From: Alphaproteobacteria bacterium
Lineage (GTDB): Bacteria > Pseudomonadota > Alphaproteobacteria > UBA828
DNA length: 64,000 nt
Direction of reading: 5' to 3'
Assembly (NCBI GenBank): GCA_965220745.1
Contig: CBDCQT010000003.1
Coordinates: 32,001 to 96,000, forward strand
Shown here piece by piece: positions 1 through 64,000 of the stretch. The position numbers were made by a program, and so were the translations under genes. How positions within the stretch are numbered: position 1 is the first letter of the stretch; each line of letters opens with the position of its first letter. Under the pieces are notes generated by a model. The model worked only from the letters and a program-made list of their open reading frames with translations, was not told where the DNA came from and did not search any database.

Positions 1-2
1 CG

Positions 3-1355
3 CTCTACTCCAACTGGGATTCCTGGACCTTCGGCGCGAGCACGCTGGTGGGCATTCCCATCTACGTCAACTTCTGGGTGGCGCTCGCTTGGGCCGGGGT
101 CGCACTGCTGGTCGCCACGATCTATCAAAAGTCCCGCTTCGGCCTGGCACTCCGCGCCTCGCGCGAAAACGAGGCGGCGGCGCGCGCGGTCGGCATCAAC
201 GTGCCCACCCAGCGGCTCATCGCCTTCGTGCTGAGCGGGTTCTTCATGGGACTGGGCGGGGTGCTGCAGGCCCACTACGTGGGCTCCATCGTGGTGCGCG
301 GCTTCTGGCTGGGCCCCACCTTCATCGCGCTGGCCATGCTGATGATCGGCGGCCAGCGGAGCCTCACCGGCGCCGTGGTGGGCGTGATCGTGGTCTCGGC
401 CCTGCAGGAGGTGCTGCGCCAGATCGAGGTCGTCATCGAGCAATACGGGCTGAGCCAGCTCGTCATCGCGCTCCTGATGCTGACCATCCTCATCCTCCGC
501 CCGCGCGGCATCGCGAAGGGGCGGGAAATCCCCTGGCCCTTCGCCCGCCAGGCCGCGGCGACACCGGTGCGAAAGGAAGCAGCAGCGGTGCCCGCGATCG
601 TGGCGGCGGGCGGCGACGTGGAGGAGCGGCTGGAGGCGCACGACATCTCGGTCAACTTCGAGGGCCTGGCGGCCGTCGACGAAGTCACGGTGTCGATGGG
701 CCGGCACGAGATATTCGGGCTGATCGGACCCAACGGCGCCGGCAAGACGACGCTGGTGAACGTGCTGACCGGCTTCCAGAAACCGACGCATGGCAGGGTC
801 GTGCTCGCCGGCGTCGACGTTACCGGCATGCCGCCGCACCGGATCGGCCGCCGCGGGCTCGCACGGACCTTCCAGGCGGTGCGGCTCTACCCCGACATGC
901 TGGTGATCGAGAACCTGGAGGCCGCCGCTGTCGGCACCGGCCTCAGCCGGCGCGAGGCGTCGCGGCGCGCACGCGCCATCCTGGAGTGGATGAACTTCAC
1001 GGATAAGGCCTACGATCACGCGGATACCTTGCCCTACGGCGACGAGCGCCGGGTCGGCATCGGCCGCGCGCTGGCGATGGCGCCGCATTTCGTTCTGCTG
1101 GACGAGCCCGCCGCCGGTATGAGTGACGCCGAGTGCGACGACCTGATGGCGCTGATCTCGCGCATTCCCGGCGATTTCGGCTGCGGCGTATTGTTGATCG
1201 AGCACAATATGCGCGTGATCATGGGAGTCTGCGATCGCATCCACGTGATCGATAGCGGGCGGACCATCGGCGAAGGGACGCCGCAGGAGATTCAGGCCAA
1301 TCCTGAAGTGATCCGCGCCTACCTCGGCACGCGGTCGGAGCGGGACGATGCTTGA
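3..1355 (+). CDS. Branched-chain amino acid-type ABC transporter, fused permease (LivM-like) + ATPase (LivG-like); 5'-truncated by window edge
   Basis: Frame is open from base 3. Hydrophobic permease part with GLALRASRENE motif, then Walker A GPNGAGKT, LPYGDERRVGIG, LLDEP and IEHNM. Confidence 0.9.
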   Translation, partial: LYSNWDSWTFGASTLVGIPIYVNFWVALAWAGVALLVATIYQKSRFGLALRASRENEAAARAVGINVPTQRLIAFVLSGFFMGLGGVLQAHYVGSIVVRGFWLGPTFIALAMLMIGGQRSLTGAVVGVIVVSALQEVLRQIEVVIEQYGLSQLVIALLMLTILILRPRGIAKGREIPWPFARQAAATPVRKEAAAVPAIVAAGGDVEERLEAHDISVNFEGLAAVDEVTVSMGRHEIFGLIGPNGAGKTTLVNVLTGFQKPTHGRVVLAGVDVTGMPPHRIGRRGLARTFQAVRLYPDMLVIENLEAAAVGTGLSRREASRRARAILEWMNFTDKAYDHADTLPYGDERRVGIGRALAMAPHFVLLDEPAAGMSDAECDDLMALISRIPGDFGCGVLLIEHNMRVIMGVCDRIHVIDSGRTIGEGTPQEIQANPEVIRAYLGTRSERDDA

Positions 1356-2082
1356 GGTCGACAACATCAGCGTGAGTTACGGCCGCATCCCGGCGGTGCG
1401 GGGCGTCAGCCTCACCGTGGACGAGGGCGAGATCGTGACCCTGGTCGGGCCGAACGGCGCGGGCAAGTCGACTACGCTCATGACCATCGCGGGCGCGCTG
1501 ACCCCTACCGAGGGCACCGTGCGGCTCAATGACGAGGTGATCGTGGGCAAGGGGCCGGAGAACATCGCGCGCCTCGGGGTCTCCTTTGTACCCGAGGGGC
1601 GCCATGTCTTCACCCGGCTCACGGTGGAGGAGAACATCCGCCTCGGCACCGACATGCGCTCCGACAAGAAGCAGATCGAGGAGGACTTCGAGCGCGTGCT
1701 GGACTACTTCCCCTTCATGCGCGATCGCTTGTCGACGCCGGGCGGCAAGCTCTCGGGCGGGGAGCAGCAGCAGCTCGTGATCGGACGCGCGCTGATGACG
1801 GCGCCCAAGATCATCCTGGTGGACGAGCCCTCGCTCGGCCTCGGCCCGCTCATCGTCGACAGGGTTTACGAGATTCTACAGTCCCTGCGCGAGGCCGGGA
1901 ACACGCTGCTGGTGGTGGAGCAGAGCACCCACCGCGCGCTGGAGAATGCCGACCGGGTCTACGTGCTGCGGAGCGGACAGATCGAGCTCACGGGGCGGAG
2001 CAACGAGCTCACCGACGAGGAGCTGGAGCGCGCTTACTTCGGCTTCGAAGAGGCCGCCGAGCGTGAGGACGTGCATTTCTAG
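1348..2082 (+). CDS. livF: Branched-chain amino acid-type ABC transporter ATPase (LivF-like)
   Basis: GPNGAGKS, VPEGRHVF, LSGGEQQ, LVDEPSLGL; overlaps the upstream stop. Confidence 0.88.
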   Translation: MLEVDNISVSYGRIPAVRGVSLTVDEGEIVTLVGPNGAGKSTTLMTIAGALTPTEGTVRLNDEVIVGKGPENIARLGVSFVPEGRHVFTRLTVEENIRLGTDMRSDKKQIEEDFERVLDYFPFMRDRLSTPGGKLSGGEQQQLVIGRALMTAPKIILVDEPSLGLGPLIVDRVYEILQSLREAGNTLLVVEQSTHRALENADRVYVLRSGQIELTGRSNELTDEELERAYFGFEEAAEREDVHF

Positions 2083-2117
2083 AGCGTTTCCGCTTTACGC
2101 TGAAACGCTCTAGAAAT
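2075..2117. terminator. 16-bp perfect stem-loop overlapping the livF stop; probable terminator and left end of a small repeat element
   Basis: ATTTCTAGAGCGTTTC-cgctttacgct-GAAACGCTCTAGAAAT, followed by TTATT. Confidence 0.65.
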
Positions 2118-2253
2118 TTATTGCTCACGGCAGCCGGCCCACGGCCGGCGCCTCCGCGTCGCGCGTCCACGCGCGCGTGCGCGCGATGGCGCCGCAGGAG
2201 CGGCGGGCCGCAGTCGTGGCCTGTCGCGCGTCCGTCAAAGACGGACTCGCTCT
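2081..2253. repeat. MITE-like intergenic element with imperfect terminal inverted repeats
   Basis: Left end AGAGCGTTTCCGCTTTACG; right end reverse complement AGAGCGAGTCCGTCTTTGACG. Internal 22-mer 2156-2177 matches 62212-62233 in reverse (21/22). Confidence 0.5.
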
Positions 2254-2349
2254 GAGGGAGGCGAAACCCCTGCCAAGGGCCCCGGCGGTCGCCTCTCGTC
2301 TCTCAGGCTCCTCGACCAGCCCGGCGAGCCGGACGCATCGTAGTTCAGG

Positions 2350-3063
2350 CTAGGGCGCGGGCCGGGCACCGAAGATCGCGGTGCCGATCCTGACGTGGGT
2401 GGCGCCAAGCGCGATCGCGATGCGGTAATCGGCCGACATGCCCATGCTGAGCTTGCGGAGCCCGTGGCGTGCGGCCAGCTCCCTTAGCAATGTGAAGTGG
2501 AGGGCAGGGTCCTCGGCGGCAGGCGGGATGCACATGAGCCCAACTACGGGCAGCATCAGGTCGTCCCGGCACTGCGCGAGTAGCGTATCGAGGCCGTCCG
2601 GCAGCACGCCGGCCTTCTGCGGCTCTGCGCCGGTGTTGACCTGGATGAAGCAGTGCGGGCGCTTCCCCTGGCGGTCCATCTCGCGGGCGAGCGCTGCAGC
2701 CAGCTTCAGCCGGTCGATGGCGTGGATGGCGTCGGCGACCGCCACGGCGTCCCGCGCCTTGTTGGTCTGCAGCGCGCCGATGTAGTGAAGCACCGCACTG
2801 GGCCACTCGGCGCGGAGCGTCTGCCACTTCCGGCTCGCCTCCTGCATCCTGTTCTCGCCATAGGTGGTATGGCCGGCGGCGAGCGCGGGCAGGATGCGGC
2901 TTGGGGGGTGTCCCTTGGAGACCGCGATCAGCGTAATCTCGCCCGCGTCGCGTCCGGCAGCGCGCGCCGCGTCCTGGACCTCGGCGATAACGGCGGCCAG
3001 ATTGGCCGCGACATCGACGGCCTGCGGGCCGTCTTCGACGGAAGCGGGAGATGCGTGGGCCAT
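2350..3063 (-). CDS. yggS: PLP homeostasis protein (YggS/PLPBP)
   Basis: LIAVSK, YGENRMQE, HYIGALQTNK, GLMCIPP, LSMGMSADY, VRIGTAIFG; start set at ATG 3063. Confidence 0.95.
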   Translation of the reverse strand: MAHASPASVEDGPQAVDVAANLAAVIAEVQDAARAAGRDAGEITLIAVSKGHPPSRILPALAAGHTTYGENRMQEASRKWQTLRAEWPSAVLHYIGALQTNKARDAVAVADAIHAIDRLKLAAALAREMDRQGKRPHCFIQVNTGAEPQKAGVLPDGLDTLLAQCRDDLMLPVVGLMCIPPAAEDPALHFTLLRELAARHGLRKLSMGMSADYRIAIALGATHVRIGTAIFGARPAP

Positions 3064-3085
3064 GGGCGCCTGAGTTGAGCGAGCG

Positions 3086-3697
3086 ATGGGAACGCTAGCA
3101 GAGGCGGCGGCCGGTCTCAAACAAGCGGCGGGGAGCACCTTGCCCGCGCTCATCCTGATGACCGACGAGGCGCGGCTCGCCGATCCGCTCCCGGCAGCTC
3201 GCGCGCTGCCGGCGGGGAGCGCCATCATCCTCCGCCACTATGGCGTATCGGAGCGCGCGGCGCTCGCCCGCCAATTGGCCGCCATCGCGCGCCGGCGCGG
3301 GCTGGTTCTGCTGGTAGGGGAGGATCCAGTGCTCGCGCGGCGTGTCGGCGCGGCAGGCGTCCATCTGCCGGAGCGCGCGATTCGCCGGGCTGGTGCGGTG
3401 CGCTGGCAGCGGGAATGGCTGGTCACCGCCGCCGTCCATTCCCCTGCGGCGTTGCGCACGGCTGCGGCTTGCGGCGCGGACGCGGCCCTGCTCGCCCCGG
3501 TCTTCACCACCGCGAGCCACCCGGATGCCCGCGCCCTCGGCCTCCACCGCTTCGCGGCTCTCGCGCAGGCGAGCCCGATCCCGGTCTATGCCCTCGGCGG
3601 TATCGACGGCGCCCGTGCGCGCCTGTTGCGGGGCAGCGGGGCAGTCGGAATCGCCGGCATCGGCGGACTCATCCTGCAGGTCATGCCTCGCTCGTGA
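3086..3697 (+). CDS. Thiamine phosphate synthase/TenI family protein
   Basis: AGVHL, APVFTTASHP, PVYALGGI motifs; divergent from yggS. Confidence 0.8.
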   Translation: MGTLAEAAAGLKQAAGSTLPALILMTDEARLADPLPAARALPAGSAIILRHYGVSERAALARQLAAIARRRGLVLLVGEDPVLARRVGAAGVHLPERAIRRAGAVRWQREWLVTAAVHSPAALRTAAACGADAALLAPVFTTASHPDARALGLHRFAALAQASPIPVYALGGIDGARARLLRGSGAVGIAGIGGLILQVMPRS

Positions 3698-3728
3698 GCG
3701 CCACGTTCCGCTCGAGACAGACGATTAG

Positions 3729-3877
3729 GGAAGGTCTGAATAAGTGCCTCCTGCATTTCTCAGACGCGCAAGGCGGAAGCGCGCTTTCCGCTTTGCTCAC
3801 ATTTTCAGTGACTTACAGCCACCGAAAATGGTGGCACATCCCTGTGCCACGGGAACCCCTGATAAATCAGAGGTTCC
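3729..3877. mobile_element. IS5-type MITE (149 bp, no transposase)
   Basis: Left end GGAAGGTCTGAATAAG resembles the IS5 terminal repeat GGAAGGTGCGAAYAAG. Right end reverse complement GGAACCTCTGATTTA. Flanks TTAG and CTAG fit the IS5 YTAR target. Confidence 0.65.
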
Positions 3878-4074
3878 CTAGTTCTCACCGAGAGTTCGGG
3901 TCGTTCTGGCGCTCGATAAACGCCTACATCTCCGCAAACTTGCATCCGGAATCGGAATGCGCCGCGGAGAACGGCACACGATCGAAAAGACGTTGCGACA
4001 GCGCCAATCCATTACGTCTGAGAAATAGTCGAGCAACCAGTGACCTGCCCCCGTCGACTGGTCCAAGTCGAATG

Positions 4075-4980
4075 TTAGTGCATTGCGGGTTTGCCGGCCA
4101 AGCTGGGTGACCGGCGGAGCGTAGCGGAGCCGGGCGGCCAGCTTGGCATGATGATCGTCTCCGGGGCCGGCGGCCGGTATCCCAGGCTGCTGTGTGGGCG
4201 CACGGCGTTGTAATGGCACCGCCACGATTCGATGAGAACCTGGGCTTCCTTCAGGGTGTAGAAGATCTCCCCGTTCAGGAGCTCGTCGCGCAGCCGCGCA
4301 TTGAAGCTCTCGATGTAGCCGTTCTCCCAGGGTGAGCCCGGCTCGATGAAGGCGGTGCGGGCGCTGACCGCAGCGATCCACCGCCTGACGGCCTCGGCGA
4401 CGAACTCCGGACCGTTGTCGGAACGGATCCAGGTCGGAATGCCGCGCAGGATGAACAGGTCGGTCAGCACATCGATGACGTCGATCGAGGAAAGCCTCCT
4501 GCGCACCCGGATGACCAGGCTCTCGCGGGTGAACTCGTCCAGGACGTTGAGCATGCGGAAGGCCCTGCCGTCATACGTCCGGTGATGGACGAAGTCGTAG
4601 GACCAGACGTGATCCGCCCTCTCGGCGCGCAGCCGGATGCAGGAGCCGTCATTGAGCCAAAGCCGGCCCCGCTTCGGTTGCTTGCCGGGCACCTTCAGCC
4701 CCTCGCGCCGCCACAAGCGCTCGATCCGCTTGTCGTTGACCTGCCAGCCGGCATCGCGAAGCAGGGCCGCGATGCGGCGATAGCCGTAACGGCCGTACTG
4801 GCGGGCCAGCTCGATCATGTACGCGACCAGGCGGTCCTCGTCGTCGCGGCCGCGCGGGATGCGGCGCTGGGTCGAGCGGTGCTGCCCCAGCACCCGGCAA
4901 GCGCGGCGTTCCGAGACCCCGAGCCGGTCACAGACATGATCGATGCACTGGCGCCGGCGCGAGGGGCTTAGAAGTTTCCC
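4075..4980 (-). CDS. IS3 transposase OrfB (DDE integrase core), reached by -1 frameshift
   Basis: WSYDF, IRSDNGPEF, NGYIESFN. The -1 frame is open from slippery G-GGA-AAC (4980-4974) and reads GKLLSPSRRRQCIDH. Confidence 0.92.
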   Translation of the reverse strand, partial: GKLLSPSRRRQCIDHVCDRLGVSERRACRVLGQHRSTQRRIPRGRDDEDRLVAYMIELARQYGRYGYRRIAALLRDAGWQVNDKRIERLWRREGLKVPGKQPKRGRLWLNDGSCIRLRAERADHVWSYDFVHHRTYDGRAFRMLNVLDEFTRESLVIRVRRRLSSIDVIDVLTDLFILRGIPTWIRSDNGPEFVAEAVRRWIAAVSARTAFIEPGSPWENGYIESFNARLRDELLNGEIFYTLKEAQVLIESWRCHYNAVRPHSSLGYRPPAPETIIMPSWPPGSATLRRSPSLAGKPAMH

Positions 4981-5246
4981 CCTGCGGCCTCTTTGAGAAT
5001 CTGCTTGTCCAGCGTCAGATCGGAGACCGCACGGCGCAGCCGCTCGTTCTCCTTCTCGAGCTCCTTCAAACGGCGGAGCTGATCGCCGCTCATCCCGGCA
5101 TACTCCTTGCGCCAGCGGTAGAAGGTAACCTCGCTGATCCCAAGCTCGCGGATCGCGTCCGCCATCGACATGCCCTGGCCGTTCAGAACCTCAGCCCGCC
5201 GCAGCAGGTTCACGATTTCCTCAGGCTTGTAACGCTTCCTTGCCAT
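4968..5246 (-). CDS. IS3 transposase OrfA (HTH)
   Basis: MARKRYKPEEI, LGISEVTFYRWRKEY, LKELEKENERLRR; AGAGGAGG RBS upstream. Confidence 0.93.
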   Translation of the reverse strand: MARKRYKPEEIVNLLRRAEVLNGQGMSMADAIRELGISEVTFYRWRKEYAGMSGDQLRRLKELEKENERLRRAVSDLTLDKQILKEAAGGNF

Positions 5247-5412
5247 CGTCGGTCCTCCTCTTTCCATAACCTAAGGGTGGACCAATCCGATGGGGGAGGA
5301 TCACCAGTGCGGCACCAGCCGCTCAAGGGTAGCGCGGCCCTAACGGACAATGTTGACGCTCTCGAACTTAAGGGCGTCGAGATACGCGACTTTGCTGGGT
5401 CTGGCCGGTTCC

Positions 5413-6291
5413 TCACCGGCGCTCATCGGCTAGCTTCGGTCCTGGTTGCAGACTTTCGTACCCAGCCGGTACATAGCCGAAGCGCTCCATCTGGGTACGG
5501 TGTTGTTCCACCACGCGGCGGACCTGTTTGTCGTCGAGAACAGCGCGCCAGCCATCCACTTTGCCGGCGCGGAAGAATCGCTGCTGCTTCGAGCCGCCCT
5601 CTATAAAACCCGAGCGATCCTCTTGTGCGCGCAAGGCCCGGAAGGACGAGTGACGGATGGCTCGATCGATGCGTTCGCGCGGTGGCTTGAGGCCGAGAAA
5701 GCCAGCGATCGCGCGAAAAGTCGGGCCGGGACGGCGTTTCATGTCCTCGTAGCGCACGACGTGGAGCGCAGGATGGGATCTGCCGGTCCAGCTCTCGACA
5801 TGGGTGGACCAGTCGCAGCGATGTTCGGGCACATTGGTCTCTGTTGCGGGCGTTGTGTGTCCAACAATTCCCATCTCGGTAATGATGTCTTCCACTGGAC
5901 GGTCGACGTGATGAGCATAGGAGAGAGCCACGTCGAGGGGATTGCGTATGATGTAAATCGCGCCTGCGGTGACGCTTTGGGTAATCATGGGCGCGCCGTC
6001 CACCTCAACAAATGCGTTGTGGGTCTTGACCAAGGCGGTATCCGGCACGCACTCGGCGAGGAACGCGTGCACCTTGGGCCTGAAGCGCGCGAGATCGGCC
6101 GCACTCAGGTCTTCGGGTGCGCGCGGGTCAAAACTTCGGTACCAAGTCGCATCGCTGTCGACGGGTGAAAATTCCGACAGGCGGTTGATGTCAAACGGCG
6201 TGCGCGGATTGTGTAAGAGGTTAAGGAGGAAGGCGCGTAGCCAAGTGTTGCCCGACTTCGGGTAGGACGCGAGCCAGAGGATCTTGCTCAT
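5413..6291 (-). CDS. PAPS-dependent sulfotransferase (Sulfotransfer_1 type)
   Basis: 5'-PSB loop SYPKSGNTW, KTH, 3'-PB IRNPLDVALS, VRYED, FFRAGKVDGW. Confidence 0.92.
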   Translation of the reverse strand: MSKILWLASYPKSGNTWLRAFLLNLLHNPRTPFDINRLSEFSPVDSDATWYRSFDPRAPEDLSAADLARFRPKVHAFLAECVPDTALVKTHNAFVEVDGAPMITQSVTAGAIYIIRNPLDVALSYAHHVDRPVEDIITEMGIVGHTTPATETNVPEHRCDWSTHVESWTGRSHPALHVVRYEDMKRRPGPTFRAIAGFLGLKPPRERIDRAIRHSSFRALRAQEDRSGFIEGGSKQQRFFRAGKVDGWRAVLDDKQVRRVVEQHRTQMERFGYVPAGYESLQPGPKLADERR

Positions 6292-6378
6292 CTTGCCCGC
6301 TCCCGTATCTTGAATTTCGACCTGAAGGAAACGGGCTTATCGGTCGCGCTGGCTGCACAAGGAGAGGGAGTGGACGTC

Positions 6379-7596
6379 CTAAAGCGACGGGGCGCCGCCT
6401 TCGAGGGGGATGATCTCCACCGCGGTGCCGCGCGCGGCCGCAGGCGCGTGGGGCGGGCGGACGACGAGACACTGCGCCTTCACCAGCAGCGAGAGCATCG
6501 AGCTGTCCTGCTTCGCGAACGGCGTGGCGATGAGCGCGCCGCTCTCGTCGCGCGTGAGCGTCGCGCGTAGGTAGTCTTCCCGCTCGTCGTTCTCCCCGAC
6601 ATCGGCGCCGAGGCTCGCCTGCTGAACCATCGGATGGGCGCTCTCGTCGGTGCCGAGCATCCGTGCCATCGCCGGCCTGAGGAAGATCAGCGCGCAGACG
6701 AGGGACGAGACCGGGTTGCCGGGCAGGCCGAGCAGGCGGGTGCCGCCGACGGTGCCGAACATCAGCGGCTTGCCGGGTCGCATGGCAATCTTCCAGAAAT
6801 CGAGCGCGAGCCCTTCGTCCTTGAGCGCGTCGCGGATCAGGTCGTGCTCGCCCACCGAGGCGCCCCCGGTGGTGACCAGCAGGTCCGCGCCGCCTGCACC
6901 GGCGGCATGGCGCACGAGGGACTCCGGGTCGTCGCGGGCGATGCCGAGGTCGATGGCCTCGCCGCCGCAGCCTTCCACCACGGCCCTGAGCGCGTGCGTG
7001 TTGGAGCTCACGATCTGGTTGGCGCCCAGCGGCTCGCCGGGCATGACGATCTCGTCGCCGGTGGCGAGCAGCGCGATGCGCGGCTTGCGGCGGACCGTGA
7101 GCCACGGCTGGTTCATGGCGGCGGCGAGGCCGATGGCGCGCGCATCCAGCCGCCGGCCTGCCGGGACGCCCACTTCGCCCGCACGAAAGTCGAGCCCGGC
7201 TGGGCGGATGTAGCGGCCCCCCGGCGCGCCCGCGCGTACGGCGATGGCATCGCCGTCGGCCTCGGTGTTCTCCTGGATTACGATGGTGTCGGCGCCGTCG
7301 GGCACCGGGGCGCCTGTAAAGATTCGCACGGTCTCGCCGGGCCCGACCGTGCCCTCGAATCGCGCGCCGGCCGGAACGCTGCCGATCTGGCGCAGCGTGG
7401 TGGGCGGATCCGCGACATCGGCAGCCCGCGCCGCGTAGCCGTCCATCGCCGAAACGGCGAAGGGCGGCTGCGTGAGGCGGGCAACGACATCAGCCGCCAG
7501 CACGCGGCCGTGGGCCGCGGCCAAGGGAACGGTCTCCGCCGGCAGCGGCGAGAAGGCGGCGGTGATGCGGGCGACGGCCTCTGCGACCGGGATCAT
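6379..7596 (-). CDS. moeA: Molybdopterin molybdotransferase
   Basis: SAMDGYA, IFTGAPVP, ATGDE, TGGASVG, MRPGKP, GLPGNPVS. Confidence 0.97.
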   Translation of the reverse strand: MIPVAEAVARITAAFSPLPAETVPLAAAHGRVLAADVVARLTQPPFAVSAMDGYAARAADVADPPTTLRQIGSVPAGARFEGTVGPGETVRIFTGAPVPDGADTIVIQENTEADGDAIAVRAGAPGGRYIRPAGLDFRAGEVGVPAGRRLDARAIGLAAAMNQPWLTVRRKPRIALLATGDEIVMPGEPLGANQIVSSNTHALRAVVEGCGGEAIDLGIARDDPESLVRHAAGAGGADLLVTTGGASVGEHDLIRDALKDEGLALDFWKIAMRPGKPLMFGTVGGTRLLGLPGNPVSSLVCALIFLRPAMARMLGTDESAHPMVQQASLGADVGENDEREDYLRATLTRDESGALIATPFAKQDSSMLSLLVKAQCLVVRPPHAPAAARGTAVEIIPLEGGAPSL

Positions 7597-7599
7597 CGG

Positions 7600-8076
7600 T
7601 CAGGGCGCCTTGAATTCGCCGGACCGGCCGCCCGCCTTGTGGGTGAGCCGCACGTCGGTGATGCGCATGCCGCGATCGGCGGCCTTGCACATGTCGTAGA
7701 CGGTGAGCGCGGCGACGCTCGCGGCGGTCAGCGCCTCCATCTCGACCCCGGTGCGCGCGGTGATGCGGCAGCTTGCCTCGATGTCGATGGCACCCGCTGC
7801 TTCGTCGCAGGCGAGCGTCACGTCGACGGCGCTGAGCGCGAGCGGGTGGCAGAGCGGGATCAGATCGGCGGTCCGCTTGGCGGCCATGATGCCGGCGAGG
7901 CGGGCGACGCCCAGCACGTCGCCTTTGGCGACGCCGCCTTCCGCGATCAGGCGCACGGTCTCGGGCTTCATCAGCACCCGCGCCCGCGCCGTCGCCCGGC
8001 GCTGGGTGACCTCCTTCTCGGTCACGTCCACCATGCGCGCCTTGCCTTCTTCGTCGATGTGCGTGAGCCGCGCCAT
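7600..8076 (-). CDS. moaC: Cyclic pyranopterin monophosphate synthase
   Basis: [29 protein letters not shown]. Confidence 0.97.
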
Positions 8077-8079
8077 GGC

Positions 8080-8910
8080 TCAGCCCTCCGCTGCCTGGGC
8101 GGCGGGCGTCTCGGCGGGCGCAGGGGCGAGCAACGCTGCCGTCGCCGCCGCGACATCTGCCTGGCGCATGAGGGATTCGCCAACCAAAAACCGGCGCACG
8201 CCGAGCGCCGTCATGCGCACGATGTCTTCAGGGCTATGCAGGCCGCTTTCACAGATGACGGGCGGCCCACCGGCCGCGAGCGGCGCGAGGCGCTCGGTGG
8301 TCGCGAGATCGACCTCCAGTGTCTTCAGGTTGCGGTTGTTGATGCCGAGCAGCGAGGCGTCGAGCTGGAGCGCGCGCCGGAGCTCGGGCTCGTCATGCAC
8401 CTCAACCAGCGTGTCCATGCCGAGCTCCGCCGCCGCCGCCGCAAGTTCTGAGGCCTGGTCGTCGCTGAGAGCCGCCATGATGAGCAGGATGCAGTCCGCG
8501 CCCAGCGCCCGCGCTTCGACCACCTGATAGGGGTCGAGCATGAAATCCTTGCGCAGCACGGGGAGCGAGACCGCCGCGTGCGCCTCGGTGAGATACCGGT
8601 CCTCGCCCTGGAAGTAGTCCTTGTCCGTCAGCACCGAGAGGCAGGCCGCGCCGCCGGCGGCGTAGGCGGCGGCCAGCGCCGGCGGGTCGAAGTCGGCGCG
8701 GATCAAGCCCTTGCTCGGCGATGCCTTCTTGAGCTCGGCGATGAGCGCCGGCCGCCCAGTGTCGGCGACCGCGGCGAGCGCCCGAGCGAAGCCGCGCGGT
8801 GGTTCGACGGCGAGCGCCCGATCGGCAAGCGCCGCCTGGGAGACGGCCCGCTTGCGGGCGGCGATATGGTGCCGCTTGTCGTCGCAAATCTTCGCGAGGA
8901 CGTCGCTCAT
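8080..8910 (-). CDS. trpC: Indole-3-glycerol phosphate synthase
   Basis: [33 protein letters not shown]. Confidence 0.97.
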
Positions 8911-9965
8911 CGGCCGGCGGCTCCCTGGGCCTCGGCGGGCGTGCCCCGGCCGCTGATCTCGATCAGCCGGTCGAGTGCGGCCTGGGCTCTGCCGCCGTCA
9001 ACCGCCTCTGCGGCCGAGCGCACACCCTCCCGCAAGTCGCCCGCGCGCCCGGCGACCACGAGCGCAGCGGCGGCATTGAGCAGCACGATATCGCGTGCGG
9101 GTCCGGGCTCACCCGCGAGCACGGCGCGAACGATACCGGCGTTGGTCTCCGGGTCGCCGCCCTTCAGGTCGTCGGGCGCAGCCAGCGGCAGGCCGGCGAC
9201 CTCCGGCACGACCTCGAAGCGGCGGATCGTGCCGCCGTCGAGCTCCACGACGGCGGAGGGGCCCGTGGTGGTGAGCTCGTCCGTGCCGTCGCTGCCGTGG
9301 ACCACCCAGACATGCTCGGAGCCGAGATTTCGCAGCACCTCGGCCATCGGACCCGTCCATTTCGGGTCAAACACGCCGATCACCTGGCGCTTGGCGCCGG
9401 CCGGGTTCGAGAGCGGGCCCAGCAGGTTGAAGACGGTGCGCGTGCCGAGCTCGACGCGGGTGGGCCCGACGTGGCGCATGGCGCCGTGGTGCCGGGGCGC
9501 CATGAGGAAGCCGATGTTGGCCTCCCACAGGGCGTCCCGGACGAGCGTCATGTCGGCGTCGATGGTCACGCCCAGGGCGGCGAGCAGGTCGGCCGAGCCC
9601 GAGCGTGAGGAGAGCGCGCGGTTGCCGTGCTTGGCGACCGGCACGCCACAGCCCGCAGCCACCAGCGCTGCGGCGGTCGAGATGTTGAAGGTGCCCTTCG
9701 CATCGCCGCCGGTGCCGCAGGTGTCGATGGCGCCCTCGGGCGCGTCGATGCTCAGCGCACGGGCGCGCATGGCCTGGGCGCCGCCGGTGATCTCGTCCAC
9801 CGTTTCGCCCCGCACCCGCAGCGCCATGAGGAAGCCGCCCATCTGCGCCGGCGTCGCTGCGCCCTCCATCATCGCGTCGAAGGCGGCGCGCGATTCGTCG
9901 ACCGTGAGCGACGCGCCGGTCGCGATGCGCCCGATGAGCGCCTTGAAGTCGGTGGAATCCGTCAT
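8907..9965 (-). CDS. trpD: Anthranilate phosphoribosyltransferase
   Basis: [35 protein letters not shown]; start set at ATG 9965. Confidence 0.97.
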
Positions 9966-10103
9966 GGAGGTCAGAAGCCCGCTCGCTCCACCACCGGCAT
10001 CGGGCGGCACGGCCCGGCCGATTCGCCCCGTGTTATAGCTGGTTCTCGACGAAACGCCATGCGGTGTGGGCGCTGCCGGCCGAGGTGGGCATCCACCGCG
10101 GCC

Positions 10104-11384
10104 TCACGGCTCGGGGTAGGCGTCGAAGGCGATGCCGATGCGCTCGCCCGGTCCCTTGAAGGGCAGCGTCCCGTGAAAGACGTAAGACGGGAAGAGTAGT
10201 GCGGTGCCGGCGCGCGGCGGGAGGCTGACGCAACGGAACGTGCTGCCTTCGGGCAGGTCGTGGTCGGGACGGCCGAACTCGAGCCAACCGCCGTGGTCTT
10301 CGCTCTCGGCACCGATCTGCGGGGGCACCGCGACGTAATAGACCCCGCTCAGCCACGCGCTCTCGTGAATATGCGGCGGGTGCCGCCCGCCGGCCGTCAG
10401 GATCGAGGCGATCAGCGTCAGGCGATAGCGCCGGGGGATACGTGCGAGAAAGGGGCTCTCGGGGTCCGCCGTCAGCGTCTCCCGGTAGGCGTCGATGGCG
10501 GCGCGCAGTGCGCGCTCCAGGCCGCGGATGGGTGGGCTCGGCGCCGCCAGCATGTCCTGGGTCACCGCGCCATTGCGGGTCACGCGGTTGGGCGGCTCCC
10601 AGACCAGGGAGGGCGCCTCGCGAACGGCGGTTGCCAGCGCTTCGTTGAAGGTTTCGATGTCGCCGCTGCCGAGCGGAGGCGTGAGGGAGACCCGCGTCAC
10701 GAAGCGGTCGAAGTCGTAGAGGTTGCTGCCGGCCTCACTTTCGCCCCCGATCTGTTCGGCGAGCGCGCGGGTCGCCAGCGCGTTCTGGCAGAAGGGGTCG
10801 ATGGCGAGCGCGGTGGCACAGGCGGCCAGCGCACGATCCACCGCGCCGAGGGCGAGATGAGTCCGCGCCAGCCGGTGGTGCGCCTGCAGATCGTAAGGGT
10901 CGAGGGCAATGGCCTTGCGGTAGGCCGTTGCAGCCTCCTCGCCCATGCCGGCCGCGCTGAGCGCGTTACCAAGATTGGTATGGGCGTTGGCGTAGTCGGG
11001 GCGGAGCGCGACGGCGCGTTCCAGCACGTCGCGGGCCTCGGCGGTCTGTCCGGTCTCGAGCAGGAGGATGCCGAGGCTGTTGTGCGCCTCGGCGTAGGTG
11101 GGCGCCACCTCGGTCGCCTGGCGCAGCAGTACGGCCGCCTCGTCGAAGCGACTGCAGCGGTAGCGGGCGACGCCGGCATAGTGGAGGACGCTGGGATCGG
11201 CCGCCCCATCCCCCGCCAGCAGCTTCGAGAGGAGCTGGTCCGCCCTCTGTGGGCGGCCTTCCTTCATGTGGCGCGCGGCGCGGGCGAGGACGTCCCCGTG
11301 CGCGACACCCTTGGCGCCCGCGCGGGGACCGGCGGTGCCGGCCGCCGACTGCCGCGACTGCCGTCGTCTCGCCCGTCGGTTCAT
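10104..11384 (-). CDS. TPR-repeat protein with C-terminal putative 2OG-Fe(II) oxygenase domain
   Basis: TPR repeats (AEAHNSLG, ANAHTNLGNAL), then HPPHIH...WLSGVYY, LFPSYVFHGT, ERIGIAFD. Confidence 0.85.
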   Translation of the reverse strand: MNRRARRRQSRQSAAGTAGPRAGAKGVAHGDVLARAARHMKEGRPQRADQLLSKLLAGDGAADPSVLHYAGVARYRCSRFDEAAVLLRQATEVAPTYAEAHNSLGILLLETGQTAEARDVLERAVALRPDYANAHTNLGNALSAAGMGEEAATAYRKAIALDPYDLQAHHRLARTHLALGAVDRALAACATALAIDPFCQNALATRALAEQIGGESEAGSNLYDFDRFVTRVSLTPPLGSGDIETFNEALATAVREAPSLVWEPPNRVTRNGAVTQDMLAAPSPPIRGLERALRAAIDAYRETLTADPESPFLARIPRRYRLTLIASILTAGGRHPPHIHESAWLSGVYYVAVPPQIGAESEDHGGWLEFGRPDHDLPEGSTFRCVSLPPRAGTALLFPSYVFHGTLPFKGPGERIGIAFDAYPEP

Positions 11385-11472
11385 CGTGTCCGCCGTCGAG
11401 TGCGGACGATGGGGCGCTTTTCTGTTCGCGTGGCGCTGCTCCGGCCCTTGGTCCTGCCGACGCGTGCTGCGC

Positions 11473-11604
11473 TCAGCGGGCGGTCAGGCCGACGTTGATC
11501 ATCGGCGTTTCCATGGCGGAGCCGAGGATGATCATCAGGGCCAGGAATACCCAGAACACGTTGTCGGCGCAGAGCTGGATAACTCGCTTGGCCTTCGGGT
11601 TCAT
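11473..11604 (-). CDS. Small (43 aa) single-pass membrane protein, unknown function
   Basis: GAGGAG RBS 7 nt before ATG; MNPKAKRVIQLCADNVFWVFLALMIILGSAMETPMINVGLTAR. Confidence 0.55.
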   Translation of the reverse strand: MNPKAKRVIQLCADNVFWVFLALMIILGSAMETPMINVGLTAR

Positions 11605-11694
11605 GGTCCCGCTCCTCTCGTCGCCGCCGTCGCTGGCCGACACCAATGATTCCAAGTGAGCAGGAAGAACGCAACCGTCCGTAGACTTGGGGCC

Positions 11695-11732
11695 GGCTAC
11701 GAATTTCGTAGCCAAGTAACCCGAATTTCGTA
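11695..11732. promoter_or_regulatory. Operator-like palindrome plus phased second core site
   Basis: Palindrome GGCTACGAA-T-TTCGTAGCC at 11695-11713. Core CGAATTTCGTA occurs at 11700 and 11722 (22-bp spacing). Confidence 0.55.
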
Positions 11733-11758
11733 AATGTCGTGAATGGCTTGTCGCTCTG

Positions 11759-11788
11759 TTGACATTATCGTTCAACGGGAGAGACTAT
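11759..11788 (+). promoter_or_regulatory. Putative sigma70 promoter of the amide ABC/DMFase-like operon
   Basis: TTGACA at 11759-11764, 18-bp spacer, GACTAT. Overlapped by GTTGA-N9-TCAAC. Confidence 0.45.
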
Positions 11789-11884
11789 CGCGGATACGGA
11801 CACATCCTGTCGTCACAGCGGCGGCGGTCCGTGCGCTGCCCCTCGGGGTGAGAGCATCGGGAGAAACCAAGGGAGAGTTCTACT

Positions 11885-13228
11885 ATGCGTGTCAACCGAC
11901 GTACCATCCTCAAGGGAGCGTTGGCGGGAACTGCCGGTGTCGCGGCTGCATTCCCCCACATCTACATCAAGGACTTCGGGCAGGCCTGGGGCGCGAAGCC
12001 CTGGATCTACGAAGACGAGCCCATCAAGGTCGGCATGCTCTGGTCGCAGACCGGCAACCTCTCGGTTGTCGAGAACGATTCGACCCAGGTCTCGCTCTAC
12101 GCGGTCGACGAGATCAACGCGGCAGGCGGCATCGCCGGCAAGATGGTCGAGCCGGTGGTGGTCGACGCCAAGTCCGACATCAAGGTCTATTCGGAGAAGA
12201 TCACGCAGCTCATTCTGAGAGACCGCGTGGTGTCGGTGCACGGCAGCTACACCTCGGCGAGCCGCCGTGCGGTCATGCCGATCGTGATGAAGTGGGACCA
12301 CCTTTACTACTACCCGACCTGCTACGAAGGCCGGGAGTGCATGCAGAACATCATCAACACCGGGCCGCTCGCCAATCAGCACTCGTATGACCTGGTTCCG
12401 TTCATGGTGGAGAACTTCGGCCCCAAGACCTATCTGGTCGGCTCCAACTACATCTGGCCGAAAGAGTCCAACAAGAACGTCAAGGTCTGGCTTGAGCGGG
12501 CCGGCGGCGAGGTGCTGGGCGAGGACTACATCCCCCTCGGCGGCTCCGAGTTCGCGCCGGTCTTCAACAAGATTCGCCAGCAGCAGCCGGACTGGATCAT
12601 GTCGACGGTGGTCGGCGATTCCGATATCGCGCTGCACCGGCAGTTCCTGCAAGAAGGCTTCAAGTCCGACAAGACGCCGATCGCATCGCTTACCACCGGT
12701 GAGATCGAGACCCGCGCCATGGGCAACGAGGCCGGCGCCGGTCACTTCCTGTCTGCACCTTACTTCCAGACCCTGCAGAACCCGACCAACGAGAAGTTTG
12801 TGGAGGGTTATCTCTCGAGCCAGTACGGCGGCGGGGGCGTCACCCACTACAACATGGAAGAGACCTATCTCGGGATCTACGTGTGGAAGAAGGGTGTCGA
12901 GCGCGCCCTCGAGGAGACCGGCGGCGACTGGGAAGCCATCACGCCGCGCATGATCCGCGACGTCAGCGGTAACTGGCGCGACCAGGGCCCGGTGACGCTG
13001 AGCGACGAGGAGAGCCCGGAGGGCAAGGTCTGGATCGATCCGGACAACTTCAACATCTGGCTCAAGCCCAAGATCGGCCAGTGCGGTGCGGACGGTCAGT
13101 TCACCATCGTGCGCCAGGCCGACGAGCACGTCGGGCCGGATCCCTTCGCGATCTATCCCGAGCGCGGCGTCTGCAAGGCCGACGGCCTGCACCGGCCCGA
13201 CGGGACGGTTCAGAAGGACGTTCTGTAA
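11885..13228 (+). CDS. Urea/short-chain amide ABC transporter substrate-binding protein (UrtA/FmdD/AmiC family), Tat-exported
   Basis: NRRTILKG Tat motif, IKVGMLWSQTG, GSYTSASRRAV, YPTCYEG, VGSNYIWP. Confidence 0.88.
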   Translation: MRVNRRTILKGALAGTAGVAAAFPHIYIKDFGQAWGAKPWIYEDEPIKVGMLWSQTGNLSVVENDSTQVSLYAVDEINAAGGIAGKMVEPVVVDAKSDIKVYSEKITQLILRDRVVSVHGSYTSASRRAVMPIVMKWDHLYYYPTCYEGRECMQNIINTGPLANQHSYDLVPFMVENFGPKTYLVGSNYIWPKESNKNVKVWLERAGGEVLGEDYIPLGGSEFAPVFNKIRQQQPDWIMSTVVGDSDIALHRQFLQEGFKSDKTPIASLTTGEIETRAMGNEAGAGHFLSAPYFQTLQNPTNEKFVEGYLSSQYGGGGVTHYNMEETYLGIYVWKKGVERALEETGGDWEAITPRMIRDVSGNWRDQGPVTLSDEESPEGKVWIDPDNFNIWLKPKIGQCGADGQFTIVRQADEHVGPDPFAIYPERGVCKADGLHRPDGTVQKDVL

Positions 13229-13252
13229 GACACCTGTTTGATCTGGTAGTGT

Positions 13253-13281
13253 CGGGGCGGAGGGGCAGTTCCTCCGCCCCG
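13253..13281 (+). terminator. GC-rich hairpin after the binding-protein gene (partial terminator or mRNA stabiliser)
   Basis: CGGGGCGGAGG-ggcagtt-CCTCCGCCCCG. Confidence 0.5.
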
Positions 13282-13388
13282 CCGCTCCCCGGCGGGGGAG
13301 GAAGGCGGCGGCCGGCTGACTTCACGGGCACGCACTTGCGGGGCACTGTCGGCAAGACCGCAACAGGGAGAGAGGCGAGACTCAATTC

Positions 13389-14291
13389 ATGAGCGTCCAC
13401 GATTTCTGGACACCCTTCGCCGCAGAACCGTTCATTAATGCGCTGATTATCGGGCTCAGCCTGGCCAGCATCTGGCTGGTCGCGGCGCTGGGCCTGACCA
13501 TCATTTACGGCACCATGGGCGTCATCAACATGGCCCATGGCGAGTTCATCATGCTGGGGGCCTACTTCACCTGGATGATGCAGTATTTCGGCGGGTTCCC
13601 CTGGCTGCTCTGCCTGCCGATCTCCTTCGTGCTTGTCGGCTTCATCGGATGGTTGGTCGAACGCGGCCTCATACGACACTTGTACGACCGACCATTGGAC
13701 ACGCTCCTCGCGACATGGGGCGTGTCCTTGGTCTTCATCCAGAGCATCCGGCTGATCTTCGGCGGCGAGCCGCAATACGTCGAGGTGCCCGACTGGCTGA
13801 CCAGCGTGATGACGATCGACTTCGTCCACGTGCCGTGGATCAGGATCTTCATCTTCTTCGCGGCGCTGGCGCTGGTCGCCATGACCTGGGCAATCCTGTT
13901 CAAGACCAATATCGGCATCCAGGTTCGCGCCGTCATGCAGAACCCGCAGATGGCGGCGTCGTTCGGCATCAATTCGAGCCGGGTGTACGGCCTCACCTTC
14001 GCCTATGGGGCGGGCCTCGCGGGAATCTCGGGCTCCATGTTCGCGGGCCTGAAGACGATCTTCCCGGACATGGGGCTGGGCTACGTGGTCGAGGCCTTCC
14101 TGGTGGTGGTGACGGGCGGCGGCGAGCTATTCGGCAGCCTGGCGACAGCCGGCATCATGGGCGAGATGTTCTCGATCTTCTCCTACTTCACGAACGACAC
14201 CTTCGCCCGCTTCGTGCTGTTCATCCTGATCGTGATCTTCCTGCGCTTCCGTCCGCAGGGGATCTTTGCGCCCAGCATGGCGCGGCGCTAG
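13389..14291 (+). CDS. Amide/urea ABC transporter permease (UrtB-like)
   Basis: GVINMAHGEFIMLGAY, LYDRPLDTLLATWG, RPQGIF. Confidence 0.9.
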   Translation: MSVHDFWTPFAAEPFINALIIGLSLASIWLVAALGLTIIYGTMGVINMAHGEFIMLGAYFTWMMQYFGGFPWLLCLPISFVLVGFIGWLVERGLIRHLYDRPLDTLLATWGVSLVFIQSIRLIFGGEPQYVEVPDWLTSVMTIDFVHVPWIRIFIFFAALALVAMTWAILFKTNIGIQVRAVMQNPQMAASFGINSSRVYGLTFAYGAGLAGISGSMFAGLKTIFPDMGLGYVVEAFLVVVTGGGELFGSLATAGIMGEMFSIFSYFTNDTFARFVLFILIVIFLRFRPQGIFAPSMARR

Positions 14292-14297
14292 GGCAGG

Positions 14298-15449
14298 GTG
14301 AACGTCATGTTGTTGGAAAGGTTGAAACTGGAGCCAACGGGGCAGCGGCAGAACCTCTATCACGACAAGCGCGCGCAGTGGGCGATGTACGTCGTCGCCT
14401 TCGGCGCGCTCGCCACCATCCCCGTGTTCATGGGCGACGACCCCTTTGCGCTCAACCAGTTCGCGCGCTACGGCGTCTTCGGCATGCTGGCGCTTTCGGT
14501 GAGCCTGGTGTGGGGCTTTGGCGGCATCCTCAGCCTGGGCCAGGGAATCGCCTTCGGCATGGCGGCCTACGGCATGGGCGCCACCATGCAGATGCAGTAC
14601 CAGGATCCGGAATACGACCCGATCCCGAGCTTCATGCTGACCAACGAGCTGGAGGAGCTGCCCACGGTCTGGGAGCCCTTCTGGCATACCGAAGTCGGGC
14701 TGATCCTAGCGCTCGGAATCCCGACGCTCTTCTTCATCATCTTCGGCTTCCTGATGTTCCAGGCGCGCCTGGCCGGCGCCTTCGTCGCCATCATGACGCT
14801 CGCCATGCTCGGCGCCTGGTACAACATGGCCTACGACATGCAGCCGTTCACGGCGGGCTTCAACGGTATCTCGCCGCCCAGTTCGTTCCAGGCGTTCGGC
14901 GTCGATGTGGACCCCTACAGCAGCATGATCTACTGGGTGGCGCTCGGTGTTCTGGCCGCGCTGACGCTCGGGACCAAGGCACTGCTTGCGAGCAAATTCG
15001 GCACCATAATTCAGGCGATACGCGACGACCCCGAACGCGCGCGTTTCCTCGGCTACAACGTCGCCTTCTATCAGGTGACGGTGTTCACGATTTCCGGCCT
15101 CATCGCCGCGATCGCGGGCATCGTTTGGGTGATGATCGTCCAGTACGTCTCGCCGACGTCGCTGGAGATCTTCTTCAGCATCACCATGGTAATCTGGGCC
15201 GCTGTCGGCGGCAGGCTCTCGCTGTTCGGCGCGATCTTCGGCGCCATCTTCATCAACACGATCCAGAGTTACGTGGGCGACGAGTTCCAGGCCGCCTGGT
15301 TCGTGATCCTCGGCACGATCTTCATCGTCGTCGTCCGCTTCCTACCGAAGGGAATTGCCGGCCTGTTCGAAATGATCATCGGCCTCGTCCCCTATCGCGG
15401 CCGCGCGCCGGTTCAGCCGACCCTCGGCCCCCGGCGGGCATCGGACTAG
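14298..15449 (+). CDS. Amide/urea ABC transporter permease (UrtC-like)
   Basis: LVWGFGGILSLGQG, AIRDDPERARFLGY, VIWAAVGGR; start may be ATG 14307. Confidence 0.9.
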   Translation: MNVMLLERLKLEPTGQRQNLYHDKRAQWAMYVVAFGALATIPVFMGDDPFALNQFARYGVFGMLALSVSLVWGFGGILSLGQGIAFGMAAYGMGATMQMQYQDPEYDPIPSFMLTNELEELPTVWEPFWHTEVGLILALGIPTLFFIIFGFLMFQARLAGAFVAIMTLAMLGAWYNMAYDMQPFTAGFNGISPPSSFQAFGVDVDPYSSMIYWVALGVLAALTLGTKALLASKFGTIIQAIRDDPERARFLGYNVAFYQVTVFTISGLIAAIAGIVWVMIVQYVSPTSLEIFFSITMVIWAAVGGRLSLFGAIFGAIFINTIQSYVGDEFQAAWFVILGTIFIVVVRFLPKGIAGLFEMIIGLVPYRGRAPVQPTLGPRRASD

Positions 15450-15461
15450 GAGGACGCGGGC

Positions 15462-16217
15462 GTGAGCGCGATTCTGGAAGTCACGGAGGTGACCAAGGCC
15501 TACGACGAGTACAAGGTCGTCGACAGCTTCAGCTTCCAGGTCGATGAGGGCGAGCTGCGCTGCCTGCTCGGGCCGAACGGTGCGGGCAAAACCACGACGA
15601 TGGACCTGATCACCGGCCGTCAGAAGGTGACGGCGGGCAAGATCATGTTCCAGGGCCGCGAAATCACGGGCCTGCCGGAGCACCGGATCGTGAAGCACGG
15701 GATCGGCCGCAAGTTCCAGGTGCCGGCGGTGTTCAGGGACCTCACCGTGCGCGAGAACCTGCAGGTCGCCAACAGCCGAAACACCAATCCCTTCATCAAC
15801 ATGATCACGTTCCGCCAGCGGGCGGGGCGCGACAAGCTGGACGAGATCGTCGAGCTTGTCGGGCTCCAGGAACGGCTGGACGAGCTCGGCGGCAATCTCA
15901 GCCACGGCGAGACCCAGTGGCTCGAGATCGGCATGGTGCTCACCCAGGATCCCAAGCTCCTGCTCATGGACGAGCCCACCGCCGGCATGACCGAGCAGGA
16001 GACCCACCGCACCTCCGAAATCTTCAACCGTCTGAAGGGCACGCGAACTCTCGTCGTGGTCGAGCACGACATGGCGTTCGTGCGCGAGATCGCCGACATC
16101 ATCACGCTCATGCATCTGGGCAAGACACTGGCAGAGGGCCCCATGCATGAGGTGGAGAACGATCCAAGGGTGCGCGAGGTCTATCTCGGCGCCGAGGGCA
16201 TCAGCGATGCTGCTTGA
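15462..16217 (+). CDS. Amide/urea ABC transporter ATPase (UrtD-like)
   Basis: GPNGAGKTT, GIGRKFQVP, LSHGETQWLEIGM. Confidence 0.9.
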   Translation: MSAILEVTEVTKAYDEYKVVDSFSFQVDEGELRCLLGPNGAGKTTTMDLITGRQKVTAGKIMFQGREITGLPEHRIVKHGIGRKFQVPAVFRDLTVRENLQVANSRNTNPFINMITFRQRAGRDKLDEIVELVGLQERLDELGGNLSHGETQWLEIGMVLTQDPKLLLMDEPTAGMTEQETHRTSEIFNRLKGTRTLVVVEHDMAFVREIADIITLMHLGKTLAEGPMHEVENDPRVREVYLGAEGISDAA

Positions 16218-16905
16218 GCTGGAAGGCGTCACATCCTTCTACGGCAAGACGCCGATCCTGCAGAACGTGAGCCTGGGCGTTGCCCACGGCCACTGCATGG
16301 CGGTGCTGGGGCGGAACGGCGTCGGCAAGACGACGCTGGTGCGCACCATCATGGGGCTGACCACGCGCATGACTGGCACGCTCAGGATTGCCGGCGAGGA
16401 CGCGAGCGACATGCCCACGCACCAGCGCTCCGAGATCGGCATCGGCTACATCCCGCAGGGGCGCGGCATCCTGCCCAAGTTCTCGGTGCGGGAGAACATC
16501 CTGCTCGGGACCTTCGCCCGCAACGACAAGCGGCGGAAGATCCCCGACATGTGCCTCGACCTCTTTCCTTATCTGGCTGAGAACCTGGACAAGCGGGCGG
16601 GGCAGCTCTCGGGCGGTCAGCAGCAGCAGCTCGCGATCTCGCGCGCGCTCGCGACCGATCCGAAGATCCTGCTGCTCGATGAGCCGACGGAAGGCATCCA
16701 GCCCAACATCGTGCAGGAGCTCGAAGCCACGATCATGCGGCTCAACACCGAAGTCGGGCTCACGCTCGTGCTCACGGAGCAGCACATCAAGGTTGCGCGC
16801 GAGCTTTCGCACGAGTTCGTCATCATGGACAACGGTCTGGTCGTCGAGGGTGGCCCCATTGACGCATTGACCGACGAGGTCGTCGACAAGTACCTGACGA
16901 TCTAG
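16207..16905 (+). CDS. Amide/urea ABC transporter ATPase (UrtE-like)
   Basis: GRNGVGKTT, YIPQGR, LSGGQQQQLAI, DEPTEGIQP; ATG 16207. Confidence 0.9.
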   Translation: MLLELEGVTSFYGKTPILQNVSLGVAHGHCMAVLGRNGVGKTTLVRTIMGLTTRMTGTLRIAGEDASDMPTHQRSEIGIGYIPQGRGILPKFSVRENILLGTFARNDKRRKIPDMCLDLFPYLAENLDKRAGQLSGGQQQQLAISRALATDPKILLLDEPTEGIQPNIVQELEATIMRLNTEVGLTLVLTEQHIKVARELSHEFVIMDNGLVVEGGPIDALTDEVVDKYLTI

Positions 16906-16947
16906 GCATACGAGGGCCGAGGCAGCAGACGCGAGGGGGGACCCAGA

Positions 16948-17388
16948 ATGATCCGTATTCCGCCAAAAGGCAGTCCCGATCGGGATCGTCTCATCGAGGA
17001 GCACAAGGCGTGCATCGAGTCCATGAAGGGCGTTGCCGGCTGCTCGATCCTGCGCTGCGCGACACCGGGCGACACCACCGAGGTCAGCGGCGGCATTCAC
17101 GAGGACTTCCAACTCAACCGCGTGCTGCTGCGGATGCGGGCCCAGCCGGCGAAGGGCAAGCTCGTGGTGGTCTGCACCAAGATCGAGAAGGAGTGGCGCA
17201 TCGCGCGGTGCTCCGGCATCCGCGGCGTGCCGCCGGAGTTCGTCTCCGACAAGGTGTACGACAACGAGCAGGACCCGCAGCACGACATCTTCCTGATGCG
17301 GCTCGACGAGTTCCCGGAGACCGACGGCTTCCCCGAGCATTTCCACCAGGGTTGGAAGCGCCGGGACGACAATTGGGCCGCGTCCTAG
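16948..17388 (+). CDS. N,N-dimethylformamidase small subunit-like protein
   Basis: IEEH...LNRVLLRMRAQPAKGK...WRIA...PPEF...QHDIFLMRL parallels the DMFase small subunit as I recall it (VEEH..LQRV...RMQPTFGK..YRIA..HAVFLRRI). Lies directly upstream of the large subunit. Confidence 0.7.
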   Translation: MIRIPPKGSPDRDRLIEEHKACIESMKGVAGCSILRCATPGDTTEVSGGIHEDFQLNRVLLRMRAQPAKGKLVVVCTKIEKEWRIARCSGIRGVPPEFVSDKVYDNEQDPQHDIFLMRLDEFPETDGFPEHFHQGWKRRDDNWAAS

Positions 17389-17487
17389 GGCGCGGGCCTA
17401 AGCGATCATTCCGGGGTTCCACGCGGTAACCGATCAGGACGCGCGAGCGGCCGCCAGGGCCCGCGCGATTTAGGGGAGAGACACCCG

Positions 17488-19893
17488 ATGGCTTGGATGA
17501 GACTGACGGGATATGCGGACAAGTTCGGCGTCCATCCCGGCGACACGATCCGCTTCTATGTGAATTGCGACGGGCCGAAGTCCTACGACGCCCAGCTCGT
17601 GAAGATGATCAACGGCGACACCAACCCGCGCGGGCCGGGCCTGATCGAGCGCAAGAGGCGGGCGTCGCTCAACGGCAGCTACAAGGGCCGCCGTCAGGTC
17701 ATCCACAGCGGCTCCTACGGCTGCGTGGAGGACAATTCGCAGCTCCGCGTGCAGAGCTTCACGCTGCAATGCTGGGTCTGGCCAACGACGCCGAAAACTC
17801 ATCCCAAGTACTGGAAGCACGGCGCCCAGGGCCTGGTCACCAAGTGGCACAGGAACAAGGGCTACGGCCTCTTCATCAACGAGGACGGCTGCGCCGAGCT
17901 CCGCATCAACGGCAAGAAGGTCACGACCGGCGCGCCGCTGCGCGACCATGCCTGGCACTTCCTCGCCGCGACCTACAACGCCGAGACCGGTCAGGCGATC
18001 CTCTATCACGAGCCGCAGGTGGTCTACGCCCTCGACCCGGTGATCAGGCCCGCGAAGGAAAAGATCGAAGGGCCGGTCAGGCATGACGCGAGCCCGGCGG
18101 TGATCGCCGGCTACACCGGCGCACACAGCAACGATCCTACGGCGCAGTCGTCGGTGCCGGCGGGCATCATCATCAACGGCCACTACAACGGGAAGATCGA
18201 CGGCCCCCGGATCTGCAATCGCGCGCTAAGCCGGGAAGAGATCGAGACCATGAAGCTCGGCGCCCAGCGCGGCATGACCGAGCGGCGCAACTCCGGCCCC
18301 ACCGGCGCGCTCTCCGAGACCATCGTCGCCGCCTGGGACTTCTCCGACGGCATCAACACCATCGTCGGCAAGGACCACGGGCCGTACTTGCTCGATGCGC
18401 AGATCGTCAACTGCCCAACCCGCGCCATGACCGGCCACAACTTCTCGGGCAACAACTTCGACTGGAAGCATGCGCCGCAAGAGTATGGCGCAATCCACTT
18501 CCATGACGACGACGTGGACGATGCACGCTGGGAGGTCGACTTCGAGTGGACCGTGCCGGCGAACTACGAGAGTGATTCCTATTGCGTCAAGCTCACCACG
18601 GACGAGGGCGACGAGGACTACATCCCCTTCTTCGTCGTGCCGCGCCCAGGCGAGGAGCAGGCCAAGATCGCGGTGATGATGCCGACGATCAGCTACATGG
18701 CCTACGCCAACGAGCATCTCGCCAACAACGCCGGCGGTGCGGAGCTGCTGGTCTATCGCGTGCCGATCATGCAGCACCAGAACATGTTCCTGGCCGAGCA
18801 CCGCGAGTACGGCGGCTCGATCTACGACACCCACACGGACGGCAGCGGCCTCTGCCTCTCGTCGAGGCTCAGGCCGATCCTCAGCATCCGGCCGCAGTAC
18901 GATCACTTCCTGATGCAGGCGCCCTGGCAATACCCGGCCGACCTGCATCTGATCTATTGGCTCAACCAGCTGGGCTACAAGTACGACGTCATCACCGACG
19001 AGGATGTGAACTACGACGGCCTCGCGCGGCTGGAAAACTACAACGTCGTGATCACGGGCTCGCATCCGGAGCACAACTCCGGGCCGCAGCTCGACGCGAT
19101 CCACGACTACACCCAGCGCGGCGGCCGCTTCATGTACATGGGCGCGGACGGCTTCTACTGGATCCATTCCTACCATCCGGCCTACGACCATCTCGGGCGC
19201 GGCATCATCACCGAGATGCGCCGATGCGAATCCGGCATCCGGACCTGGCGGGCGGACCCCGGCGAGTACTATCACCAGTCCACCGGCGAGCTCGGCGGCA
19301 TGTGGCGCTATCGTGGGCGCTACCTGCACTCGATCGCCGGCACCGGCATGTCGTCCGAAGGCTTCGATATTTCGAGCTACTACTCGCGCACGCCGGAGAG
19401 TAACGATCCGCGCGTCTCGTGGGCCTACGAGGGTATCGACTACGACGAGAAGATCGGCAACTTCGGCCTAGTCGGCGGCGGTGCCGCCGGCACGGAGCTC
19501 GACATCGTCGACACCCTGCTCGGCTCGCCGCCGCACACGCTGATCACCGCGACCTCGGCGGGCCGCCATACCGAGGGCTATCTGCTGGTGATGGAGGACT
19601 TCGGCTTCAACCAGCAGGGCCTCGACGGCACCCAGCACCCGCGCGTGCGCTCGGACATCGCCTATCACGAAACGCCCAACGGCGGCGCGTGCTTCGCGTT
19701 CAGCTCGATCGCGTTCTGCGGGTCGCTACCGTGGAACAACGGCGATCCCGAGAAGAACAACATCTCGCGGCTGGTGAAGAACGTGCTCGACCGCTTCTCG
19801 CAGGACGGCCCGCTACCGCCGCCGCCGCGCAGCGCGATCAAGCATCGCGGCCGCGCCGATTACGACCCGCCGCTCAACAAGAAGCGGAAGTAG
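17488..19893 (+). CDS. N,N-dimethylformamidase large subunit family amidohydrolase
   Basis: LamG-like N-terminal region (SFTLQCWVWP, WHFLAATY, YNGKIDGP), EYGAIHFHDDD, SYMAYANEH, SIYDTHTDG, SSRLRP, TGSHPE, GGGAAGTELD. Confidence 0.88.
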   Translation: MAWMRLTGYADKFGVHPGDTIRFYVNCDGPKSYDAQLVKMINGDTNPRGPGLIERKRRASLNGSYKGRRQVIHSGSYGCVEDNSQLRVQSFTLQCWVWPTTPKTHPKYWKHGAQGLVTKWHRNKGYGLFINEDGCAELRINGKKVTTGAPLRDHAWHFLAATYNAETGQAILYHEPQVVYALDPVIRPAKEKIEGPVRHDASPAVIAGYTGAHSNDPTAQSSVPAGIIINGHYNGKIDGPRICNRALSREEIETMKLGAQRGMTERRNSGPTGALSETIVAAWDFSDGINTIVGKDHGPYLLDAQIVNCPTRAMTGHNFSGNNFDWKHAPQEYGAIHFHDDDVDDARWEVDFEWTVPANYESDSYCVKLTTDEGDEDYIPFFVVPRPGEEQAKIAVMMPTISYMAYANEHLANNAGGAELLVYRVPIMQHQNMFLAEHREYGGSIYDTHTDGSGLCLSSRLRPILSIRPQYDHFLMQAPWQYPADLHLIYWLNQLGYKYDVITDEDVNYDGLARLENYNVVITGSHPEHNSGPQLDAIHDYTQRGGRFMYMGADGFYWIHSYHPAYDHLGRGIITEMRRCESGIRTWRADPGEYYHQSTGELGGMWRYRGRYLHSIAGTGMSSEGFDISSYYSRTPESNDPRVSWAYEGIDYDEKIGNFGLVGGGAAGTELDIVDTLLGSPPHTLITATSAGRHTEGYLLVMEDFGFNQQGLDGTQHPRVRSDIAYHETPNGGACFAFSSIAFCGSLPWNNGDPEKNNISRLVKNVLDRFSQDGPLPPPPRSAIKHRGRADYDPPLNKKRK

Positions 19894-19910
19894 GGGGTCG
19901 CCGCAGGCAC

Positions 19911-19941
19911 GGACGGGGCGGGTGGTGCACCCGCCCCATCC
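19911..19941 (+). terminator. Hairpin between the DMFase-like large subunit and Rieske-like genes
   Basis: GGACGGGGCGGGTG-gtg-CACCCGCCCCATCC; no U-tract. Confidence 0.4.
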
Positions 19942-19965
19942 CAGCGCGGCCGAGGGTCTGGCCCG

Positions 19966-21084
19966 ATGACGATGCGGCCCGATCTCGACTACGTGGACGA
20001 GGGCGTCGATCTTCAGGATCCCGCTCTCTACAAGCCGTCGCGCGGGCGTTTCGGCAAGGCGAGCATCCTCACGCCCATCGCCTACCGCTCCAAGGTCTTC
20101 GCCGACCTGGAGGACGAGAAGATCTGGACCCGGAGCTGGGTCTGCATCGGCGCGCAGCGCGATATTCCCAACGTCGGCGACCTGCTGCCCTATACGGTGG
20201 GCAACCACGGCGTTCACGTGCAGCGCGGCGATGATGGGCTGGTCGGGCGCTACAATCTGGCGCAGCACGGCGGCTGCCGCTTCGTGCCGGCGCAGTGCCA
20301 GACCGGCTCCAAGACCAGGTGCTCGTTCACCTCATGCGGCTACAGCCGCGATCGCGGGGTGATCGCCGCTGACGAGCTCGGCGACAACACGCCGACGATG
20401 CGCCAGTATCTCGGCTACCGGCCCGAGCGCCTGCTGCCGGTATCGGTGGAGAGCGAGGGGCCGCTCCTTTTCGTCAATCTCGATCCCGAGGCCGCACCGC
20501 TCGCCGAGCGATTCGATGGCGTGGCCGAGGCGCTCGATCTCGACGCCGCTGCGGACTGGGAGACTGCCGGGAGCTTCCGGGTCGAGTACGAAGCGAACTG
20601 GAAGCTGCTCGGCCGCGCGCTGCTCCGTTCGCTTGCGCCCGAGGCCAAGGCCGTGAAGAAGAGTGGCGACGCCATCGCGCTCAAGGCGGGCATCGATTAT
20701 TCCGACGCGCCGGCGACGGTCTTCTGGCTCTTGCCGAACCTGATCCTGCTGCGCGCCGAAGACCTCTTGGTGAGCATTGTGCTGCAGCCTACCGCGCTGG
20801 AGGAGACATTGGCCCGCGTCAGGATCAGCGCGGCACGGCCGATCGAGGCCGCGAGTGTCGAGACGTTGCGTGTGGCCCTCGACGAGGCCGGTGGCGAGGC
20901 GGCGACCCAGCAGGAGGAGCTGGCGCGGTTCGGGACGCCTTCCCGGCCGCAGACGCGTCTCGACGCGCTCCCGCTCGAAGAGGACCGCGCCGCCCACCTG
21001 CTCCAGGCCTACGTGATCGGGCGGCTGCTGAAGCGCCACGAGGTTCACCAGGCGGGCCCGCTCTACGTCGCCGCCGTGCGCTGA
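19966..21084 (+). CDS. Ring-hydroxylating (Rieske) oxygenase alpha-subunit-like protein with non-canonical metal ligands
   Basis: Family landmarks E.EKIW.RSWVCIG...IP..GD, LLPV.VE..GPLLFVNLDP, ANWKL, W.LPNL are present. The Rieske segment reads NLAQHGGCRFVPAQCQTGSKTRCSFTSCGY. Confidence 0.75.
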   Translation: MTMRPDLDYVDEGVDLQDPALYKPSRGRFGKASILTPIAYRSKVFADLEDEKIWTRSWVCIGAQRDIPNVGDLLPYTVGNHGVHVQRGDDGLVGRYNLAQHGGCRFVPAQCQTGSKTRCSFTSCGYSRDRGVIAADELGDNTPTMRQYLGYRPERLLPVSVESEGPLLFVNLDPEAAPLAERFDGVAEALDLDAAADWETAGSFRVEYEANWKLLGRALLRSLAPEAKAVKKSGDAIALKAGIDYSDAPATVFWLLPNLILLRAEDLLVSIVLQPTALEETLARVRISAARPIEAASVETLRVALDEAGGEAATQQEELARFGTPSRPQTRLDALPLEEDRAAHLLQAYVIGRLLKRHEVHQAGPLYVAAVR

Positions 21085-21389
21085 TGGTCTTCAGCGTCCA
21101 GCAGATCAAGTACGAGATCCTCGCCTACATCAAGGAGTGCGGCGGGGAGTTCGGCGACTACTACGTCGGGATCGCGGCGGACCCGAAGAAGACCCTCTTC
21201 GACGTCCACAAGGTGGACAAGGACGCCGACCCCTGGCTCTACAAGCAGGCGCTCACCTTCTACGCGGCGCAGACGGTTCAGGACTACTTCCTGCGCAGGC
21301 TGAAGGCCGACGGCGAGCCGGTGTACGACGGCGACGAAGATACGGACTGCGTCTATGTCTACAAGAAGAGCGAGCGGACCGTCCCGTAA
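21084..21389 (+). CDS. Hypothetical protein (101 aa)
   Basis: TGATG stop/start coupling with the upstream gene; strong GC3 codon bias; YYVGI...H and VYVYKK. Confidence 0.8.
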   Translation: MVFSVQQIKYEILAYIKECGGEFGDYYVGIAADPKKTLFDVHKVDKDADPWLYKQALTFYAAQTVQDYFLRRLKADGEPVYDGDEDTDCVYVYKKSERTVP

Positions 21390-22116
21390 GGCGCGACGCC
21401 CGGCGAAGTCCCGAGATGACGGAACGCGGGCGGCGCGGGCGCGCCAGGAGGACGCCGCCATCGAGGAGGGGCGGCGCGCCTACATGGCCCGCGACTTCGA
21501 GCGGGCGCGGGCGCTCTGGCTGCCGCTGGCCGAGGCCGGCAATGCCGAGGCGCAGGCCTGGGTCGGCTCGCTCTACGCCAACGGCGACGGCGTCGAGGCC
21601 GACGCGGCGGCGGCGTTCGCCTGGTACCTCAAGTCGGCCGAGGGCGGGAACGTGCTGGCCCAGAGCAACGTCGGCGCGATGTACGCCATGGGCAGCGGCG
21701 TCGCCCAGGACATGGCGGAGGCGGTGCGCTGGCTGCGGCGTGCGGCCCGCGGCGGCGATGCCAACGCCCGCTTCAATCTTGGCGTGCTCTACAGCCAGGG
21801 CAACGGCGTGCCGCAGAACCACGCCCGCGCCGCCGAGTGGTACCGCAAGGCGGCGGAGACGGGGCACTACCAGTCCCAGGCGCGTCTCGGCCACATGTAC
21901 CTGGCGGGCGAGGGCGTGAAGAGGGACCGCGTTCAGGCCTTCCTGTGGCTCTCGCTTGCCGCCCGGCACGGCATCGGCTCCGCCCTCACCGCCCTGGAAG
22001 CGGTGGTCAAGGAGATGTCGTCGGACGAGAAGGCGCAAGGCATGCGCCTCGTCGCCCAGTGGCGCGGCAAGGCCGATAGTGACGCCGACGTGCTCATCGA
22101 CCCGGTGCCCGTATAA
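21355..22116 (+). CDS. Sel1-like repeat protein
   Basis: Four Sel1 repeats (e.g. ARFNLGVLYSQGNGVPQNHARAAEWYRKAAETG); start uncertain. Confidence 0.88.
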   Translation: MSTRRASGPSRKARRPAKSRDDGTRAARARQEDAAIEEGRRAYMARDFERARALWLPLAEAGNAEAQAWVGSLYANGDGVEADAAAAFAWYLKSAEGGNVLAQSNVGAMYAMGSGVAQDMAEAVRWLRRAARGGDANARFNLGVLYSQGNGVPQNHARAAEWYRKAAETGHYQSQARLGHMYLAGEGVKRDRVQAFLWLSLAARHGIGSALTALEAVVKEMSSDEKAQGMRLVAQWRGKADSDADVLIDPVPV

Positions 22117-22126
22117 GGCGGTATTC

Positions 22127-22615
22127 TCACCCGGTCGGTGCCGGGGGCGCGCAGGCGAAGCGGTCGATCACCCCTGTCTTGTCGTTCACCTTGATCTCGA
22201 AGGACGCCTCGGTGAGCTCGCTCCAGAGGTCCGACTCCTCGGTCGGGCAGGCGTTGTGCAGCCCGATCTCGCCGGGACGCGCGGCTTCGCCGTGGCGTGC
22301 CGAGCGGATGCCGGGGGAGAAGTAGACCTCCACCTCGACCACGCCCGTAGCGGCCCGCACGGTGTCGCCGACCTCCCAGCCGGCCGGCAGATCGTGGGAG
22401 CGGTAATAGCTCTTGATCCGGCGCACGGAGTCTTCGGGATCGACGGTCTCTTCGGCCCCAGGTGCTGCGGCGTGTTGCTCCGCTCCGGTATTGCCGCGGC
22501 GCAACTGCTGCCCGGTCTCGTAGACGATCACAAACAGCAGAAGTATCCCGACGATGATGCCGTAGCGAAGCCATCGCCGCTTCGATGGCACTCCGGTCTT
22601 GCGGCGTCGCGCCAC
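22127..22615 (-). CDS. Hypothetical membrane-anchored protein
   Basis: Basic N-terminus, TM helix YGIIVGILLLFVIVY, soluble domain with two Cys. Confidence 0.6.
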   Translation of the reverse strand: MARRRKTGVPSKRRWLRYGIIVGILLLFVIVYETGQQLRRGNTGAEQHAAAPGAEETVDPEDSVRRIKSYYRSHDLPAGWEVGDTVRAATGVVEVEVYFSPGIRSARHGEAARPGEIGLHNACPTEESDLWSELTEASFEIKVNDKTGVIDRFACAPPAPTG

Positions 22616-22691
22616 GATGTTTCCGTCGCTTTCGAGTAAGATCGCCGTCTCTCAGGCGCAGGATACCGATCGCGGTCAAGGGAGTGAAACG

Positions 22692-22967
22692 ATGCCGATC
22701 CCGCGGAACATTCAGGAGGAGCTGGAGAAGAGGGACGAGCTGATCCTGGCTCTGGAAATGATGGTCGTCGATCAGGCCTGCCGCCTGCTCGCCGCGGAGG
22801 CGGTGCTGCGCGAGCTCGTCCCGGCCAAGCGGAAGCCCTCGCAGGAGAAGATCGAGGCCCACATCGCCGAGGCCGCCGAGCGCTTCCGCCAGCGCTTCGA
22901 GGGCGAAAGCGTCGCGGGGTTCACCGATCGCGCAAAGCGCATTGCAGCCGAATTGGTCGGGCGATAG
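22692..22967 (+). CDS. Hypothetical helical protein (91 aa)
   Basis: AAGGGAG RBS before ATG 22692; host-like codon usage. Confidence 0.65.
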   Translation: MPIPRNIQEELEKRDELILALEMMVVDQACRLLAAEAVLRELVPAKRKPSQEKIEAHIAEAAERFRQRFEGESVAGFTDRAKRIAAELVGR

Positions 22968-23000
22968 CGCCCACGACCTCGTTCTGGCGCTGGCGAGACC

Positions 23001-23633
23001 GTGACGGACGGCGACGCGCGCCAGACGTATCGGCGCATCGCGCGCTTCTACGACTTTCTCGATGGGTCGTTCGAGCGCAAGCGCTATGCACCGATCCGGG
23101 GCACGCTGTTCGCCGGGCTCACGGGGCGGATTTTGGATGCCGGCGTCGGGACCGGCCGCAACATCCCCTACTATCCGACGGACGCGGAGGTCATCGGGGT
23201 CGATCTCTCGCAGGCGATGCTCGCGCAGGCCCGCGCCCGGCGCGATGCGCTGGGCAGCGACGCGCCGCTCGCGGCAATGGATGTGCTCAGGACCGGATTC
23301 GCCGACTCAAGCTTCGACGGTATCGTCGCGAGCTTCGTTTTCTGCGTTCTCAGGCCCGATCAGCAGCAGGCGGCGCTCGAAGAGCTCGGGCGCATCGTGA
23401 GGCCCGACGGCGAAATTCGCCTGCTCGACTACACGTGGTCCAAGCAGCCAAGGCGGCGGCTCATCATGCGCTTGTGGGCGCCCTGGGTGCGCTGGGCCTA
23501 CGGCGCGGGCTTCGACCGCGAGCCGCACCGCCATGTCGAGCCCGCCGGTCTCGTGCTCACTGAGGACCGCTTCCTGATCGACGACGTCGTGAGGTACCTG
23601 GTGGCGCGAAAACCGCTCAGTTCTGTTGGTTGA
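23001..23633 (+). CDS. Class I SAM-dependent methyltransferase
   Basis: ILDAGVGTG, GVDLS..ML, SFD..V..FVFC. Confidence 0.88.
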   Translation: MTDGDARQTYRRIARFYDFLDGSFERKRYAPIRGTLFAGLTGRILDAGVGTGRNIPYYPTDAEVIGVDLSQAMLAQARARRDALGSDAPLAAMDVLRTGFADSSFDGIVASFVFCVLRPDQQQAALEELGRIVRPDGEIRLLDYTWSKQPRRRLIMRLWAPWVRWAYGAGFDREPHRHVEPAGLVLTEDRFLIDDVVRYLVARKPLSSVG

Positions 23634-25521
23634 ACAGGGCCGACAGCGTGCCCTGGTTGACCGAGATATCGTGCCGGCCGTAAAGCGACGCCCGGTAGAC
23701 ATCCGTAAGGTCCCCGCGCCATGCGCGCGAAAGCTGGTCGCGCAGCCGGTCGCGTTCCTCTCCGGTCGCGCCCCGGCCTGCGTCGGAGACCTGGGTGAGC
23801 ATCGCGACGGCCCACCCGTCGGCGGTCGGCGCCACGATCGGCTCCCGGCTGCCCTCGTCGCTCTCGAACAGGCCCTGGATCAACGCGAACGAGGTCTCCG
23901 GCGCCGCACCTTGCCCATCGCGCCGCACGTTCTCCAGCATGGTCACTCTGAAACCCGCGTCGCGGGCGGCCGCATCGAGGTCCTCGCCGGCCCGGACCCG
24001 GTCGGCTAGGGTATTCGCCACCCGCTCGGCGGCCCCTTGCTCCTCCGCGCGCACCAGCGCCGAACGCACCTGGCTCCGCACTTCCTCCAGGGGGCGCGGC
24101 GCTGGCTCGACCACCTCGTCCACCCGCAGGATGACGAAGCTGCCATCGCCGAGTTCGGTCTGGAGCGATTCGCTCCCCTCCGTCGTCTCGTAGATGAGCG
24201 TCAGAATGTCGTCTCGCTCGGCCAGCTCGACGAGCACCGGGGAGCCGCCCCGGTCGAGCCCGGTCCGGGTGATACCGTTGACGACGATCGGCTCGACGCC
24301 GACCGCGGCCGCGCCCATCTCCAGGGAGGCGCCGCCGCCGAGCTCGTCCTCCAGCACGGTGGAGAGGCGGAAGAGCCCCGCGCCCGCAAGGTCGAGCGCC
24401 ATCTCGTCGTGCAGCTCCTGCTTCACCTCCTCGAAGCTCTGGCGCCGCGCCGGCTCCACCTTCTCGACCTTGAAGAGATGCCAGCCGAACGGGGTTTGCA
24501 CCGGTTCGCTGACCGAGCCCTCGGAGAGGCGGAAGACCGCCTCGCTCGCGCTCCTGAGCGGGCCATCGGGCTCGAAATTGGGGATGGTCAGCACGCTCGC
24601 CCCGCGGCGGTCGAGGTCGTCAGCGACAGTGTCGAAATCCTCGCCTTCCGCCAGCCTCTGAGTGGCTTCCCGAATCAGCGCCTCGTCCTGGGCGTTGATC
24701 TGGATGACCGCGCGCCGTTCCGGCAACTCGAACTCGTCGATCCGGGCCTCGTATTCGGCGTAGACGTCTTCGTCGCTCAGCTCGATCTCCGCGACCATGG
24801 CTTGGGGCGTGAGATGCACGATCACCGCGCTGCGCCGCTCGGGCGCCATGAAGGATGTCGCATTCTCCTCGTAATAGGCCTGGATGTCGGCCTCGCTCGG
24901 CTCCGCGAGGCCGCCGATGCCGCGCGCGGGGATCAGGGCGAGCCGGGCGCTCCGCTCCTCCGCCCGGTAGCGGTGAAGGGCTTCGGTCATTGCTTCCGGC
25001 ACGTTGCGGTCACCGCCGACGGAGGTGAGGATCTGATCGCGGAGGAGGTCGATGCGAATCAGGTCCTCGTACTCGGTCCGGGTCATGTTGTTGCGTTCGA
25101 GGACGAGATCGTAAAGCTCGGGATCGAACCTGCCCTGCTCGTTGGAGAACGCCGGCGAGGCTTCGAGCTCCTGCCTGACGCTGAAGTCCGCCGCGCTCAG
25201 CCCGAGCTTGGATGCCTCGGCGTCCAGCAGGTACTCGCGGACGAGGAGGTTGAGCACCTGGCCCGTGAGCCCGGCCTGGTGGGCCTCGTCGCGGGTCAGA
25301 TCGGGGCGGCCGGAGCGGTCCCGTTCGCGCTGCAGGGCGCGCTGAAACTGGCGATCGAAGAGGACCGTGGGAACGTCGACGTCGCCCACCGTCGCCACCG
25401 CTGAGCGGCTGCCGCCGGTAAACACGTCATTGATGCCCCAGGCCCCGAAGCTCAAGGCCAGGACGATGATGACGGCGCGGCTCGCCCAAGACTTGGTGGC
25501 CTGGCGCATGGATTGCAGCAT
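23617..25521 (-). CDS. ppiD: Periplasmic chaperone PpiD (SurA N-domain + parvulin)
   Basis: N-terminal anchor LALSFGAWGI, SEPVQTPFGWHLF; divergent from tpiA; start ATG 25521. Confidence 0.85.
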   Translation of the reverse strand: MLQSMRQATKSWASRAVIIVLALSFGAWGINDVFTGGSRSAVATVGDVDVPTVLFDRQFQRALQRERDRSGRPDLTRDEAHQAGLTGQVLNLLVREYLLDAEASKLGLSAADFSVRQELEASPAFSNEQGRFDPELYDLVLERNNMTRTEYEDLIRIDLLRDQILTSVGGDRNVPEAMTEALHRYRAEERSARLALIPARGIGGLAEPSEADIQAYYEENATSFMAPERRSAVIVHLTPQAMVAEIELSDEDVYAEYEARIDEFELPERRAVIQINAQDEALIREATQRLAEGEDFDTVADDLDRRGASVLTIPNFEPDGPLRSASEAVFRLSEGSVSEPVQTPFGWHLFKVEKVEPARRQSFEEVKQELHDEMALDLAGAGLFRLSTVLEDELGGGASLEMGAAAVGVEPIVVNGITRTGLDRGGSPVLVELAERDDILTLIYETTEGSESLQTELGDGSFVILRVDEVVEPAPRPLEEVRSQVRSALVRAEEQGAAERVANTLADRVRAGEDLDAAARDAGFRVTMLENVRRDGQGAAPETSFALIQGLFESDEGSREPIVAPTADGWAVAMLTQVSDAGRGATGEERDRLRDQLSRAWRGDLTDVYRASLYGRHDISVNQGTLSALFNQQN

Positions 25522-25774
25522 TGCGGGACCCGTCGGCTGGTGGCGGCGCACCCGAGCCAGCGCGGGGCGCGCGTTGCGCCGGATAATAGGAGCGCCTGTG
25601 CGCACCGGGCAACACGCAACCTGTCGTTCCGTTCACGATCTCGCTATTCCACCGTCCTGCCCGGTGCGCCTAGCCCATCCTCGCGGGCCGTGTTAGAGCA
25701 GGGTGGTCCCGCCCGCCGCCTGCACTTATGTACAGGTGAAGAGGCGCAAACACCCACAACCGCAGCCCGCCCTC

Positions 25775-26527
25775 ATGCCGCCCCGACCGCTCTTCGTGGC
25801 CAACTGGAAGATGAACGGCCTCCATGCCGATGGTCTCGTGCGCGCTAGCGCGCTCGCCGGCCACGCGGCGGGCGGTGATTGCGGCGGCGATATCGTGGTT
25901 TGCCCGCCGGCCACGCTGCTTTTCGCGCTGAGGGCCGTGTTCGCGGGCTCGCAGATCGAGCTCGGCGGGCAGGATTGCCACGCCACGCCGGAGGGCGCGC
26001 ACACCGGCGACGTGAGCGCGCCGATGCTCGCCGATGCCGGCTGCGCCTACGTCATCGCCGGCCATTCGGAGCGCCGCGCCGGCCACGGCGAAGCGGACGA
26101 GACGGTGGCGGGCAAGGCGGCAGCGGCCCATGCGGCAGGGCTCACCACCATCGTCTGCGTCGGCGAGAGCGCGGTCGACCGCGACGACGGGCGGGCGCTC
26201 GCGGTGATCGGCCGCCAGGTCGAGCGCTCGCTGCCCGACGGTTCGACGACCGACAACACCGCGATCGCCTACGAGCCGGTCTGGGCTATCGGCACCGGCC
26301 GCACGCCGGCCCCGGCTGATATCGAGGCGGCGCACACGGAAGTGCGGGCCGGCTGGGAGAGGCGATTTTCAGGGAGCGGCGCGGCGCTCCGCGTGCTATA
26401 TGGCGGCTCCGTCACGGCGCGGAACGCGGGGGAAATCATGGCCGCGCCGGGTGTCGACGGTGTTCTGGTCGGCGGTGCCAGTCTCTCTGCGGACACGTTC
26501 TGGCAAATTTGCCAGGCGTGCCGCTGA
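25775..26527 (+). CDS. tpiA: Triosephosphate isomerase
   Basis: ANWKMN, GHSERR, AYEPVWAIGTG, LYGGSV, LVGGASL. Confidence 0.97.
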   Translation: MPPRPLFVANWKMNGLHADGLVRASALAGHAAGGDCGGDIVVCPPATLLFALRAVFAGSQIELGGQDCHATPEGAHTGDVSAPMLADAGCAYVIAGHSERRAGHGEADETVAGKAAAAHAAGLTTIVCVGESAVDRDDGRALAVIGRQVERSLPDGSTTDNTAIAYEPVWAIGTGRTPAPADIEAAHTEVRAGWERRFSGSGAALRVLYGGSVTARNAGEIMAAPGVDGVLVGGASLSADTFWQICQACR

Positions 26528-26558
26528 ATCCGTCCGGAAGTAGCGGCGAGGAGCGGCA

Positions 26559-26930
26559 GTGGAAACGATTTTGCTCGTGATCCTGATCATCATCGCGATT
26601 GCGATGATCGGGCTCGTGCTGCTTCAGCGGAGCGAGGGCGGCGCGCTCGGCATCGGTGGCCCCGGTGCGATGTTCTCGGCGCGCGGGACCGCGAACCTGC
26701 TGACGCGCGCGACGGCGGGACTGGCAGCGGCCTTCATGATCCTGAGCCTGGTATTGGCTATTCTCTCCGGCAGTTGGTCCGAGAAGGAATCGGTGCTGGA
26801 TACCGTGGAAGAAGATCCGCTGATCATCGAGGACGATCTCCCCCTGCCGGGCGAACTCGACCTGCCCACCGATATCGAACCGCTGGACCTGCTCGAGGAC
26901 GACCGCCCGGCCATCCCCCGCGCTGAATAG
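26559..26930 (+). CDS. secG: Preprotein translocase subunit SecG
   Basis: LVLLQRSEGGALG, NLLTRAT, two TM helices; follows tpiA. Confidence 0.93.
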   Translation: METILLVILIIIAIAMIGLVLLQRSEGGALGIGGPGAMFSARGTANLLTRATAGLAAAFMILSLVLAILSGSWSEKESVLDTVEEDPLIIEDDLPLPGELDLPTDIEPLDLLEDDRPAIPRAE

Positions 26931-27094
26931 CGTGCCGCGCTATACCGGGCGCGCTTCTGGGCCGGGCAGGTCATCCGGCGAGTTCGAAGAGATAGGCGTC
27001 AAGAATGGCCCATCAAGAGTACACTGCTCCCGCAGGGCGGGGCCTCGACGATGGAGGCGGGCAAGTGGACACTCAGCGCACCATGCAGGACGGC

Positions 27095-28153
27095 ATGCTC
27101 AAGTCAGCGCGGGTCTCCAACTATCGCGTTCTTGACGAGCTCTCCATCGATCACTTGAGTCGCGTCAATCTGATCGCGGGTCGCAACAATGCGGGAAAGA
27201 CGAGTCTGCTCGAAGCACTTTTCTTGTTGTCGGGGGCCGGTAATCCCCAGATGGCACTCAACTCGAACGTTATTCGTATGCCGGACTTGCCAATGTCTGG
27301 AACGCCGGAAATTTTGCGTGAAACTTACTGGAAGCCGATGTTCACCAAGCTCGATACCGATAGAGTCATCGAAATTGAGGGTGTGCACGCTATACGAGGC
27401 CCTCTAAACCTTCGGATGTTGCTGGAGCGGCCAACCGTCGTCGAGCTTCCTCTTGGAGACTCGAAAGAAATTTCGGCAAAGGACCTACACGGCGAACCAC
27501 CTTTTTTGCTTTCCTATAGAGGAGGCCCCGAGCCAGAGGTAGAGGGTCGTGTCAGGTATGCCGGACAGTCTATTCAGATTGACCAGCCCAACGTACCGGT
27601 GCCGTTTGATGCCGTGATTTTGCCGACGCAAGTTGTGAACCAACCGGATAATGCGGAACGCCTGAGCCGACTCAGGAAGCGTAAGCAGGATGCGCAGCTC
27701 TTCGCTGCCTTGAGGATAATCGAGCCGAGGCTGCAAAGCATCGAAGTCAATTCCGCAAGCGGCTTCCCCATGATATGGGGCGATATCGGCCTGCCCGAAC
27801 TCGTACCCTTAGCGATGATGGGTGAGGGCATGACCCGGCTCGCCCGGCTTGTATTGGCTATCGCGACCGTGCCGAGTGGCCTTGTGCTGGTGGACGAGAT
27901 TGAGACTGGCCTGCATCACACCGTCATGGGCGACGTTTGGCGTGCAATCGACGAGGCGGCAAAGCAGTTCGACACGCAGGTCGTCGCGACGACCCACAGT
28001 TACGAGTGCATTCGGGCTGCCCATGAGGCTCTCGGTAGTGGCGACGGTTTTCTACTTCACCGCTTGGAAGCTTCCGACGCGGGCAACCGCTGTGTTACGT
28101 ACCAGCCCGAGTCCATCGACGCTGCGATGCGCCATGACCTGGAGGTTCGTTGA
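27095..28153 (+). CDS. ABC-type ATPase (AAA_15/AAA_21-like)
   Basis: NYR, NLIAGRNNAGKTS (Walker A), MGEGM (signature), VLVDEIETGLH (Walker B), ATTHS; more A/T-ending codons than the flanks. Confidence 0.88.
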   Translation: MLKSARVSNYRVLDELSIDHLSRVNLIAGRNNAGKTSLLEALFLLSGAGNPQMALNSNVIRMPDLPMSGTPEILRETYWKPMFTKLDTDRVIEIEGVHAIRGPLNLRMLLERPTVVELPLGDSKEISAKDLHGEPPFLLSYRGGPEPEVEGRVRYAGQSIQIDQPNVPVPFDAVILPTQVVNQPDNAERLSRLRKRKQDAQLFAALRIIEPRLQSIEVNSASGFPMIWGDIGLPELVPLAMMGEGMTRLARLVLAIATVPSGLVLVDEIETGLHHTVMGDVWRAIDEAAKQFDTQVVATTHSYECIRAAHEALGSGDGFLLHRLEASDAGNRCVTYQPESIDAAMRHDLEVR

Positions 28154-28155
28154 GT

Positions 28156-28764
28156 ATGGCGCAGCCGACGCCGATTAGTAAGTCGATTCAACTTCTTGTT
28201 GAAGGAAAGGATCAACTGAATTTCTTTGAAGCGTTCATCCGACGTGTAGAGATCGAAAACGAGCTGCAGGTCCAAGATTTCGGTGGCGTTAGCGAGTTGC
28301 GGGGTTTCTTGCGCGCACTCGTCGATGCTCCAGGGTTCAATACGGTCGTCAGTGTGGGGATTATTCGCGACGCCGAGGAGAGTGCGGCGGGAGCGCGCCG
28401 AAGCGTTGAGAACTCGTTGCGGAATGCGGGACTTCCCGCGCCCGAAGACGCAAACGGCGGCGACGGACCGGCGGTACAATTGCTGATCTTGCCGGGAGGT
28501 AAGGAAGAACGAGGCATGCTGGAGACGCTTCTGTGTCGAAGTGTCGCGGATGAGCCCGTGAACGACTGCATTGATGATTTCTTTGGGTGCGCTGAAGCCA
28601 TGCTGGGCGTCGACATCCGTCGACCCGACAAGGCGCGCGCCCAAGCTTATCTGGCTACGCGGCCGGAGCCGCAAGTATCAGTCGGCGTGGCGGCACAGAA
28701 GGGCTATTGGCCACTGGATCACGGGGCTTTCGCTGAGGTGCGTGAATTCCTTGCGACGCTGTAG
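28156..28764 (+). CDS. TOPRIM-fold protein (DUF3226-like)
   Basis: LLVEGKDQ (TOPRIM Glu), GIIRDAEE (DxD-like), GMLETL, KGYW; adjacent to the ATPase stop. Confidence 0.72.
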   Translation: MAQPTPISKSIQLLVEGKDQLNFFEAFIRRVEIENELQVQDFGGVSELRGFLRALVDAPGFNTVVSVGIIRDAEESAAGARRSVENSLRNAGLPAPEDANGGDGPAVQLLILPGGKEERGMLETLLCRSVADEPVNDCIDDFFGCAEAMLGVDIRRPDKARAQAYLATRPEPQVSVGVAAQKGYWPLDHGAFAEVREFLATL

Positions 28765-28852
28765 GGCGCCGCGGCCGCTGGCGGGGCCGGCGGGGACGAA
28801 CCAAATAATCTGCATGCGGGTGGTGGCGACTCGGGTGCGTTTGATAAGGTAG

Positions 28853-30487
<1,635 letters not shown>

Positions 30488-30516
30488 AGTCGATCCGGGA
30501 ACGCAGCGAGGGCGAT

Positions 30517-31356
30517 GTGAGCGAGACGCCCGCCTCCGGCCGGGTGGCGATCGGCGACTTCGAGGTGGGTAACGCGCTGCCGCTCGCGCTCATCGCGGGC
30601 CCCTGCGCCATCGAGGGGCGCGACCACGCGCTCCGGGTCTCGGAGACGCTGGTGGAGATGACGGCGGCGCGGGGCATGCCGTTCGTCTACAAGAGCTCCT
30701 TCGACAAGGCTAACCGCACCTCGGCCGGGAGCCCGCGCGGCATCGGCATCGACGAGGGGCTCGCGATCCTGGAGGCGGTGCGCGAGGCCCACGGCTGCCC
30801 GGTGCTGACCGACGTGCACCTGCCAGAGCAGTGCGCGGCGGTGGCGCAGGCGGTGGACGTGCTCCAGATCCCGGCGTTCCTCTGCCGCCAGACCGACCTG
30901 CTGCTGGCGGCGGCGGCCACCGGCAAGGCCATCAACGTGAAGAAGGGCCAGTTTCTCGCGCCCTGGGACATGCGCCACGTGGTGGCGAAGATCGCCGACG
31001 CCGGCAATCGCCGGGTGCTGGTGTGCGAGCGGGGGGCGAGCTTCGGCTACAACACGCTGGTCTCGGACATGCGGAGCTTGCCGCTCTTGGCGGAGACCGG
31101 CTGCCCGGTGGTGTTCGACGCCACCCATTCGGTGCAGCAGCCGGGCGGACAGGGCTCGTCGAGCGGCGGGCAGCGGGAGTTCGTGCCCGTGCTTGCGCGG
31201 GCGGCGGTTGCGGTCGGCGTCGCGGCGGTGTTTATGGAGGCTCACCCGGCGCCCGAGGAGGCGCCCTCCGACGGCCCCAACATGGTGCCGCTGGATGCCC
31301 TGCCCGCGCTGCTCGACCGGCTGCTCGCCTTCGACGCGCTGGCCAAGAACTCGTGA
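30517..31356 (+). CDS. kdsA: KDO8P synthase
   Basis: [40 protein letters not shown]; GTG 30517. Confidence 0.96.
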
Positions 31357-31367
31357 GGGAGAGAGCG

Positions 31368-32267
31368 ATGAGCGAGGGATGCGTGTTCATCGGCGGTGAG
31401 TACGTCGCGCCCGAGGACGCCAAGATGTCGATCTTCGACGCGGGCTTCGTCTGGAGCGATACGGTCTACGACGTGACTTCCACCTGGGCCGGCTGGTTCT
31501 TCATGCTGGACGAGCACCTGGAGCGTTTCGCGCGCTCCTGCGCGGGCTTCCGGCTGGAGAACCCCTATAGCGCCGACGAGATGCGCGGCATTCTCGCCGA
31601 ATGTGTGGCGCGGACCGGGCTCGACAACTGCTACGTGAAGATCCAGCTCACCCGCGGCGTGATCCAGAGCCAGACCCGCGATCCGCGCCTCGGGTCCCCG
31701 GAATTCGTGGCCTATGCCACGCCTTACGCCTGGATCTGGGGCGAGGAGAAGTGCCGTAACGGGGCAGCGCTCTACTTGAGCGGCGTCGAGCGGGTCTCGT
31801 CCAAGGCGATCGACGCCCGCTACAAGAACTACAACCGGGCGGACTTCGTACAGGCCCGCTTCGAGGCCTATGACAACGGCTGTGACGACGCGATCCTGGT
31901 GGGGGCCGACGGCTCGCTCACCGAAGGGCCGGGCTACAACATCTTCGTCGTACGCGACGGCGCGGTAGCATCGCCCGACGCCAACGTGCTGGAGGGGATC
32001 ACGCGGCGCTCAGTCGCCGAGCTCTGCGACGAGGAGGGTATTCCCTTCGCCTACCGCCGGGTGGAGCCGGAGGAGCTTGGCGAGGCCGACGAGCTCTTTG
32101 CGAGCACCACGGCGGGCGGTGTGATGCCGGTGGTGCGGCTCGGCGACAAGCCCATCGGCAACGGCCATGCGGGGCTCGTCACCAGCCGCATCCAGTCCCG
32201 CTATTGGCAGAAGCGCGAGGAGGGCTGGCACGGCACGCGGGTGGAGGACATTCGCAAGGCTGCTTAG
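31368..32267 (+). CDS. Fold-type IV PLP aminotransferase, (R)-amine transaminase-like
   Basis: SIFDAGFVWSDTVYDV, DEHLERF, catalytic KNYNRAD, TEGPGYNIF, VLEGITR, STTAGG. Confidence 0.85.
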   Translation: MSEGCVFIGGEYVAPEDAKMSIFDAGFVWSDTVYDVTSTWAGWFFMLDEHLERFARSCAGFRLENPYSADEMRGILAECVARTGLDNCYVKIQLTRGVIQSQTRDPRLGSPEFVAYATPYAWIWGEEKCRNGAALYLSGVERVSSKAIDARYKNYNRADFVQARFEAYDNGCDDAILVGADGSLTEGPGYNIFVVRDGAVASPDANVLEGITRRSVAELCDEEGIPFAYRRVEPEELGEADELFASTTAGGVMPVVRLGDKPIGNGHAGLVTSRIQSRYWQKREEGWHGTRVEDIRKAA

Positions 32268-32295
32268 GCGGGTCGGGGTCGATCCTTGCGGACCT

Positions 32296-32463
32296 GACTT
32301 AATCATTTCCCTCAACGGCGGGCGCTCGCTCCGCTCGCTTGCCTACGCGCTACGCGCGCGGCGCATTCGCGCCGTCCGGGCCTGCGGCCCGGTTCGCATC
32401 ATTGGCAATTTCCTCGTCTGTTGCCGGTAACTCGCCCCTGACCATGGTGCGGTGCACGGCGCG
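32296..32463 (+). repeat. Modular intergenic repeat, copy A
   Basis: GACTTAATCATTTCCCTCAACGGCGGGCGCTC...ATGGTGCGGTGCACGGCGCG; colinear with the reverse complement of 53259-53531. Confidence 0.85.
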
Positions 32464-32512
32464 AGCCCGGCGTATCAGCATCATTCTATGCGAAAAGGAA
32501 AAAACACCCCCA

Positions 32513-32612
32513 CCTCACCCCGACCCTCTCCGCCCCAGGGGCGGAGAGGGAGAGCAAGCCGGCGCAGCCACGTCCCCCCTCCGCCTTCGGGGGAGGACAG
32601 GGGGAAGTGGGC
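32513..32612. repeat. Alphaproteobacterial REP-like GC palindrome pair
   Basis: CCTCACCCCGA-CCCTCTCCGCCCC-A-GGGGCGGAGAGGG, followed by a degenerate partner CCTCCGCC-TTCG-GGGGAGG. Confidence 0.7.
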
Positions 32613-32807
32613 TCATCGGCTGCGCTACTCTTTTCCGCGCCCGCGACCCTCGGGTGCGGGTGGGACGCGCGTGCAGGACATCGCAGTTATCCCGCTTAAT
32701 CCCGGCGCATCTCGCTAGAAAAATTGTGTGTCCGTCTCACCGTGCGGCGCAGACACCGTGCGAGACGGACGGCAGAGCCGGGTCCGGATGCCAGCGCACC
32801 GTGCGGG

Positions 32808-33797
32808 TCAGTTGTCGACGTAGTCCTCGATGTACTGGCGCACCACCTCGTCGAGCGGCGGGTTCTGGGGCAGGCCGAGGCCGGCCGCGCGGTCGGCCTT
32901 CGCGTAGGCCGGCCAGGAGCCAACCAGCCTTTGGATCGCCGCATCGGGCGCGTCGATGACGGCGCCGAGCCTGCGGCCCGCGCCCACGCGCTCCAGCGCT
33001 GCTACCATCTCGCCTGCCGTCGCCGAGAAGGAGGGCAGGTTGATGGTGCGGTCGTCGCCGAGGTCCGCGCTCGGCACCTCGTGGAGGGCGACCAGGCTGT
33101 CGACGATCGTGCGGTAGCCGCCGAGGACGATGCGCGTGTCCCGGCTCACCGGGAGCTCGTGGTCGATGCCGGCCAGCGGCTCGCGGAAGAGACCGCTGGC
33201 GAAGCCGGAGGCCGCCTTGTTGGGCTTGCCGGGCCGCACGATCACGGTGGGCGGCCTGCCGCCGCGGCCATCCAGATAGCCCTTGCGGGTGTAATCGGCC
33301 ACCAGGTGCTCGTTGATGACCTTGGTCACGCCGTAGGTGCCCTGCGGCGTAATCTTGGTCGTGTCGGAGACGGTTTCAGGGAGCACGCTGCCGCCGTAGA
33401 CCGCGATGCTGCTGGTGAAGACGAGGCGCGGCAGCCCCGGTGCGGCGCGGCAGGCGTCGAGGACGTTGAGGCCGCCGGTGAGGTTGACAGCCAGCGCCAG
33501 GTCGAAGTCCTGCTCGGCGCCGGCGCTGACCACCGAGGCGAAGTGGAAGACCGAGAGCGAGTCGCCCGCGATGAGCGCGCGCACGGTTTCGCCGTCAGAG
33601 ACATCGCCGGCGACCATCTCGACCCGCTCGTCGTCGAGGCCGGCGGGTGGCTGTTCGGGCACGACGGCATCGAAGAGGATCATCTCGTCGATCCGCTCCT
33701 GCTCGCCCGAGGCGCCGATCAGCGTTCCCTTGTCGAGCAGCGTCCGCGCCAGTCTCAGCCCGAGAAAGCCCAGGCCCCCCGTAATCACCACCTTCAT
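32808..33797 (-). CDS. Extended SDR, D-erythronate dehydrogenase (DenD)-like
   Basis: VVITGGLGFLG, FHFASVVS..AEQDFDL, FTSSIAVYG, YGVTK, VRPGKPNKAASGF. Confidence 0.8.
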   Translation of the reverse strand: MKVVITGGLGFLGLRLARTLLDKGTLIGASGEQERIDEMILFDAVVPEQPPAGLDDERVEMVAGDVSDGETVRALIAGDSLSVFHFASVVSAGAEQDFDLALAVNLTGGLNVLDACRAAPGLPRLVFTSSIAVYGGSVLPETVSDTTKITPQGTYGVTKVINEHLVADYTRKGYLDGRGGRPPTVIVRPGKPNKAASGFASGLFREPLAGIDHELPVSRDTRIVLGGYRTIVDSLVALHEVPSADLGDDRTINLPSFSATAGEMVAALERVGAGRRLGAVIDAPDAAIQRLVGSWPAYAKADRAAGLGLPQNPPLDEVVRQYIEDYVDN

Positions 33798-33949
33798 GCG
33801 TTCTCTCCCTCCACTCGGTCTGCGTCCGCGTGCAACATATCCTATTGGCAGGGCGCGCCGGTATGCGGATGATAGGCCCCGGACTATGCCTCCCGCCGCG
33901 CAACTGTGCGGCGGGGCAGGGAAGCACAGCGGGGCGATGGGGGGCTTGA

Positions 33950-35098
33950 ATGACCACGTCGGCGGCACTTGGGCCGAACGAGTCTCTGATCGACGAGCGC
34001 GAGTCTCGGGCCCGCCTGATCACGCCCGCTCTCGTGCTCGATCTCGACGCGATGGAGCGCAACATCGCGACCATGGCGGCCTACGCGGCGGAGCAGGGCG
34101 TCGCGGTCCGCCCCCACGCCAAGACCCACAAGAGCGTGCAGATCGCGCGCCGCCAGCTGGACGCCGGCGCGTTGGGTATCTGCTGCGCCACGCTGGGGGA
34201 AGCGGAGGCGCTGGCGGCGGGGGAAATCGGGGGGCTGCTCATCACCTCGCCGGTCGTGGCGCCCGCCAAGATCAACCGCCTCATGGCGCTCCGCCGGGAC
34301 CACCAATCGCTCATGGTCGTGGCCGACGACATGGATAACCTGCGCGCTCTCGAAGCCGCTGCGGCCGCGTCCGGGTTCGTGCTGGACGTGGTGATCGATG
34401 TCGATGTCGGGCTGCACCGCACCGGCACGCGCGACGCGGAGACGGCGGCGGCGCTCGCCGAGGAGGCGGACGCGAGCGAGAGCCTGCGCTTCTGTGGGCT
34501 TCAAGGGTATGCCGGGCACGTCCAGCACATCGAGGATTTTGGCGACCGCCGCGCGACCTCTCACGGCGATCTGGCGCCGCTGCGCGAGGCCCGCGACCGG
34601 CTCGTTGAGCAGGGCATCGCGGTGCCCATCGTCTCGGGCGCCGGCACCGGCACCCACGACATCGACACGGAGATCGGGCTGATGACCGAGCTCCAGGTCG
34701 GATCCTACGTGGTGATGGATGTCGAGTACCTCGACGTTCAGGCGCGCGATAGCGGCGAGTGGCGCTTCGAGCCCGCGCTCTTCGTCCGCTCGACGGTGGT
34801 TTCCGCCAGCCACGACGGCAGCGCGACCATGGATGCCGGCCTCAAGTGCTTCGCCACCGACGGGCCGCTGCCGCGCTTCCACACCGGCGTGCCCATCGGC
34901 GCGCACTACGAGCATTTCGGCGACGAGCACGGGCGCATCGTCTTTGCCAGTGCCAACGAACGGCTCAGGATCGGCGCGGCGCTGGAGTGCATCGTGCCGC
35001 ACTGCGACCCGACCGTGAATCTCTACGACCACTACCACTGCGTTCGTGGCGAGACCCTGGTCGACATCTGGCCGATCGAGGCCCGCGGCCGCCACTAG
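33950..35098 (+). CDS. DSD1-family PLP enzyme (D-threonine aldolase / 3-hydroxy-D-aspartate aldolase-like)
   Basis: TPALVLD, RPHAKTHKS, GLQGYAGH, ELQVGSY, DEHG, VPHCDPTVNL. Confidence 0.85.
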   Translation: MTTSAALGPNESLIDERESRARLITPALVLDLDAMERNIATMAAYAAEQGVAVRPHAKTHKSVQIARRQLDAGALGICCATLGEAEALAAGEIGGLLITSPVVAPAKINRLMALRRDHQSLMVVADDMDNLRALEAAAAASGFVLDVVIDVDVGLHRTGTRDAETAAALAEEADASESLRFCGLQGYAGHVQHIEDFGDRRATSHGDLAPLREARDRLVEQGIAVPIVSGAGTGTHDIDTEIGLMTELQVGSYVVMDVEYLDVQARDSGEWRFEPALFVRSTVVSASHDGSATMDAGLKCFATDGPLPRFHTGVPIGAHYEHFGDEHGRIVFASANERLRIGAALECIVPHCDPTVNLYDHYHCVRGETLVDIWPIEARGRH

Positions 35099-35107
35099 AG
35101 AAGAGCC

Positions 35108-36211
35108 ATGGCGTCAATCACGCTTGCCAGCCTGACGAAGCGCTTCGGCGACCTCACTGCGGTCGCCTCCCTCGATCTTGAAATCAGGGACAAGGAGTTC
35201 GTGGCCCTGCTCGGGCCGTCGGGCTGCGGCAAGACCACGACGATGAACATGATTGCCGGCATCGAGACGCCGTCCGACGGGCAAATCCTCTTCGATGGCC
35301 GCGACATGCGCACGGTGCCGGCCAGCCGGCGCAAGGTCGGCTTTGTGTTTCAGAACTACGCCATCTTCACTCATCTTTCGGTGCGCGAGAATCTGGCGTT
35401 TGGGCTGAAGGTGCGGGGCGTGCCCAAGGCCGAGGTCCAGCGCCGCGTGGCTGCCATGTCTCAGCTCATGCGCCTCGAAGACCGCATCGATTGGCCCACC
35501 GCCAAGCTCAGCGTCAACGAGCTGCAAAAGGTCGCGATCGGCCGCTCTGCCATCACCGAGCCCGAAATCTTCTTGCTGGACGAGCCGCTGAGCAATCTCG
35601 ATGCAGCCTTCCGGGCCTTCATGCGGACCGAGCTCAAGCACCTGCAGCACCAGTTCCAGCAGACCATGGTCTACGTCACCCACGACCAGATCGAGGCGAT
35701 GAGCCTCGCCGACCGGATCGCCGTGATGGATCTGGGCGTGCTGCAGCAGTACGGCTCGCCCATCGAGGTCTACAACGAGCCCCGCAACGTCTTCGTCGCC
35801 AACTTCATGGGTAGCCCCAGCATGAATCTGGTGCCGTGTACGCTCTCCGGCGGAGACGGCAGCTATGCGCTTGATTTCGGCGAAGGTGGCAGCGCGGCCG
35901 TGGAAGACGGCGCGCTCAAGCGGCGCTGCGATGCGGCGCGGGATGCCGAGCTGATTTTCGGCGCGCGGCCTGAGGACCTCGAGATCGAGCCGCCGGGCCA
36001 CACCGCCCCCGGCATCGAGGCGACCGTGACGTTCGTCGAGCCCATCGGCCCGCGCACCATCGTTCATCTCGCCGCCGGCGAGCGCCGACTGAAGATCGCC
36101 GAGGGCAAGCAGTACGGCATCGAGCTTGGCGCCCCGGTCAAGGCGGTGCTGCCGCCAGGTAAGTGCCACCTGTTCGATGCGGAAACGGGCGAGGCGCTGG
36201 GTCGCGCCTAG
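35108..36211 (+). CDS. Carbohydrate-type ABC transporter ATPase (degenerate signature)
   Basis: GPSGCGKT, VFQNYA, LSVNELQ in place of LSGGQ, DEPLSNLD, YVTHDQ. Confidence 0.88.
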   Translation: MASITLASLTKRFGDLTAVASLDLEIRDKEFVALLGPSGCGKTTTMNMIAGIETPSDGQILFDGRDMRTVPASRRKVGFVFQNYAIFTHLSVRENLAFGLKVRGVPKAEVQRRVAAMSQLMRLEDRIDWPTAKLSVNELQKVAIGRSAITEPEIFLLDEPLSNLDAAFRAFMRTELKHLQHQFQQTMVYVTHDQIEAMSLADRIAVMDLGVLQQYGSPIEVYNEPRNVFVANFMGSPSMNLVPCTLSGGDGSYALDFGEGGSAAVEDGALKRRCDAARDAELIFGARPEDLEIEPPGHTAPGIEATVTFVEPIGPRTIVHLAAGERRLKIAEGKQYGIELGAPVKAVLPPGKCHLFDAETGEALGRA

Positions 36212-36259
36212 AGCGGCCCGCCCTCCGTCACTCGCCTAGGGGAGAGCTCCGACAACGCC

Positions 36260-37333
36260 ATGGCACAGCTCGAGCTGAGGAACACGAGCAAGTCCTACGG
36301 CAAGACCGTCGCCGTGAAGGACATCGAACTCGTTGTCGAGGACAACGAGTTCTTCTGCATCTTCGGCCCGCCGAGCTCGGGCAAGACGACGATCCTGCGC
36401 CTGCTGCTCGGGCTGGTAGCGCCGGACGAGGGCGAGATCATCATCGGCGACGAGCCCGTCGTCGATCAGGGGCCGAAGGAGCGCAATCTGGCGATGGTGT
36501 TCCAGAACCTCGCGCTCTTCCCACATATGACCGCGGGGCAGAACCTCGCCTTCCCGCTGGTGGAGCGGAAGCTGGAGAAGGCCGCGATCAAGGCGCGGGT
36601 GGTCGAGGTGGCGGAGACCCTGCACATCACGCCGCTGCTCGACAAGATGCCGGCACACCTGAGCGGGGGCGAGCGCCAACGCGTCGCCATCGGCCGGGCG
36701 CTCGTGCGCGACCCTGCAGCCTTCCTCATGGACGAGCCGATCGCCGCGCTCGATGCCAGGCTCCGCGAGGAGATGCGCGTCGAGCTCAAGCGCCTCCAAC
36801 GCGAGCTGCACCACACCATCGTGTATGTCACCCACGACCAGGAGGAGGCGATGTCGATCGCCGATCGCATCGCAGTTATGGAGGAAGGCGAGATCCGCCA
36901 GGTGGGCACGCCGGCCGAGATCTACAACCTGCCGAACAGCCGCTACGTGGCGGAGCTGATCGGCGCGCCGCCGATGAACTTCGTCCACGGCACGCTCGCG
37001 AACGGTGGCCGGTTTGAGGGGCGTGACGTGCCGTTTTCGATCACGTTGGAGGGTGCCGAGGGGGAAGGGCCCGCGGCCCTCGCCGTGCGGCCGGAGGACC
37101 TGGGGATCGGTGCGGCCGGTGCCAGCGGTGGGGTCGAGGCCGCCATCTACGAGGTCGAGCCGCTCGGCGCTTTTACCATCGTCGATGTCAGCGTGGGTGA
37201 GCAGATTCTCAAGGTGCAGGCGCCGGGCCAGCCGCAGTTCACCCTTGGCGAGCGGGTGAACCTCGCGGTCGATCCCGACCGCTGCCACCTCTTCCACGGC
37301 GAGACCGGCGAACTCATCCGCTCCGCCCGCTGA
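36260..37333 (+). CDS. Carbohydrate-type ABC transporter ATPase
   Basis: GPPSSGKT, LSGGERQR, MDEP, YVTHDQ, TOBE-like C-terminus. Confidence 0.88.
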   Translation: MAQLELRNTSKSYGKTVAVKDIELVVEDNEFFCIFGPPSSGKTTILRLLLGLVAPDEGEIIIGDEPVVDQGPKERNLAMVFQNLALFPHMTAGQNLAFPLVERKLEKAAIKARVVEVAETLHITPLLDKMPAHLSGGERQRVAIGRALVRDPAAFLMDEPIAALDARLREEMRVELKRLQRELHHTIVYVTHDQEEAMSIADRIAVMEEGEIRQVGTPAEIYNLPNSRYVAELIGAPPMNFVHGTLANGGRFEGRDVPFSITLEGAEGEGPAALAVRPEDLGIGAAGASGGVEAAIYEVEPLGAFTIVDVSVGEQILKVQAPGQPQFTLGERVNLAVDPDRCHLFHGETGELIRSAR

Positions 37334-37413
37334 AGGGCGCGTCGGCATTGCCGGCGGCGTGATTGCTGCGCTAGGGTAGAAAGTACGATGCAGTTTCTAC
37401 CCTGGTGGAGACA

Positions 37414-37671
37414 ATGAGCCTCAACATCAAGAACGACGAGACTTGCCAGCTGGCCCGCGAGCTCGCGCAGCTCACTGGCGAGAGCATGACCGGGGCCATC
37501 ACCGTCGCGCTCCGCGAGCGGCTGGAGCGGGAGAAGCACGAGCGCAGCGTGGAGCAACGCGTGAAGAAGATACGCGCGATCGCCGAGCGTTGCGCCAGGA
37601 ATCTCAAGCCTGGACCTTCTGCCGTGGAGCACGGCGACCTGCTCTATGATGAGCGGGGTCTGCCCAAGTGA
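37414..37671 (+). CDS. vapB: VapB antitoxin (Rv0623-like)
   Basis: MSLNIKNDE..QLARELA..TGESMT.AI..ALRERL, C-terminal LYDERGLP; GTGA overlap with vapC. Confidence 0.88.
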   Translation: MSLNIKNDETCQLARELAQLTGESMTGAITVALRERLEREKHERSVEQRVKKIRAIAERCARNLKPGPSAVEHGDLLYDERGLPK

Positions 37672-38054
37672 TCGTCGATAGTTCGGCCCTGCTCGCCGTT
37701 CTATTCCGCGAGCCGGACGCCGAACGGTACGAGACCGCACTCGGCGCGGCGCCCGCGTGCCGAATGTCGCTCGCCAATGTGTTTGAGGCATCCATCGTGT
37801 GGGAAGGACGCGACGGCCCGGAGGCAGGCCATCGGTTCGATCTGTTCATGGATCAGGTTGAGATTGAAATGGTGCCGGTGACGGCCGAACACGTCACGGC
37901 GGCCCGCCAAGCCTGGCGGCGCTTCGGCAAGGGCAATCATCCGGCGGCGCTGAACTTTGGCGACTGCTTCGCCTACGCCCTCGCCGAGGTGACCAGCGAG
38001 CCGCTGCTGTTCAAAGGCGAGGACTTCGCCCTGACCGATATCGAGGCGGCGTAG
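37668..38054 (+). CDS. vapC: VapC PIN-domain toxin
   Basis: MIVDSSALLA, HPAALNFGDCFAYA, LLFKGEDF. Confidence 0.93.
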   Translation: MIVDSSALLAVLFREPDAERYETALGAAPACRMSLANVFEASIVWEGRDGPEAGHRFDLFMDQVEIEMVPVTAEHVTAARQAWRRFGKGNHPAALNFGDCFAYALAEVTSEPLLFKGEDFALTDIEAA

Positions 38055-38063
38055 GCGCGACGC

Positions 38064-38948
38064 CTACATGTTCTGCAGCAGGTGGATCAGGCTGGAGGTG
38101 TCCCAGCGGTTGCCGCCGCGCTGCTGCACGTGGGCGTAGAACTGGTCCACCAGCATGGACATCGGCAGGAGGGCGCCGTTCTTCTTGCCTTCCTCGAAAC
38201 AGAGGCTCAAGTCCTTCCGCATCCAGTCGACGGCAAAGCCGAACTCGAACTCGCCCCGCAGCATGGTCGAGCCCCGGTTCTCCATCTGCCAGGACTGCGC
38301 TGCGCCCTTGGAGATGACGTCCAGCACGGTCTCCCCATCGAGGCCGGCGCGCTGGGCGAAGTTGATGGCTTCCGCGAGCCCCTGAACCACGCCCGCGATG
38401 CAGATCTGGTTCACCATCTTGGTGAGCTGGCCGTTCCCCGCCGGCCCCATGTGGGTCACGTTGCGCGCGAATGCGTCGATGACTGGCTGGGCGCGCACGA
38501 ACTCGGCCTCGTCTCCGCCCACCATCACGGTCAGCACGCCGTTCTCGGCGCCCGCCTGGCCGCCGGAGACCGGCGCGTCGAGGAAGCCCACGCCCCGCTC
38601 CTTGGCTGCGGCATAGACCTCGCGGGCGACCACGGCGGAGTCGGTCGTGTGGTCGATGAAGATAGTGCCTTCCGTCATGCCGGCAAGCGCACCGTCGTCG
38701 CCGTAGACGACTGCACGTAGGTCGTCATCGGCGCCAACGCAGGCGAAGATCATCTCCGCGCCTTGGGCGGCAGCGGCAGGGGTCGGGGCGGCGCTGCCTT
38801 GGTGAATCTCAGTCCACTGCTTGGCCTTGGCTGCGGTCCGGTTGTAGACGGTGACCTCATGGCCCGCTTTAGCGAGGTGTCCTGCCATGGGAAACCCCAT
38901 CACGCCGAGCCCGAGAAACGCCACCTTGGTGCCCCCGCCATCAGTCAT
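38064..38948 (-). CDS. 3-hydroxyisobutyrate dehydrogenase / beta-hydroxyacid dehydrogenase family
   Basis: FLGLGVMGFPMA, FLDAPVSGG, KMVNQ, MRKDL; ATG 38948. Confidence 0.9.
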   Translation of the reverse strand: MTDGGGTKVAFLGLGVMGFPMAGHLAKAGHEVTVYNRTAAKAKQWTEIHQGSAAPTPAAAAQGAEMIFACVGADDDLRAVVYGDDGALAGMTEGTIFIDHTTDSAVVAREVYAAAKERGVGFLDAPVSGGQAGAENGVLTVMVGGDEAEFVRAQPVIDAFARNVTHMGPAGNGQLTKMVNQICIAGVVQGLAEAINFAQRAGLDGETVLDVISKGAAQSWQMENRGSTMLRGEFEFGFAVDWMRKDLSLCFEEGKKNGALLPMSMLVDQFYAHVQQRGGNRWDTSSLIHLLQNM

Positions 38949-39039
38949 AATTCGTCCTCCCCGCCGGCTTCTCGCGCCAAAGCGCGGCATCGTAGCGACG
39001 CCGAAACAGGCGGGCAATGACGGCCCCTGTGCCCGTCTG

Positions 39040-39053
39040 TTGACGCAGATCAA
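39040..39053. promoter_or_regulatory. FNR/FixK/NnrR-type box upstream of nosR
   Basis: TTGAC-GCAG-ATCAA, one mismatch to TTGAT-N4-ATCAA, about 95 bp before the nosR ATG. Confidence 0.8.
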
Positions 39054-39147
39054 GGCGCTGGCGTGTGCGCGCTTCAGACTGGTTCTGAGGGAGCCCGTCG
39101 CCGCACTTCTCGGGAGCCGATCGCCCACTCGCCACGACGCACATGCC

Positions 39148-41400
39148 ATGACAGCGGGTTCGTTTTCTGGCGCGAGGCGCTGCAGGATAGCGGCGCGCAC
39201 GGTCCACCTCGGGGCCAGCACCGGGGCATCGCTGTTGCTGCTCCTCGTCTTCGTCGCCCTCGCTGGCGAAGCGCACGCCGCCGTCAAGCTCGGCACCGCG
39301 CTCACCAAGATTGCGCCCGCAGACCTTGTGCCGGGCGCCGACCGCTTAGGCCCGGTCGAAGGCGCGCCGCCCCGTGCGCAGGCGCTCGAAGGGTCCTCGC
39401 TCAAGGGCTACGTCTTCCTGAACACGGATGTCGCGGGCGCAGTGGGCTATTCCGGCAAGCCCATTCACCTCCTGATCGGGCTCGACACCGAGGGCACGAT
39501 CACCGGTGCCGCGCTGCACAAGCACCACGAGCCCATCGTGCTGATCGGAATTCCCGAGCGGCGGATCAAGAGCTTCATCGCCGAATACGTCGGGCGCAAC
39601 GTGCGCGAGTTCCTGGAGGAACGCGATGCCAGCGACCGCTCGCTCGATATCATCGCCGGGGCCACGGTCACCATCCTGGTGATCGACGATGCTATCCGCC
39701 GCTCCTCGCTGCGGATGGCGCGCCTGCTGGGTCTCGCCGGGCTCGGCGGGGAACAGGGAACCGGCGCGCCGCCCCGGGGCGAGGTCGACACTGCCCAAGA
39801 AGGCGTCGAAGACTGGATGACCCTGATCGGCGACGGCTCGGTGCGTCGGTTCAACCTCAGCGTCGGCGAGGTAACCGCAGACTTCGCCGCTGCGGGCAAG
39901 GAGAAAGCCGCCGCGCGGCCAGAGAGCGACGACCCGGAGGCGCGCTTCATCGACCTCTACGTGGCAGAGGTCAGCGTGCCAGTCATCGGCCGGAGCCTGC
40001 TTGGTGACGCCGAATACGAGAACCTCCGCGCACGGCTGGAGCCCGGCCAGCATGCACTGCTGATCGCCGCCAACGGCCTCTATTCGTTCAAGGGCTCGGG
40101 CTTCGTGCGCGGCGGAATCTTCGACCGTGTCCAGCTCGTCCAGGGCGATGGCAGCATCCGCTTCCGTGACCGCCAGTACAAGCACTTGGGTGAGGTGGCG
40201 GCGGACTTGGCGCAGCCCTTCTCCGAAGTTGGCCTCTTCGTGGTGCCGGCCGACGCCGAGTTCGACCCCGTAGCACCTTGGACGCTCCAACTCCTGGTGC
40301 AGCGCGCGATCGGTGCGCTCGACAAGGATTTCTTGCTCTACGAACTCTCCTACACGTTGCCCGCACGTTATCTGAAGCCGTTGCCCGGACCCGCGCCTTC
40401 AGCCACCGACCAGACCCTGACCGAGCCGGAAGCCGCGCCGGAGCTCTGGCGGCGCATCTGGGAGGACCGGATCGTCGACGTGGCAGTGCTCGGCGCGGCC
40501 ATGATCGCGCTCACCCTGATCTTCTTCTTCCAGGACTGGTTCGCGCGCCGGCCCAAGCTCGCGACAGGCGTGCGGGTGGGCTTCCTGCTCTTCATCGTTG
40601 CCTGGCTCGGCGGCTTCGCCCAGGCCCAGCTCTCGGTGGTCAACATAATGACCTTCGGCAACGCGCTGATCACCGAGTTCCGCTGGTCCTACTTCCTGAT
40701 GGACCCGCTGATCTTCCTGCTCTGGTGCGGCACCGCGCTGGCGCTGATCTTCTGGGGCCGGGGCGTGTTCTGCGGCTGGCTCTGCCCCTTTGGCGCGCTG
40801 CAGGAGCTGCTCAACAAGGCGGCGCGGCTCGCGCGCGTGCCGCAGGTGACGCTGCCCTGGGGCCTGCACGAGCGACTCTGGCCGGTGAAGTACGTGATCT
40901 TCATCGGCCTCGCCGGAGTCTCGCTCTACGACCTCGCCTTCGCCGAACGCCTGGCGGAGGTCGAGCCCTTCAAGACCACGGTGATCCTGCGCTTCGCCCA
41001 TGACTGGCCGTTTGTGGCCTGGGCCGGCGTGCTGCTGGGCACCGGGCTCTTCGTCGAGCGCTTCTTCTGCCGCTACCTCTGCCCGCTGGGGGCGGCGCTC
41101 GCGATCCCCGGCAAGATCAGGATCATGGAGTGGCTGCGCCGCCACAAGGAATGCGGCGCGCCCTGCCATCGCTGTGCCCAGGAATGCATGGTCCAGGCCA
41201 TCCATCCGGACGGGCACATCAACCAGAACGAGTGCCTCTACTGCCTGCACTGCCAGCAGGTCTATCACGACGAGCACCGCTGCCCGCCGATGATCCAGCG
41301 CCGCCTCAGGCGCGAGCGGCGCCGGGCGCGCGCCTCCGCGAATATCACCGTCCCGCCTGCAGCTCCCGCAGGCCCAACCGGCACAGCAACGAGTCCCTGA
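39148..41400 (+). CDS. nosR: NosR membrane Fe-S flavoprotein
   Basis: [21 protein letters not shown] site [28 protein letters not shown]-terminal ferredoxin Cys motifs; start uncertain. Confidence 0.95.
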
Positions 41401-41423
41401 TGCCAAGTAAGGAGGAGAAAGCC

Positions 41424-43355
41424 ATGTCGAAGAAGAAACACGATGCTCCGGAGAAGACCGGCGTCACACGCCGCGATCTGATCGGCAGCACGGCCAAGAT
41501 CGCCACCGTCGGCGGGGTGGTTGCCGCCGGGGTCGTCGGGGTCACTCCCGCCAGTCCGCCGCGCAAGGCGCACGCCGCCACCGATGCAGGCTCCGCCTAC
41601 GTGGGGCCGGGCCAACTCGACGAGTATTACGGCTTCTGGTCGAGCGGCCAGTCCGGCGAGGTGCGCGTCTTCGGCGTTCCCTCCATGCGCGAGCTCCTCC
41701 GCATACCGGTGTTCAACCGCTGCAGCGCCACCGGCTGGGGGCTCACCAACGAGAGCCGCCGGATCATGACCGAGGGGCTCACGCCCGAGACCCGGAAGTT
41801 CCTCGAATCCCGCGGCGGCATCTACACCAACGGCGATGCGCACCACCCGCACATGTCCTTCACCGACGGCACCTACGACGGGCGCTACGTCTGGATCAAC
41901 GACAAGGCGAACACGCGTGTTGCCCGCATTCGCTGCGACGTGATGAAGGTCGACAAGATCGTGGAGATCCCCAACGCCAACGACATCCACGGCCTGCGGC
42001 CCCAGAAATATCCGCGCACGGGCTACGTCTTCTGCAACGGCGAGCACGAGATTCCGCTCCCCAACGACGGCTCCGTGCTCAACGACCCTTCGCAGTACAT
42101 TGCGATCTTCACGGCGCTCGACGGCGACACCATGGAGGTGGCCTGGCAGGTGATCGTCGACGGCAACCTGGATAACGTCGATGCCGACTATCAGGGCAAG
42201 TACGCGGTCTCCACCTGCTACAATTCGGAGATGGGCATGAACCTGGAGGAGATGACCGCCGCCGAGCAGGACTGGGCCGTCGTCTTCAACATTGCCCGCA
42301 TCGAGCAGGGGGTGAAGGACGGCGACTACACCATGCACCAGGGGGTCAAGGTGCTGGACGGCCGCAAGGGCTCGCCCTACACCCGCTACATCCCGATCTC
42401 CACCAGCCCCCACGGCGTCAACACGGCGCCCGACGGCCACCACATCGTCATCAACGGCAAGCTGTCGCCGACCGTCTCGGTCATCGACGTGCGCCGTCTC
42501 GACGATCTGTTCGGCGACAAGATCGCGCCGCGCGACGTGATCGTCGCCGAGCCCGAACTGGGCCTCGGGCCGCTCCACACCGCCTTCGACGGACACGGCA
42601 ACTGCTTCACGACGATCTTCCTCGACAGCCAAGTCTGCAAGTGGAACATGGATGCCGCGATTCGCCAGTACAATGGCGAGGAGGTGGACCCGATCGTCGA
42701 GAAGATCGACGTGCACTACCAGCCGGGGCACAACCACACCTCCATGGGCGAGACCAAGGAGGCGGATGGCAAGTGGCTGGTCTCGCTCAACAAGTTCTCG
42801 AAGGACCGGTTCATCAACGTGGGCCCGCTCAAGCCCGAATGCGAGCAGCTCATCGACATCTCGGGCGACAAGATGGAGCTGGTCCATGACGGCCCCACCT
42901 TCTCGGAGCCCCACGACTGCATCATCGTCCATCGCTCCAAGGTGAACCCGAAGCAGATCTGGGACCGTGAAGACCCAACCTGGGAGGAGGCGCGTCAGCA
43001 GGCGGCGAAGGATGGTGTCGATCTCGACTGGGGCGAGGACGTGATCCGCGACGGCAACAAGGTGCGGGTCTACATGTACTCGATCGCACCCGCGTTCAGT
43101 CTCGAGACCTTCGAGGTGAACGAGGGCGACGAGGTCACCGTCTACATCACCAACCAGGACGATGTGGACGACCTCAGCCACGGCTGGTCGCTTTCCAACT
43201 ACGGGGTGGCCATGGAGGTGGCGCCCCAGGCGACAGCGTCGGTGACGTTTACTGCCGACCGGCCCGGCGTACACTGGTTCTATTGCCAGTGGTTCTGTCA
43301 TGCGCTGCACATGGAGATGCGCGGGCGCATGTTCGTGAAGCCCAAGACCGCCTGA
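41424..43355 (+). CDS. nosZ: Nitrous oxide reductase, clade I (Tat-dependent)
   Basis: TRRDL Tat motif, DAHHPH, IHG, PHG, GPLH, PGH, EPHD, CuA motif [12 protein letters not shown]; AGGAGG RBS. Confidence 0.98.
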
Positions 43356-44622
43356 TGCGCGTGCGGTGCGCGGCGCTCGCTCTCGGCGTGGCGGTGGCGT
43401 TGTTTGCCGCCGCCGCGGGAGAGGTGCGCGCCGCGCCCGCCGCCGTCATCGAGGTCTCGCCCGGCGAAGGGACGCTGCAGGCTGCGCTGGATGCAGCCCT
43501 GCCCGGCGCGGTGCTCCGGCTCGCGCCGGGCCTTTATCCTGGGCCGATCGTCATTGACCGGCCGCTGACGTTGGAGGGGGCGCCCGGCGTTATCCTCGAC
43601 GGTGGCGGGCAAGGGCGCGTGCTTAGCGTCGTCGCGCCGGACGTGGTGGTGCGCGGGCTCACCGTCCGCAACTCCGGCACGAGCCTTGCCGATACCGACG
43701 CCGGCATCTTCCTCGACAAGCCGGCCAAGGGGGCGCTGATCGAGGACAACTGGCTGGAGAACAATCTGTTCGGCATCTACCTGCACGGCGCCCGTAATGC
43801 GCTGGTGCGGGACAACGTGGTGATCGGCAACCGCGACTTGCGCATGAGCGAGCGCGGCAACGGCATCCATCTCTGGGCGGCCAGGGGCTCGGTGGTCGAG
43901 GGAAACACCGTGCGTTACGGCCGCGACGGCATCTTCGTCACCACCAGCCGCAAGAACGCGTTTCGCAACAACCGCTTCCGCGAACTCCGCTTCGCTATCC
44001 ACTACATGTACACGCACGACAGCGAGGTGAGCGGCAACGTCTCCCACGACAATCACGTGGGCTACGCGCTGATGTACTCCGATCGCCTGCGCGTGTTCGA
44101 CAATCGCTCCACAGGCGACCGCGATCACGGCTTCCTCTTCAACTTCACCAACAAGTCGCGCATCGAGCGCAATCTCGTGCGCGCCGGCCGCGACAAGTGC
44201 GTCTTTCTCTACAATGCGAACCGCAACGTGCTCAGCGGCAATCTCTTCGAGGGCTGCGCCATCGGCATCCACTTCACCGCAGGCTCCGAGGGCAACCGCA
44301 TCGCGGGCAACGGCTTCGTGGGCAACGCGACCCAGGTGAAATACGTCGGCACGCGCCACGTCGAGTGGTCCGACGAAGGCGTCGGCAACTATTGGAGCGA
44401 CAATCCTGCCCTTGATCTCGACGGCGACGGCATCGGCGACGTGCCCTACAGGCCCAACGATCTCGTCGACCAAGTGGTCTGGCGCCACCCGCTGGCCAAG
44501 CTGCTGCTGACCAGCCCGTCGGTGCGCATCCTGCGATGGGCTCACGACCGCTTTCCCTCCATCTATCCGGGCGGGGTGATCGATTCCGCACCGCTGATGC
44601 GACCACCTGAGTTGGAGACCGG

Positions 44623-44626
<4 letters not shown>
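43355..44626 (+). CDS. nosD: NosD periplasmic maturation protein
   Basis: RGNGIHLW, RDGIF, LRFAIHYMY, GNYWSD, DLDGDGIGDVPY. Confidence 0.95.
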
Positions 44627-45557
<931 letters not shown>

Positions 45558-45561
<4 letters not shown>

Positions 45562-46385
45562 CGGCGGTCGCAACCATCGCCGGGCGGGAGGTTTTGGCCG
45601 GCATCCGCAACCGCTGGATGCTCGCCGCCGCCTTGCTCCTCGGCGTGCTGGCGCTGACTCTGGCCTTCGTGGGCAGCGCGCCGGGCGGGCCGGTCGCCGC
45701 CTCGCGTCTCGCGATCACGGTGGTCAGCCTCTCCAGCCTCTCGGTCTTCCTGGTGCCGCTCATCGGGCTGCTGGTGAGCTACGACACGCTGGTGGGCGAG
45801 ATCGAGCGCGGCACCATGCCTCTGCTGATGACCCATCCGGTCACCCGCCTGCGCATCGTGCTCGGCAAGTTCGCGGGTCAGGTGGCGATCCTCGCCATCG
45901 CCACAGTCGTAGGCTTCGGCGTCGCCGCGCTCGCCACCGGCCTCGGCGATGGCGGCGATGCCGAGGCCTGGCGCGCTTTCGGCGTCATGGTCGGCGGCTC
46001 GATTCTGCTTGGCGCCGCCTTCATCGCGCTCGGCACGCTTATCAGCGCCGTGGTGGCCGAGCGCGGCACGGCGGCCGGCATCTCGGCGGCGGTGTGGCTG
46101 GTCTTCGTCGTGCTCTTCGACATGGCGCTGCTCGCCGTGCTCGTGGCGGACGAAGGGCAGGTAATCTCCGGCGACCTCTTCCGCGTGCTGCTCCTGCTCA
46201 ACCCGACCGACGTCTACCGCATGCTGACGCTTGCCGGCTCCGAGACCGTGGGCGCGCTCTCCGGCATGGCGGGGGTGAGCGCCGAGGCGGCCTTCGGTCA
46301 CGCGATCCTGTTCCCGGTCATGGTGCTCTGGATCGCGGTGCCACTCGGCCTCGCGGGCCTCCTGTTCGGGAGGAAGGAGCTGTGA
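45558..46385 (+). CDS. nosY: NosY ABC permease
   Basis: IRNRW, GEIERGTM.LL.T.P, LLLNPTDVYR. Confidence 0.93.
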
Positions 46386-46930
46386 GACGCGCGCTTGCCC
46401 TGCTGGCTATCGGCCTGCTCGCGCTCTCGGGCGCTGCCGGCTGCGGCGAGGACGACGACGTTGTCGCCAAGCCGGCGCCGGTGGAGCCAACACGCGAGGC
46501 CTCCGGCCACTACTGCGGCATGATCCTGGTCGACCACAGCGGGCCCAAGGCGCAGGTTCACTTGCCCAACCAGCCGGAGCCGGTGTGGTTCTCCTCGGTG
46601 CGCGACGCCATCGCCTTCACCATGCTGCCGGAGGAGCCGCGCAACTACACCGCGATCTACGTCAACGACATGGGCGTGGCCCGGTGGGACGCGCCCGAGC
46701 CCGGCACCTGGATCGACGCGAACGGCGCCTGGTACGTGATCGGGAGCGACCGGATGGGCGGCATGGGCGTGCCCGAGGCTGTGCCGTTCGCCACGCAAGA
46801 GGCCGCCGAGCGTTTCGTGGCGGCGCACGGCGGGCGCATCGTCGCGCTCACCGAGGTGCCGCAGAGCTACATCTTCGCCTATGCCGACGAGGACGACCCC
46901 GCCATGCCGGCGCATGGAGACCATCAATGA
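46382..46930 (+). CDS. nosL: NosL copper chaperone lipoprotein
   Basis: Lipobox AAGC, HYCGM..DHSGPKAQ, YVNDM, GGMG.PEAVPF. Confidence 0.93.
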   Translation: MRRALALLAIGLLALSGAAGCGEDDDVVAKPAPVEPTREASGHYCGMILVDHSGPKAQVHLPNQPEPVWFSSVRDAIAFTMLPEEPRNYTAIYVNDMGVARWDAPEPGTWIDANGAWYVIGSDRMGGMGVPEAVPFATQEAAERFVAAHGGRIVALTEVPQSYIFAYADEDDPAMPAHGDHQ

Positions 46931-47919
46931 CGCGCTGTCCCGCTGCCGCGCCGACCCGGCGGCGCTTCGTGGCCATCGCGGCCGCTGCCGCCGGCCTGCC
47001 CTTCGCGGCGATCCGGGCCGGCGCTGAGACAACGCATCTGCACCGCTGGTCCGGCATTGCGCTCGGCGCTGCGGCGGAGATCGTCCTTTACGATCCCGAT
47101 GCTTCCCGCGCGCGCCGCTTGATCGCACGCAGCGTCGCCGAGATCGACCGGCTGGAGGACGTGTTCAGCCTCTACCGGCCCGAGAGCGCCATCTCGCGCC
47201 TCAACCGGGACGGTTGGCTCGGAGTGCCGCCGCTGGAGCTGGTTGCGCTGCTGGCCGAGGCCCGCTCCTACTCGGAGCGGACAGAGGTCGCCTTCGACGT
47301 CACCGTGCAGCCGCTCTGGCGCCTCTACGCCACGCACTTCGCCAGGCCCGGCGCCGATCCACGCGGGCCGGCCGAGGCCGAGCACGCCAACGCGCAGGCG
47401 CTGGTGGATTACCGCGCCATCGAGATCAAGCCTGCCGAGGTCCGCTTCGCCCGACGGGGGATGGCGATCACCCTCAACGGCATCGCCCAGGGCTACATCA
47501 CCGACCGTGTGGCGACGCTGCTGCAGGACGCCGGCATGGGCGATGTTCTGCTCGACATCGGCGAAGTCCGGGCGCTCGGCCGTCATCCCGACGGCCGCCC
47601 CTGGCATGTCGGTCTCCGCCGCGCGGCAGAGCCCGAGACGGTCGCGCGCACCGTCGCGCTGACCGACCGCGCCGTCGCCACCTCGGCCGGCATCGCGAGC
47701 CCCTTCGATGCGAGCGGGCGCCACCACCACCTGTTCGACCCCGCGACCGGCAGGCCCGCGCAGGCAGCGGGGCAGGTCTCGGTGATCGCGCCCCGCGCCA
47801 CCATGGCCGATGCCCTCTCCACCGCGCTCGCCGTGTCCTCGCCCGCGCGCGCCGCCGCTTTCGCCGCCCGCTTCCCCGAGATCGAGGTGGTGATCGATGG
47901 GATGAGCCAGCCGTCGTAG
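46927..47919 (+). CDS. nosX: NosX FAD:protein FMN transferase (ApbE family)
   Basis: TRRRF Tat motif, FSLY..ESAISRLN, FDVTVQPL, LNGIAQGY, HHLFDP.TG, ADALST. Confidence 0.92.
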   Translation: MTRCPAAAPTRRRFVAIAAAAAGLPFAAIRAGAETTHLHRWSGIALGAAAEIVLYDPDASRARRLIARSVAEIDRLEDVFSLYRPESAISRLNRDGWLGVPPLELVALLAEARSYSERTEVAFDVTVQPLWRLYATHFARPGADPRGPAEAEHANAQALVDYRAIEIKPAEVRFARRGMAITLNGIAQGYITDRVATLLQDAGMGDVLLDIGEVRALGRHPDGRPWHVGLRRAAEPETVARTVALTDRAVATSAGIASPFDASGRHHHLFDPATGRPAQAAGQVSVIAPRATMADALSTALAVSSPARAAAFAARFPEIEVVIDGMSQPS

Positions 47920-47988
47920 CGGCTCCCCTCTACGGCGCTCCTTGGCTAGGATGCGCCCCGATTCCTCTTCCCGCCGAGCGGGCGCCCG

Positions 47989-48954
47989 ATGGCCGTCTAC
48001 ACCGAAGTCTCCGACGACGAGCTCGCCGCGTTCATCGCGGAGTACGACATCGGCACGGCCGTCTCCTGCAAGGGCATCGCCGAGGGCGTCGAGAACTCCA
48101 ACTACCTGCTGCTGACCGAGAGCGGCCCCTACATCCTTACGCTTTACGAGAAGCGGGTCGATGCCAGGGACCTGCCGTTCTTCCTCGGGCTGATCGAGCA
48201 CCTGGCGGCGCGCGGCGTGCCCTGTCCGGTGCCTGTCCACGGCCGCGACGGCGCGGTGTTGCGCACCCTCTGCGAGCGGCCGGCGGCGATCACGAGCTTC
48301 CTCGCCGGCGTCTGGCCCAGGCGCCCGCGGCCCGAGCACTGCGCCGAGCTGGGCGAGGCACTTGCGCGGATGCATCTGGCGGGACTCGACTACCCGGCAG
48401 AGCGCGCCAACGCGCTCTCCGTCGACAGCTGGCGGCCGCTCTTCGAGAGGTGCCGCACCGGCGCCGACGACGTGGTCCCCGGCCTTTCGGCCGAGGTCTC
48501 GGCGGCCCTCGACCGCATCGAGGCGGAATGGCCGCGCGATCTGCCGCGCGGCGTGGTCCACGCCGATCTCTTCCCCGACAACGTCTTCTTCGAGCGGAAC
48601 CGGCTCAGCGGCCTGATCGACTTCTACTTCGCCTGCAACGACGCGCTGGTCTACGACCTCGCGGTCTGCCTCAACGCCTGGTGCTTCGAGCCGGACCTCA
48701 GCTTCAACGTGACCAAGGCACGCCTCATGATCGGGCGCTACCGCGCGGTGCGCCGCTGCTCCGAGGCTGAGATCGCAGCCCTCCCGCGGCTCGCCGAGGG
48801 CGCGGCGCTGCGCTTCCTGCTCACCCGTCTCTACGACTGGATCAACCAGGTGGACGGCGCCCTGGTCAAACCCAAGGACCCCCGCGAGTACCTGCACAAG
48901 CTCCGCTTCCATCGCGGCGTGTCGGGCCCCGGCGCCTACGGGATCGAGCCGTGA
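47989..48954 (+). CDS. thrB: Homoserine kinase, type II (APH fold)
   Basis: [39 protein letters not shown]. Confidence 0.95.
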
Positions 48955-49385
48955 CTGTGGCGATCTATACCGACGGTGCCTGCAGCGGCAATCCGGGGCC
49001 GGGCGGCTGGGGTGCGGTGCTGCTCTATGGCGAGCACCGGCGCGAGATCAGCGGTGCGGCGCCCGAGACTACCAACAACCGCATGGAGCTGACCGCCGCG
49101 ATCCGGGCGCTGGAGGCGCTCAAGCGACACTCCGCGGTCGCCCTCTACACCGACAGCACCTACGTGAAGGACGGCATCACCCGCTGGCTCCCCGGCTGGA
49201 AGGCCAAGGGATGGCGCACCGCCTCCAAGTCCCCGGTCAAGAACCGCGACCTGTGGGAGGCCCTCGATGCGCTCGCGCAGAGCCACGACGTGACCTGGCA
49301 CTGGGTGAAGGGCCACGCCGGCAATCCTGAGAACGAGCGCGCCGATGCGCTCGCCCGCGAGGCACTGAAGGCCGCAGCAGCGTAG
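48951..49385 (+). CDS. rnhA: Ribonuclease HI
   Basis: [39 protein letters not shown]. Confidence 0.97.
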
Positions 49386-49401
49386 CCGGTCGCCGGGCCG
49401 G

Positions 49402-52400
49402 CTACTCCGCGGCGCTGGCCTGGGCGACTGGGGCGCGGAAGGCGGCCAGCAGCTCGGCCTCGCGCTCCTTCGCGCAGGCGATGTTGGCTTCCTTCACGTG
49501 GCCGAAGCCTCGCATGGCAAGCGGCACTTCCGCGATCTCCACGGCGAGCGCGTGGTTGTCGGACTCGAGGCCGGCGATCAGCGTCTCCACCGTCGCCTCG
49601 TACTCGCCGATCAGCGCGCGCTCCCGGCGCCGCTCGGCGCTGTAGCCGAAGATGTCGAGCGGCGTCCCGCGCAGGCCCTTGAACTGCGCCAGCAGACGGA
49701 AGGCCGAGAGCATCCAGGGGCCGAAAATGCGCTTCTTCAGGTGGCCTGTCGCAGGATCGCGCCCGGCGATGAGCGGTGGCGCCATGCTGAACCGGAGCCC
49801 GACCGAGCCCTCAAACTCCGCCTCCACCTGCCGACGGAAGCGGCCGTCGGTGTAGAGCCGGGCGACCTCGTATTCGTCCTTGTAGGCGAGCAGCTTGTGG
49901 TAGGCGCGGGCGACCGCCTCGCCAAACCCCTCGCGGCCGGGCGCCCGTGCGCGTTCGGCCTCGCGCGCGCGGCTCACCAGGGCGCGGTAGCGGCTGGCAA
50001 GCGCGGTGTTTTGATAGGCCCGGAGGTCGGAGGCGCGCCGCTCGATCAGCGCGTCCAGCCCTTGCGCTTGCGGCTCCTGCGGCAGGGTGCCGGTCTCGGC
50101 CGCTGCGGCGGTGACCGCGTCGGCATCGTGCGCGGCCGCTCGGCCCCAGCGGAAGGCACGCTGGTTGGCCTCGACCGCGACGGCGTTGAGCGCGATCGCC
50201 CGCTCGATGGCCTCGGCGCCGAGCGGGACCAGGCCGCGCTGGTATGCGAAGCCCAGGAGGAAGAGGTTGGTGTAGACGGCATCGCCCACCAGCGCCGTCG
50301 CCAGGCGGGTCGCGTCCACGACATCGAGCGTGCGCGCCGCCGCCCCGATCACGCCTTCGAGCTGCGCGCCGGGGAATTCCAGGTCGGGCGTGCGGGTAAA
50401 GTCGCCGGTCGTGATCGGGCCGCCGTTGACCACGGCGTGAGAGGCGCTCTTGTCGAGCCGTGACACCGCTTCGCGGCTCGCCGCCACCACCCGGTCGATT
50501 CCCAGCAGCAGACGGGCGCCGCCGACCGCGATGCGCACCGCGTGCAGGTCCTCGGGCCGCTCGGCGATGCGGATATGGCTGGTGACGGCGCCGTACTTCT
50601 GGGCGAGGCCGGCCTTGTCCAGCACCGTGGCGCCCTTGCCTTCCAGCCGCGCCGCCGTGCCCAGAAGTGCGGCGAGGGTGACGATCCCGGTGCCGCCCAC
50701 GCCCGCAAGCAGAATACCGTAAGGCTCCGTACACGAGGGGCGCGTCGGCTCCGGCAGTGCGACTATGGGCCGCTCGGATACGCCTGACGACGAACCCGCT
50801 CGCCGCTTCCCGCCCTTGACCAGCACGAAGCTCGGGCAGAAGCCCTTGATGCAGGAGAAATCCTTGTTGCAGGCGGATTGGTCGATGGCCCGCTTGCGCC
50901 CGAACTCGGTCTCCAGCGGCACCACCGAGAGGCAATTGGACTGCACGCCGCAGTCGCCGCAGCCCTCGCACACGTCCGGGTTGATGATGACCCGCCAGTC
51001 CGGGTCCTCCAGCAGCCCGCGCTTGCGCCGGCGCCGCTTCTCGGTTGCGCACATCTGATCGTAGACGATGGCCGAGACCCCTTCCCACTGGCGCAGATCG
51101 CGCTGCACCCGGTCGAGCTCGTCCCGGTGATGGATCGTGACGCCGTCCGCGAACTGCCCGTCGAAGGGATATTTCTCGGGCTGGTCGGTGACCACCGCGA
51201 TGCGGCCGACGCCCTCCGCCTGGACCTGGCGGGTCACGCGCTGGACCGAGAGCGGCCCGTCCATGGGCTGGCCGCCGGTCATCGCCACCGCGTCGTTGTA
51301 GAGAATCTTGTAGGTCATGTTGACGCCGGCGGCGACCGCCGCCCGGATCGCCAGAATGCCGGAGTGGAAGTAGGTGCCGTCGCCGATGTTCTGGAAGATG
51401 TGCTCGGTCTCGGTGAAGGGCGCCTGCCCGATCCAGTTCGCCCCCTCGCCGCCCATGTGGGTGTAGGTGTCGGTCTCGCGGTCCATCCACTGCGCCATGT
51501 AGTGGCAGCCGATGCCGGCGAGCGCGCGGCTCCCCTCGGGCACCTTGGTCGAGCTGTTGTGCGGGCAGCCCGAGCAGAAGTAGGGCACCCGCTCCATCGC
51601 CGCAGGCTCCCTGGCGGCGCTCTCGTCCCATCTGGACCGCAGGCGGGCCAGTCGCGCCTCGATGCCCTCGTCGGCGCCGAGGCGCAGCAGCCGCTCGGCG
51701 AGCGTCTGTGCCACCCCGCCGGGGTCGAGCTCGCCCGAGGCGCGGAGCAGCGGGCGCCCTTCCTCGTCGCATTTGCCGATCACGCGGGGTCTCTCCGTCG
51801 CGGGCAGGTTGTAGAGCAGCTCCTTGATCTGGCCCTCGATGAAGTCCCGCTTCTCCTCGACCACGAGGATCTCGTCGAGCCCGCCGGCGAAGCGCCTGAT
51901 GCCCTCAGGTTCCAGCGGCCAGCTCATGCCGACCTTGTAGAGCGCGAGGCCGAGGCGCCGCGCCGTGCCCTCGTCGATGCCGAGGTCGTCCAGCGCCTGG
52001 CGCACGTCAAGGTATGACTTGCCCGTGGTGACGATGCCGAGCCTCCGCCCCGGCCCGTCGATCACGGTGCGGTCGAGCCCGTTGGCCCGGCCGTAGGCGC
52101 GCGCCGCGTCCAGCTTGTGCTCGAGCAGCCGCTCCTCCTGGTCGAGCGGAAAGTCCGGCCAGCGGATGTTGAGCCCGCCTGCGGGCAGCGCGTGGTCTTC
52201 CGGCGTGACGATGGCGACCCGGTGCGGGTCCACCGAGACGATGGCCGAGCTGTCCACCGTCTCCGCGATGCAGATGAAGCCGACCCAGAGGCCCGAGTAG
52301 CGCGAGAGCCCCCAGCCGTGCAGCCCGTAGTCCAGGAACTCCTGCACGCCGGCGGGGTTGATCACCGGCATGGTCGCGCTCACGAAGTTGAACTCGCTCT

Positions 52401-52872
52401 GGTGCGCGGTGGTGGAGGAGGCGCAGACGTGGTCGTCGCCCGCCAGCGCGAGCACGCCGCCGTGGGCCGCCGTGCCGGCGAGGTTGGCGTGTTTGAAGAC
52501 GTCGATGGTGCGGTCGACGCCTGGCCCCTTGCCGTACCAGATGGCGAAGACGCCGTCGTGCTTCGCGCCGGGGAAGAGCCCAACCTGCTGCGTGCCCCAG
52601 AGTGCGGTGGCTGCCGTGTCCTCGTTGACGCCGGGCTGGAAGTGCACGCCGTGCTTCTCGATGAACGGCTTGGCCTGCCAGAGCGCGCGGTCGAAGTTGC
52701 CGAGCGGCGAGCCGCGATAGCCCGAGATCATGCAGGCGGTGTCGAGCTCGGCCGCCTTGTCGCGCAGGTGCTGCATCATCGGCAGCCTGACCAGCGCCTG
52801 GGTGCCGGTCATGTAGACCTCGCCCGAGAGGGCGGCGTACTTGTCGTCGAGTGAGACCGCGGCGAGGGTCAT
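49402..52872 (-). CDS. Indolepyruvate:ferredoxin oxidoreductase family, fused single-chain type
   Basis: SGYRGSPLG, WYGKGPG, YFCSGCPHN, GDGTYFHSG, CEGCGDC, AGVGGTG, YKDEYEVARL; ATG 52872. Confidence 0.93.
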   Translation of the reverse strand: MTLAAVSLDDKYAALSGEVYMTGTQALVRLPMMQHLRDKAAELDTACMISGYRGSPLGNFDRALWQAKPFIEKHGVHFQPGVNEDTAATALWGTQQVGLFPGAKHDGVFAIWYGKGPGVDRTIDVFKHANLAGTAAHGGVLALAGDDHVCASSTTAHQSEFNFVSATMPVINPAGVQEFLDYGLHGWGLSRYSGLWVGFICIAETVDSSAIVSVDPHRVAIVTPEDHALPAGGLNIRWPDFPLDQEERLLEHKLDAARAYGRANGLDRTVIDGPGRRLGIVTTGKSYLDVRQALDDLGIDEGTARRLGLALYKVGMSWPLEPEGIRRFAGGLDEILVVEEKRDFIEGQIKELLYNLPATERPRVIGKCDEEGRPLLRASGELDPGGVAQTLAERLLRLGADEGIEARLARLRSRWDESAAREPAAMERVPYFCSGCPHNSSTKVPEGSRALAGIGCHYMAQWMDRETDTYTHMGGEGANWIGQAPFTETEHIFQNIGDGTYFHSGILAIRAAVAAGVNMTYKILYNDAVAMTGGQPMDGPLSVQRVTRQVQAEGVGRIAVVTDQPEKYPFDGQFADGVTIHHRDELDRVQRDLRQWEGVSAIVYDQMCATEKRRRRKRGLLEDPDWRVIINPDVCEGCGDCGVQSNCLSVVPLETEFGRKRAIDQSACNKDFSCIKGFCPSFVLVKGGKRRAGSSSGVSERPIVALPEPTRPSCTEPYGILLAGVGGTGIVTLAALLGTAARLEGKGATVLDKAGLAQKYGAVTSHIRIAERPEDLHAVRIAVGGARLLLGIDRVVAASREAVSRLDKSASHAVVNGGPITTGDFTRTPDLEFPGAQLEGVIGAAARTLDVVDATRLATALVGDAVYTNLFLLGFAYQRGLVPLGAEAIERAIALNAVAVEANQRAFRWGRAAAHDADAVTAAAAETGTLPQEPQAQGLDALIERRASDLRAYQNTALASRYRALVSRAREAERARAPGREGFGEAVARAYHKLLAYKDEYEVARLYTDGRFRRQVEAEFEGSVGLRFSMAPPLIAGRDPATGHLKKRIFGPWMLSAFRLLAQFKGLRGTPLDIFGYSAERRRERALIGEYEATVETLIAGLESDNHALAVEIAEVPLAMRGFGHVKEANIACAKEREAELLAAFRAPVAQASAAE

Positions 52873-53030
52873 CGCGATTCCTGTCCTCAGCGTCCGGTTC
52901 TTCTTGGGGCTAGGCCGCAAGCTGCAGCCGCCGGGTGCGCGGCCGCGCCGCCATCATACCCCAAGGCGCACCGTCGGCGCGAAGCGGCGGCGGCTGGGAT
53001 ATCCTCGAGAACTTAATTTCATGCGGCCTA

Positions 53031-53104
53031 TTCCGGCCCACTCCGGCCCAAAGTGGCCCAAGGTGGTCCAAAACCGGTGGCTCAAAGTGGCTCAAGGTGG
53101 ATCA
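53031..53104. repeat. Degenerate 10-bp tandem array (7 units)
   Basis: TTCCGGCCCA CTCCGGCCCA AAGTGGCCCA AGGTGGTCCA (AAAC) CGGTGGCTCA AAGTGGCTCA AGGTGGATCA. Confidence 0.75.
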
Positions 53105-53258
53105 AGACAGCGCGGATGTGGGCGACGATCTCGAGCGAATGCCCCCTTTTGCCACGTCTCGCCAAAATGGAGTGCCTCGCGTCCGCATGGGCGGCATCGC
53201 GTGTGGCGGCGTTTTCGCGGTCTGCACAACGCATCCGCCGAGACTGACTCCGCCCGCC

Positions 53259-53531
53259 CGCGCCGTGCACCGCACCATAGTCCGGGGCACGTTCCCGGCA
53301 ACCGATGAGGAATTCGCCGTGACGGGAACCGGGCCGCAGGCCTGGACGGCGCGCTAGCGCCGCGCGCCGAAGCGAACGAAGCGTCTGCCAAGAAGAGGGT
53401 CGGACCGTAGGTCCGGAGCGCGCGACCACGCGCCGCGCCGAATGGCGCGTAGGCAAGCGAACGGAGTGAGCGCCCGCCGTTGAGGGAAATGAAAATGCGA
53501 GCGCCCGGCGATTGAGGGAAATGATTAAGTC
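53259..53531 (-). repeat. Modular intergenic repeat, copy B (with internal module duplications)
   Basis: Reverse complement is colinear with 32296-32463; TTGAGGGAAATGA occurs twice (53480 and 53512). Confidence 0.85.
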
Positions 53532-53606
53532 CCGGAGCGCACGTTGCATTGCTTTCACAGCGACGTGCTGACACCCTCGCGCCGGCGTGCAGCACAGGAG
53601 ACGAGC

Positions 53607-54407
53607 ATGACGGGCTACGACGGCTACACCACGATGACGTTTGTGCGCGAGCGCCGCGTACTCACCGTGACGCTGAACCGGCCCGACGTGCTCAACGCCG
53701 TGAGCGCGGCCATGCACGCCGAAATGGCGCGGCTCTTCTACGACATCGCCGCCGACCGCGAGACCGACATCGTCGTGCTGACCGGCGCCGGCCGCGCCTT
53801 CTGCGCCGGCGGCGACATCGACTGGCTCCAGGCCGCGGCCGACGATCCGACGATCTTCGACGGCATCGCCGTCGAGGCGAAGCAGATCGTGTTCGGTCTC
53901 CTCGACCTGGAAAAGCCCGTGATCTGCCGCCTGAACGGCGATGCGGTGGGGCTCGGGGCCACGGTCGCGCTCTTCTGCGACATCATCATCGCGGCGGACG
54001 ACGCGCGGATCGGCGATCTGCACGTCAACATCGGGCTCTCAGCGGGCGACGGCGGGGCGATAATCTGGCCCCAGCTCATCGGCTACCCGCGCGCCAAGGA
54101 GTTCCTGATGACCGGCCGGCTGATCGATGGCGCCGAAGCCGCGGCGATGGGCCTCGTGAACGAGGCGGTCCCGCTTGACGAACTCGATGCCCGTACAGTC
54201 CGTATGGTGGGCAAGCTGGAGCGGGGCGCGACCCAGGCGATCCGGCTCACCAAGGTCTCGATCAACGTCGGCCTCAAGCAACTCGCACACGCGATGATGG
54301 ATGCTTCCATCGCCTACGAGACCCTGACCAACGTCTCCGCCGATCACCGCGAAGGGCTCGCGGCCTTCCGCGAGCGGCGCAAGCCCACCTTCGACCAAAG
54401 CCGGTGA
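53607..54407 (+). CDS. Enoyl-CoA hydratase/isomerase family protein
   Basis: TLNRPDVLNA, AFCAGGD, KPVI..LNG.AVGLG, REGLAAFRERRKP.F; AGGAG RBS. Confidence 0.92.
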   Translation: MTGYDGYTTMTFVRERRVLTVTLNRPDVLNAVSAAMHAEMARLFYDIAADRETDIVVLTGAGRAFCAGGDIDWLQAAADDPTIFDGIAVEAKQIVFGLLDLEKPVICRLNGDAVGLGATVALFCDIIIAADDARIGDLHVNIGLSAGDGGAIIWPQLIGYPRAKEFLMTGRLIDGAEAAAMGLVNEAVPLDELDARTVRMVGKLERGATQAIRLTKVSINVGLKQLAHAMMDASIAYETLTNVSADHREGLAAFRERRKPTFDQSR

Positions 54408-56224
54408 CGGCGATGGCGACGCGAAGGGCGCGAGGGCTCGACAGCGCTGCAGAGGTGCGCGAAGACGGCGCGCTGCCGGGATGGGACCTCTCCGATCTCT
54501 ATCCCGCGCCTGACTCGGACGAACTCCAACACGACCTGGAGCAGGCGGCTGTGGCGGCCGAGTTGCTGCACGAGGAGTTCGCGGGCCGCGTCGCCGATCT
54601 CGATGGCGCGGCCTTGGGCGGCCTGATCGCGCGCTACGAGGCGATCCAGGAGACCCTGGAGCGGCTGACGAGCTACGCCTACCTCGTCTACTGCACGGCG
54701 ATGGACGACGCCGAGACGGCGCAGTTCTTCCAGACCGCGCGGGAAGAAACCACCGCCACGACCAGCCGGCTGCTCTTCCTCACCCTCGAGCTCAACCGAA
54801 TCGAAGACGATGCGCTCGCGGACAAGCTGCAGGCCCGCGCGCTCGCCCGCTACGCGCCCTGGGTGAGGGACGTGCGGGCGTTCCGCCCTTTCCAGCTCTC
54901 GGACGAGGTGGAGCGCCTCCTGCACGAGAAGCAGGTCGCGGGCCGTGCGGCCTGGATGCGCCTCTTCGACGAGACCATGGCCGCGCTGCGCTTCCCCGTG
55001 AAGGGCGAGCCGCTCACCAGCGCCGACGCGCTCAACCTGCTCTCGGACAAGGACCGCGACGTGCGCAAGGAGGCGGCGCAGGCTTTGGGCACCGTCCTCG
55101 GCGAGAACGTGCGCACCTTCGCGCTCATCACCAACACGCTCGCCAAGGACAAGGAGATCGAGGACCAGTGGCGCGGCTTCGAGCGGCCCATCTCCGCCCG
55201 CAATCTCGGCAACCGGGTGGAGGACGAGGTGGTGGACGCGCTGATCGCGGCCGTCGAGGCCTCGGCGCCTCGTCTTGCCCATCGCTATTACGCGCTCAAG
55301 GCGCGCTGGATGGGCGGGGACCGCCTCGACCATTGGGACCGCACCGCGCCGCTGCCGGAAGACGACGATCGGCTGATCGGCTGGGACGAGGCGGTCGAGA
55401 CCGTGCTCGCGGCCTACCGCACCTTCTCGCCCGAGCTTGCTGCCATCGGTCGGCGCTTCTTCGAGAATGACTGGATCGACGCACCGGTGCGCCACGGCAA
55501 GTCTCCCGGCGCCTTCGCCCATCCCACGGTGCCGGGCGCGCACCCCTACCTGCTGCTCAACTACCAGGGCAAGACACGCGACGTGATGATTTTGGCCCAC
55601 GAGCTCGGCCACGGGGTGCATCAGGTGCTGGCGGGCGGGCAGGGCCTCTTGATGGCGGAGACCCCGCTGACGCTGGCCGAGACCGCCTCTGTCTTCGGCG
55701 AGCAGCTCACCTTCCGCGCGCTGCTCGACGGCGAGAGCGACCCCGTCCGCCGCCGGGTCATGCTCGCCGGCAAGGTCGAGGACATGCTGAACACCGTGGT
55801 GCGCCAGGTCGCCTTCTGCGCCTTCGAGCGGCGCGTGCACGAGGAGCGCCGCTCAGGCGAGCTCACGCCCGATCGACTCTCCGAGCACTGGCTCGCGGTG
55901 CAGAGCGAGAGCCTGGGTCCGGCGCTCCGCTTCCACGACGAATACCGGCATTACTGGACCTACATCCCGCACTTCATCCACGCGCCGTTCTACGTCTACG
56001 CTTATGCCTTCGGCGAGTGCCTGGTGAATGCGCTCTACGCGGTCTATCGGGCCGAGCCCGCCGGCTTCGAGCAGAAGTATCTGGACATGCTGCGGGCCGG
56101 CGGCAGCCTCCGGCATAGGGAGCTGTTGGCCCCGTTCGGCCTCGATGCGAGCGATCCCGCGTTCTGGTCGCGCGGCCTCGACGTGATCGCCGGCTTCGTC
56201 GACGAACTGGAGGCAGCGTTCTAG
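54404..56224 (+). CDS. pepF: M3B oligoendopeptidase F
   Basis: WDLSDLY, GKSPGAF, AHELGH (HExxH), AETAS, HF..PFYVYAYAFG; start could be 54413. Confidence 0.9.
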   Translation: MTAMATRRARGLDSAAEVREDGALPGWDLSDLYPAPDSDELQHDLEQAAVAAELLHEEFAGRVADLDGAALGGLIARYEAIQETLERLTSYAYLVYCTAMDDAETAQFFQTAREETTATTSRLLFLTLELNRIEDDALADKLQARALARYAPWVRDVRAFRPFQLSDEVERLLHEKQVAGRAAWMRLFDETMAALRFPVKGEPLTSADALNLLSDKDRDVRKEAAQALGTVLGENVRTFALITNTLAKDKEIEDQWRGFERPISARNLGNRVEDEVVDALIAAVEASAPRLAHRYYALKARWMGGDRLDHWDRTAPLPEDDDRLIGWDEAVETVLAAYRTFSPELAAIGRRFFENDWIDAPVRHGKSPGAFAHPTVPGAHPYLLLNYQGKTRDVMILAHELGHGVHQVLAGGQGLLMAETPLTLAETASVFGEQLTFRALLDGESDPVRRRVMLAGKVEDMLNTVVRQVAFCAFERRVHEERRSGELTPDRLSEHWLAVQSESLGPALRFHDEYRHYWTYIPHFIHAPFYVYAYAFGECLVNALYAVYRAEPAGFEQKYLDMLRAGGSLRHRELLAPFGLDASDPAFWSRGLDVIAGFVDELEAAF

Positions 56225-56247
56225 GGCGGGAGGTCCCCGCCCCGCGC

Positions 56248-57009
56248 CTAAAGAAACACCGTGCCGCCGTCCACCATCAGGGTCTGGCCGGTGACCAGCT
56301 TGCTCGCGTCGGACGCGAGGTAGAGCACGGTGCCGACAAGATCGTCGGTCTCGAGGTTCTTCTGCAGGCTCTGGCCGGTGGCAACGGCCTGAAGCAGCTT
56401 GTCCTTCTTCTCGCCGAAGAATTCGTCGGTCCCCTCGGTCAGCACGGCGCTCGGCGCGATGGCGTTGACCCTGATCCAGTCGCGCCCGAGCTCGCGGGCA
56501 AGCGCGCGGGTCATGCCGATCACCGCGGACTTCGAGGTCGCGTAGTGCAGGCCATAGGGCATGCCGTAGACCGCAGCCAGCGAAGCGATGTTGACGACGG
56601 AGCCGCCGCCCGCCTCGCGCATGGCCGGCACGCACGCCTTGGTGCATTGCCAGACGCCCCGCACATTGACGGCCATGGTCTTGTCCCACTCGTCCTGCGG
56701 GATCTTGTCGAAGCGCCCGCCCTGGATGTCGCCGTAGAGTGCTGCGTTGTTGATGAGCACGTCGATGCGTCCGAACTCGGCGACCGCGTGCTTGGCCATG
56801 GTCTCGCAGCTCGCCATCTCGGCGGCGTCGAGCGCGATGCCGGTGACGCGCCCGTTGGTCTTGCCGATGGCGTCGACCGTCTCGGCCGTGTCGCGGATAT
56901 CGGCGGCGACCACCGCGGCACCCTCGCGCGCCAGCGCCTCGCAATAGGCGCGGCCCAGGCCCCGCCCGCCGCCGGTAACGACGGCGACCTTCCCTTCAAG
57001 CTGTGCCAT
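56248..57009 (-). CDS. Classical short-chain dehydrogenase/reductase
   Basis: VTGGGRGLG, LINNAA, YATSK, VNAIAP, TGQTLMVDGG. Confidence 0.93.
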   Translation of the reverse strand: MAQLEGKVAVVTGGGRGLGRAYCEALAREGAAVVAADIRDTAETVDAIGKTNGRVTGIALDAAEMASCETMAKHAVAEFGRIDVLINNAALYGDIQGGRFDKIPQDEWDKTMAVNVRGVWQCTKACVPAMREAGGGSVVNIASLAAVYGMPYGLHYATSKSAVIGMTRALARELGRDWIRVNAIAPSAVLTEGTDEFFGEKKDKLLQAVATGQSLQKNLETDDLVGTVLYLASDASKLVTGQTLMVDGGTVFL

Positions 57010-57178
57010 GGGGTCTCCCGCTTATCTCGGATGTACGCGCCAGCCCGGCCGCGCCGGCGCCGACGGACCACGACATAGGCCACAACGGGCGCCGCCGCAA
57101 GCCGTCCGCCCGGCTGCCTTCGCATTCTGCGGCCCGGTGCTAGAATGCCGCCCGCAAGCCCGAGAGCTGGAGGGAACG

Positions 57179-57991
57179 ATGGCGACCGAGATCGTGGAAC
57201 TGCCGGAAGGGATCGCGCGCACGCTGCGCCGCAAGGACGATGACGGCGTGACGACGCTCACGCTGAACCGGCCCAAGTCGGGCAACAGCCTCTCCCACCG
57301 GCTGGTGCACGAGCTGCAGGACACCCTCGACGAGATCAGGGACGACCGCTCCGTGCGGGTGGTGATCCTGGCGGCGGCCGGGCGGCTCTTCTGCACCGGG
57401 CACGACCTCAATGAATCCGTCGAGGCCATGAAGCAGCCCGAGACCAAGCGCGAAGCCACCGCCACTTGCTCGCGCATGATGCAGAGCCTGATCGGCCTGC
57501 CCCAGCCGGTGATCGCCAAGGTCCACAGCATCGCCACCGCTGCCGGCTGCGAGCTGGTCGCGAGCTGCGATCTGGTCTACGCCTCGTCGGAGGCCAAGTT
57601 CGCCACCCCCGGCGTGAACATCGGCTTCTGGTGCCACTCGCCGCAGGTGGCAGTGAGCCGCGCCGTCGCGCCCAAGCACGCGATGCAGATGCTGCTCACC
57701 GGCAAGATGGTGGATGCCGAGACTGCCTTTCGCATGGGGCTGGTCAGCGAGGTCGTGGAGCCCGACAAGTTGGGCGAGCGGGTGGACGAGGTCGCGCGGC
57801 ATATCGCGTCGAAGTCGTCCTACGCCATCGCCCAGGGCAAGCGGTCCTTCTACCGCCAGCTGGAGATGGACCGGGGCGATGCCTACGACTACGCCGGCGA
57901 GGTGATCTACCGCACCATCCAGGCTGACGACGCGCGCGAGGGCATCACGGCCTTCCTGGAAAAACGGGATCCTGTCTGGAAGGATTCCTGA
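57179..57991 (+). CDS. Enoyl-CoA hydratase family (ECHDC3-like)
   Basis: FCTGHDL, ATAAGCELVASCD, FATPGVNIG, MLLTG; ATG 57179. Confidence 0.9.
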   Translation: MATEIVELPEGIARTLRRKDDDGVTTLTLNRPKSGNSLSHRLVHELQDTLDEIRDDRSVRVVILAAAGRLFCTGHDLNESVEAMKQPETKREATATCSRMMQSLIGLPQPVIAKVHSIATAAGCELVASCDLVYASSEAKFATPGVNIGFWCHSPQVAVSRAVAPKHAMQMLLTGKMVDAETAFRMGLVSEVVEPDKLGERVDEVARHIASKSSYAIAQGKRSFYRQLEMDRGDAYDYAGEVIYRTIQADDAREGITAFLEKRDPVWKDS

Positions 57992-58013
57992 CGCCGCCCT
58001 CTCGGCCGTCCTG

Positions 58014-58211
58014 TCATAGCTTCTCGTCGATTCCCGCCTGTTTCAGAATATGGTTGGCTGTATGCCGGCTCTTGATCTTGCTTGGGACGGTGATGACCAG
58101 CCCGGTGCGGTCCGCACTCTGCCACTGTTCGTGGCTTGACCTGCCTTGGCGGATTTTGACCCAACCGGCCGCTCTCAGAAGGCTTTTCACCTTCCGTTCG
58201 AAAGTCGCCAC
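58014..58211 (-). CDS. hicA: HicA-family toxin
   Basis: LLRAAGW..IRQGRSSHEQW, VITVP, TANHILKQAGI. Confidence 0.85.
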   Translation of the reverse strand: MATFERKVKSLLRAAGWVKIRQGRSSHEQWQSADRTGLVITVPSKIKSRHTANHILKQAGIDEKL

Positions 58212-58224
58212 TGCGATACCAGTG

Positions 58225-58545
58225 CTACACGTGTGACGGGATCAGTGTTTCCTCGACGACATAGCGGGGCGTCCGTGCGCTAACCTGCGACCGAGAATGT
58301 TGATGGTGCCCTGGTTGCCCGGCTGGTTGGCCTGCCTGCTGAAGCCGCACCGTCACTTGCACGTCAGCGTCTCGCGGCACGTCCAAATTTTGCTCGAGCA
58401 GTTGCGGCACCATCTCCATGACGGCCTCAAGCATGCCGCCGAGCGTATCCGCTTCGAGCGTCAGACCCGGTATGTCCTCGCTCGTCGCAACGAACACGTC
58501 GGTTTCCTCGCAGTGGAAAACATCGACGCTGTACAAGTTGGCCAT
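58225..58545 (-). CDS. HicB-like antitoxin (DUF1902-type)
   Basis: VFVATSEDIPGLTLEADTL..M...VPQLL; directly upstream of hicA. Confidence 0.75.
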   Translation of the reverse strand: MANLYSVDVFHCEETDVFVATSEDIPGLTLEADTLGGMLEAVMEMVPQLLEQNLDVPRDADVQVTVRLQQAGQPAGQPGHHQHSRSQVSARTPRYVVEETLIPSHV

Positions 58546-58616
58546 CGCATCCCACTCCACGGCGGCCGTGCTGCGGCGCTCCAAGCCCGCACCGCGTGAA
58601 TTGCCGGAACGTTACG

Positions 58617-59156
58617 CTAGTCCCGCGCCGGGTACCAGTAGAGCGGGTCCGGGCGCTGGTAGCCCTCCGGGCGGTAGATCAGCTCCAGGGTGGTCTTGAG
58701 CGCGTCCTCGGTCTGGAAGTAGCAGAAGCGCACGCCGCGCCATCCGCCGCTCATGACTCGCTCAAAGCCGCGCGCCTCCATGTCGGCGATGCAGCCGTCC
58801 ATATCCAGGCCCGTGTCCTGCAGCAGAAAGCCCACGTGCTGCAGCCCCTCGCCGTGTTCCTCAAGGAACTCGTGATAGATGCTGGGCCCCTCCAGAGGCT
58901 CGATCACCTCCCAATTGAGATCGCCGGTCCAGGCCAGCGCGAGGCGCATGGAGAACTGGCCGGCGCTGCCGCGAAAGTATCTGTCGGTCAGGTCCGGTGG
59001 CCCGTATTCCTGGACCCACCAGGGGCCGATCCCCATGCGGTCCGCATAGTTGCGGATGCAGGCGTCGAGGTCGCGGGTAACGATGCAGATTTGCCGGGTC
59101 TGGCCGATGAGGCTGTTGGGCAGGTCGGTGAAGACGTGGTCGGGTGAGACGCTCAT
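58617..59156 (-). CDS. VOC/glyoxalase family protein (methylmalonyl-CoA epimerase-like)
   Basis: QICIVTRDL, MGIGPW, WEVIEPLEGPSIY.EFLEEHGEGLQHVG, TLELI. Confidence 0.85.
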   Translation of the reverse strand: MSVSPDHVFTDLPNSLIGQTRQICIVTRDLDACIRNYADRMGIGPWWVQEYGPPDLTDRYFRGSAGQFSMRLALAWTGDLNWEVIEPLEGPSIYHEFLEEHGEGLQHVGFLLQDTGLDMDGCIADMEARGFERVMSGGWRGVRFCYFQTEDALKTTLELIYRPEGYQRPDPLYWYPARD

Positions 59157-59169
59157 ATGTATCCGATCC

Positions 59170-61500
<2,331 letters not shown>

Positions 61501-61686
61501 CGTTCTCTCCCCGTCTCGTGCGGGCATGATAGGGAACTCGGCCGCGGGCGTCATCTTGGCCGGACACCGAGGACTTGCCGGTGCACGGGGTCTGCGCCCC
61601 TGCCCGAATCGGGCGCCTCTGTGCTACCTAGCCGGAAAGGGCGGAGTGCCGGTGCGGCCTCCGCGAGCGAGTCAGAGGAGGAAGGG

Positions 61687-62145
61687 ATGACGTTTGAGGA
61701 GAAGGTCGAGCGGCTCAGCGCGATCGAGGACATCAAGCAGCTCAAGGCGCGCTATTGCCAGCTCTGCGACGCCGGCTACGACCCCGACGGCATCGCGGCG
61801 ATGTTCGTGGAAGATGGCGTGTGGGACGGGGGCGAGAACTTCGGCTGCCATGTCGGGCGTGAGGCGATCCACGGCTTCTTCTCAGGCATCTCCAACGACA
61901 TCGTCTTCGCCGCACACCTCGTGCTCAACCCGATCATCACGGTGGATGGCGACAGCGCCAACGGCAAGTGGTGGCTGATCATGCCGTGCACCACCGAGCT
62001 CGGCGGGGGGCCGAAGGAGGCGCGCTGGCTGCTCGCGGAGTACGACGACGATTACGTCCGGGTCGACGGCACCTGGTACTACAAGCACCTGCGCATCGAC
62101 CTGAAGTTCTTCACCCCGCACAAGGACGGCTGGGTGGAGACCTGA
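61687..62145 (+). CDS. NTF2/SnoaL-like protein (BaiE/LinA/scytalone dehydratase-like)
   Basis: L.AIEDIKQLKARYC..CD, FVEDGVW, GREAI, AHLVLNP.I.VDGD.A.G.W, YDDDYVR.DG.W; GAGGAGG RBS. Confidence 0.85.
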   Translation: MTFEEKVERLSAIEDIKQLKARYCQLCDAGYDPDGIAAMFVEDGVWDGGENFGCHVGREAIHGFFSGISNDIVFAAHLVLNPIITVDGDSANGKWWLIMPCTTELGGGPKEARWLLAEYDDDYVRVDGTWYYKHLRIDLKFFTPHKDGWVET

Positions 62146-62159
62146 GCTCGCCTCTCCCA

Positions 62160-62250
62160 ACTTATTCATTCCCTCAGTCGCCGAGCGCTCGCTCCGTTCG
62201 ATCGTGCGCTCCGCGCGCGTGGACGCACGACGCTCCGCGCTTACGCGCGG
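62160..62250 (+). repeat. Modular intergenic repeat, partial copy C
   Basis: ACTTATTCATTCCCTCAGTCGCCGAGCGCTCGCTCCGTTCG resembles the 5' module of copies A and B; also carries the 22-mer shared with 2156-2177. Confidence 0.7.
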
Positions 62251-62353
62251 CGCCCCCTCCTCACCCTGGCCAGTTTCTGGGTTTTCATCCCATTTGCCCC
62301 CTGATTGAGAAGCAGGCCCTGATCCTGATGAGAAATCCGGGCTAAAAGGTCGC

Positions 62354-63247
62354 ATGGTCTCCCCGCAATCCGCGTCGGCCGCGCCGCTCCTCGGCGTCCT
62401 CTACATGTGCGTGGCCGCAGGCTTTGGGCTGCCGGGGCTGAACGCCCTCGTGAAGGCGCTCATAGCCGACTATCACATGGTGCAGATCATCTGGTTCCGC
62501 TGCGTCGTGCACCTGGGCTTCATGGTGGTGCTCTTCATGCCGGCGATGGGGCCGAGAGTCTTCGCGAGCCGCCGCCCGTGGCTGCAGTCGATCCGTTCTC
62601 TCACCCAGCTCGTTACCTTCACGCTGATCTGGGTGGCGCTCTTCTGGACGCCCATCACGACCGTCACCATGGTGCTCTTCACCGGCCCGCTGATGCTGGT
62701 GGCGCTCTCCGTGCCCTTCCTCGGCGAGCGGGTGGGGCCGCGCCGTTGGGCGGCGGTCGTCGTCGGCTTCGCCGGCGTGCTGATCGTCCTCCGTCCCGGC
62801 GCCGACGTGGTGCACTGGGGCGCGCTGCTGGTGCTCGGCGGCGCGTTCTTCTACGCCATCTATCAGATCCAGACCCGCAAGCTCGCGGGCTACGACGATC
62901 CGCGCACGACGGCGGTCTACACCATCCTCGCCGCCTTCATCGTGGCCACGGTCGCGGTGCCGTTCTTCTGGGAAATGCCGCGCAATACCGTGGACTGGCT
63001 GTTGTTCCTGTCGCTTGGCGTCGTCGGTGGGCTCGCCCACTATTTCATCATCAAGGCCTATCAGTACGCCGAGGCCTCGCTGGTCGGCCCCTTCGACTAC
63101 AGCCAGCTCGTGGGCGCCAGCATCTTCGGCTTCGCGTTTTTCGGCGAGGTTCCCGACCTGTGGACTTGGGTCGGCGCCGCCGTGATCATCGCGAGCGGAC
63201 TCTATATTGCCCACCGGGAAGCGCGCCTGAGGCGAACGGCCGTCTGA
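62354..63247 (+). CDS. DMT/EamA family transporter
   Basis: About 10 TM segments, LGERVGPRRWAAV..GF.G, AEASLVGPFDY.QL, FGEVP. Confidence 0.92.
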   Translation: MVSPQSASAAPLLGVLYMCVAAGFGLPGLNALVKALIADYHMVQIIWFRCVVHLGFMVVLFMPAMGPRVFASRRPWLQSIRSLTQLVTFTLIWVALFWTPITTVTMVLFTGPLMLVALSVPFLGERVGPRRWAAVVVGFAGVLIVLRPGADVVHWGALLVLGGAFFYAIYQIQTRKLAGYDDPRTTAVYTILAAFIVATVAVPFFWEMPRNTVDWLLFLSLGVVGGLAHYFIIKAYQYAEASLVGPFDYSQLVGASIFGFAFFGEVPDLWTWVGAAVIIASGLYIAHREARLRRTAV

Positions 63248-63300
63248 GCCCGCCAACGCCGGCTCTGGCCGGGCCACGGGCGATCCCATAGAACAAGTAG

Positions 63301-64000
63301 ATGACCGTCGCGCCCGCCCGCCTCGACGACTCGTTCCGGGGCATCCTGTTCATGTGTCTCACCGCGATCGTCCTTTTTCCGTTTCTCAACGCGTTGGTCA
63401 AGTATCTGCTCTCACACGATTATTCGATCGTGCAGATCATGTGGATGCGCTCGGTCATCCACATGGCGTGGATGCTCGCGCTGTTCCTGCCCCGTGGCGG
63501 CCTGCGTATCCTGCGCAGCAGCCGGCCCGGCCTGCAGCTCGTCCGCTCCTCGCTGCAGCTGGTGGCGCTGGTGCTCTACATCATCGCGCTCTCTCACGTG
63601 TCGCTCACCGCGATAACGATGGCCTTCTTCACGGCGCCGCTCATGGTGGTGGCGCTTTCGGTGCCCATGCTGGGGGAGCGGGTGGGGCCCCGGCGCTGGG
63701 CCGCCGTGGCGTTCGGCTTTGCCGGTGCGGCGGTGATCTTCCGCCCCGGCGGGGAGATCATTCACTGGTCGTTTCTGTTGGTGCTCGGCGCCGCCGCGGC
63801 TTACGCGGTCTTCCAGATACAGACCCGCCAGCTCGCGGGCCACGACGACTACCGCACCACCGCGATCTACACGATCATCGTGGCGCTGGTGGCGACCACC
63901 TGCGCCGGGCCGTTCTTCTGGACCTGGCCAACGGATCCGATCCACTGGGCGGTCTTCTTCGGCCTCGGCCTGTTCGGCGGCATCGGCCATTTCGGCGTCA
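63301..64000 (+). CDS. DMT/EamA family transporter, tandem paralog; 3'-truncated by window edge
   Basis: ATG 63301, MTVAPARLDDSFRGILFMCL...; LGERVGPRRWAAV and QIQTRQLAG parallel the upstream gene. Absent from the ORF track because no stop lies in the window. Confidence 0.85.
   Translation, partial: MTVAPARLDDSFRGILFMCLTAIVLFPFLNALVKYLLSHDYSIVQIMWMRSVIHMAWMLALFLPRGGLRILRSSRPGLQLVRSSLQLVALVLYIIALSHVSLTAITMAFFTAPLMVVALSVPMLGERVGPRRWAAVAFGFAGAAVIFRPGGEIIHWSFLLVLGAAAAYAVFQIQTRQLAGHDDYRTTAIYTIIVALVATTCAGPFFWTWPTDPIHWAVFFGLGLFGGIGHFGV

What the first reader, a model, noticed from the sequence alone, without database searches (positions are those of the whole stretch)
11885..22116. Candidate undescribed amide-catabolism system: Urt-type ABC + DMFase-like subunits + rewired Rieske protein + two accessory genes
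Seen: ten co-oriented, closely spaced genes, with overlaps at urtD/E, Rieske/101-aa (TGATG) and 101-aa/Sel1. No urease, formamidase or AmiR gene is in the window. Established: Paracoccus DMFase is a small+large subunit amidohydrolase with mononuclear Fe bound by two Tyr and a Glu beside an active-site His. Plausible equivalents are here (SYMAYANEH, SIYDTH, SHPE, GTELD). Inference: the transporter imports the substrate of a DMFase-family enzyme, probably a natural N-substituted amide or formamide and not the solvent DMF. The three downstream genes may be maturation, redox or regulatory factors; I know of no such factors described for this family.
Basis: partly seen in the sequence, partly recalled or inferred. 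Interest (0 to 1): 0.85.

Follow-up and report, generated by a model that had tools for sequence, protein, structure and literature searches.

The report
Methylamine-linked iron amidase gene cluster
This conserved ten-gene bacterial cluster pairs a small-amide importer with an iron amidase related to the solvent-degrading enzyme DMFase; it travels with methylamine-use genes and an altered second urease, so it likely releases methylamine from a natural N-methylated urea, a reaction with no known enzyme in the papers searched.

Summary
The ten genes are real and conserved across Alpha-, Beta- and Gammaproteobacteria (large subunit in 77, Rieske-like in 76, Sel1 in 75 of 80 loci). The scan found this module before in other genomes.

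The enzyme is a separate DMFase-family clade. It keeps the iron ligands, but catalytic Asn547 is Asp in 79 of 79 rows. Its Paracoccus aminophilus orthologue is reported as unlinked to DMF growth. The binding protein has lost UrtA's contacts to one urea nitrogen.

New here: 46 of 50 cluster genomes carry the methylamine enzyme GmaS (background 65 of 401). 48 of 50 carry a divergent second urease (background 13 of 401). In 24 of 50, one of these lies within 25 kb. Dimethylamine monooxygenase is present in only 11 of 50.

The likely product is methylamine and the best substrate class is an N-methylated urea; N-methylformamide is the main rival. The Rieske-like protein has lost both oxygenase metal sites, has four near-invariant cysteines and occurs only beside this clade, so it is a likely metal-site maturation factor (untested). 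Sel1 and the 101-aa gene are not universal.

The parts
11885..13228 (+). Tat-signal periplasmic binding protein, Urt/AmiC family, amide-type (not urea-type) pocket
   Evidence: PF13433; TIGR03407 311.9 bits, below its cut-off of 492.75. Against Prochlorococcus UrtA: W120 to Y122, Q144 to C146, F192 to W191, N246 to V243, S274 to T270; S122, Y141, E146 and Y190 kept.
13389..14291 (+). UrtB-type permease
   Evidence: TIGR03409 over cut-off
14298..15449 (+). UrtC-type permease
   Evidence: TIGR03408 over cut-off
15462..16217 (+). UrtD-type ATPase
   Evidence: TIGR03411 over cut-off
16207..16905 (+). UrtE-type ATPase
   Evidence: TIGR03410 at cut-off, 286 vs 285.8
16948..17388 (+). DMFase-like small subunit, 146 aa
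   Evidence: Only PDB hit is the DMFase small subunit 6lvb_B, E 0.058; 71% to pAMI5 dmfA1-like gene; 71 of 80 loci
17488..19893 (+). DMFase-family large subunit, 801 aa; Y406/Y446/E528 iron ligands, H526, E670; Asp554 in place of Asn547
   Evidence: PF20254; 6lvb E 9e-158; residue tallies; separate clade, SH-aLRT 100
19911..19941 (+). GC-rich hairpin without U-tract; possible partial terminator or mRNA stabiliser
   Evidence: bridged by contigs of relatives in 2 of 4 RNA runs
19966..21084 (+). Rieske-oxygenase-derived protein, 372 aa, both oxygenase metal sites lost, C104-x6-C111-x7-C119-x4-C124 plus H84
   Evidence: Carnitine monooxygenase hit E 4e-10; H84, C111, C119, C124 in 103 of 103 family rows, C104 in 102, H101 in 80
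21084..21389 (+). Conserved 101-aa protein of no known family
   Evidence: 123 homologues; model pLDDT 90; no fold match; weak GIY-YIG hint
21355..22116 (+). Sel1-repeat protein
   Evidence: PF08238; 75 of 80 loci; absent on pAMI5

Best explanation
The cluster encodes an Urt-type importer and a two-subunit DMFase-family enzyme with intact iron ligands, which likely import and hydrolyse a small N-methylated urea (N-methylurea as first candidate, a dimethylurea second) to release methylamine, which would then enter the N-methylglutamate pathway through GmaS. Shown: gene content, conservation, the active-site and pocket residues, and co-occurrence with gmaS and a divergent urease. Inferred: (1) the binding protein holds the carbonyl and one NH2 as UrtA does (S124, Y189, main chain), while V243/C146 make room for methyl on the other nitrogen; (2) Fe(III) acts as Lewis acid with H526/E670 as in DMFase, and Asp554 in place of Asn547 would accept a urea N-H; (3) the carbamate product would decay to ammonia (or methylamine) and CO2; (4) the four-cysteine Rieske-derived protein is likely a metal-binding maturation or activation factor for this clade, made in smaller amounts behind the hairpin, with the 101-aa and Sel1 proteins as optional helpers.
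For: GmaS (TIGR03105) is over cut-off in 46 of 50 cluster genomes, plus 2 cut by contig ends. Background: 65 of 401 class-sample genomes; 29 of 55 genomes with other DMFase paralogues only; 31 of 341 with none. gmaS lies within 25 kb of the 101-aa gene in 19 of 50. Eight of 12 flanks fetched from other genomes show mgs/gmaS genes beside the cluster, most with mgd and XRE-cupin genes. A divergent urease (73% or more to L141) is in 48 of 50 against 13 of 401; all 13 have gmaS and they include all 5 cluster genomes of that sample. It is within 25 kb in 16 of 50. DmmC (PF11927) is in only 11 of 50. On pAMI5 an AmiS/UreI channel stands in for the ABC importer. Pocket residues. Asp554 in 79 of 79 clade rows, Asn in 32 of 34 others. 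The pAMI5 orthologue is reported as not linked to DMF use (PMC4543880). Mono- and dimethylurea are proposed products of methylxanthine breakdown (PMC4408171).
Against: No activity, ligand or mutant data. Pocket reading rests on alignment, not on a structure. 1,3-dimethylurea would need room at the Ser124 side, which is unchanged. 1,1-dimethylurea fits the pocket but gives dimethylamine, and DmmC is mostly missing (dimethylamine dehydrogenase was not tested). If the second urease already hydrolyses methylurea, the two enzymes would be redundant. Its own binding proteins have Tyr/Phe where this one has Cys146, which suggests different ligands. Paracoccus DMFase does not hydrolyse urea and is most efficient on N-methylformamide (PMC7686228). 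Other DMFase paralogues are also enriched with gmaS (29 of 55), and Asp also occurs in 2 paralogues outside the clade. The 50 genomes include many kin and were picked by me from 80 loci. In this genome gmaS is 25 kb and the second urease about 82 kb away.
Confidence: 0.45

Rival explanations
1. The substrate is N-methylformamide (or N-methylacetamide), hydrolysed to methylamine plus formate (acetate): the natural version of the DMFase reaction.
For: Paracoccus DMFase has its highest catalytic efficiency on N-methylformamide (PMC7686228 Table 1). Explains gmaS linkage and purU/folD neighbours in 8-9 of 80 loci. Pocket is AmiC-like. F693 is kept as F707 in 78 of 79 rows. A biogenic source from methylhistidine breakdown is recalled, not found in the library.
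Against: Does not explain Asn547 to Asp, nor 48 of 50 co-occurrence with the altered urease. The retained Ser124/main-chain site suggests a primary NH2.
Confidence: 0.22
2. Two-step path: the iron enzyme removes a formyl or acyl group from an N-acyl-N-methylurea, and the divergent urease then splits the methylurea to methylamine, ammonia and CO2.
For: Nested pattern in one sample: gmaS 65, urease-like 13, cluster 5 of 401. The urease-like operon follows the cluster closely in several loci (3-8 kb from the 101-aa gene in 7 of 50). Both UrtA contacts to one nitrogen are lost, as expected for a doubly substituted nitrogen. Deformylation is DMFase chemistry.
Against: I know no abundant natural N-acyl-N-methylurea. 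No P. aminophilus plasmid copy of the urease-like gene was among the top hits; its chromosome was not searched.
Confidence: 0.12
3. The substrate is a plain short amide (formamide, acetamide) and the cluster simply sits in nitrogen-scavenging islands with methylamine and urease genes.
For: AmiC-like pocket; AmiE amidase in 7 and AmiR/AmiC genes in several neighbouring loci; DMFase hydrolyses formamide slowly.
Against: gmaS is in 46-48 of 50 genomes even where not adjacent; simpler amidases already exist in these genomes.
Confidence: 0.1
4. The enzyme is oxidative: with the four-cysteine protein as electron carrier it demethylates 1,1-dimethylurea to methylurea and formaldehyde, upstream of the second urease.
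For: Would explain the pocket, the lack of DmmC, the nesting with the urease, the THF genes and a Cys-rich partner derived from amine N-demethylase-type oxygenases.
Against: No reductase in the cluster. The hydrolytic residues H526 and E670 are invariant. A two-tyrosine Fe(III) site is poorly suited to reductive O2 activation (general knowledge).
Confidence: 0.06
5. It is an ordinary DMFase acting on DMF.
For: Database names; 39% identity to pAMI2 DMFase.
Against: Separate clade; Asn547 is essential in DMFase and is Asp here; a P. aminophilus strain without pAMI2 could not use DMF.
Confidence: 0.03

Closest known systems
N,N-dimethylformamidase DmfA1A2, Paracoccus sp. DMF (PDB 6LVB; PMC7686228) and P. 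aminophilus pAMI2
   Same: Small plus large subunit; Y/Y/E iron ligands, His, Glu base and pocket Phe conserved.
   Different: 39% identity to pAMI2, separate clade; Asn547 is Asp. pAMI2 has only dmfR-dmfA1-dmfA2 and no Rieske-like gene; recombinant DMFase works in E. coli.
P. aminophilus pAMI5 dmfA1-dmfA2-like locus (JCM7686_pAMI5p063-064; PMC4543880)
   Same: True orthologue, 71%; followed by the Rieske-like and 101-aa genes.
   Different: Noted in print only as not linked to DMF use; has an AmiS/UreI channel and a sensor kinase module, no Sel1, no ABC importer.
N-acetyl-(R)-beta-phenylalanine acylase (PDB 8HUY)
   Same: Same family and metal-ligand motifs.
   Different: More distant (E 3e-112), keeps Asn, large aromatic substrate.
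UrtABCDE urea importer (PDB 8HIC; PMC10392092) and P. aeruginosa AmiC (PDB 1PEA)
   Same: Five-gene layout; UrtB-E over NCBIfam cut-offs; carbonyl-binding Ser and Tyr kept.
   Different: Asn246, Gln144 and Trp120, needed for urea binding, are Val, Cys and Tyr; closer to AmiC at these sites.
Carnitine and glycine-betaine Rieske monooxygenases (CntA 6Y9C, GbcA)
   Same: Sequence likeness over residues 38-215.
   Different: First Cys and second His of the Rieske motif lost, first His dispensable, no mononuclear iron ligands, four-Cys motif instead, no reductase gene.

Membership tests
DMFase family | Large subunit with DMFA2_C domain | tested here: met
   PF20254 296 bits; 6lvb E 9e-158
DMFase family | Small subunit gene in front | tested here: met
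   6lvb_B weak, E 0.058; 71% to pAMI5 dmfA1-like
DMFase family | 2-Tyr-1-carboxylate ligands, His519, Glu657 | tested here: met
   Y406, Y446, E528, H526, E670 in 79 of 79 clade rows
DMFase (EC 3.5.1.56) proper | Catalytic Asn547 | tested here: not met
   Asp554 in 79 of 79 rows
DMFase (EC 3.5.1.56) proper | Orthology with pAMI2 DmfA2 | tested here: not met
   21-row clade, SH-aLRT 100, stem 0.93; pAMI2 enzyme lies in another branch; quick tree, no bootstrap
DMFase (EC 3.5.1.56) proper | Hydrolyses DMF | not testable with these tools
   Orthologue reported as not linked to DMF use
Urea-specific UrtA | TIGR03407 cut-off and urea pocket W120/Q144/N246 | tested here: not met
Urt-type ABC importer | UrtB, C, D, E profiles | tested here: met
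Rieske oxygenase alpha subunit | CxH...CxxH cluster motif | tested here: not met
Rieske oxygenase alpha subunit | 2-His-1-carboxylate iron site | tested here: not met
   No conserved His in the catalytic-domain region of 76 rows
Rieske oxygenase alpha subunit | Overall fold | tested here: inconclusive
   Sequence hits E 4e-10; model pLDDT 83.7 but the Cys loop is under 50; fold search could not be run
GIY-YIG nuclease (101-aa protein) | Profile or fold match | tested here: inconclusive
   Atlas feature score 0.95 to a cluster with 14% PF01541; no GIY-YIG among Pfam hits of 45 members; best VIA Z 4.0, unrelated
Sel1-repeat proteins | PF08238 repeats | tested here: met
   Four stretches, E 9e-38

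The most novel reading that the evidence does not exclude
The cluster is one arm of an undescribed methylated-urea catabolic network: an iron DMFase-fold ureahydrolase with its own four-cysteine, Rieske-derived maturase, working beside or upstream of a nickel 'methylurease', both feeding methylamine to the N-methylglutamate pathway in soil, freshwater and marine Proteobacteria.
Probability: 0.4. Interest if true: 0.85.

Novelty: new variant of a known kind. Interest (0 to 1): 0.68.

Why it matters
DMFase-family genes are widespread and are read as solvent-degradation markers, but their natural substrates are largely unknown. This clade gives a short, testable substrate list and a cultured host that already carries it (P. 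aminophilus). The fate of mono- and dimethylurea from methylated purines is described as poorly understood. An enzyme for them would add a route from organic nitrogen to methylamine and ammonium, and would correct many 'DMFase', 'urea transporter', 'dioxygenase' and 'urease' annotations. A Rieske oxygenase scaffold rebuilt around four cysteines would be a new kind of accessory metalloprotein.

Tried and rejected
Complex prediction (large subunit + Rieske-like + 101-aa) was not available: queue full, no result. Fold search of the Rieske-like model could not be run. The 101-aa protein gave no PDB sequence hit under E 1.6, no Foldseek hit, best VIA Z 4.0 with TusA/SirA-like rows at 3.5-3.6, treated as noise. 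No sigma-70 promoter and no terminator at the hairpin in the consensus scan. R. palustris RPA1250 binds urea (PMC3223731, passages), but I could not show it is this protein's orthologue, so it is not used. PF11927 gave nothing in the own genome, but the controls were also silent. The piperine hydrolase paper (PMC12753220, passages) concerns another family. Parts of the cluster without RNA contig cover are not evidence. Methylguanidine as substrate was considered and ranked low: the pocket keeps donors for a carbonyl oxygen. A frameshift at the Sel1 start was considered and dropped: the frame is open in relatives. Alignment A4 was too divergent for a contig scan; A5 gave only 2 loci. Literature searches finding no description of the cluster: (0 papers; 0), 99, 105, 125, 142, listings only unless named; most subscription journals are not held, and PMC6544821 and a periplasmic urea-binding protein paper were not held.
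Full report
1. Observation. The ten ORFs, overlaps and motifs are as described. The window is G000:C3:32001-96000. The closest named relatives are uncultured Alphaproteobacteria. UrtB-E reach their NCBIfam cut-offs; the binding protein does not. The large ORF matches DMFase 6LVB at E 9e-158, the small ORF only weakly. The genome holds six further large-subunit paralogues at 42-50%.

2. Conservation. An alignment of the 101-aa protein retrieved 80 loci (the best 80 of 110 relatives) from Alpha-, Beta- and Gammaproteobacteria, including Rhodopseudomonas, Bradyrhizobium, Hansschlegelia and Pseudomonas bohemica. Within 10 kb, the large subunit (70% or more) is in 77, the small in 71, the Rieske-like in 76, Sel1 in 75 and the binding protein in 60 of 80. 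Most gaps are contig or locus ends; Hansschlegelia lacks the adjacent importer. The 101-aa and Sel1 genes swap order, and in Betaproteobacteria the 101-aa gene sits divergently upstream. This set is biased towards the 101-aa gene. An unbiased sample of 401 class genomes gave 5 orthologues (80% or more, then a gap to 50%). The Rieske-like family was found in exactly those 5, each directly downstream (only 4 candidates per genome were scored). None of 32 paralogue loci (1.5 kb flanks) had the Rieske-like or 101-aa gene; one had a canonical Rieske gene. Two distant metagenome loci keep large subunit then Rieske-like, without the 101-aa gene. P. aminophilus pAMI5 carries small, large, Rieske-like, 101-aa and an AmiS/UreI channel, with no Sel1. 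The core is therefore small + large + Rieske-like.

3. The enzyme. In a quick maximum-likelihood tree of 46 of 113 aligned sequences, the clade has SH-aLRT 100 and a long stem; pAMI2 DMFase falls elsewhere. Y406, Y446, H526, E528 and E670 are invariant. Position 554 is Asp in 79 of 79 clade rows (these include duplicates and close kin) and Asn in 32 of 34 others. In DMFase N547A is inactive, urea is not a substrate, and N-methylformamide has the best catalytic efficiency (PMC7686228, whole text). PMC4543880 (passages) reports that a strain without pAMI2 could not use DMF and that the pAMI5 genes have not been linked to DMF use.

4. The binding protein. PMC10392092 (passages) lists S122, Q144, Y190, N246 and W120 as needed for urea binding. 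Here S124 and Y189 are kept, while N246 is Val (55 of 57, Ile in 2), Q144 is Cys (57 of 57) and W120 is Tyr (56 of 57). The same sites resemble AmiC (its acetamide binding is recalled). The inference is a ligand with a carbonyl, probably one free NH2, and a small non-polar group on the other side. A paralogue with the same YPTCYEG pocket precedes a sensor kinase beside the cluster in about 11 of 80 loci.

5. The methylamine link. I searched 50 of the 80 source genomes, chosen by me for spread and longer contigs. GmaS is over cut-off in 46, and 2 more are cut by contig ends. Background is 65 of 401; 29 of 55 paralogue-only genomes and 31 of 341 without any DMFase-like hit. gmaS is within 25 kb of the 101-aa gene in 19 of 50. 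Of 12 flanks fetched from other genomes, mostly chosen because gmaS was near, 8 show mgs/gmaS genes beside the cluster, most with mgdABCD-like and XRE-cupin genes, and some purU/folD, an amine oxidase, Tmm/Tdm or a UT urea channel. In G000, gmaS lies 25 kb upstream, outside the window. DmmC is in only 11 of 50, which favours monomethylamine as product. Kin are not independent, many genomes are incomplete, and four of the five class-sample cluster genomes appear also among the 50.

6. The second urease. A divergent urease alpha subunit occurs in 48 of 50, usually beside a canonical one, against 13 of 401. All 13 have gmaS and all 5 cluster genomes are among them. It keeps the nickel-ligand motifs but has Gly for the Ala of SDSQAMGR and a three-residue deletion in the loop after GGGTGP. 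These match by alignment the region of Ala366 and Ala170, which hold urea's nitrogens (PMC7433671, passages). It or gmaS lies within 25 kb of the cluster in 24 of 50. Where it has its own importer, that binding protein has Tyr/Phe at position 146. On Aminobacter pAA01 it follows allantoin genes. An earlier scan note judged a gmaS-urease pairing a deletion accident; these counts argue for a wider functional link, though not for a substrate.

7. Accessory genes. Among 150 representatives returned, 103 rows cover the motif and lack the canonical Rieske pattern. H84, C111, C119 and C124 are in all 103, C104 in 102 and H101 in 80. No catalytic-domain His is conserved. The model is confident except in the Cys loop, as might be expected for a metal-ordered loop. 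No signal peptide is evident in the sequence, so metal binding is more likely than disulphides (inference). A hairpin follows the large subunit in the window and, by eye, in most of about 70 spacers listed, without a shuffle control. Contigs of relatives about 95% identical bridge it in 2 of 4 RNA runs from two studies; DNA carry-over was not controlled, so this is weak. The 101-aa protein has a confident model and no match.

8. Mechanism and odds. Methylamine as direct or next product: about 0.8. Direct hydrolysis of an N-methylated urea 0.45 (N-methylurea about 0.25, dimethylureas about 0.2); N-methylformamide or N-methylacetamide 0.22; acyl-methylurea upstream of the second urease 0.12; plain amide 0.10; oxidative demethylation 0.06; DMF 0.03. 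Mono- and dimethylurea are proposed end products of caffeine C-8 oxidation, a step called poorly understood (PMC4408171, passages). Wider sources from methylated purines are my inference.

9. Novelty. It works like DMFase and belongs to its Pfam family, but it is not DMFase proper. The searches named under Tried and rejected found no description of the cluster beyond the pAMI5 remark. This scan has reported the module in at least five other genomes; the short notes shown there do not mention the GmaS and second-urease counts. Verdict: real, conserved, uncharacterised; a new variant of a known kind with a now narrow substrate list.

Noticed in passing
G000:C3:136125-137834, C7:255480-257186, C12:393999-395696: Three urease alpha genes, all with altered pocket loops relative to canonical urease; the C7 and C12 types are further divergent clades of unknown substrate.
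   Followed up: partly
L002-L007: Six more DMFase-family large subunits in this genome; two have a recognisable small subunit; L004 (and L110) also has Asp at the Asn547 site.
   Followed up: partly
L162, L166, L167, L172, L178: Divergent-urease operons with their own Urt importer (pocket YPT[YF]YEG), AmiC/AmiR and often AmiE plus an AAA/VWA-like pair: a candidate methylurea system in its own right.
   Followed up: partly
L055, L058, L060-L064, L066, L067, L078, L132, L139: Second binding protein with the same pocket in front of a hybrid sensor kinase beside the cluster.
   Followed up: partly
window 22127-22615 (-) and 22644-22967 (+): Two small unknown genes follow the cluster in 21 of 80 loci, all Alphaproteobacteria-type relatives; no useful Pfam hit.
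   Followed up: no
window 10104-11384 (-): TPR plus putative 2OG-Fe(II) oxygenase gene divergent from the cluster.
   Followed up: no
window 27005-28761: Low-GC AAA_21/AAA_15 ATPase and partner gene between secG-like and pyrG-like genes, a possible defence or toxin-antitoxin insert.
   Followed up: no
window about 2350-5000: ORF fragments that look like an insertion-sequence remnant (by eye).
   Followed up: no
L076: Cluster genes broken by many frameshifts, probably assembly error; left out of alignments.
   Followed up: no
L044, L046, L047, L080, L135: A second, Asn-type DMFase-like pair lies close to the cluster.
   Followed up: no

Follow-up and report, generated by a model that had tools for sequence, protein, structure and literature searches.

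What can a protein do that keeps the fold of a Rieske oxygenase when the residues that hold its iron are gone? Rieske oxygenases are defined by two iron centres. The following gene lies in a stretch of alphaproteobacterial DNA of 64,000 nucleotides (hereafter the window), and its product keeps the canonical ligand set of neither.

19966..21084, + strand: Rieske-like gene (372 aa; Rieske-oxygenase alpha-subunit fold, canonical Rieske ligand set and mononuclear-iron ligands gone)

Reading Frame and Fold

The ORF at 19966-21084 (+) runs without interruption for 372 aa, and its stop codon TGA (21082-21084) shares one base with the ATG of the next ORF (21084-21086; TGATG). A first-pass annotation made from the sequence alone had called the ORF full length, uninterrupted and coupled to the next gene. 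The frame is open and of full length in 80/80 species-level copies.

An AF2 model built on a 144-sequence alignment reached a pLDDT of 91.5 and a pTM of 0.91; it supersedes an earlier model from 27 sequences, in which the Cys loop (residues 100-126) stayed below pLDDT 50. In the Foldseek search the top matches were all Rieske-oxygenase alpha subunits, including stachydrine demethylase and CntA, the latter being the best (E 1.8e-17, TM ~0.6). CntA was also found by a profile search against PDB sequences (E 1.3e-15). The two-domain architecture, an N-terminal Rieske domain followed by a C-terminal helix-grip domain, is thus present according to AF2 and Foldseek, and the N-terminal E.E..W motif, N97, D129, NWK and the FPN- and QP-type structural motifs are retained. 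Family models respond poorly: PF00848 gives 19.2 bits, under its cut-off of 24.9, no Rieske-family Pfam model of any kind (PF00355 included) matches at E <= 0.1, and the best NCBIfam equivalog, GbcA, reaches 48.1 bits against a cut-off of 670. One source labels a relative 'SRPBCC family protein'. No signal peptide was seen by eye in the translation.

A Four-Cysteine Loop in Place of the Rieske Cluster

The N-terminal half of the protein contains the following features.

20083..20490, + strand: N-terminal Rieske-like domain (residues 40-175), conserved core
20215..20217, + strand: His84 codon, invariant in four-Cys proteins, hydrophobic residue in canonical oxygenases
20254..20352, + strand: rewired ligand loop N97...D129 with A99, H101, C104, C111, C119, T122 and C124; spacing CX6CX7CX4C

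Conservation is concentrated here, and 41 of the 52 positions that are at least 90% conserved among 144 sequences fall in residues 35-175. At nt 20254-20343 the loop reads N97-L-A-Q-H101-G-G-C104-x6-C111-x7-C119-x4-C124-G-Y, as the first-pass annotation had described. HMM alignment to canonical Rieske oxygenases puts A99 at Cys1, H101 at His1, C119 at Cys2 and T122 at His2. The canonical CxH...CxxH motif therefore reads A99-Q-H101...C119-S-F-T122, with the first Cys changed to Ala and the second His to Thr, and just His1 and Cys2 are left of the four ligands. The annotation had also counted three additional Cys. In the same alignment C104, C111 and C124 are indeed extra relative to the canonical enzymes; however, the C111 column is already Cys in 10/25 canonical relatives, so that C111 may be inherited rather than gained.

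These residues are remarkably constant, well beyond what chance would give. H81, H84, N97, A99, H101, C104, C111, C119, T122, C124 and D129 are kept in 80/80 species-level copies. Among 251 database relatives spanning the region, 221 have all four Cys, and the remaining 30 consist of 25 canonical oxygenases and five odd or fragmentary sequences. Position 84, on which the first-pass annotation did not remark, is His in 221/221 four-Cys proteins, whereas it is V, L, I, F or M in 25/25 canonical oxygenases. H101 is less strictly kept: 25 of the 221 four-Cys proteins have Q, F, Y, N or A at this position, and in all of these the four Cys and H84 are constant. In remote relatives at ~32% identity, H101 has become Q, F or Y and C104, C111, C119, C124 and H84 are unchanged; the invariant residues in an alignment of this remote subfamily are G, P, H84, N97, G, C104, P108, C111, C119 and C124.

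Since H101 can be replaced while the four Cys and H84 stay, the sequences favour a Cys4 site, with His84 in addition, as the conserved core over a 3Cys/1His one. Of the two ligand sets offered in the first-pass annotation, 4Cys is therefore the better supported. The 3Cys/1His [2Fe-2S] motif of the NEET type is C-x-C-x2-(S/T)-x3-P-x-C-D-G-(S/A/T)-H, and it was not found in the Rieske-like sequence. The four Cys (C104, C111, C119 and C124) lie in the former cluster-binding loops, where they would form a cysteine-ligated metal centre; the invariant, buried His84 may add to this site, as may H81, H101, R105 and T122 in the proteobacterial branch. In the register with canonical oxygenases suggested by the alignments, C111 would be located at the outer end of the hairpin between the loops, and H84 would be ~5 residues further down the strand than the old cluster site, so that a single Cys4 site would need a refolded loop. 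The blocks of the Cys loop have pLDDT values of 82/89/92 in the deep-alignment AF2 model. The two CxxC (CPxCG) knuckles of rubredoxin and zinc-ribbon sites are absent, the spacing being CX6CX7CX4C; the site may work like a rubredoxin or zinc-ribbon Cys4 site but would not be a member of that group. As a rough estimate, an Fe-S cluster has about an even chance of being the occupant, zinc or a mononuclear iron is a less probable one, and redox-active thiols with no metal are improbable.

It is also conceivable that the protein binds no metal and that the Cys serve as a thiol/disulfide redox switch or as structural disulfides, in which case it could be a redox-sensing regulator of the amidohydrolase encoded next to it. 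Four invariant Cys could make two disulfides, and Cys104 takes the position three after His1, which forms a disulfide in respiratory Rieske proteins. However, stable disulfides are rare in the cytoplasm, where the protein is probably located given that no signal peptide was seen. The ~30 near-invariant residues in a row around the Cys, rich in Gly, Ser, Thr, Arg and Lys, also resemble the shell of a metal site or a docking surface more, and we consider a metal-free switch quite unlikely.

Loss of the Mononuclear-Iron Site

The second iron centre of Rieske oxygenases belongs to the C-terminal domain.

20491..21081, + strand: C-terminal helix-grip ('catalytic') domain, without iron ligands

After NWK (residues 211-213), the sequence LLGRALLRSLAPE is found at the place of the CntA iron motif Y-M-E-C-Y-H-x4-H. 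The E-C-Y-H-x4-H of CntA is aligned to R-S-L-A-P-E, and A224 occupies the position of the first His ligand; neither the bridging acid nor either of the two CntA His ligands is aligned to a ligand residue. The first-pass annotation had noted the replacement of this motif. No His, Asp, Glu or Cys is at least 90% conserved in residues 176-372 of 144 members. The only C-terminal positions at or above 90% conservation in these sequences are N211, W212, K213, P257, N258, L259, Q274 and P275. As a control, 9/9 other Rieske-oxygenase paralogues in the same genome retain both CxH...CxxH and NWK...YH....H.

With the 2Cys/2His set, the bridging acid and the 2-His-1-carboxylate site all lost, the protein, as judged from its residues, cannot work as an oxygenase. 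One could still suppose that the protein remains an oxygenase, in which a non-canonical Fe-S cluster feeds a catalytic metal site of an equally non-canonical kind in the C-terminal domain. It might then, for instance, N-demethylate the amine that the amidohydrolase releases. The closest solved or curated relatives (CntA, GbcA and Stc2) act on quaternary amines or N-methyl groups, the NWK, FPN-like and QP structural motifs remain, and many carriers of the gene are methylotrophs. Against this, the domain that would hold such a site has no conserved candidate ligand and evolves fastest, and no reductase or ferredoxin gene is present among the cluster genes (11885-22116). That last count covers the cluster only; partners of Rieske oxygenases can be encoded elsewhere in the genome. 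Taken with the alignment of the CntA ligands to non-ligand residues, these points make a surviving oxygenase very improbable.

Selection and Descent

Missing ligands may simply mean a dying gene. Under lineage-specific decay, the motifs of a former Rieske oxygenase would be eroding and the extra Cys would be accidental. Several features are in line with this: no other gene of the cluster is as poorly conserved or evolves as fast as the Rieske-like gene (its identity is 38-92%, compared with 75-99% for the neighbouring DMFase-like enzyme), its dN/dS is raised (0.28, against 0.08 for the enzyme), and it falls below the PF00848 cut-off with no match to PF00355. However, the median dN/dS over 55 pairs is 0.282 for the whole gene, well under 1, and it drops to 0.076 in the Cys loop (residues 95-130), indicating purifying selection. 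The two domains differ, with 0.162 in the N-terminal and 0.335 in the C-terminal one. The frame is open and the motif residues are identical in 80/80 copies, and the four Cys persist at ~32% overall identity.

The family is also old and coherent. In a tree, 62 four-Cys rows fall on one side of a branch and 22 canonical rows on the other (SH-aLRT 100); on this tree the four-Cys proteins are a single clade against the canonical oxygenases, with a single origin. The first-pass annotation had reasoned that close homologues with the canonical motif would speak for decay. No close homologue keeps CxH...CxxH, and the nearest canonical proteins are only ~30% identical. Conservation and selection, as seen in these sequences, already refute the decay reading, and we give it next to no probability; the preference of the annotation for repurposing over decay was well founded.

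The Gene Cluster and Its DMFase-Like Enzyme

If the gene is maintained, its surroundings may tell for what. Besides the Rieske-like gene, the cluster consists of the following genes and one further element.

11885..13228, + strand: UrtA-like periplasmic substrate-binding protein, first cluster gene (447 aa; Pfam Peripla_BP_5, E 1.6e-108)
13389-14291, 14298-15449, 15462-16217 and 16210-16905, + strand: UrtB-, UrtC-, UrtD- and UrtE-like ABC transporter permeases/ATPases (NCBIfam)
16948..17388, + strand: 146-aa protein, probable counterpart of the small subunit of N,N-dimethylformamidase (DMFase) (weak match to 6lvb_B, E 0.058)
17488..19893, + strand: DMFase-like large subunit (801 aa; PF20254, E 7.1e-88)
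19915..19937, + strand: GC-rich hairpin with a 10-bp stem, in the 72-nt spacer from the DMFase-like to the Rieske-like gene
21084..21389, + strand: 101-aa protein of no known family, start overlapping the stop of the Rieske-like gene
21355..22116, + strand: Sel1-repeat protein (253 aa; PF08238, E 8.7e-38), overlapping the end of the 101-aa ORF by 35 nt

The enzyme is clearly related to Paracoccus DMFase (6lvb_A, E 9.3e-158), whose iron ligands Y399, Y440 and E521 align to Y, Y and E in the large subunit of the window. This subunit is 75-99% identical in 80 loci, with a dN/dS of 0.077. The 146-aa gene stands directly upstream of it in 74 loci, with 63-99% identity across loci and a dN/dS of 0.068. 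Compared with the Paracoccus system, which shares the Y, Y, E ligands and whose small subunit is weakly matched, the clade in the window adds a conserved C-terminal tail, the Urt-like importer, and the Rieske-like, 101-aa and Sel1 genes.

All four of the UrtB-, C-, D- and E-like proteins exceed their NCBIfam equivalog cut-offs, and Urt-like genes are upstream in most related loci with sufficient flank. The UrtA-like protein scores 311.9 bits with NCBIfam UrtA, below the cut-off of 492.75; thus the binding protein is urea-transporter-like and probably not urea-specific. Urea was considered as the likely substrate of the DMFase-like enzyme and rejected, because the genome has three separate strong matches to the urease alpha subunit, and the sub-cut-off UrtA score also disfavours it.

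Downstream, a relative of the 101-aa protein, which matches no Pfam or NCBIfam model, was found by tblastn in 77/80 loci; it had no match in the metagenome loci L104 and L105. A relative of the Sel1 protein is downstream in 78/80 loci, in variable order with respect to the 101-aa gene. The hairpin in the spacer was dropped as a meaningful element, since the fold of 19891-19968 (-44.8 kcal/mol) is no better than that of shuffled sequence (z -1.54); of six loci aligned, the four closest retain its stem. A scan for promoters and terminators gave nothing above chance. Contigs from RNA libraries, 90-99% alike, span the junction between the two genes, from the DMFase-like 3' end into the Rieske-like ORF, and include the Cys loop; they come from relatives, and RNA libraries can hold DNA, so that they are weak evidence of expression. 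Sampled-word shares in these runs are <=0.18, and no weight is placed on the parts of the gene that lack RNA cover, which in most runs are ~20420-20950.

Both gene order and co-occurrence speak strongly for the link to the DMFase-like enzyme that the first-pass annotation had suggested. The DMFase-like gene is directly upstream of the Rieske-like gene in 80/80 genome loci, with a median gap of 80 nt in the 75 loci where it could be measured. It is directly upstream also in 2/2 metagenome loci of the remote subfamily, these two being what a scan with a narrow alignment returned. There the DMFase-like protein is 76-79% identical and the Rieske-like protein just 32-33%. Of 201 sampled Alphaproteobacteria, three have the enzyme orthologue (defined by at least 80% identity), and exactly these three also carry the Rieske-like gene; in another 22, whose DMFase-like genes are all paralogues, no Rieske-like gene is found at E <= 1e-20. 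The genome of the window itself has seven DMFA2_C genes and one Rieske-like copy. It is thus strongly supported that the Rieske-like protein is a fixed genomic partner of one DMFase-like clade.

Possible Roles of the Rieske-Like Protein

What the partner does may be approached from its two domains. With somewhat better than even confidence, we take the protein to be a non-catalytic, metal-binding partner of the Urt-linked DMFase-like amidohydrolase, and not a decaying gene. The enzyme comprises the large subunit, with the 2-Tyr-1-Glu Fe site kept, and the probable small subunit, and in Proteobacteria its genes follow those of the Urt-like ABC importer. The conserved N-terminal domain would assist this enzyme, acting on or with it; it could be a structural or regulatory subunit, or else a redox or metal-handling partner for the Fe(III) site. 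The fast-evolving C-terminal domain would be a scaffold only. The first-pass annotation had proposed a sensor, an electron carrier or an iron donor for the enzyme, and the protein may act in any of these ways.

Some observations bear on how close such a partnership may be. The Rieske-like gene evolves faster than the enzyme, as one would not usually expect of a subunit in tight association. Paracoccus DMFase, in the structure reported, is a complex of small and large subunits only (PMC7686228), so that enzymes of this type do not in general need a third protein. A complex prediction that paired the full large subunit with the N-terminal domain of the Rieske-like protein (residues 1-180), and covered these two chains alone, scored 0.00 and weighs neither for nor against binding.

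The C-terminal domain may instead be the functional part. The protein would then be an independent small-molecule binder, in which the helix-grip (SRPBCC-type) pocket senses or carries a substrate or product of the operon and the Cys site is a structural zinc. The helix-grip fold is kept with high model confidence, the name given to the relative would fit, and the loss of redox partners agrees with structural zinc. However, if the pocket bound the molecule that the enzyme handles, it should be conserved as well, and the poor conservation of this domain (dN/dS 0.335), next to an enzyme that is 75-99% conserved, counts against a binder, which we regard as unlikely.

For the non-catalytic metal-binding partner, a more specific form can be proposed, namely a natural, ancient Rieske-fold protein whose Fe-S or mononuclear iron centre is bound by Cys alone (Cys4) with the assistance of His84. 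Such a protein would load the unusual 2-Tyr-1-Glu Fe(III) site of the enzyme, re-oxidise it or gate it. We offer this tentatively, as a fairly improbable possibility.

Comparison with Known Systems

CntA is a carnitine monooxygenase, GbcA a glycine betaine monooxygenase and Stc2 a stachydrine demethylase, all with methylated-amine substrates. These alpha3-type alpha subunits (CntA 6y8j, 6y9c; GbcA; Stc2 3vca) have the fold and a similar length in common with the Rieske-like protein. In the latter, however, Cys1 is Ala, His2 is Thr, and the bridging acid and the 2-His-1-carboxylate are missing; it adds the invariant C104, C111, C124 and H84 and has no reductase partner gene in its cluster.

Respiratory (bc1/b6f) Rieske proteins have C-T-H-L-G-C as box I and C-P-C-H-G-S as box II. 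C104 sits where these proteins have a loop-bridging cysteine, as A-Q-H-G-G-C keeps the x-x-H-x-G-C spacing of box I. Unlike them, the Rieske-like protein is a soluble oxygenase-type alpha subunit that lacks box II and the first Cys of box I. A precedent for the loss of the cluster is NirD, the small subunit of assimilatory nitrite reductase, which has a Rieske-like fold without cluster ligands and is an accessory subunit of another enzyme; unlike the protein described here, it is a single small domain with no replacement set of Cys. The two disulfide cysteines of respiratory Rieske proteins are mentioned in a review (PMC2946596). It also covers engineered variants of the Rieske-type ferredoxin ARF of Sulfolobus solfataricus (H64C and H44I/K45C/H64C), in which exchange of His ligands for Cys led to a 3Cys/1His [2Fe-2S] cluster or to an Fe(Cys)4 site like that of rubredoxin; the Rieske loop scaffold can thus accommodate other Cys-rich sites. 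The ARF variants are laboratory mutants that retain Cys1 and have Cys at the His positions. In contrast, the Rieske-like protein has lost Cys1, its new Cys are at His1+3, at His2+2 and in the middle of the loop, and it represents a natural, ancient family.

The family has thus kept the fold, discarded both iron centres and fixed a different four-Cys pattern that holds at ~32% identity. It can be seen as a natural experiment in re-ligating the Rieske scaffold, which to our knowledge is otherwise known only from engineered ferredoxin mutants. Its DMFase-like partner is ~76% identical even where the Rieske-like protein has drifted to 32%. Our literature searches returned nothing tying dimethylformamidase to Rieske, ring-hydroxylating, SRPBCC or Sel1 proteins, and nothing relevant on the operon or the Rieske-like family. 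DMF is a synthetic solvent. In a Pacific metaproteome study, 'DmfA' of Alpha- and Gammaproteobacteria is listed among ammonia-producing hydrolases (PMC9477243). If the protein is indeed a Cys4 iron partner of the enzyme, it would represent a new class of metallo-accessory protein made from a dead oxygenase. More generally, its role could open the way to the maturation, regulation and substrate of the DMFase-like enzyme, and thereby to a possibly relevant step in nitrogen remineralisation.

Fold and lost catalytic ligands

The Rieske-like gene (19966-21084, + strand) is an open frame of 372 aa, and its stop overlaps the start of the 101-aa ORF in the sequence TGATG, as expected from the first-pass annotation, which had described a full-length, uninterrupted ORF coupled to the next gene. 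In Pfam, no Rieske-domain model matched the protein and PF00848 (ring-hydroxylating oxygenase catalytic domain) stayed sub-threshold (19.2 bits, cut-off 24.9); in NCBIfam, the oxygenase subunits GbcA, HcaE, BenA and AndAc gave weak partial matches far under their cut-offs. Searched against solved structures, a profile of 27 family members retrieved carnitine monooxygenase (CntA) and further alpha subunits of Rieske oxygenases (E 1.3e-15 and weaker). AlphaFold2 on a 144-sequence alignment gave pLDDT 91.5 and pTM 0.91, with 82, 89 and 92 for the Cys-loop blocks. In Foldseek, this model came closest to CntA and stachydrine demethylase, followed by classical dioxygenases (E 1.8e-17, TM about 0.6), and a 27-sequence model returned the same matches. 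Because the model is confident and finds these structures, the protein is judged to have the fold of a Rieske-oxygenase alpha subunit.

The catalytic ligands are a different matter. In an HMM alignment of 268 sequences (relatives together with weak hits), canonical Cys1, His1, Cys2 and His2 correspond to A99, H101, C119 and T122, whereas C104 (His1+3), C111 (mid-loop) and C124 (His2+2) have no ligand counterpart in canonical oxygenases. This bears out the rewired N97...C124 motif proposed earlier, with the first Cys and second His replaced and Cys added. C111 may be inherited and not gained, since its column is already Cys in 10/25 canonical relatives. The mononuclear-iron ligands had also been reported absent, and they are: the CntA motif E-C-Y-H-x4-H, after NWK, aligns to R-S-L-A-P-E, and residues 176-372 contain no His, Asp or Glu that reaches 90% conservation in the set of 144 members. 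Only N211, W212, K213, P257, N258, L259, Q274 and P275 are conserved there, and these are structural elements of the oxygenase fold. Serving as controls, the nine further Rieske-oxygenase paralogues identified in this genome all keep both canonical motifs. The protein cannot be an oxygenase. It belongs to the Rieske oxygenase superfamily by descent and fold, and has none of the catalytic features of membership. Its relatives are named 'Rieske (2Fe-2S) protein', 'ring-hydroxylating oxygenase subunit alpha', 'SRPBCC family protein' or 'hypothetical protein' in their source records; the first two mislead as functional annotations.

Fixed residues and the predicted metal site

The loop is covered by 251 proteins; 17 more do not reach it. 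Four Cys (C104, C111, C119, C124) and H101 occur together in 196 of the 251, four Cys with Q, F, Y, N or A at position 101 in 25, the canonical ligands in 25, and odd or fragmentary loops in five, one with G at 104. Position 84 is His in 221/221 four-Cys proteins and hydrophobic in 25/25 canonical ones. Among 26 remote members aligned with each other, only G and P of GDxLP, H84, N97, G102/103, C104, P108, C111, C119 and C124 are retained; in H101-less proteins, R105 and T122 have also become hydrophobic. On the tree of 84 proteins described below, the H101 label requires at least 4-6 changes. From the remote members and this pattern of loss, the deep signature reads H-x12-N-x6-C-x3-P-x2-C-x7-C-x4-C, and H101 is a lineage-specific addition, not a universal ligand.

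Of the five ligands first proposed, the four Cys thus hold even in remote members and H101 does not. The two sites put forward with them part in the same way: since the four Cys belong to the deep signature and H101 is replaced in 25 four-Cys proteins, a predicted Cys4 centre is favoured over 3Cys/1His. The convergence of the four thiolates and H84 in space is the weakest part of this prediction: aligned with canonical oxygenases, C111 and H84 would sit apart from the former cluster site, so that the loop would have to be refolded. The 144-sequence model places a short helix (109-112) where canonical strands stood.

Selection and origin

A one-genome-per-species scan gave 121 relatives, and the 80 best of them were carried forward. 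In 79 complete frames from these together with the window, H81, H84, N97, A99, H101, C104, C111, C119, T122, C124 and D129 are identical in 80/80. Rates of evolution were compared by the Nei-Gojobori method.

Median dN/dS, window and 10 closest loci (55 pairs)
Rieske-like gene, whole: 0.282
Rieske-like residues 95-130 (Cys loop): 0.076
Rieske-like residues 40-175 (N-terminal domain): 0.162
Rieske-like residues 176-372 (C-terminal domain): 0.335
DMFase-like large subunit: 0.077
Small subunit: 0.068
101-aa gene: 0.131
Sel1 gene: 0.204

The Rieske-like gene is under purifying selection, very tight in the Cys loop and relaxed in the C-terminal half. The invariant motif and the values for gene and loop support the earlier choice of repurposing over decay.

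The tree (n=84) held 62 four-Cys and 22 canonical proteins. With H101, 39 of 192 four-Cys proteins entered (the window's protein and, starting at the 41st, one in four; the remaining 153 omitted); without H101, all 23 of at least 250 aa; the canonical rows were all 22 hits of at least 250 aa. One branch (SH-aLRT 100) has 62/62 four-Cys proteins on one side, against an outgroup that is narrow because its members were those retrieved by search with the Rieske-like protein.

Operon and partnership with a DMFase-like enzyme

The gene lies among the following neighbors.

11885-13228, upstream: UrtA-like binding protein (311.9 bits, under the UrtA cut-off of 492.75)
Upstream of the Rieske-like gene: UrtB, UrtC, UrtD and UrtE, each above its own cut-off
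16948-17388 (+), after UrtE and before the large subunit: 146-aa protein, weak match to the Paracoccus dimethylformamidase (DMFase) small subunit (E 0.058)
17488-19893 (+): 801-aa DMFase-like large subunit (E 9.3e-158 to the Paracoccus large subunit)
21084-21389, downstream: 101-aa protein of no known family
21355-22116, downstream: Sel1-repeat protein

Overlapping frames chain the 101-aa and Sel1 genes to the Rieske-like gene (Rieske-like/101-aa by 1 nt, 101-aa/Sel1 by 35 nt). Between the DMFase-like and Rieske-like genes, the spacer of 72 nt holds a GC-rich 10-bp hairpin without a T-run (19915-19937); six loci were aligned, and the hairpin is preserved in the four nearest, but its stability does not exceed that of shuffled sequence (z -1.54). 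Further out are a divergent TPR-repeat protein with a C-terminal putative 2OG-Fe(II) oxygenase domain, PF13759 (10104-11384, - strand, upstream of the Urt-like cluster), and a 382-aa ORF (27005-28153, + strand) with a P-loop-like G-R-N-N-A-G-K-T-S, noted from translation alone. The binding protein falls well under the UrtA cut-off although UrtB-E pass theirs, and three separate strong urease alpha-subunit matches lie elsewhere in the genome; the cargo of the importer is probably a urea-like amide, not urea.

The Paracoccus iron ligands, as described in PMC7686228, are Y399, Y440 and E521, and the aligned positions are conserved in the DMFase-like large subunit. Its tail (about residues 775-801, P-P-P-x-x-A-I-K-H-R-G-R-A-D-Y-D-P) is conserved in the window and the aligned loci. 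Unlike the aligned Paracoccus DMFase, the DMFase-like clade extends through this tail, which could be a docking element.

In all 80 loci from the best 80 of the 121 relatives, the DMFase-like gene is directly upstream on the same strand, with a median gap of 80 nt (range 42-185, 75 measurable loci). The small-subunit, 101-aa and Sel1 genes are present with few exceptions where the contig extends far enough; the order of the last two varies. Judging from record titles, carriers include MAGs of Rhodospirillales and other Alphaproteobacteria, MAGs of Gammaproteobacteria, and numerous methylotrophs in culture (Hyphomicrobium, Methylopila, Hansschlegelia, Ancylobacter, Xanthobacter, Methyloligella, Methylobacterium, Afipia). 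Identity across these loci is 75-99% for the enzyme and 38-92% for the Rieske-like protein. Conservation in the DMFase-like clade is unusual: identity stays at 75-99% from Alpha- to Gammaproteobacteria, and a soil-type metagenome contig still reaches about 76%.

Both metagenome contigs of the H101-less subfamily have the same gene arrangement (enzyme 76-79% identical to the window's, Rieske-like protein 32-33%); relatives of the 101-aa and Sel1 proteins were not found on them. On one of them, L105, there are also an asparaginase II gene and a second DMFase-like large subunit, a paralogue at 44% identity, accompanied by a 127-aa gene resembling the small subunit (4095-6795 and 7389-8417, - strand).

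In an even sample of 201 Alphaproteobacteria, an enzyme orthologue (at least 80% identity) was present in three, and the same three carried the Rieske-like gene (E at most 1e-20), adjacent to it; 22 genomes with only paralogues (at most 50% identity) yielded no Rieske-like gene to this query. Thus, the link is specific to one enzyme clade in both directions. The window's own genome (4.8 Mb) has seven DMFA2_C-family genes, on contigs C5, C10, C11, C12 (two), C13 and C3, and a single Rieske-like copy. Several six-frame protein matches to these paralogues are flagged with one in-frame stop codon.

Relatives of the small- and large-subunit genes are represented by contigs from RNA libraries that are 90-99% alike; two contigs (19504-20204, 19662-19989) bridge into the Rieske-like gene and another (20236-20390) spans the Cys loop. 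Their support for its expression is weak because they come from relatives and RNA libraries may hold DNA.

Possible role

The Rieske-like protein is most likely a non-catalytic, putatively metal-binding accessory of the DMFase-like Fe(III) amidohydrolase. Its working part would be the conserved N-terminal domain, with the near-invariant 30-residue loop around the four Cys, and it could act as a structural or regulatory subunit, as a redox partner holding the iron ferric, or as an iron donor. A tight obligate subunit is argued against by the relatively fast evolution of the gene and, by analogy, by Paracoccus DMFase, whose complex is described in PMC7686228 with two subunit types only.

For the predicted centre, Fe-S has about an even chance, Zn is a somewhat less probable alternative, and a metal-free protein is unlikely. 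The cysteines are densely surrounded by invariant Gly, Ser, Thr, Arg and Lys, which suggests more than a structural staple. The Rieske scaffold is reported to tolerate re-ligation: in an archaeal Rieske ferredoxin, the single change H64C produced a 3Cys/1His [2Fe-2S] cluster, and three changes together produced a rubredoxin-like Fe(Cys)4 site (as described in PMC2946596). By this precedent, either type of centre, Fe-S cluster or mononuclear, is chemically plausible here.

A search of literature available without subscription found no link between dimethylformamidase and Rieske, ring-hydroxylating, SRPBCC or Sel1 proteins. What appears newly noted, from the alignments, is that four Cys and H84 are fixed while H101 varies within the four-Cys proteins. 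The family should interest Fe-S and Rieske specialists, as well as students of DMFase-like enzymes, which PMC9477243 reports from ocean metaproteomes.
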